IMG/VR virus record: IMGVR_UViG_3300035135_002062 | Source of the DNA: an uncultured virus (IMG/VR IMGVR_UViG_3300035135_002062) | Taxonomy: Duplodnaviria; Heunggongvirae; Uroviricota; Caudoviricetes | Direction: 5' to 3' (one strand) | DNA: 24,024 nt | Shown here: piece after piece, positions 1 to 24,024 of the stretch | How the letters are laid out: each line of letters opens with the position of its first letter | Position numbering within the stretch: position 1 is the first letter of the stretch | Position numbers and translations under genes: made by a program | The notes under the pieces: model-generated | The model's input: only the letters and a program-made list of their open reading frames with translations | What the model was told of the DNA's origin: nothing | Databases searched by the model: none

Positions 1-469
1 GTCTATATTTTTTTATTGACCGTTTCTTTTTTAAGGTGTGTTTAATACTTTCCTCTAATCTTTCAGCCCTCGGAGTGTCAACTCTCCTTAAAATTGATTC
101 TAAGGTGTATCCATCATATCCATACTCTTTAGAGAATCTCCTCAATATAAATTTCTTAGACGTGATCCCAACCTTTACAAAGGTCACTCCACTTTTCTTT
201 TCTTTAATTAAAACTAAGTACAATGATTTGGGTAGTTTATCCAATTTCTTTTTCTTCTTCTGTTTTGACACTGATAGTTTTTTAGCTACATATTCTTTAG
301 CTTTCTCAATTGTTGTGAATGTTTTAGTGTCTCTATATGGATTTGGTATGTATTTTTTAAATCTAGCAACATATAGTGTTTTTCCATTATCTACCTTATA
401 TTTGGTTTTTCCTTTGAGTTTTACCTCATAGATACTGTAGTAACCTTTTTTAAATAAAAATTTTTCCAT
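1..469 (-). CDS. GIY-YIG/T5orf172-like nuclease domain protein (runs off the window's left edge; absent from the ORF track)
   Basis: Manual translation from ATG at 469: MEKFLFKKGYYSIYEV...SLYLVLIKEKKSGVTFVKVGITSKKFILRRF...RAERLEESIK. The LYLV..KVGIT..RRF..A..LE pattern fits the GIY-YIG/T5orf172 superfamily. TATTTATT lies upstream on the minus strand (507-514). Confidence 0.65.
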   Translation of the reverse strand, partial: MEKFLFKKGYYSIYEVKLKGKTKYKVDNGKTLYVARFKKYIPNPYRDTKTFTTIEKAKEYVAKKLSVSKQKKKKKLDKLPKSLYLVLIKEKKSGVTFVKVGITSKKFILRRFSKEYGYDGYTLESILRRVDTPRAERLEESIKHTLKKKRSIKKYR

Positions 470-473
470 TTAT

Positions 474-505
474 TTTGGTGATATTCTAAATAATACTTAC
501 TTTTG
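474..505 (+). promoter_or_regulatory. Bacteroidota-type sigma70 promoter (-33 TTTG / -7 TAnnTTTG)
   Basis: TTTG 474-477, 20-nt spacer, TACTTTTG 498-505, upstream of ATG 515. Confidence 0.6.
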
Positions 506-514
506 TAATAAATA

Positions 515-868
515 ATGAGAAATATTATGAATAATATGAAAAAATGTAGTGGTTGTCAACAAGATAAATCAATTACAGAATTCTATAAGAACAAGAGGAT
601 GCACGATGGTCATAGTATCTATTGTGTTTCATGTACACGAGAAAACTCACAGAAATATCATCAAAGAAAGAAGAATAAGATGAGAATTAATCAAAGTGAG
701 GAGATCGTTAAGAATATGATGATTAATAATTTAGTTAGTGATCATATGAACCCAAATGCGGAAGTTATCATGAAACTCATTATGACTGAAAAACTACTTC
801 AAAATGTCATCGAGGAGATACAAAGTATCAAAGTTTCTCTATCTACACAAAACCAAACAATTAGTTAA
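515..868 (+). CDS. Zinc-ribbon protein (CxxC...CxxC module like the N-terminus of phage HNH/Endo VII proteins) with helical C-terminus
   Basis: KKCSGCQQDKSITEFYKNKRMHDGHSIYCVSC; no HNH catalytic motif follows. Confidence 0.6.
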   Translation: MRNIMNNMKKCSGCQQDKSITEFYKNKRMHDGHSIYCVSCTRENSQKYHQRKKNKMRINQSEEIVKNMMINNLVSDHMNPNAEVIMKLIMTEKLLQNVIEEIQSIKVSLSTQNQTIS

Positions 869-876
869 AACCTCTA

Positions 877-884
877 TATTTATA
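877..884 (+). promoter_or_regulatory. TATTTATA putative phage (late-type) promoter element
   Basis: Motif 21 nt upstream of ATG 906; recurs upstream of more than 10 genes on the coding strand. Confidence 0.55.
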
Positions 885-905
885 TAAGAAACACTTCTTA
901 TATAA

Positions 906-2684
906 ATGGAAATAAGAGATTTAATTTATGACATGTTACTCGAAGAAGTCCAAAACAAGAAACTTCTCGAGAACCTATTCAAGAAATGGCAGGTAGAAAA
1001 CGATAAAATCACATTAGAGGATGTTGAGTTTATCGTTACTAAGTTTAAAGGTGGTAGAGATGTTGAAGGAAACAATATGCCTGCACTCCAAAACAAGTTA
1101 GACCCAAAAAAACCTGAGATCGTCGCTTTCTTAGAAAGATATGATGGTCAATATGGAACTGAAAAGTTCGAAACTAAGAACTTAAAAAATATTACCTCCT
1201 ATTCCTACGCACAAATAAAAAGTTTATTCTTAGACTTTGATATCAACTTAGAGGAAGAAGTTGATGAAGATGACCCATTCTTTGAAAAGGCGGGTGTATC
1301 TAAAGATGATAAAATAAAGGCTTCAAGAGACCTTTGGTTTGGTAATAAGTACCTTGTTTATGACAGTGGTGATGGTTTTAGAATTTATAGACCGAAAAAC
1401 CAAAAAGAAAGTATTCGATTCGGTTATTGGCAGGATTATTTAAGATATAAACATATGCCCAATTCAAGTGCCCGATGGTGTATCACTTGGGACAACTCAA
1501 GTAATATGTGGGCAAAGTACAGATCTGAAGGCGTAACTTACTATATGATTATTGACGAATCTAAGGATGAAAATGACAAATACTTCATAAGTGTTCTCCA
1601 ACCCAAAAAGGACAAAAATCAAACATATCCATTTCTAATCACCAACATGTATAATACGGGTGGTGACAGAAATGTGAGGATGCAGGACGACGACTATGAT
1701 ACCTGTATAACTTGTATATACCCAAAACTTAATGAAAGAGAAGTACAAGAACTCGTCCAACCAGTGGATTTTGACCCACAAAGGGAGTTAAATGTCACGC
1801 AGAACGAGGCGGCAAGAGTGAACGAAAGAGAGGGTCATGAATATGAATTTAGAAGAGTTCGTAGACCATTAAAACTTAGATTTATTCAAAATGGTGGTAT
1901 CTTAAAATCCATAAGATCTTTTGAAGCTATGGATGAAAACCTAATTAGATCGTATTTTGAGATGATCACACCAGGTAACGTCGATGACATGTTCCAATCT
2001 TATGAAACTTTCAAATACGCAATTAGAAAAAGTGGTGTAAGAAGAGCACTACAAGATAAAATGTTTAGGGTTGCAAGTCAAAATAATCTAAACCCTAAAG
2101 AATTCGGCATCACGTCTATATTCTTGAAACTTATTGAGTCTGCGTTTAAACCAATCTTTATTTCAAAACAAGACAGTAATATTCGTATTATGGAGAATAA
2201 AGAAAATGAGTTGGTGGGTATCTACAATGGACTGAAAGGTGAGTGGTTAGAACACGGCGGTATTAAGTACACTCCCGATTTTAAGGAGATGTTAGATCCT
2301 GTTTATGGTGTTTTTGATGTAGAGGGTAAATTAAACATCAAAAAGAACGATGATGTAGAACCCGAAGTAAAACCAAACGACCAAGAAAACGATCAAGAGA
2401 ACGACCAAGAAAATCCTGATCAACTACAGGAACAAACAGAAGAACAAATAACTTATTTAGTTACTACCTATTCAAAGTCTATGAGTAAGGACGATAATTC
2501 TAATTTCTATGTTATCAGTAACGTGTTAGATAATGATGCCACAGTTAGTATCATGTCACATAAAACTTGGAAGGACTTAGGTGAACCTTCGTTTATCGAA
2601 ATTACTGATCCTAATTATGATTTTGATAATCCGTATTCTAATATAGACGATTACACACAGAAATCAGTAAACGAAAGGAATTAA
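906..2684 (+). CDS. Large acidic hypothetical phage protein (592 aa)
   Basis: Long ORF with an internal RWCITW motif, N-terminal MEIRDLIYDMLLEE and an (NDQE)3 low-complexity linker. Confidence 0.85.
   Translation: MEIRDLIYDMLLEEVQNKKLLENLFKKWQVENDKITLEDVEFIVTKFKGGRDVEGNNMPALQNKLDPKKPEIVAFLERYDGQYGTEKFETKNLKNITSYSYAQIKSLFLDFDINLEEEVDEDDPFFEKAGVSKDDKIKASRDLWFGNKYLVYDSGDGFRIYRPKNQKESIRFGYWQDYLRYKHMPNSSARWCITWDNSSNMWAKYRSEGVTYYMIIDESKDENDKYFISVLQPKKDKNQTYPFLITNMYNTGGDRNVRMQDDDYDTCITCIYPKLNEREVQELVQPVDFDPQRELNVTQNEAARVNEREGHEYEFRRVRRPLKLRFIQNGGILKSIRSFEAMDENLIRSYFEMITPGNVDDMFQSYETFKYAIRKSGVRRALQDKMFRVASQNNLNPKEFGITSIFLKLIESAFKPIFISKQDSNIRIMENKENELVGIYNGLKGEWLEHGGIKYTPDFKEMLDPVYGVFDVEGKLNIKKNDDVEPEVKPNDQENDQENDQENPDQLQEQTEEQITYLVTTYSKSMSKDDNSNFYVISNVLDNDATVSIMSHKTWKDLGEPSFIEITDPNYDFDNPYSNIDDYTQKSVNERN
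2376..2411 (+). repeat. 3 x 12-bp in-frame tandem repeat (NDQE)
   Basis: aacgaccaagaa / aacgatcaagag / aacgaccaagaa. Confidence 0.8.
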
Positions 2685-3259
2685 TCCAATTCAAGATTAT
2701 ATCCCGCAAATTTCTCCATGTAAGATGTTATGGTTGTACCATATCCATCTCTAAACTGTTGTCCTCGTCTGAAGAACTTCTTCACATTACCTTGCCCCCC
2801 AAGATGTGCTGCGGCTAAAATACCCGATTCTGTAATATATACTCCATGTACGACCTCACCGTCATACTTATCGATATATTTTTGGAGTTTCTTTTTATTA
2901 TGTTTCAATAAATCCAACATCGCCTTTTCCTGTAGTTCGGGATGATTTAAAAACTCTTCTCTGGTTAGATCATACCCCAACCCTCTTAGGGTTGCAGGAC
3001 CGAATTGATACTTACCCATATAACCATATGTGTTTACGATATCATATCTATTACCACTTTCTTTATGTCCTATAGATTCTAAAAATGGATTTAATTCATT
3101 AACAACGATTGGTTCCATTGGTCGGGGTACGATCTCACTTAATGGAATTACTTGTTGTCTTTGGTGTGTCATTGCATTTACATCTGATCCGTCATGTACT
3201 TTCGATGATAGTAACATTACAGCAAAAATTGTAAATGATTTAAGTTCGAAATTTTTCAT
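2681..3259 (-). CDS. Lysozyme-like/lytic transglycosylase-family peptidoglycan hydrolase with hydrophobic N-terminus
   Basis: Catalytic-type ES motif (HKESGNRY), GKYQF, AAAHLGG and Y-M-E-K-F; resembles Flavobacteriaceae SLT-like proteins. Confidence 0.75.
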   Translation of the reverse strand: MKNFELKSFTIFAVMLLSSKVHDGSDVNAMTHQRQQVIPLSEIVPRPMEPIVVNELNPFLESIGHKESGNRYDIVNTYGYMGKYQFGPATLRGLGYDLTREEFLNHPELQEKAMLDLLKHNKKKLQKYIDKYDGEVVHGVYITESGILAAAHLGGQGNVKKFFRRGQQFRDGYGTTITSYMEKFAGYNLELD

Positions 3260-3285
3260 GATTAGTTTGTTTTGGTGAATTACTA

Positions 3286-3600
3286 CTAGCGAGTGTATTC
3301 GTGTCCGAAGAATTCGTAATTTTTAATTACGGATGTGTCATTACCTTCAATCTCTATTGTTGTCTCCTCATCGGCATATATAGCCTCAACAGGACACTCG
3401 GGTAAACAAGCACCACAATCAATACATTCGTCAGGGTTTATGAAAAGTTGTTTGTCGATGAGTTCATCTTTAGTCATGGTAGAAATTTCCGCACCTCTCC
3501 CATTAGGATCGATAGGTCCGTGAATACAATCCACAGGACAAACTTCTACACATACTGTGTCACATACTCCGACACATTTTGACCCAATAATATAACTCAT
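3286..3600 (-). CDS. Dicluster (7Fe/8Fe-type) ferredoxin
   Basis: CVGVCDTVCVEVCPVDCIH and INPDECIDCGACLPECPVEAI motifs. Confidence 0.92.
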   Translation of the reverse strand: MSYIIGSKCVGVCDTVCVEVCPVDCIHGPIDPNGRGAEISTMTKDELIDKQLFINPDECIDCGACLPECPVEAIYADEETTIEIEGNDTSVIKNYEFFGHEYTR

Positions 3601-3628
3601 ATAGTTTTTTTATCAATTTATGTTACTT

Positions 3629-3660
3629 CAAATATAATAATTTTTTTTTGATATCACAAA
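3629..3660 (-). promoter_or_regulatory. Bacteroidota-type promoter for the ferredoxin/lysozyme-like genes
   Basis: Minus strand: TTTG (3657-3660), 20-nt spacer, TATATTTG (3629-3636). Confidence 0.6.
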
Positions 3661-3772
3661 ATATTTTTAATATATTTGTTTAACAAAGACAAACTACGGT
3701 GTAGTAATAAATATAGAAACTCCCGTATTTGTTGTATATATTAAGCACTTTAGTTGTATTTATATAGAAAAG

Positions 3773-4270
3773 ATGACTATGAAAAAAATCGTTTTAACTA
3801 CCGAACAAATGGATAAAATCAACGAATATGTATCTTCTGAGGGGGAAACAAAAGAATTAAATGAATCCCTTAATAATGAAAGGTATGAGATGAAATGTGA
3901 AATAGATTTTAATTACAGATCCGATTTAATGTACAAAGGTCAAGAGATCGAAGACATTGAAAATTTAGAATATAATGTAAATTATTTAATTGAATCGGAA
4001 CACCGTAGTTGGGGTATCAAGTCTATCGCTGTTTATGATGTCCAAGGACCTGAAGAGTTAGAACTTTATATTCAATACTATCCTGAAGGTTCAGATGATA
4101 TTACCGAAGTTACTGTTCCATTAAAAATTGATTGGGACGCCGCTGATTATGACCAACAAGACCCAAGAGGTATGATTGGTATTGATGAAAACATCGAAAT
4201 AGAGTTAGTGAATGATTCGGACGGTAATATTGTCGCTCAGTCAATCAATATTATTACTTATTCTCTTTAA
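3773..4270 (+). CDS. Acidic hypothetical protein with the shared MKKIVLTTEQ leader (start may be 3779)
   Basis: ORF; TATTTATA at 3757-3764; leader motif shared with five other ORFs. Confidence 0.85.
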   Translation: MTMKKIVLTTEQMDKINEYVSSEGETKELNESLNNERYEMKCEIDFNYRSDLMYKGQEIEDIENLEYNVNYLIESEHRSWGIKSIAVYDVQGPEELELYIQYYPEGSDDITEVTVPLKIDWDAADYDQQDPRGMIGIDENIEIELVNDSDGNIVAQSINIITYSL

Positions 4271-4532
4271 GTTTAACACCTTTTAGTTTCCTATCATGGT
4301 GTTTAAATCTTGCGGGATTTGCCATTACTTCCGCCTTAGAAAATAGTCTTTTCTTTCTTGTTCTTGAGAGTGATCTTCTTCCCTCACCCACTTCATCTTC
4401 TTCATTTTCTTGAGACATAACATATTTGTCTTTTTCAGGTGACGCGTCGTCAACTTTGTGATAGTCTAAATCTTCTACGATGTTATCGACTAATCTCTTT
4501 GCTTGGGTTTCTGTAATGATTACTTTTTTCAT
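4254..4532 (-). CDS. Small hypothetical protein with the shared MKKVIITETQ leader and a basic C-terminus
   Basis: Translationally coupled to the upstream lipoprotein gene (TAATG overlap at 4532). Confidence 0.8.
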   Translation of the reverse strand: MKKVIITETQAKRLVDNIVEDLDYHKVDDASPEKDKYVMSQENEEDEVGEGRRSLSRTRKKRLFSKAEVMANPARFKHHDRKLKGVKLKENK

Positions 4533-5470
4533 TAATTGTTGATTTTTCCTCCTCTCGATCCTCTACTTATTGATACACCACTACTACTTCTATTTGTACT
4601 TGGTGGTGGGGTATAGTTTCTACTTGAGTTGTTTATGTTATTATTCACTCTTGGACGATTATAATTTATATTGTTAGAGTTGTTTATATACGTCCTGTTG
4701 TTATTTATATTGTTATTTGGTCTGATACCATTAGGGACATTATTTGGGTCGTTATAAGTCCTTATTTTAACTCCATTATCTTCAATCTTACCCCAAATCC
4801 TTGATAACGCACCTCTTCTTGGCTTTTCAATCACAACATCTACGTTATTAGGATCTGGTTTGACGTGATAATCTCTAATGTTATTAATACCTCTACCATT
4901 ATTAACAACCCCATTTGGACTTATAATAATATTATTTCCTCTACTACTACCACCCGTCCTTAATGAAACATTATTTGATCCTCTTCTACCGTTTATAAAA
5001 ACATAATCTCTATCATTTCGATTCCACACATAACCATAACCATGTCTTTGACTAAATGGTCTGTTCCAATACCAAGATGAATTCCAACCATACCAAGTAT
5101 CCCATCTATTCCAATACCACGGTGTGTGCCAATTATAATAGAATGGGTAGTTGAAACTCCAATTCCACCAAAATTCACTTCTGTTCCAATAAAAATCCCA
5201 ACTGTTGATACCAAATCTATATAAACCCAATTCCCATGAGTTATCTAAATACCAACTATAAGGTTGTGATTGTGCGAACCAAGCAAAGTCACTTCTGAAT
5301 CTATTGTCGGTTCTGAGTTTCCAATTCAATTGGGTTCTGTTTTCTATAACATCCACCCTGACATCATCAATATAAATCGGGTCATCGTAAGTTGCAGTGG
5401 TTGCCATGTGCCAATAAGTTTGACATGACGATAATGAAAATAAAAGAATAAAAAATATAAATCGTTTCAT
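4532..5470 (-). CDS. Predicted lipoprotein with a Trp/Tyr-rich core and Asn/Ser/Arg-rich disordered tail
   Basis: Signal peptide MKRFIFFILLFSLSS-C (lipobox); TATTTATT on the minus strand at 5474-5481. Confidence 0.8.
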   Translation of the reverse strand: MKRFIFFILLFSLSSCQTYWHMATTATYDDPIYIDDVRVDVIENRTQLNWKLRTDNRFRSDFAWFAQSQPYSWYLDNSWELGLYRFGINSWDFYWNRSEFWWNWSFNYPFYYNWHTPWYWNRWDTWYGWNSSWYWNRPFSQRHGYGYVWNRNDRDYVFINGRRGSNNVSLRTGGSSRGNNIIISPNGVVNNGRGINNIRDYHVKPDPNNVDVVIEKPRRGALSRIWGKIEDNGVKIRTYNDPNNVPNGIRPNNNINNNRTYINNSNNINYNRPRVNNNINNSSRNYTPPPSTNRSSSGVSISRGSRGGKINN

Positions 5471-5581
5471 ATCAATAAATATTTCGGAAAGGAAATAAAA
5501 CTTTTTTTACTTGACCTAAATTTTTTACCCAGTATAATATATTTATACTAGGCCTAGCATTTATAACTAGCATATTAATAT

Positions 5582-5605
5582 CCAGTATTACTGGGTATTT
5601 TTTTT
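5582..5605 (+). terminator. Putative intrinsic terminator
   Basis: CCAGTA-T-TACTGG inverted repeat followed by a T8 run. Confidence 0.45.
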
Positions 5606-5661
5606 GTCCAACCCTTTACATTTTAATTTTTACTTCGTATTTATTCAAAAAAACAATTCAT

Positions 5662-5967
5662 ATGAAAACAATTTTGATTATTTTATTGCTTTTGGCAATT
5701 GGAGCGGGAGTCGTAGTTTACCTCATTAAAAAAGGTAAGATCAAAGATGAAGATCAAGACTATATTCCCGACGTTGTTGAAGATGCGGTTGAAGATGTAA
5801 AGGAGACTGTAGAGAAGACAACAAAAGAAGTGAAACGCAGAGCTAAGAGAGTCAAAGAAGAACTTGGTGATGTTAAGAACGCAGCTAAAGATCTTGTGGA
5901 TCAAACAGGGGATGTAGTTGAAGCCGTCAAAGGGACGAGAAGAAAAGGTAGGAAACCAAAGAAATAA
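5662..5967 (+). CDS. Small single-pass membrane protein with coiled-coil and basic tail
   Basis: N-terminal TM helix ILIILLLLAIGAGVVVYLI; TATTTATT at 5638-5645. Confidence 0.85.
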   Translation: MKTILIILLLLAIGAGVVVYLIKKGKIKDEDQDYIPDVVEDAVEDVKETVEKTTKEVKRRAKRVKEELGDVKNAAKDLVDQTGDVVEAVKGTRRKGRKPKK

Positions 5968-5981
5968 AAAACCAAAAAATT

Positions 5982-6008
5982 AAGAGGGTCTTTACCCTCT
6001 TTTTTTTT
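5982..6008 (+). terminator. Intrinsic terminator
   Basis: AAGAGGGT-cttt-ACCCTCTT plus a T run. Confidence 0.8.
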
Positions 6009-6022
6009 ACCTATTTATCAAT

Positions 6023-7213
6023 ATGGTTTATACAATATATGAAGGAAGTAATACTTTGGTTGAGGTTCCTGATGAGGATTCACTTTCAAAATTGATGTAT
6101 TATTACGATCCAAACCCATCAAGATTACCCCCAATAATTTCAAAATATTTTAATAAAGAACATAATTTAGTTATTTATGTGGGTATTCCACCAACAGACA
6201 CGAAGAGTCTGAATGAGTGGTTAAGAAGAACTCAATCGGTACTGATTGAAAATGATATTGACATTTTTATTGTTGGTATTTCCTCAGAGGCGTATCATAT
6301 AGATTTGTGTCATCACATTAATAATTTTTTTAATAAGAATGGTGTAAATTCAGTGGTCATACAAAGTGGGATTGATTACATGAATAGATTTACTAATATT
6401 TTATTTCATCCCGATTTTTTTAGACCTACCACTGACGGACTTCGCGACTTTACTCCTATTAGTAAAAGAAAATATAAATATAATTGTCTTAACAGATTAA
6501 TTCATGGTAGGGAACATAGGTTGATGTTAGTCAATGAATTGTATGATAGGAATCTGATGGATGATGCGGTGATTAGTTGTGGTAGTGGAGAGACCGACCA
6601 TGTATTAGAAAAATTTAAAGAAAGTTTAGATGGGTATCTAAATAATGATCTCAGTTCCTCCTTACCCATAAAACCTGATGACGTAACCGATGTGATTGGA
6701 ACGGGTTCTTACACAAAAAAAAATTATCCTGGGTATGATAGTGTATTTGCTATAGTTGTTGAATCCTCATTTGATACTTTCGAATCCGAAGAGGGTTTTC
6801 AATATAATGATACAGGTTGGACGAGACCATTCTTTACAGAAAAAACATCCAAATCAATATCGTGTCACCAATTACCAATATTTTGTTCTGTGAAAGGATA
6901 CGTACAACATATGAGGGATTTAGGTTTTGATGTATTTGACGATATTATAGATCATAGTTATGACAAAGAAGAGGATCCACCAAAAAGAATCAAAATGATT
7001 GTTGATGAGGTGGAGAGAGTTACTCAAAATCATATAATAGATAAAATAAAAACAAACCCCTCTTTAGAAGAAAGGTTTGTTCAAAATTGTTTACACTTAA
7101 ATTATCTTTATGATAAGTTCTTAAGAAACTTTAAAAATGATTTAAGTCTTTGTTTACTAAACGGTTTAGAAAACACTAAAGTAAAAAAGAATAGTTTTGA
7201 CGATTTACTTTAG
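6023..7213 (+). CDS. Putative glycosyltransferase-like protein (paralog 1)
   Basis: C-terminal IVVES...FFTEKT.K.I...PI...G....R.LGFDVFDDIIDHSYD motif, reminiscent of GT10-like nucleotide-sugar-binding domains; TATTTATC 3 nt before the ATG. Confidence 0.55.
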   Translation: MVYTIYEGSNTLVEVPDEDSLSKLMYYYDPNPSRLPPIISKYFNKEHNLVIYVGIPPTDTKSLNEWLRRTQSVLIENDIDIFIVGISSEAYHIDLCHHINNFFNKNGVNSVVIQSGIDYMNRFTNILFHPDFFRPTTDGLRDFTPISKRKYKYNCLNRLIHGREHRLMLVNELYDRNLMDDAVISCGSGETDHVLEKFKESLDGYLNNDLSSSLPIKPDDVTDVIGTGSYTKKNYPGYDSVFAIVVESSFDTFESEEGFQYNDTGWTRPFFTEKTSKSISCHQLPIFCSVKGYVQHMRDLGFDVFDDIIDHSYDKEEDPPKRIKMIVDEVERVTQNHIIDKIKTNPSLEERFVQNCLHLNYLYDKFLRNFKNDLSLCLLNGLENTKVKKNSFDDLL

Positions 7214-7596
7214 TTAGTCCCTTGGGTACTTAATGCTATCGTAGACTCCCCATTTAATCTTAATCGTCTTCTTTCGTCAATGATCTCCTGTCGTGTAAAT
7301 TTCTGTTTCCCACTTTTGATCCAAACGAGTTGGTCGCCGTTGAATTGTCCCACACTGAGAACTTGACCATTACTAAACAAAGTCCATTTACCTTCACGGT
7401 CTAATTTTCCATCTTCACCGATTGAGTAGTATCCTTTTTGTGTTATTTGACCATCAACATCAGTAAAAGTAACTTTGTAATAATCATCATAGATAAGTTC
7501 AAACTCTTTTGTAGACTTCTTTACCTCTGAGTTGAACTCTTGACCATAAATTGTGGTCGTCAGAAGTATAGCCATTACTAAAAATAAATTTTTCAT
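7210..7596 (-). CDS. Secreted small protein with MORN-variant-like beta repeats
   Basis: Signal peptide MKNLFLVMAILLTTTIYG-Q; QKGYY..DGKLDREGKWTLFSNGQVLSVGQF; TATTTATT on the minus strand at 7638-7645. Confidence 0.7.
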   Translation of the reverse strand: MKNLFLVMAILLTTTIYGQEFNSEVKKSTKEFELIYDDYYKVTFTDVDGQITQKGYYSIGEDGKLDREGKWTLFSNGQVLSVGQFNGDQLVWIKSGKQKFTRQEIIDERRRLRLNGESTIALSTQGTN

Positions 7597-7701
7597 GTTT
7601 CTTGTATTTTAAGTCTGTTTATTGTGTCCCGTTACTTAATAAATAGTCAATGTTAAGTAATTGTTAAGTCAATATTACGAAAAAAATACAAAAAAAACAA
7701 G

Positions 7702-8838
7702 TTATTTTGATAATTGTGAGAATAGTTTATTGTAGTGGTCGTTCCATTTGTCGGCACTTAACTCTTTCAAAGTTGAGATATTTTGATTCATCCTAACCCT
7801 AATTGTTTGTTCGTTTTTAATTATGTTATCTACAGATTCTTTATTGATTAACCTCTCTAACTCATCAACAATCATTTTTATTCTTAAGTCTTGGTTTTCC
7901 TCAGTATCATAACTATGATCAACAAAATCATCAAATACATCGAACCCTAAACTTCTAAGATGACCGACATATCCTTTGGTCGATAGGAAAATTGGTATCT
8001 GCCTACAATTTATAAATTTCATAGTTTTTTCAGTTATGAACCATGTGTCCCACCCCTCGTTAAAATATACATTAGGGTACTCTCGACTAATTCTGTTCTC
8101 ACCTGAAGATTCAATTACAACATTAATTAAACAATTTTTACTTGGATTATTCAAGTGATTCCTACTATTTGAATACACTATTCCGACGCGGCCAATGTCC
8201 GCTATTATAGGTAACGACCGAAAGAAATCTTTATATTTTTCATAAACTTGTTTCGGGAACTTCTCGGGGTCACCATACGAATCTAAAACCTCTCTTGTTT
8301 CACCACTACCACAACTAACCACACCATAATCCAACAACCCTCTTTTGTAAATCTCTAAGGTTATCATCATCCTTTGTTGTCGTTTCATTAACATTCGGGA
8401 TAAACACCCAAATAAAGGACCCCTCTTTTCAAATGGTAAATCAGTGTATGGTTCACACTGTAAGAAACCAGGATGTGGAACCATATAATCAAGATCATAT
8501 TTAGGATCTGTAGAACCATGTATAAAGATTACGTTGGTTTTGACTCTATCATGTAATGATATGATATCTTTTTTGTGGTACGACTCTGTAGAGTTATCAA
8601 ATACTATAGTATCGTATTGATCATATTTAGTATTTAATTCTTCTATGATCGAATCCACTTCGTCTTCTTGGGGGGTTCCAAATACCCACAGTATTTTTTT
8701 ATTGGTGTCTTCTATGAATTTAGATATTTCACTATCAAAAAAATCATTCCACATTACTGCCCTGAAATGATCTAAATTTTCAATCTTAGTGATATTCTCT
8801 AAGGAAACATCGGGCGTGTGATCAGTTATATAAATCAT
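7702..8838 (-). CDS. Putative glycosyltransferase-like protein (paralog 2)
   Basis: Shares SCGSGET and [FI]TEKT...LGFDVFDD..DHSYD.EE....RIKMIVDE.ER with 6023-7213; last gene of the 2OG-DegT-radical SAM operon. Confidence 0.55.
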   Translation of the reverse strand: MIYITDHTPDVSLENITKIENLDHFRAVMWNDFFDSEISKFIEDTNKKILWVFGTPQEDEVDSIIEELNTKYDQYDTIVFDNSTESYHKKDIISLHDRVKTNVIFIHGSTDPKYDLDYMVPHPGFLQCEPYTDLPFEKRGPLFGCLSRMLMKRQQRMMITLEIYKRGLLDYGVVSCGSGETREVLDSYGDPEKFPKQVYEKYKDFFRSLPIIADIGRVGIVYSNSRNHLNNPSKNCLINVVIESSGENRISREYPNVYFNEGWDTWFITEKTMKFINCRQIPIFLSTKGYVGHLRSLGFDVFDDFVDHSYDTEENQDLRIKMIVDELERLINKESVDNIIKNEQTIRVRMNQNISTLKELSADKWNDHYNKLFSQLSK

Positions 8839-10655
8839 AAATTTTCAATTCTGTATTTACCCCACCCCTGTCTTCTTTTGAAGTAAAACATTCTCATGTA
8901 ATCATCTTCATTATCGTACTCCTCTCTAATAATAAACTCGTAATTCTTTTTGATATGCCTTAGATCTTGTTTCTTATAACAGTACTCGAATACGTTCTTT
9001 GTAAGGGTTACATTTTTAGTATCCACACCCATCTCAGTAATGAATTCTTTTTGAGCTACTATCACATCCGCATCATCATCAAACTTTAAAAAGAATTGTA
9101 GACAAAATTTATGTATCTCTTTTTGATTTTTATGGAACTCTTGTTGACTGTCCCACAATAGAGTATGTCCTGAATAATCCACAGTTTTCTCCCCACTTAG
9201 ATATCTTCTAAATCTATCCTTTGTTTTTATAAATTCATTACCAACAACACCATCATCATTTAATATATCCTCTAATAGTTTCGTATAAAAATCATAATAA
9301 GAAATATTTTTCTTCCTTCTTAGGTATATCGAATATATTTGAGTCCAACCATAGATATGTAAATTGGTTATCAACCATGAGAACATCCAAGAGTCGATCA
9401 AATCATCGAACGGCATGTACTTAGTCCCTCTTACTATCTCTGCCACCTCTCCAACAAAATCCTCATTAGATGTATAGTAGTTTTCAAGAAAGACGGTGTC
9501 AAAACCATGTTCCTCTCTTTGTTGATTTAGTTGTGCGTTTTCCAACATCTGAGTCAACCACGATTCGATTGAATTGTGTTGTCCCGCTTCGATTAAATCA
9601 CAGATACCCACTTTCCATGTATCGATAGTTTCGTGGGGTAAACCTAAAATAAGTTCTGTGTACGAAGGTATTTGTTGTTCATTACATAAATCTAATATTT
9701 CATGAAACTTATTCAACTTCATATTAGACCTTTCTATTGACTTTAGGGTCTCTTCGTTCATACTTTGTAGGGAAAGTGAGAATCCTCTATTGAATCCATT
9801 TTCTATGAACTTCTTTACCATATTAATTACACTTGGGTTTAAGTTCTTATACCATGTGGCATCTACTGTTTCAGGATACCCGTATTGATTCTGCACATCA
9901 ATAAGTTTCTCAGTGATTAACATGTCCCTATCTTTAAAACATCCGAAGTTCGCATCGGCTAAACTCACGTAACCAATCTTATTTTTACCCATCCATTCTA
10001 AATCAGAATAAACACGATCTATCATAAACTTTTTTAATTTAGAATATGTTAGGGATCCCCAATCACAAAAGGTACATTTAAATGGACACCCTCTGTTTGT
10101 TTCCAAAACAGTATTCCATTGTAATTCGGGATTACTTTTGATGATGTCATCAAACAAACCTAAAGTATAAGGTGAGGGAAAGGTTAGTTCATCTAACCTA
10201 TCAAACTTATATATCTTTTGGACTTCACCATTTTTATAATCTTCTAATATTTTTAAGAAATTTCTTTCACCTTCACCTAGAGAAACTGTATCTATGTAAG
10301 GGTGTTCCTCAAAAAAATTATTTTCTTCGGGGAACTTTGTTACTTGTGGTCCACCAAAAACAATTAAACAATCGGAGAAGTTTTCTTTAATTGATTGTGC
10401 AATTTTTTTGTTGTATTCATAATTCCACACATAAGATGAAAAACAAAATATATTTGGTGGGTCAATTCTATTTAATAATTCGTCAGGTGTTTCTCGTCTA
10501 AATAATAGTTCTGAGAGGTTGAAGGTTTCGTTAACCCAATCAAACTGTTGGACATATGACCATATTGTTCCCACTGAATATGGTAACCAATATCCTTTAA
10601 ATTTACCACTACCTGTTGAATAGTTTACTTGGGAAAGGTAGATGTTAAATTTCAT
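8835..10655 (-). CDS. Cobalamin (B12)-binding radical SAM enzyme (class B methyltransferase-like)
   Basis: N-terminal B12-binding region (FSSYVWN...IVFGGPQ...GEGE), ETNRGCPFKCTFCDW CxxxCxxC motif, LADANFG and ELILGLPHET. Confidence 0.9.
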   Translation of the reverse strand: MKFNIYLSQVNYSTGSGKFKGYWLPYSVGTIWSYVQQFDWVNETFNLSELLFRRETPDELLNRIDPPNIFCFSSYVWNYEYNKKIAQSIKENFSDCLIVFGGPQVTKFPEENNFFEEHPYIDTVSLGEGERNFLKILEDYKNGEVQKIYKFDRLDELTFPSPYTLGLFDDIIKSNPELQWNTVLETNRGCPFKCTFCDWGSLTYSKLKKFMIDRVYSDLEWMGKNKIGYVSLADANFGCFKDRDMLITEKLIDVQNQYGYPETVDATWYKNLNPSVINMVKKFIENGFNRGFSLSLQSMNEETLKSIERSNMKLNKFHEILDLCNEQQIPSYTELILGLPHETIDTWKVGICDLIEAGQHNSIESWLTQMLENAQLNQQREEHGFDTVFLENYYTSNEDFVGEVAEIVRGTKYMPFDDLIDSWMFSWLITNLHIYGWTQIYSIYLRRKKNISYYDFYTKLLEDILNDDGVVGNEFIKTKDRFRRYLSGEKTVDYSGHTLLWDSQQEFHKNQKEIHKFCLQFFLKFDDDADVIVAQKEFITEMGVDTKNVTLTKNVFEYCYKKQDLRHIKKNYEFIIREEYDNEDDYMRMFYFKRRQGWGKYRIENL

Positions 10656-11302
10656 ATATAATCTTTATAAATCTTTTGGTTTCTTAGGTCACCATAAGTA
10701 TCTGATGATCCACACGATTCATTAAAATCTTTTATTCTTTCTGAGTTGAATATCTCTAAACCTCTTTTTGCGGATTCAGGACTCATATACATGTGCCACC
10801 CAACACACTCAAACTCGTCATCATTATACATTCGATCTTTGTGTCTACCATCATATATCATTGGTCTTAACCACTCATTGAAAACTTTGTTGTTTGTAAG
10901 TATCATACCACCTTGACCTATGTTTAGGATTTTCTTAAAATGAAATGAAAGAATCATTATCTTATCCTCATAACCATCACCCATATTTCTATATAGTGCA
11001 GTTGCGGCATCGATGATGCCTGTCTCACCTAATTCGTATAAACCATCCCATTCTATATCAACAAACTCTGGTTTGTTACCACTTAAAATAATTTGGTTTG
11101 GTACTGACACGTAGGTTTTTGCGGGTATTCTAATTCTATGATTTTTTATTCCTAAGTAATGTAGACACAGTCTTATTGCGTTTGAATTTGAGTCACACGC
11201 AATTCCGTATTTATATCCTGAGTATTCGGCGACTTCATTCTCAAAGTGAGTTACCCAATCCCAAGGATCATTTATTTCGTATTTATCATTTATTTCTTTC
11301 AT
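10652..11302 (-). CDS. DegT/DnrJ/EryC1/StrS-family PLP aminotransferase, short form (about 216 aa; likely start ATG 11302)
   Basis: FENEVAEY.G.KYGIACDSNSNA, P..TYVSV, IIDAA and SFHFKKILNIGQGGMILT (PLP lysine region). Confidence 0.85.
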   Translation of the reverse strand: MKEINDKYEINDPWDWVTHFENEVAEYSGYKYGIACDSNSNAIRLCLHYLGIKNHRIRIPAKTYVSVPNQIILSGNKPEFVDIEWDGLYELGETGIIDAATALYRNMGDGYEDKIMILSFHFKKILNIGQGGMILTNNKVFNEWLRPMIYDGRHKDRMYNDDEFECVGWHMYMSPESAKRGLEIFNSERIKDFNESCGSSDTYGDLRNQKIYKDYI

Positions 11303-12053
11303 AACCAAAACCTTCACCAACCATTCTACCAACCCAATCATCCTCAACTATTTTATGATGTCCATATTCATTCGTTGAGTAGATACTTTTATGTGGTGGA
11401 TCATTAGGATCATATTCACTTGAACTTATATAGTAGAAAAATCTAATACAACACCTTTGTACATCTTTAGGACAATTCACTCTACTAACAGAGTGTACAG
11501 GACCTTTAGGTACATTTTCTGAAATTATAAATCTGTTAAACCTTGGTGAGAGCGATTCTATAATTTCGGCATCAGGATTTACCTCAGGATTATCAGTCCA
11601 AGTTACATTATGTCCCCCCCACTCATCCTTCCAATCAGGTGTTATGTATAAAATTGATGTTAACTTCCTGTGGAGTCTAATTCTGTCGTTCCAATTAAAA
11701 TCATAGTGTGGTGCCAACTCAGATCCATCATGTATAATTGAAAATCCCGCACCAACTAAGTGTGGATCAGGTAAAAGTCCTGATATTCCTGTAAGTTGTT
11801 CTAAATCAAAGATAAATTCACCACTATACATCAAATCGTAGGTAAGTTGATGTGCTGTTGGACAAGTAATTAGATCATTAAATTCCTCCATCCTTGACCC
11901 CGCCCTTGTGAAGACCGACCAACCACCTTTAGGTGCTGACATACACTCCTCATAGAGTTTTAAACAGGTTTCATCATCAATAAAACCATCAATATGTGTT
12001 CTTGGATAACCTTGGATTCTTTTTTTGTCCCAATCTGACTTACGATGTAACAT
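11286..12053 (-). CDS. 2OG-Fe(II) oxygenase (prolyl-hydroxylase-like)
   Basis: LLPDPHLVGAG, HxD (HYDFN), YITPDWKDEWGG, PRFNR, distal His (VHSV) and Arg. Confidence 0.85.
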   Translation of the reverse strand: MLHRKSDWDKKRIQGYPRTHIDGFIDDETCLKLYEECMSAPKGGWSVFTRAGSRMEEFNDLITCPTAHQLTYDLMYSGEFIFDLEQLTGISGLLPDPHLVGAGFSIIHDGSELAPHYDFNWNDRIRLHRKLTSILYITPDWKDEWGGHNVTWTDNPEVNPDAEIIESLSPRFNRFIISENVPKGPVHSVSRVNCPKDVQRCCIRFFYYISSSEYDPNDPPHKSIYSTNEYGHHKIVEDDWVGRMVGEGFGYERNK

Positions 12054-12071
12054 ATTTCTATAGTTTCTTTA

Positions 12072-12103
12072 AAAATATAGGGAAAAATATCCGTAAAATC
12101 AAA
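12072..12103 (-). promoter_or_regulatory. Variant Bacteroidota-type promoter for the 2OG/DegT/radical SAM/GT operon
   Basis: Minus strand: TTTG (12100-12103), 20-nt spacer, TATATTTT (12072-12079). Confidence 0.4.
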
Positions 12104-12108
12104 AAATT

Positions 12109-12330
12109 TTACGTTTTAGATATCTCTATCGTGATTTTTCCGTCTTTTTCAGTTATTTTAAAGTCTGATGGTGAAAGATTCTCATAATACTCCAAATAGT
12201 ACTCAAGACGGTCAAAATCGTCTTTTTTACCCTTTTTTTGGTCTTTTTTGGACTTTTTTTCCTTCTTTTTGGTCTTTTTCTTGTCTTCTACAAGAATTCT
12301 TAAGTGTTCTTCAGTAATACGAATCTTCAT
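12109..12330 (-). CDS. Small Lys-rich protein with the shared MKIRITEEHL leader
   Basis: TATTTATA on the minus strand at 12335-12342, 4 nt before the ATG. Confidence 0.8.
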   Translation of the reverse strand: MKIRITEEHLRILVEDKKKTKKKEKKSKKDQKKGKKDDFDRLEYYLEYYENLSPSDFKITEKDGKITIEISKT

Positions 12331-12402
12331 ATGTTATAAATATCACCCTTTTTACTCTTTTTAGGGGGTGGACTTTGTGGTTTATTTTTCTTACATTATA
12401 GT

Positions 12403-13131
12403 GTGGAGTATAAAAATAACGTTGATGCCATGATAAGTGACGGTATTGAAAGAATCGCGGTAACTGGTGGTGATGGATTACTTGCAAAACAACTAAAAAG
12501 TGACTCTGAGGGGTTAATAATGACTAACTTTTCCAAAAATGAGTGTACTGTAGGTAGAGATGATAGATTTAAGACTTTAGACCCCTTTAAAACCATAGTT
12601 CATACCGCAGCGATGATAAATGTCAACGATGTTAATAATAATAGGGACGAATTTATACTCACCAATATAGTGGGAACCTCGAATTTGGCTAGATATTGTA
12701 TAAAATACAACAAAAGGTTAGTCTACATATCAACAGATTACGTATATGATGGTAATTTGGGGGGTAATCACAGTGAAAATGACCCAATAAACCCATATAA
12801 CCTATATGCGTGGTCGAAATTAGGTGGTGAAAGTGCAGTAAGGTTTGTACCCAACCATGTAATCATTAGAACAAGTTTCGGTAAAAGTGAATTTCCTTAT
12901 AAAAAGGGTCATGACAACCTATATACGTCTAAAGACTACGTTGATGTGATAAGTCCAATGATTATCAAAGTACTCAAGAATAAAAATTTTGTTGGTGTAG
13001 TGAATATTGGTACTCATAAGAAGTCAATATATGAATACGCACTATCAAGAAACAGTAATGTTGAGAGGTCAAGCTTAGAGACCATAAAAGATTTTTCTTT
13101 AAACACAGAGATGTATGAAAAAGTTTTTTAA
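12403..13131 (+). CDS. rmlD: RmlD-like dTDP-4-dehydrorhamnose reductase (extended SDR)
   Basis: VTGGDGLLA, HTAA, YISTDYVYDG, PYNLYAWSKLGGE (YxxxK) and IIRTS. Confidence 0.75.
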   Translation: MEYKNNVDAMISDGIERIAVTGGDGLLAKQLKSDSEGLIMTNFSKNECTVGRDDRFKTLDPFKTIVHTAAMINVNDVNNNRDEFILTNIVGTSNLARYCIKYNKRLVYISTDYVYDGNLGGNHSENDPINPYNLYAWSKLGGESAVRFVPNHVIIRTSFGKSEFPYKKGHDNLYTSKDYVDVISPMIIKVLKNKNFVGVVNIGTHKKSIYEYALSRNSNVERSSLETIKDFSLNTEMYEKVF

Positions 13132-13225
13132 AAAATTAGATTTAACTGATATCTTTTTGATTACCGCATTGTTTTTCTACAGTGCATTTATGATCATAAA
13201 CGTTATTAAGTTTTTCACGTTGTGA
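13115..13225 (+). CDS. 36-aa single-pass membrane peptide (absent from the ORF track)
   Basis: MKKFFKKLDLTDIFLITALFFYSAFMIINVIKFFTL; fills the gap between rmlD and rmlB and overlaps the rmlB start as GTGA. Confidence 0.55.
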   Translation: MKKFFKKLDLTDIFLITALFFYSAFMIINVIKFFTL

Positions 13226-14136
13226 GAATTGTTGTAACAGGTGGTGCGGGATTTATAGGATCCTCCTTTGTTCGATTATTAGATAAGTACAACTCAAAAC
13301 ATGGTGGTTTTGATATTATAGTAGTAGATAAACTTACTTACGCATCAAACATCGAACGTTTACCTGAAACAGTTACTTTAATCGAAAAAGATATTTGTGA
13401 TATCACAAAAGAAGATATAGGTGATACACAGTACATTGTAAATTTCGCTGCGGAATCACACGTAGACAACTCCATAGAAGATGGGACCCCATTTATAAAA
13501 ACAAATGTAATGGGAACCTTCAACTTGTTAGAGGTCGCGAGGTCAATGGATAACTTTGAGAAATTCGTTCAGATATCTACAGACGAAGTTTATGGTGATT
13601 TACACGATTATAATAACTCTAAAAAATTATCAGTAGAGGGTGATAGATGTGTACCATCTTCATATTACTCCGCCTCGAAATCTGCCGCAGATGATATTGT
13701 AATTTCCGCAGGGAGAACTTTCGGGTTACCATTTCTTATAACACGTACATGTAACAATTATGGTAGACACCAACACAGAGAAAAGTTTCTACCTAAAGTT
13801 ATGGATTGTATTGAAAGTGACAAACCTGTACCTGTGTATGGTGATGGTGGTCAAATACGAGAGTGGATTTGGGTGGAAGACAATGTACAAGTGATTTTTG
13901 ATTTAATGATATCGGAGATCGGAATATACAATATTGGTACAGGAGATAGGTGTACCAACAAAGAGATTCTCGTTAACATCGGGAAAATAATAAACCGACC
14001 TGTCAAATATGAATATGTACAAGATAGGTTGGGTCACGATAGAAGGTATGGATTGGATTGTTCAAGATTAGAGAGTGTAACAACTTTTGAACCCACCATA
14101 AACCTGATTGAGTATTTAACTTCAGAATTACTATGA
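13222..14136 (+). CDS. rmlB: dTDP-glucose 4,6-dehydratase
   Basis: VTGGAGFIGS, DKLTYA, NFAAESHVDNSI, ISTDEVYG, YSASK, TCNNYG..QH.EKF.P and DRLGHDRRY. Confidence 0.93.
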   Translation: MRIVVTGGAGFIGSSFVRLLDKYNSKHGGFDIIVVDKLTYASNIERLPETVTLIEKDICDITKEDIGDTQYIVNFAAESHVDNSIEDGTPFIKTNVMGTFNLLEVARSMDNFEKFVQISTDEVYGDLHDYNNSKKLSVEGDRCVPSSYYSASKSAADDIVISAGRTFGLPFLITRTCNNYGRHQHREKFLPKVMDCIESDKPVPVYGDGGQIREWIWVEDNVQVIFDLMISEIGIYNIGTGDRCTNKEILVNIGKIINRPVKYEYVQDRLGHDRRYGLDCSRLESVTTFEPTINLIEYLTSELL

Positions 14137-14966
14137 TAGGAATTATAGGACAAGGATTTGTAGGAAATGCTGTGAAACAAAAATTTGGAAAATACTTTGA
14201 TGTTCGCACGTATGATAAACTTGAACACTTATGTGACTCTACTTTAGAGGAAGTGGTAACGGGTTCTCTTTATATTTTTATTTGTTTACCCACACCAATG
14301 AATCCTGATAGGACGTGTAACACAAGTATCATAGAAGATACTTTATCGGCAATAGATCTAATTTGTGAAAATAATAATGAGAAAAAAACGATCATATTAA
14401 AATCGACGGTCATATGTGGAACAACAGAAAGATTGAATGAAAAGTATGATTATTTAAACATTGTATTTAATCCTGAATTTTTAACTGAGAGAAATGCAGT
14501 AGAAGATTATAATAACCAAGATAGAATTATATTAGGTGGACCAAGACCTTACACTACAGGATTAAAACAGATTTTTTCAAAAGTGTTTCCAAAGGCACAT
14601 ATTATAAAAACAGATTCAACACATGCAGAGATGGTTAAGTACCTAACCAATACTTTCCTTTCAGTTAAAGTAAGTTTTGCTAATGAAATATACCAACTAT
14701 GTAGTCAATTAGGTATTGATTATGATAAGGTTGTTGAGTACGCAACTTTAGATAGTAGACTTGGTGATTCACATTGGACCGTACCAGGTCCTGATGGTGA
14801 CTTTGGTTTTGGTGGGCACTGTTTCCCTAAAGACCTCGCCGCATTAATTAGTTTATCATTCAAACTACACACAACCAACAATGTTTTATGTGCCACAGAA
14901 TCAACTAATGATGATGTTAGATCGTTACGTGATTGGGAATTAATGAAGGGTAGAGCGATTACATAA
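14133..14966 (+). CDS. UDP-glucose/GDP-mannose dehydrogenase family protein lacking the C-terminal domain
   Basis: GIIGQGFVG, ICLPTP, KSTV..GTT, NPEFL, AEMVKY..NTFL..KVSFANE and GFGGHCFPKD. Confidence 0.88.
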   Translation: MIGIIGQGFVGNAVKQKFGKYFDVRTYDKLEHLCDSTLEEVVTGSLYIFICLPTPMNPDRTCNTSIIEDTLSAIDLICENNNEKKTIILKSTVICGTTERLNEKYDYLNIVFNPEFLTERNAVEDYNNQDRIILGGPRPYTTGLKQIFSKVFPKAHIIKTDSTHAEMVKYLTNTFLSVKVSFANEIYQLCSQLGIDYDKVVEYATLDSRLGDSHWTVPGPDGDFGFGGHCFPKDLAALISLSFKLHTTNNVLCATESTNDDVRSLRDWELMKGRAIT

Positions 14967-15574
14967 TGAGTAGAGTATGGGTATATGGTTGTAGTTTTAC
15001 TCAGTTTGGTAGTAGTATAACTCACAAGTGGGATACAGAAAATTCTTTTCCCGATTTAATTTCAAAAGAATTAGGTGTTGAGGTTTTTAATCGTGGTTTC
15101 GCGGGTGCAACTAATTTTGAAATAATAAGAAACTTTTTAGATGACTATGATCAAATACAACCCGATGATACTGTAATCATACATTGGACTCACGTAGACA
15201 GGAAATGGACATCTAAACGTAGTTACTTTGTCACCAATGTAGATCATGAGGACAAAGAAACTCGTGATCTAACAAGATTGTATTTTGGGGAGTTCTATGA
15301 AGATAGTGAGGTATTATTAAATCTATTTACTTATCACCAAACAGTAAAGTCATTATTCAAGGGAAAATATTTATTTGGGTTTGCGGATTGGACAAGTGTC
15401 TTAAAAGGTAAGTATTATGATATTATGTCACAGGAAGATGGTTATGTCTCTGAAGAAGGTGATAGTATGACTGAGTATTGTAAATCCTTTGGTCCTCAAA
15501 TGGCCTTTAAATGTTTACACCCTAACCATAAGGGACACGAGTATCTCTCAAAAAAGTTCTTGGATAAAATGTAA
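14966..15574 (+). CDS. SGNH/GDSL-like hydrolase or acyltransferase
   Basis: VYGCSFT (block I), NRGFAGATN (block II) and HPNHKGH (block V). Confidence 0.7.
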   Translation: MSRVWVYGCSFTQFGSSITHKWDTENSFPDLISKELGVEVFNRGFAGATNFEIIRNFLDDYDQIQPDDTVIIHWTHVDRKWTSKRSYFVTNVDHEDKETRDLTRLYFGEFYEDSEVLLNLFTYHQTVKSLFKGKYLFGFADWTSVLKGKYYDIMSQEDGYVSEEGDSMTEYCKSFGPQMAFKCLHPNHKGHEYLSKKFLDKM

Positions 15575-15588
15575 AACTATTTATAGGT

Positions 15589-15960
15589 ATGATAACAACT
15601 CTACCTATAAATTGGTATATCGACGATCCTATTGATTTCGAACACAAATCTTATTTAATTTTAGGATATCTACAATCGGTGGATCACTCATTTATTATAG
15701 ATAAGAAAGTCTCACCATATCTTTTACACTTAGAGAAGTTACTTGATGAACTAAATAGTTTTGAAGTGACGTATTATAAGATGTTAGAAGGATTTGAAAG
15801 AAATAGATATACGTACTTTGACAATCCGAAATTAATAGGTGAGGATAACGATCTTGTATTAGAAGTAAAAGAGATTGTAGGGTTCTCAGCCCCTCTTATA
15901 GAAACAAGGATTGATTATGGTTACAAGGTCCTTGATAAACACAATCAGTTACTGTACTAA
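15589..15960 (+). CDS. Hypothetical protein
   Basis: ORF with TATTTATA (15578-15585) 3 nt before the ATG. Confidence 0.8.
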   Translation: MITTLPINWYIDDPIDFEHKSYLILGYLQSVDHSFIIDKKVSPYLLHLEKLLDELNSFEVTYYKMLEGFERNRYTYFDNPKLIGEDNDLVLEVKEIVGFSAPLIETRIDYGYKVLDKHNQLLY

Positions 15961-16101
15961 TTCCCACTGAAAAGGTTTTCTGTTCCTTTGGTATTGTTCC
16001 ATACTCCATTCGATATCATCTGTCTCCAATTCAATAGTATAAGGTTTTACAGCACAAAACTTTTGTTCAGTTATAGGTGTAATTTTAATCTTATAATTCA
16101 T
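15949..16101 (-). CDS. Small hypothetical protein (start ATG 16101)
   Basis: MNYKIKITPITEQKF...; directly follows the stop of the upstream 39-aa ORF. Confidence 0.65.
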   Translation of the reverse strand: MNYKIKITPITEQKFCAVKPYTIELETDDIEWSMEQYQRNRKPFQWELVQ

Positions 16102-16102
16102 T

Positions 16103-16222
16103 TTATTTTTTTCTCCCACAAACACAACCAAAACAGTTACAACGTTTGTGTCTATTAATTAAATAATACACAATATAACTTGAAGAAACAAGCAAAAGAC
16201 CGAATAATACTAAGTTCTCCAT
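16103..16222 (-). CDS. 39-aa TM peptide with a Cys-rich tail (absent from the ORF track)
   Basis: MENLVLFGLLLVSSSYIVYYLINRHKRCNCFGCVCGRKK. Confidence 0.55.
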   Translation of the reverse strand: MENLVLFGLLLVSSSYIVYYLINRHKRCNCFGCVCGRKK

Positions 16223-16244
16223 ATATTTCTCTTTTAGAATAAAC

Positions 16245-16273
16245 AAAAAAAAAGAGGGACCTGAGTCCCTCTT
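16245..16273 (-). terminator. Intrinsic terminator ending the leader-motif operon
   Basis: AAGAGGGAC-ctga-GTCCCTCTT with an A run on the left (a U tract on the minus strand). Confidence 0.8.
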
Positions 16274-16282
16274 ACCACCTAC

Positions 16283-16603
16283 CTACATTCTCGATTTTAT
16301 AATCTCAATGGAACGTTGAATTTCTTCTGCGTCCCCTGCGATATCATCGAGTATTTCTTGTGTTGATCTTTCCACAGAAATGTCTCCGACACTTCCGTCG
16401 TCATTCATTCCCTCGAATTCCTTGGTTGGATCTTCAGGACTTCTTAACATTTGTTCGATCTTATTAGAGTCGGATGTGAAGTTTTGTAGGTATTCTCTTT
16501 TTTCTTCATCGTCCATTTGACTCCATGTTTGTTGTTGTTCGACTATAGGTTTCTTTTCAAATAGTCTACTATATTGATCTTCTGATATTACTAATTTCTT
16601 CAT
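16283..16603 (-). CDS. Acidic hypothetical protein with the shared MKKLVISEDQ leader
   Basis: Coupled operon with the two upstream genes. Confidence 0.85.
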   Translation of the reverse strand: MKKLVISEDQYSRLFEKKPIVEQQQTWSQMDDEEKREYLQNFTSDSNKIEQMLRSPEDPTKEFEGMNDDGSVGDISVERSTQEILDDIAGDAEEIQRSIEIIKSRM

Positions 16604-16953
16604 TATAAAAATCTTTTAAAGTCCTTTAATATTTCTTCTTTATTCTCATTGATCCATTTTGGTTCCATTGCTCCTTGCATTAAACCTCCTGGTTGAGTTG
16701 CGACAGAATCGTTAGGGTTCCAATCTTCTTTGGTTTCCTTTTCTTTGCCACAATCACACTTTTCACACTCAGGTCCACATTTACATTCATCTTTCTTACA
16801 ACCACATCCACATTTTTCTTCGTTAAGATGTTCTTCGACTTCTTGTTTAAGTTTTTCTTCATCCTTAAACACAGTCTTAGCTTGTTCCAAGATTGGTTTT
16901 TGTGTATCTCTTACGAGTCTATCTAATTGATCTTCTGATAAAACTATTCTCAT
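16603..16953 (-). CDS. Hypothetical protein with the shared MRIVLSEDQ leader and a metallothionein-like Cys cluster
   Basis: CGCGCKKDECKCGPECEKCDC (8 Cys in 21 aa). Confidence 0.8.
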   Translation of the reverse strand: MRIVLSEDQLDRLVRDTQKPILEQAKTVFKDEEKLKQEVEEHLNEEKCGCGCKKDECKCGPECEKCDCGKEKETKEDWNPNDSVATQPGGLMQGAMEPKWINENKEEILKDFKRFL

Positions 16954-18041
16954 CGTATTAGTCTTTTAAATCTTTTCTGACTCTCGTTTAACGTATTTGT
17001 TTCCGCCAATTTAAGTTCAGGTTTAGGTATATCAAGAGGTTTTACCCCTTTAGGTTTAAGTGCGATTACCTTTTCGATTTGTGGTCTGTTCGCGCCCAAC
17101 AAAAATTCTTTGATTCCCGCAAGAGTTTTCTTACCTAATTTACCGTCGATAGAACCAACGATTTCACCAAGACCCGCATCGTGTAACATCTTTTGGATTT
17201 CAGATACATCAGATCCTGTCATTAGTCTTGTTCTCACAACAGGTTTTTCTTCTGCACTTCCACCATCTTGTTGTGGTGTTTCAGGATTTTCACCACCCGC
17301 TTCAGGTTTTGGATCTTCTGATGGTTTTGGTTCTGGTTCCGCTCCACCAGGATTTAGGTTAAGTCCCGCCTCTTCAACATCACCATACTCAGCGAGTTCA
17401 CTTAGGCTAAGTTCAGAGATGGCCGCATATTGTGCTCCGACACATTTTGTTTTCTCAGGGAAAGCCACGTACTTGTTCTGAGAATCATCGAAGTTATATA
17501 ATGTACCATCAGGTTTGACACCGTAGTATCCACCTTGTGCTTGAAAATATAGGATACCTCTTCCACCATCTTCTTTATACCATTTGTAACCAGGTGTGTC
17601 TTTAAGACAAGGGAAAGATGCCAATATCTTTTCTTCGACAGGATGTGCTTCTGATTCTTTATCATGTCCCGCTGCGATGGATGCGTCGTACGCCTTTCTA
17701 ATAGGTCTAAGTACATATACATTCCAAGTGTTTTCTCTATCGATATCACCGTCCAACCAACTCATTAAACCTTCACCTGTGTTGTTTTTAAATGCGGAGA
17801 ATACCGCTTTTACATCGTGTAGGTTATTACATTTATTGAACGCCGCCGCGATTGCGTCTTCGTCAGTCCCCATTCCTTTAATTGCATCATACAAAGCGTC
17901 GGAAATACTATTAAGTTCAGATGAACTCAAAGTACCTTTACCTGACACCAATTTTGTATTTACAAGGGATTGTATTTGATTGTATGAACTTTCGTTTAAA
18001 AGTTTTTTATACTGTGATTCAGTTAATCTAATTTTCTTCAT
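16950..18041 (-). CDS. Annexin-repeat plus peptidoglycan-binding-domain protein with the shared MKKIRLTESQ leader (start 18041)
   Basis: ISDALYDAIKGMGTDEDAI...FSAFKNNTGEGLMSWLDGD (annexin consensus) and GSDVSEIQKML...IDGKLGKKTLAGIKEF (PG_binding_1-like); TATTTATA on the minus strand at 18060-18067. Confidence 0.8.
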   Translation of the reverse strand: MKKIRLTESQYKKLLNESSYNQIQSLVNTKLVSGKGTLSSSELNSISDALYDAIKGMGTDEDAIAAAFNKCNNLHDVKAVFSAFKNNTGEGLMSWLDGDIDRENTWNVYVLRPIRKAYDASIAAGHDKESEAHPVEEKILASFPCLKDTPGYKWYKEDGGRGILYFQAQGGYYGVKPDGTLYNFDDSQNKYVAFPEKTKCVGAQYAAISELSLSELAEYGDVEEAGLNLNPGGAEPEPKPSEDPKPEAGGENPETPQQDGGSAEEKPVVRTRLMTGSDVSEIQKMLHDAGLGEIVGSIDGKLGKKTLAGIKEFLLGANRPQIEKVIALKPKGVKPLDIPKPELKLAETNTLNESQKRFKRLIR

Positions 18042-18161
18042 TTTTACGTGGTTTTTATATATAAATATCAAGTTTTTTATAATAGTGTATAATAAGTCTC
18101 AAAAATCCCACGAAGTGGTCATCCGACGTTTCCCCGAAGGGTCACGAGAGGTCAGAGATCG

Positions 18162-18857
18162 TTAGATTCTATTAAATTTATACAATTCTGTAAACAGACC
18201 TGACATATAGTAGTTATCGGGGTGTCTATTTGTATTCCAACCACCTGAGAAGGTTACACCTTGCGAGGGGTTAATTGTATTAAGGGTAAGAAAATGTATG
18301 GTTCCTTCCACATCAAAGTCATAGGTCTGATATTCATTGTTCCCAAAGTTCATAACCACACATAGATTATAATTAGAGGTATAGTTTTTTAGAGCTTCGT
18401 CTATCTTTCTACCTCTTTGTTTCATATCTTCCATTATGGTTAATTTATCTGAACCGATCTCATAGTGATAATGGAGGTTTTCGGGGTGTTTTGTAAGTTC
18501 GGGGGAAAACATAACAATAAAGAGTTTTCTCAAAGGAGAATTACACATATCGTTAAAACGATTAATACATCTCTTATAATATTCATAGTGATCATCTCTA
18601 CGTGGATCTTTATGAAAGAAGAAATCCTCATGATATAGAGTATGTCCACAATTATGTTCATAGAAGTCATTTTTAACATCCACATAATAGGACTTATCCA
18701 AAAACTTCTCAAACCGATTCTCGAGACAATCGGATATAATGTTTTCATCAGAGAAAGTCCAATCAAATGGATAGGATACATTCTTGACTTTTATACGTTG
18801 CATGAATCTTGCGGTGTGACAAACAGTTCCGAGGGAACAAACATGATGATATTCCAT
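18162..18857 (-). CDS. DUF1796 putative papain-like cysteine peptidase
   Basis: SLGTVC...SYPFDW...FFFH...YY.RCINRF motifs. Confidence 0.75.
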   Translation of the reverse strand: MEYHHVCSLGTVCHTARFMQRIKVKNVSYPFDWTFSDENIISDCLENRFEKFLDKSYYVDVKNDFYEHNCGHTLYHEDFFFHKDPRRDDHYEYYKRCINRFNDMCNSPLRKLFIVMFSPELTKHPENLHYHYEIGSDKLTIMEDMKQRGRKIDEALKNYTSNYNLCVVMNFGNNEYQTYDFDVEGTIHFLTLNTINPSQGVTFSGGWNTNRHPDNYYMSGLFTELYKFNRI

Positions 18858-18870
18858 ATAAGTTTTTAGT

Positions 18871-18884
18871 TATAAATATTTATG
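18871..18884. promoter_or_regulatory. Overlapping divergent TATTTAT elements (palindrome ATAAATATTTAT)
   Basis: TATAAATATTTATG between the divergent ORFs starting at 18857 (-) and 18882/18888 (+). Confidence 0.5.
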
Positions 18885-19130
18885 GTTATGAAGAGATTGA
18901 TAAACTACATAAAGAAGTTTAGGTTCATATCTTATATTGTGATCACAACTTCGATGAAAAAGTCGGGAATGGAATGGGAGGTTATCATTCCTGAGGTATT
19001 CTTAATAATCGTCCTTGTGGAACTGGCATCACGTCGGGGGAAGAAAGTTGATATTAGAACAGAGGAAGGAAAGAAAGAAGCCATGAAGATGGTTGAAGAG
19101 TTTACAGAGGACATCACAAAAGATGAATAA
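18882..19130 (+). CDS. Small hypothetical protein with a hydrophobic segment (start uncertain: 18888 or 18954)
   Basis: ORF overlapping the start of the next gene. Confidence 0.55.
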   Translation: MVMKRLINYIKKFRFISYIVITTSMKKSGMEWEVIIPEVFLIIVLVELASRRGKKVDIRTEEGKKEAMKMVEEFTEDITKDE

Positions 19131-19554
19131 GACCCTTAAACACTTACTGTGGACGGTAGTCCCCTTTGCGGTGGGAAACCTAATACTTGTAGAATATCAA
19201 GACACTATAGGGTTATTCTTCTTAGGACTTATTATAATGATGATTCCATTTATATACATCCCCATAGTATTCACAAAACAATTCAAATCAGTAATGGAGA
19301 CCATTGGGAACATCTTAGACCCATCAACCTATATACAGGAAAAATCGGTGGAAAAGATGGAAAAAACAAAATGGTGGAAGAGATATGTAAAGTGGACACA
19401 AAACACACTATGGATAAAATGGTTAAATAGACAATCCATTATAGTACAACTCATTATAGGTATACTATTCCTATTGGTTATGAATTACTTGTTAGGTCTA
19501 ATAGGATTTGAACTTGAGTTCATATCAGATATAAAAGAAATTATATCTTCTTAA
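19123..19554 (+). CDS. Membrane protein (about 3 TM helices)
   Basis: Hydrophobic segments; likely start MNKTLK at 19123 overlaps the upstream stop. Confidence 0.75.
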   Translation: MNKTLKHLLWTVVPFAVGNLILVEYQDTIGLFFLGLIIMMIPFIYIPIVFTKQFKSVMETIGNILDPSTYIQEKSVEKMEKTKWWKRYVKWTQNTLWIKWLNRQSIIVQLIIGILFLLVMNYLLGLIGFELEFISDIKEIISS

Positions 19555-19685
19555 CCTATAGGGAACTTCATCAACGGCATATCAGTAAAACCAAAGATAA
19601 AAGAGAATACACTTCCCCATAGAACAATAGTAAAACCTATTATCACAATCCAAGTAAACAATACGTCCCATTTAATCTTTCTCAT
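19551..19685 (-). CDS. 44-aa membrane peptide (absent from the ORF track)
   Basis: MRKIKWDVLFTWIVIIGFTIVLWGSVFSFIFGFTDMPLMKFPIG; overlaps the upstream 55-aa ORF. Confidence 0.55.
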   Translation of the reverse strand: MRKIKWDVLFTWIVIIGFTIVLWGSVFSFIFGFTDMPLMKFPIG

Positions 19686-19839
19686 TTTCTTCTTGTATTA
19701 GTTTACAAATATAATCTATTGAATCACTATCTCCGAGTAATGCCCCGTACTTTTTATAGTAATTTACAATAGATGGATTATCTTTCACTTGTCGTTTAAG
19801 TGAATCTAATGTAGGGAGATGTATGTGTGTATAACTCAT
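19672..19839 (-). CDS. 55-aa hypothetical protein (absent from the ORF track)
   Basis: MSYTHIHLPTLDSLKRQVKDNPSIVNYYKKYGALLGDSDSIDYICKLIQEENEKD; TATTTATG on the minus strand at 19844-19851. Confidence 0.6.
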   Translation of the reverse strand: MSYTHIHLPTLDSLKRQVKDNPSIVNYYKKYGALLGDSDSIDYICKLIQEENEKD

Positions 19840-19872
19840 TTCCCATAAATAGTTACAATATATTTATAGTAT

Positions 19873-20268
19873 ATGTTTTCATTACTCCTTATAGTCAAAG
19901 ACCATAAGTTCCTTTTCTTTAAAAGACATAAGGAAGATGTTACTTATGCATCTAATTGGGGTTTACCTGGCGGATCTATTGAGAAGGGTGAAACTCCCGT
20001 TGAAGGTCTTATCAGAGAACTAAAAGAAGAACTTGGAATGGTTATTACAGAGTTTACTTTACTTAAGAAGTATAATAGAAATGGAAAAACTATTAATGTT
20101 TACTATAAAGATTCCCCCGATTTTGATGAAAGTCAGATACGTCTGAATTTCGAACATACAGACTTCCGTTATTTTACTTACCACGAAATCTTAAATGGTA
20201 AAGAATTTATCCCTGGTACTATAGAAATGATTAACGACTATATTAAGTCCTACTATAGATTATCCTAA
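19873..20268 (+). CDS. NUDIX hydrolase
   Basis: Nudix box GGSIEKGETPVEGLIRELKEELG; TATTTATA at 19861-19868. Confidence 0.92.
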   Translation: MFSLLLIVKDHKFLFFKRHKEDVTYASNWGLPGGSIEKGETPVEGLIRELKEELGMVITEFTLLKKYNRNGKTINVYYKDSPDFDESQIRLNFEHTDFRYFTYHEILNGKEFIPGTIEMINDYIKSYYRLS

Positions 20269-20283
20269 TAGACATCAGAATAG

Positions 20284-20913
20284 TTACGCCAAATCGTCTA
20301 AGACTTTAAATGCTTTGGTTAGGAATTCACCTTTTAATCTACCGACACTTGACCTCACCTGATTTGAACCCTTTAGTGATTCATCACCGATATAAACTAC
20401 TTTTTTATTTTCTATACCATGTGCCTTTACCGCTATACGACCACCATTAGAAGGTATGACTAATGACCTTATTAAACTTCTTTCATAGTAGTCTACATAT
20501 TTCTTGGCCTGTTTTTTTATGTGTTCCACATTGTCTTTAGTAACTAATGCTTTGGCTAATAATTTGTTTATTGGGTTGTTTAGTTTCTTTAAACCTATAT
20601 TGTAGAATACATTTAATAACTTACTAATATCTCTATCCCTATCATAGTTGGGTAATAAGTTGTAGTAAGCATAAACACTATTTAGATTAACATTATAGAA
20701 AACATCTATATTTTTTTCGAACGTTTCTTTAAACATTTCGAAATATTTCTTTTCTGTACTATCTGAAAGAGTTTCACCTTTTGATAAAATCCTGTTGAAG
20801 TGACGATCCACCGATTTTTTGATTGACGGTAGTGCTACCTGATAGACAGTCTTCTTATCTACTTTGACTTTAGGATATTCCTCCGATTCTAATATGATGT
20901 TCAGTAGTTTCAT
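20284..20913 (-). CDS. Basic hypothetical protein (MKLLNIILESEE N-terminus)
   Basis: ORF; TATTTATC on the minus strand at 20918-20925. Confidence 0.8.
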   Translation of the reverse strand: MKLLNIILESEEYPKVKVDKKTVYQVALPSIKKSVDRHFNRILSKGETLSDSTEKKYFEMFKETFEKNIDVFYNVNLNSVYAYYNLLPNYDRDRDISKLLNVFYNIGLKKLNNPINKLLAKALVTKDNVEHIKKQAKKYVDYYERSLIRSLVIPSNGGRIAVKAHGIENKKVVYIGDESLKGSNQVRSSVGRLKGEFLTKAFKVLDDLA

Positions 20914-20944
20914 ATCAGATAAATATTTTATTTTTAATATATTC

Positions 20945-21140
20945 CGATTTTTGGAAAAATTTCCAGAAAATTTTCTTTTTGATTTTACCCATAAAAACCC
21001 CTTTTTAGGATTTTTCCCCCAAAAATTTTTGTCACGGCATTGACCCCCCTGTACAGAGTACCAAAAACCCCTATATTAAGGGGGGATACGGGAGGGGGTA
21101 CCTGCAGGGGGGTCCCCCTATAGGGTATATAGGGAGGGTG
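20945..21140. other. Non-coding A/T-tract and G/C-tract palindromic island (candidate terminus/packaging site or origin)
   Basis: Seven runs of 3 or more G at 21080-21138, nested palindromes (GGGGGTCCCCC, CCTGCAGG, CCCTATAGGG) and AAAATTTT tracts; genome organisation changes across it. Confidence 0.45.
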
Positions 21141-21281
21141 CCAATTAATATATGATCCTGAACCTCAAGGCAATACGTTAAACTATTATTTTGGTATTTA
21201 ATCTATTTTTTTCTTAGGCGATTTTCCCAATCGGGAACAATCCTTTATCTTTACACTATTATTAATTTAAACATTTGAACT

Positions 21282-21578
21282 ATGTACACAAAAACAATTA
21301 CAAGAAACGTTTATGAATGGAATGACCTCACTCCCAAAGAAATGAAATGGATTGAGAATGAAACCAACAAGTTTATCGAAAGTCAAAAAGAAGTATTATC
21401 TTCTATGTTGTCAAAGGATATTCTTATTGAAAACACATTAGAATACCTATCCGATTTTTGGGGAGAAGCCCTAAACGATAAGAGTAGGGAATGGGATATT
21501 TCAAAAAATGATTTACTCACTATGATTCATCATGTAGTAAACTTAAAGAAGAATAGGAAAGAACTTATATTTGATTAG
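21282..21578 (+). CDS. Hypothetical protein (early-type unit)
   Basis: ORF followed by a terminator. Confidence 0.8.
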   Translation: MYTKTITRNVYEWNDLTPKEMKWIENETNKFIESQKEVLSSMLSKDILIENTLEYLSDFWGEALNDKSREWDISKNDLLTMIHHVVNLKKNRKELIFD

Positions 21579-21606
21579 ACTATATTTTTTTTAATTATTG
21601 TTATTT

Positions 21607-21636
21607 CCCCCGCAGAGATGTGGGGGTTTTTTTTTT
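21607..21636 (+). terminator. Intrinsic terminator
   Basis: CCCCCGCA-GAGA-TGTGGGGG plus T10. Confidence 0.85.
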
Positions 21637-21779
21637 GATCTACCATCTGAGTCTCCTCAGGTATATACTGATTGGCACGTGCCCATTAAAATACAACAGC
21701 GCATGCGCGCACAGTGATCATAATCTTCTGCTGTTGATCGCACCGTGCATCTCCCTTAATCTATTCGGCATATTTTCTT

Positions 21780-21810
21780 TTTGGATATACAAGAATTTTT
21801 ATTATATTTG
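21780..21810 (+). promoter_or_regulatory. Bacteroidota-type promoter
   Basis: TTTG 21780-21783, 19-nt spacer, TATATTTG 21803-21810. Confidence 0.7.
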
Positions 21811-21838
21811 AATATAGTAATCAATTAAAATTTAAGTC

Positions 21839-22030
21839 ATGATAGAAACTATCGAGGGGTTTATAAACCTCATCATTTCGGAAACAAAAGAGAACGGAGT
21901 AGGTATGTTGTTACTTACGGGATTTTGGGCAACTTGTGTTGTTATGTTCTATGGTACACTACTTTATTGTATCTATTCGTATATCAAATTTCAAATCAAT
22001 AAATTCTCAATGAAATGGAAAAGAAGTTAG
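21839..22030 (+). CDS. Small membrane protein
   Basis: Hydrophobic core; sits directly behind the promoter. Confidence 0.7.
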   Translation: MIETIEGFINLIISETKENGVGMLLLTGFWATCVVMFYGTLLYCIYSYIKFQINKFSMKWKRS

Positions 22031-22149
22031 ATAAAATTATCGAATGGTTAGATAGTCCAACTATGGATAAGATAACTAAATGGATATTAATTTTCAGTGT
22101 TGTTTATTTTGTAGGTAGAACTCTTGTATCTTTTATATGGAATATATAA
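22015..22149 (+). CDS. 44-aa membrane peptide (absent from the ORF track)
   Basis: MEKKLDKIIEWLDSPTMDKITKWILIFSVVYFVGRTLVSFIWNI. Confidence 0.6.
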   Translation: MEKKLDKIIEWLDSPTMDKITKWILIFSVVYFVGRTLVSFIWNI

Positions 22150-22181
22150 CTTACTCTTGAAAAATTGTAATAACAAAAATT

Positions 22182-22209
22182 CCCCCTCGAAAGTCGTGGG
22201 GGTTTTTTT
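22182..22209 (+). terminator. Intrinsic terminator
   Basis: CCCCCTCGA-AAG-TCGTGGGGG plus T7. Confidence 0.8.
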
Positions 22210-22333
22210 GTACACGACCCGAAGGTTCACCTGAGTCTTGACATTTTAGTTGGCAACCCCCGCCGAATAGAATGGGAGATGAACCGTCGTCTACTGAGAG
22301 GAATGAAGTATTCACCTGTCGCGGGTATCCCTA

Positions 22334-22384
22334 ATTTTAATCAGCACACTTTTATTTTGTATATAAAGAAAAAAGTGTTATATT
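22334..22384 (+). repeat. 51-bp exact direct repeat, copy 1 (contains a Bacteroidota-type promoter)
   Basis: attttaatcagcacacttttattttgtatataaagaaaaaagtgttatatt, identical to 22920-22970. Confidence 0.95.
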
Positions 22385-22390
22385 AGAGAT

Positions 22391-22918
22391 ATGAATAAAA
22401 CCCCAAATAATGTAGACTTCATTACAGCAATGAACTTCATAGAAAAAGTAAAACTTGATTGCGAAAAACAAGTACCTAATTTTAACTCACTATCAATTAA
22501 CAAACTCATTAATCAGTTAATAGAGTTACTTAATGATTTAAAAGGTAATGACATCCAACTTCTCGGTAAGTATAAGGTTTTTAATCTTGTATATTCCACA
22601 ATTAATAAAATTCGATATACTATTGAAGACCCCTCGGCAAGTTATTTAAGATATGATGATTGTATTAATGAACTATCTCATGTAATCAATATATGTAGTT
22701 TAAGATTTAAGTACAATAAAGACAACATTAAAAAAAGACACCTATTAACTTATTATAAGGGTTTTACAATTAAAACCCATCCATTTGGTAGAACAACTAT
22801 GGGAATGAAAAGTAATAAACACTATAAAAATGAAGATGAAATTCAAAAACATTCAGAAGAATTATACTTTGATAAAATGACACAAGATTTAAAACACCTA
22901 CATCACTGGCTTTATTGA
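22391..22918 (+). CDS. Hypothetical protein flanked by the direct repeats
   Basis: 175-aa ORF between the two 51-bp copies. Confidence 0.8.
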   Translation: MNKTPNNVDFITAMNFIEKVKLDCEKQVPNFNSLSINKLINQLIELLNDLKGNDIQLLGKYKVFNLVYSTINKIRYTIEDPSASYLRYDDCINELSHVINICSLRFKYNKDNIKKRHLLTYYKGFTIKTHPFGRTTMGMKSNKHYKNEDEIQKHSEELYFDKMTQDLKHLHHWLY

Positions 22919-22919
22919 C

Positions 22920-22970
22920 ATTTTAATCAGCACACTTTTATTTTGTATATAAAGAAAAAAGTGTTATATT
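22920..22970 (+). repeat. 51-bp exact direct repeat, copy 2 (promoter TTTG 22942-22945 / TATATTTG 22965-22972)
   Basis: Identical to 22334-22384. Confidence 0.95.
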
Positions 22971-23003
22971 TGAGTATAATTAAAAAAGTAAAATTCATTG
23001 GGT

Positions 23004-23480
23004 ATGAAAAACACTAAACAACAAATTACACTTCAAGAACTTGAAAGATTAACTGAAAGTTTTGAAAAAGGAGATTTCATTAACTTGGAAACATTTACCA
23101 AAGTTAAAATGAGAAAAACGAATAACCCTTTTTATGATAAGGTTATGAAACTATCTAAAAAGAATGTTCGTTTGTTACCTGACTACGAAAAGAGGAAACA
23201 AAAAACTAATCCTAATTTCGAGGTTAAACCAAATTGGTTTGAACACATTACCGATTGTGTCGTTAAACATAGAAACAACGATAACAAGTATTTGATGATT
23301 GAGGGTTTTGAAAATGTACACACTAACAACACATTTTTCAATGAGGGGAACGAAATTTCAAAAGATGAAATTGAAACCTATCTTCCAAACTATCAAAGTC
23401 GTGATGTAAATGTTATGACTATCAAATTAGACAACATTAAAAAGATTTCGTACAAAGGTGTTAGGTATGAGGTTATATAA
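23004..23480 (+). CDS. Hypothetical phage protein (ATG 23004)
   Basis: ORF behind a canonical promoter, followed by a terminator. Confidence 0.85.
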   Translation: MKNTKQQITLQELERLTESFEKGDFINLETFTKVKMRKTNNPFYDKVMKLSKKNVRLLPDYEKRKQKTNPNFEVKPNWFEHITDCVVKHRNNDNKYLMIEGFENVHTNNTFFNEGNEISKDEIETYLPNYQSRDVNVMTIKLDNIKKISYKGVRYEVI

Positions 23481-23512
23481 TAGGAGTTTACTAAACCTTT
23501 TCTCTTATTATG

Positions 23513-23540
23513 AAACCCCCGCGAAAGTGGGGGTTTTTTT
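23513..23540 (+). terminator. Intrinsic terminator
   Basis: AAACCCCCGC-GAAA-GTGGGGGTTT plus a T run. Confidence 0.85.
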
Positions 23541-23668
23541 ATGTCCATATTTTTTATCCACATGCATCCTTGAGTTTAATCTATTTGGCACGATCTGCCG
23601 AATAAAATAAGATGACGCCGTCGGGACAAAATTAAATCTCGGTTGTTAATAAAAAAATATCATAAAGA

Positions 23669-23700
23669 TTTGGTTATATGAAAAACTTGTATTACATTAG
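23669..23700 (+). promoter_or_regulatory. Variant Bacteroidota-type promoter
   Basis: TTTG 23669-23672, 20-nt spacer, TACATTAG 23693-23700. Confidence 0.5.
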
Positions 23701-23723
23701 TTAGGTAATCAATTATTATTGTC

Positions 23724-23966
23724 ATGAAAGGTTATATTACAAAACACAAAAAGGGTTATACCCTTACAATCGTAGATAATAGCGGTTGTAAACACCATTT
23801 TATCGTTAAGGATTTGAATAGACTTTGTAAACAAGTCACTAAAACTCCTTTGTCTAAAATTAGAAGTAAGAATATCGGTATCGGTCAATTCATTACTGAT
23901 AAACTTGGTTTTGGGTTTGACTGCGAATTAGACATTATGGGTAGATATGAATTCTATCACACATAA
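23724..23966 (+). CDS. Small hypothetical protein
   Basis: 80-aa ORF between a promoter and a terminator. Confidence 0.75.
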   Translation: MKGYITKHKKGYTLTIVDNSGCKHHFIVKDLNRLCKQVTKTPLSKIRSKNIGIGQFITDKLGFGFDCELDIMGRYEFYHT

Positions 23967-23991
23967 AGTAGACCAATTACATAAACCACTT

Positions 23992-24024
23992 AAAACCCAC
24001 ACCTCACATTGTGGGTTTTTTTTT
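23992..24024 (+). terminator. Intrinsic terminator
   Basis: AAAACCCACA-cctcacat-TGTGGGTTTT plus a T run. Confidence 0.8.

Follow-up and report, generated by a model that had tools for sequence, protein, structure and literature searches.

A single annexin repeat is joined to a peptidoglycan (PG)-binding-like domain in a protein encoded by an uncultured phage, an observation made in an initial annotation and confirmed here. The gene lies on the minus strand at positions 16950..18041 (stop codon included) of the window, by which we mean the whole 24,024-nucleotide stretch of DNA that was analyzed. Its 363-residue product, P0001, is modular, and is made up of an N-terminal leader, the annexin repeat, an α/β domain, an acidic linker, a PG_binding_1-like domain, and a basic tail. 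To judge from the genes of the window and of related contigs, its source is a large marine phage, uncultured and belonging to the T4 superfamily. Our preferred reading, to which we assign a probability of about 0.45 and which draws on analogy with T4, is that P0001 is an ejection protein, packaged in the phage head and trimmed by a protease, that would act as a Ca2+-dependent tether between murein and the anionic membrane.

The annexin repeat and its predicted Ca2+ site

Read from a TTG codon, the minus-strand open reading frame would span 16950..18071; the ATG at 18041 (MKK...) is the start in 38 of 38 aligned homologues, and it is this start that gives the 363-residue protein. Homologous clusters number 39 and are found on contigs of up to 224 kb. 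The annexin repeat, consisting of five helices, occupies about 17673..17924 on the minus strand (residues ~40–123 or, by a slightly wider estimate, ~36–123, as located by Pfam, a profile search of the PDB, and the structural model), and within it 17739–17906 encodes residues 46–101, which read ISDALYDAIKGMGTDEDAIAAAF...LMSWLDGDID. A Pfam check, as proposed in the initial annotation, returned both of the expected domains in P0001, each below its curated cut-off. Annexin (PF00191), with a cut-off of 25 bits, scored 23.1 (E = 8e-5, residues 49–99), and PG_binding_1 (PF01471) scored 21.8 bits against 23 (E = 2.1e-4, residues 275–313). Across the family, PF00191 is matched at E ≤ 0.01 by 27 of the 39 members, the best at 3.4e-7. 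Searched against the PDB with phmmer, P0001 itself gives a best E of 3.5e-8, with annexins or annexin fusions accounting for 58 of the 60 matches listed, and a profile of the 39-member family reaches 1.5e-25, with all 60 of the 60 matches listed being annexins or annexin fusions. These matches exceed what chance would give, and at the level of the family the annexin assignment is clear. The claim that the protein contains a single annexin repeat with a GxGT loop and a distal acidic residue is upheld. The best single repeat of a solved annexin scores 24.2 bits against the same profile.

The AlphaFold model of the repeat comprises helices at residues 40–55, 61–69, 74–88, 92–99, and 103–123 (pLDDT 88–96), a predicted arrangement corresponding to the five-helix (A–E) fold of an annexin repeat. 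The structural comparison that had been called for gave good matches with VIA-align (Z = 9.3–9.7) and weak ones with Foldseek. With the former, the predicted model superposes on the giardin 2ii2 (Z = 9.7, rmsd 2.2 Å, 74 residues) and on domain 1 of annexin I (1bo9; Z = 9.3, rmsd 1.9 Å, 73 of 73 residues), and the best 8 rows of the search are annexins, giardins, or one annexin fusion, at Z values from 9.7 to 7.3. With the latter, the full model has no match at E ≤ 0.001 in the PDB, where ranks 1–46 are annexins or annexin fusions from E = 0.015, and none at that threshold in BFVD, where the uncultured Caudovirales proteins A0A6J5NYQ7 and A0A6J5RF64 appear with a probability of 1.00 and E above 0.001.

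At the level of sequence the motif of a type II Ca2+ site is complete. The GxGTD loop between helices A and B, a motif defined in the available part of PMC3894181, is represented by G56-M-G58-T59-D60 (17862..17876, minus strand), and the acidic residue of the D/E turn by D99 (17745..17747, minus strand). In annexins the position aligned with D99 is taken by the Glu of this turn that serves as a Ca2+ ligand; in annexin VI it is the E of ...KSEISGD. In the alignment of 39 sequences, G58, T59, and D99 are invariant and G56 and D60 are at least 90% conserved; in a wider set of 117 distant relatives with one repeat, no columns other than G58, T59, and D99 reach 90% conservation.

With annexins, P0001 has in common the predicted five-helix fold, the GxGTD loop, and the distal acidic residue. 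It differs from the eukaryotic annexins A1–A13 and giardins in that Pfam, the PDB profile, and VIA-align find one repeat instead of the canonical four-repeat core, in its sub-cut-off Pfam score, and in being phage-encoded; also, unlike in annexins, the last annexin helix of the family is lengthened by a conserved W..RP.R motif. Because there is only one repeat, and because other folds make up the rest of P0001, we refer to it as an annexin-repeat protein and not as a canonical annexin. Kodavali et al. 2014 (PMC3894181), in the part available, describe about thirty annexins in bacteria, rare forms with a single domain or several, and none in viruses. In some of those bacterial annexins, as in P0001, a lone repeat is combined with other domains, and predicted membrane segments are found in them as in relatives of P0001; the partner domains that this part of the article (PMC3894181) lists do not include a PG-binding domain such as that of P0001. 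No paper describing phage or viral annexins was found in the literature, subscription-only papers and supplements lying outside the search.

An exhaustive HMMER scan of proteins from uncultured sources found one annexin repeat in 117 of 146 related clusters; that single repeats are common among uncultured relatives had been missed in the initial annotation. Viral contigs carry several of these single-repeat relatives, and membrane or murein modules accompany many of them: Pfam identifies PG_binding_1 in 11 of the 117, PG_binding_3 in 3, glycine-zipper families in 6 and 4, and, weakly (E = 0.0031), P22_gp7 in one. A second viral family (L002–L006) has a leader of another kind that also bears LxE, a hydrophobic stretch rich in Gly and Ala, and a PG-binding-like end containing DGKFGPKT, and its annexin repeat is 35% identical to that of P0001 over 93 residues (E = 6e-15). 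A word search with the annexin part of P0001 (residues 36–125) returned only the protein's own family.

The middle domain, the linker, and the PG-binding-like domain

The middle domain (17427..17666, minus strand; residues ~126–205) is of the α/β type, with a helix and five strands, and contains the invariant residues H126, C145, C200, and D178-G179. Its pLDDT is 77–93 in the full model and 74.8 in a separate model of the domain (8 sequences). No convincing match to its fold was found with VIA-align (best Z = 4.4, staphostatin) or in BFVD (best E = 0.024), and none that was usable in the ESM Atlas for residues 104–212, although the absence of a match does not make the fold new. This domain with its two invariant cysteines was overlooked in the initial annotation, as were the C-terminal tag and the three-gene leader cassette described below.

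A low-complexity Pro/Glu/Gly linker (about 17226..17378, minus strand, for residues ~222–272, or residues ~213–272 by a wider estimate; pLDDT 25–50), which differs in length and composition between homologues, leads into the PG_binding_1-like helical domain (17064..17225, minus strand; residues 273–326). Here, 17100–17225 encodes residues 273–314, reading GSDVSEIQKML...IDGKLGKKTLAGIKEF. The claim that such a domain follows a Pro/Glu linker is upheld. PF01471 is matched at E ≤ 0.01 by 33 of the 39 family members (best 8.6e-7), and a close homologue, P0041, scores above the cut-off at 25.3 bits. The modeled helices span residues 276–295, 304–315, and 319–326, with a pLDDT of only 56–77. VIA-align pairs the domain with the PG-binding region of SltB3 (5anz; 48 residues) at Z = 5.3 and with the L,D-transpeptidase 4lpq (rmsd 2.2 Å, 50 residues, 26% identity) at Z = 5.0, both values being in a range where chance arrangements are met with. 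The best PHROG matches of the C-terminal part are the endolysin families phrog_1493 (8.8e-4) and phrog_2649 (3.9e-3). With the PG_binding_1 modules that endolysins, lytic transglycosylases, and L,D-transpeptidases carry, the domain shares the DGxxGxxT core and, tentatively, a predicted helical bundle; in P0001 it is joined to a putative membrane-binding module and not to a murein enzyme.

Phage context, leader, and putative processing sites

The closest guide to the phage is G001, a 78-kb IMG/VR contig with which the window is colinear: 22 of the 33 window open reading frames of at least 60 residues have a match there, at 38–94% identity. The head module of G001 is arranged in the T4 order of terminase, gp20-type portal, S77 prohead protease (PF03420, 82.1 bits; phrog_207, 1.5e-44), and an acidic scaffold-like protein of 454 residues, in keeping with the phage origin that had been claimed for the DNA. 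The 24-kb window is without head genes, and it is on this syntenic relative only that genes appear, from their sequences, to encode a protease of the gp21 family and a core scaffold. The portal of G001 matches 2547 phage records, the best being Microcystis phage Mel-JY01 (43%); that of Flavobacterium phage immuto, which has the same head-module order, matches at 38%. The host is probably, if on slight grounds, a Bacteroidota bacterium. The murein enzymes of the lineage comprise an amidase with PG_binding_1, a Phage_lysozyme2 protein with PG_binding_1, and an M23 peptidase. The window contains, in addition, a sugar-modification block (6023–12053) that includes a radical SAM/B12 gene (8835–10655) and has no counterpart in G001. 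Origin from a giant eukaryotic virus was considered and rejected, since the colinear contig has a portal, terminase, and protease of the T4 type. In a search for cultured phages, neither tblastn of P0001 nor megablast of the whole window gave a match among 50,697 phage records. A pattern-based scan of bacterial and archaeal species genomes, which can miss some relatives, revealed no full-length cellular relative; of its 110 pattern matches, 3 pass tblastn, all of them over the PG-binding part only (residues 256–329).

The N-terminal leader MKKIRLTESQYKKLLNE (residues 1–17; 17991..18041, minus strand) is basic, with a pI of 9.8, and includes LTE (residues 6–8) and LNE (residues 15–17); M1, K2, K3, E8, S9, Q10, and E17 are invariant in 39 sequences. 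A short, propeptide-like N terminus of this kind is common to unrelated proteins of one phage, as the initial annotation had recognized, the pattern M-K-K-[ILV]-x-[ILV]-[TS]-E-x-Q... being found in 5 unrelated genes of the window and 8 genes of G001. Among the carriers in G001 is a peptidoglycan peptidase of the M23 type (PF01551, 94.6 bits), and folded proteins of 200–376 residues are represented among leader carriers along with small proteins without lysis features. The leader ends in a motif of the prohead-protease type, [LI]xE, with a putative cut after the Glu. Within 140 related proteins, the density of [LI]xE over the 30 N-terminal residues exceeds that of the remaining sequence by a factor of 6.8, a figure that is not an independent-sample statistic since the motif is short and the sequences are kindred; at least one such motif is present in 117 of the 140 and at least two in 92.

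At the other end of the protein, LNE (residues 351–353) and the basic tail SQKRFKRLIR (residues 354–363) form a further candidate propeptide (16953..16991, minus strand), in which L351, E353, and F358 are at least 90% conserved in the 39-sequence alignment. The tail motif occurs in 5 of the 842 frames of at least 40 residues in the window and G001, and 4 of the 5 are the annexin-repeat gene and its downstream neighbor in both phages. The predicted mature protein, residues 18–353, is acidic (pI 4.9). With a maximum 19-residue Kyte-Doolittle mean of 0.62, P0001 has no hydrophobic segment and, therefore, no Sec signal or transmembrane helix.

Similar logic is known from T4, in which the internal proteins (IPs) have propeptides, the CTS, that are 10–19 residues in length and gp21 cuts after Glu, according to the available parts of PMC9026906 and PMC5694885. 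Alt of T4 is cut at ITE-6 and LTE-619, losing its C-terminal piece at the latter (PMC5694885, part available). As in IPI, IPII, IPIII, and Alt, a short, putative propeptide ending in [LI]xE is carried by unrelated proteins, and a possible second cut at LNE-353 of P0001 would parallel that at LTE-619 of Alt. A gp21-family protease, an acidic scaffold, and (candidate) cargo genes in variable regions are features of both T4 and the lineage of P0001. By this analogy, we propose that the leader is a candidate capsid-targeting propeptide, although its sequence appears unrelated to the T4 CTS. The suggestion in the initial annotation that the protein is loaded into virions gains indirect support from the two [LI]xE motifs of the leader, the T4-type S77 protease and acidic scaffold of G001, and the LNE ahead of the basic tail. 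Prediction of a complex between residues 1–45 and the 454-residue protein of G001 gave 0.00 against a mark of 0.32, a result that counts neither for nor against docking. A degenerate 30-nucleotide pattern for the leader core has 0 sites in immuto, the nearest cultured Flavobacterium phage; in G001 it detects only 2 of the 8 genes that carry the leader.

Immediately downstream, overlapping the annexin-repeat gene, is a gene (16603..16953, minus strand) whose 116-residue product is rich in Cys, bears the same leader, and ends in the same kind of tail, ...INE-NKEEILKDFKRFL; this gene follows the annexin-repeat gene in all related loci with enough flank. The third gene of the cassette (16283..16603, minus strand) encodes an acidic, leader-bearing protein of 106 residues that ends ...IIKSRM, and all 6 of the loci that extend far enough downstream have the three genes in this order. 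The two downstream proteins probably act with the annexin-repeat protein. A putative promoter-like TATTTAT is located 20–26 nucleotides upstream of the start codon (18061..18067, minus strand), and in G001 the same element precedes the genes for the terminase, portal, protease, and scaffold as well as the homologous annexin-repeat gene. It does not time expression, because its total in the window (23 versus 17.6 expected) is not above chance and it is also found before non-structural genes. The T4 late-promoter motif TATAAATA has 11 sites against 4.9 expected, the site near the annexin-repeat gene being on the opposite strand.

Proposed function and competing explanations

According to the preferred reading, the basic leader, and perhaps the basic tail also, would dock the precursor on the prohead's scaffold core, which is very acidic, in the manner of the T4 CTS. 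The motifs suggest that the S77 (gp21-type) protease would then cut after LTE-8 and/or LNE-17 and after LNE-353, freeing the acidic mature protein within the head, from which, by analogy with the IPs and Alt of T4, it would exit along with the DNA when a cell is infected. The periplasm of a marine host is rich in Ca2+, and there the functions of its domains would have the PG-binding domain grip murein and the Ca2+-loaded annexin repeat bind anionic phospholipid head groups. The flexible linker would bridge the gap between them, and we propose that the wall and membrane are in this way tethered, stabilized, or resealed around the site of entry. The related suggestion of the initial annotation, that wall and membrane are bridged during DNA entry or lysis, is likewise a conjecture.

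No T4-type phage is known to eject a periplasm-acting protein from its head. The ejection proteins of podoviruses, gp14, gp15, and gp16 of T7 (with a transglycosylase) and gp7, gp20, and gp16 of P22, do act in the periplasm. These proteins share with the proposed behavior of P0001 that they are stored in the capsid, leave it first, and act upon murein and membrane so that a path for the DNA is built or protected. The proposed likeness is one of strategy. P0001 differs in having no enzyme domain, and a T4-type head presumably goes with a contractile tail, unlike those of podoviruses. Known internal proteins of T4 are basic and act in the cytoplasm in host take-over (PMC9026906, part available), in contrast to the mature form of P0001, which is predicted to be acidic and has domains that point to the envelope.

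Other explanations of the same features deserve consideration. P0001 could be an unpackaged, soluble accessory of late lysis, reaching the periplasm only after holin action and aiding endolysins or envelope disruption there, with the leader serving some other end such as partner assembly or regulated proteolytic activation. We think this unlikely. PG_binding_1 is typical of endolysins, endolysin families provide the best PHROG matches of the C-terminal part, the lineage has several murein enzymes, and the protein is without an export signal, all of which would suit such a role; yet neither Pfam nor VIA-align detects a catalytic domain, the annexin-repeat gene does not adjoin the annexin-free endolysin candidates, small proteins without lysis features also bear the leader, and it offers no explanation for the leader or for the conservation of three [LI]xE sites. 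Less plausible again is a variant, modeled on eukaryotic membrane repair, in which the protein is packaged and ejected but works at the cytoplasmic face, with a Ca2+ leak switching the repeat onto the inner leaflet so as to reseal or mark the entry site and the PG_binding_1-like helices binding something other than mature murein. The recurrence of PG-binding domains beside the repeat in two separate families argues against this, the murein peptidase (M23) of G001, which bears this leader too, points to periplasmic cargo, and the two invariant cysteines of the middle domain suggest an oxidizing compartment. The variant does accommodate both the Ca2+ site, as the most conserved feature, and the weakness of the PG_binding_1 assignment (sub-cut-off in Pfam; Z = 5.0–5.3).

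It is improbable, in our view, that P0001 serves solely in the prohead core or its assembly, the repeat tethering the nascent core to the inner membrane and the protein then being degraded or expelled with no role in the next infection. A PG-binding domain would be useless in the cytoplasm, where Ca2+ is also too low for a classical annexin site, and the location of [LI]xE at both ends, with the folded domains spared, fits trimming better than destruction. This explanation would account for the resemblance of leader and tail to core-docking tags, and T4 heads assemble on the inner membrane with gp21 fragmenting core proteins (PMC5694885, part available). Hardly credible is the idea that the leader marks the precursors of RiPP-like, radical-SAM-modified peptides, which was brought to mind by the radical SAM/B12 gene and the Cys-rich leader protein of the window. 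One leader on otherwise divergent small proteins is a hallmark of RiPPs. We rejected the idea on the gene content of G001, where the radical SAM block is absent although there are 8 leader genes, and on the leader being borne by folded proteins of 200–376 residues and an M23 enzyme.

Beyond the preferred reading of P0001 as a packaged tether lies a broader one: that single annexin repeats are a widespread but unrecognized envelope-targeting module, stored in capsids by means of cleavable leaders in marine T4-superfamily phages, that tethers or reseals the entry wound in the periplasm. We regard this generalization as doubtful. If true, it would amount to a phage version of annexin-mediated membrane repair, employing PG-binding or glycine-zipper modules, and phages would be both a reservoir of and a vehicle for annexin repeats, which could explain their patchy distribution in bacteria.

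Annexins are regarded as essentially eukaryotic. The sequences described here suggest that their membrane-binding module is also used by phages on the bacterial envelope, and the most conserved residues of the phage single repeat are precisely the predicted Ca2+ ligands, which points to phages in sea water using lipid binding that depends on Ca2+ as a means of infection. These minimal, one-repeat forms constitute a new set for the study of annexin evolution. For the phages themselves, the logic of T4 capsid targeting and gp21 cleavage would extend to distant marine relatives, with a head cargo suggested to include envelope-acting proteins, namely the annexin-repeat/PG-binding protein and the M23 peptidase of G001, and in the engineering of such phages the leader could be used to tag proteins for packaging, as the T4 CTS has been.

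Gene and domain architecture of P0001

The annexin-repeat and peptidoglycan-binding protein P0001 is encoded on the minus strand by a single ORF that occupies 16950..18071 when counted from an upstream TTG. Because all 38 aligned homologues start with MKK, its own start was placed at the corresponding ATG at 18041, giving a protein of 363 amino acids. The initial annotation had read an annexin repeat in 17739-17906 (-) (amino acids 46-101) and, after a Pro/Glu linker, a peptidoglycan-binding domain in 17100-17225 (-) (amino acids 273-314); both translations are exact as quoted, and the linker, rich in Pro, Glu, and Gly, is present. The 1-kb bin holding the gene has the highest G+C of the window (0.409, against 0.287-0.363 in the other bins). 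P0001 has no hydrophobic stretch, its maximum 19-residue Kyte-Doolittle mean being 0.62. Between the gene and that of a DUF1796 papain-like protein (18162-18857 (-)) lies a G+C-rich stretch at 18100-18150 (-) with apparent inverted repeats and then a T run (..gacccttcgggg..gggattttt), which may be a terminator.

Both proposed Pfam families match P0001, Annexin (PF00191) at 23.1 bits (E 8e-5, amino acids 49-99) and PG_binding_1 (PF01471) at 21.8 bits (E 2.1e-4, amino acids 275-313), but for this protein alone both scores fall slightly below the gathering cut-offs of 25 and 23. A phmmer search of all PDB chains returned annexins in 58 of the 60 best rows, headed by annexin VI at E 3.5e-8; the other two are designed beta-trefoils at E about 0.02. 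The family strengthens the assignment. In a large protein collection, 39 clusters are related to P0001 at E<=0.001; their contigs reach 224 kb, and none of the clusters has a functional name. P0001 was aligned with 38 of them, P0040 being left out as it covers only 32% of the query. Scanned member by member at E<=0.01, 27/39 match Annexin and 33/39 PG_binding_1. When the PDB was searched with the profile of this alignment, every one of the 60 best rows was an annexin or an annexin fusion; the top E, 1.5e-25, combines the annexin VI repeats, which individually score 24.2 bits at most. The family's ..aikGlGTDeda.. superposes on the annexin MKGLGTDED loop, and the invariant D99 matches the Glu of ..KSEISGD, the acidic ligand of the D/E turn. 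Repeat columns that are invariant or at least 90% kept include Y51, D52, A53, G56, G58, T59, D60, and D99. A type II Ca2+ motif consists of GxGTD plus a distal acidic residue, according to a passage of PMC3894181, and this motif is among the best-conserved parts of the family's repeat.

An AlphaFold model built from the alignment has a mean pLDDT of 69, with 77-96 over residues 21-200 in blocks of ten, 88-96 in the annexin repeat itself, and below 50 in the linker and at both termini. Foldseek against the PDB ranked annexins or annexin fusions from 1 to 46, but with E from 0.015, and nothing reached E<=0.001. In a Foldseek-independent search of 48,161 chains, the top eight rows were annexins, giardins, and an annexin fusion, among them alpha-11 giardin (Z 9.7, rmsd 2.2 A, 74 amino acids), annexin VI (Z 9.4), and annexin I repeat 1 on its own (1bo9; Z 9.3, rmsd 1.9 A, 73/73 residues), and all annexin-type matches span model residues of about 36-118. 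For a helical unit, Z values of this size would not settle the matter by themselves; taken with the sequence profile, they make the annexin assignment convincing. Modest support for a peptidoglycan-binding fold of the modelled C-terminal helices (270-319) comes from their matches to the corresponding regions of two proteins, SltB3 at Z 5.3 and an L,D-transpeptidase at Z 5.0 (rmsd 2.2 A over 50 amino acids, 26% identity). Two unnamed proteins of uncultured Caudovirales in BFVD, A0A6J5NYQ7 (E 5.1e-3) and A0A6J5RF64 (E 4.3e-2, 94 columns at rmsd 3.5 A), match the model with a Foldseek probability of 1.00 and may be further phage annexin-repeat proteins.

Between the two domains, residues of about 126-205 form a conserved helix and a five-stranded sheet, in which H126, C145, Y152, F166, D178, G179, and C200 are invariant. 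An Atlas search with this middle domain gave no match; a separate model from eight cut sequences (pLDDT 74.8) gave no convincing fold in the structure search, where staphostatin came first at Z 4.4, and no BFVD match below E 0.024. We infer only that C145 and C200 would be compatible with a disulfide, as formed in an oxidising compartment.

The phage and its host

No match to the window was found among 50,697 deposited phage records. Of its ORFs of at least 60 amino acids, 22/33 are colinear, at 38-94% amino acid identity, with G001, an IMG/VR contig of 78,043 bp (CheckV completeness 25%). That contig has the T4 gene order of large terminase, gp20-type portal, Peptidase_S77 prohead protease (PF03420 at 82.1 bits; phrog_207 at 1.5e-44), and an extremely acidic scaffold-like protein of 454 amino acids. 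Its portal matches 2547 phage records, the best being Microcystis phage Mel-JY01 (43%) and Flavobacterium phage immuto (38%), whose annotated head module has the same order. This places the window in a large T4-superfamily phage, and for P0001 we regard gene, domain architecture, and phage origin as near certain.

Three weak hints point to a host in the Bacteroidota: Shine-Dalgarno-like cores precede only 2/29 window gene starts, some signal peptides look Bacteroidota-like by eye, and the nearest cultured relatives include a Flavobacterium phage. A pattern-based search of 185,579 species genomes gave no full-length relative of P0001, only peptidoglycan-binding matches.

Several other features of the window were recorded. 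A TATTTAT motif lies 10-28 nt upstream of many genes, including the terminase, portal, protease, and scaffold genes of G001; its total in the window (23 observed, 17.6 expected) is not above chance. A sugar-modification block at 6023-15574, of which 6023-12053 has no counterpart in G001, encodes a B12-binding radical SAM protein, a DegT-type aminotransferase, a 2OG-Fe(II) oxygenase, an RmlD-like reductase, an NAD epimerase/dehydratase, a UDP-glucose/GDP-mannose dehydrogenase, and a GDSL hydrolase. Within it, 6023-7213 (+) and 7702-8838 (-) encode proteins of 378-396 amino acids that lack Pfam matches and are paralogue-like by eye, with common C-terminal stretches such as ..GFDVFDD.(I/V)DHSYD..E....RIKMIVDE(V/L)ER. 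Elsewhere are genes for a 2x[4Fe-4S] ferredoxin (3286-3600 (-)), an exported protein with a weak transglycosylase-like match (2681-3259 (-); 19.5 bits, cut-off 27), and a NUDIX hydrolase (19873-20268 (+)).

A shared leader and a conserved cassette

The leader that P0001 had been said to share was recovered by a simple N-terminal pattern, with no spurious frames, in five genes of the window and eight of G001. Those of the window lie at 3779-4270 (+), 4254-4532 (-), 16283-16603 (-) (an acidic protein of 106 amino acids), 16603-16953 (-) (a Cys-rich protein of 116), and 16950-18041 (-) (P0001 itself). In the annexin family, M1, K2, K3, E8, S9, Q10, and E17 are invariant. The P0001 leader, MKKIRLTE/SQYKKLLNE/S (pI 9.8), contains two [LI]xE motifs, the cleavage logo of T4 gp21, each followed here by a slash; other leader proteins have the same two-motif layout, while their remaining residues drift. 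Among 140 related proteins, the first 30 residues hold at least one [LI]xE in 117 and at least two in 92, at a density 6.8x that of the protein remainder, an enrichment that is descriptive and has no P-value because the sequences are related. Near the C-terminus, a conserved LNE(351-353) adds a third such site, ahead of the 10-residue tail SQKRFKRLIR with its five basic residues. The C-terminal motif F[KNR][KR][FLI][LI] occurs in 5/842 frames of at least 40 amino acids in the window and G001, four of which are the annexin gene and its downstream neighbour in both phages.

That neighbour encodes the 116-residue protein, whose start the annexin gene overlaps, and the gene for the 106-residue acidic protein comes next. 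This order is kept in 6/6 loci whose sequence extends far enough downstream (the window, L001, L014, L016, L017, and L018); a seventh, L015, ends inside the second gene. Across loci, the Cys-rich product has about 116-123 amino acids and an FKR[FL][LI] tail, and the acidic one about 107 and an ..IKSRM end; neither small protein has a Pfam match. Between leader and tail, the 116-residue protein has a dense CxC/CxxC run (..CGCGCKKDECKCGPECEKCDCG..) that looks like a metal-binding, metallothionein-like segment.

The T4 literature offers a close parallel. Propeptides of 10-19 residues are removed by gp21 to free the mature protein, as stated in a section of PMC9026906, and parts of PMC5694885 describe cleavage C-terminal to Glu and the trimming of Alt at both ends, at ITE-6 and LTE-619. 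P0001 agrees with this scheme point for point, at the level of sequence, and its lineage has both a protease and an acidic scaffold. Unlike T4 internal proteins, its predicted mature form (amino acids 18-353) is acidic (pI 4.9), and its domains point to the envelope.

Single annexin repeats and a proposed role

Single repeats extend beyond this family. A second viral family in IMG/VR (L002-L006; about 341 amino acids, e.g. L005:9560-10585 (+)) has a different leader (MVQPKYSPEEAL...MMEYDSSKTLDEN), again LxE-bearing, then a long Gly/Ala-rich, glycine-zipper-like hydrophobic stretch, an annexin repeat, a Gly linker, and a peptidoglycan-binding-like DGKFGPKT end. Its repeat is 35% identical to that of P0001 over 93 amino acids (E 6e-15) and matches PDB annexins at E 1.2e-5; Pfam gave nothing at E<=0.01. 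Neighbouring genes include those for an HNH endonuclease, a ClpP-like protease, and a carbamoyltransferase.

When 1.84 billion representatives were scanned exhaustively with HMMER, 233 clusters matched at E<=0.001, of which 32 reached E<=1e-10 and 9 reached E<=1e-30. Of the best 150 of the 233, the 146 that were newly listed were examined with a local repeat HMM: 117 have a single stretch, 1 has two, 21 have at least three and are classical multi-repeat annexins by layout, and 7 have none. The median length of the single-repeat group is 288 amino acids; 96 of the 117 keep G.GT, and in their alignment only the columns of G58, T59, and D99 are at least 90% conserved. Pfam finds Annexin in 54 of them, PG_binding_1 in 11, PG_binding_3 in 3, two glycine-zipper families in 6 and 4, and DUF6861 in 12, and many have an LxE-bearing leader or an N-terminal transmembrane helix. 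One class from uncultured sources (P0119-P0185; about 135-155 amino acids) combines such a helix with one repeat and a conserved end (..L.SKGINYQF). Annexin-bearing bacteria are mostly Bacteroidetes, and toxin, protease, or transmembrane segments occur on some of their annexins, according to portions of PMC3894181; a literature search found no paper on phage annexins.

The initial annotation proposed a virion-loaded protein that bridges wall and membrane; what it observed is confirmed, and its interpretation is supported in part. Since the motif logic, the protease and scaffold of the lineage, and the Alt parallel agree, the balance tips somewhat towards the leader directing a P0001 precursor to the capsid, where the prohead protease would trim both ends. 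More tentatively, the mature protein might act in the periplasm at DNA entry, tying murein to anionic membrane through its Ca2+-loaded repeat. This reading draws on the recurrent pairing of the repeat with peptidoglycan-binding and membrane-inserting modules, on the cysteine pair of the middle domain, and on sea water, which contains about 10 mM Ca2+. It also draws on an M23 murein metallopeptidase in G001 (L010:10464-11060 (+); PF01551, 94.6 bits) with the same leader (MNIKLTESQLINIIEN), a candidate second envelope-acting head cargo that has no counterpart within the 24-kb window. For the full statement, a capsid-loaded, trimmed, periplasmic tether of wall and membrane, we estimate a probability of about 0.45.

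Four rivals were weighed, each of them less likely. P0001 could be a lysis accessory that is never packaged: its PHROGs matches are weak ones to endolysin families, confined to the C-terminal part, but the leader and the [LI]xE sites would then lack an explanation. Resealing at the cytoplasmic face would use the same membrane-binding repeat, but the recurrence of peptidoglycan-binding domains beside the repeat, the cysteine pair, and the leader-bearing M23 peptidase speak against it. A pure assembly role would fit the leader and tail as possible docking tags for the prohead core; the [LI]xE sites, however, cluster at the two ends, as for trimming, and a peptidoglycan-binding domain would be of no use in the cytoplasm. 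Least likely is that the leader is that of a RiPP, with the small Cys-rich protein among its cargoes; the proteins that bear the leader are mutually unrelated, range from 71 to 376 amino acids, and include the M23 enzyme.

P0001 thus brings together, in one phage protein, three elements that are each known by themselves: an annexin repeat, a PG_binding_1 domain, and a putative capsid tag in the style of T4. The broader lead comes from a source library that gives no origins: one-repeat annexins are common among uncultured proteins, which are probably viral.
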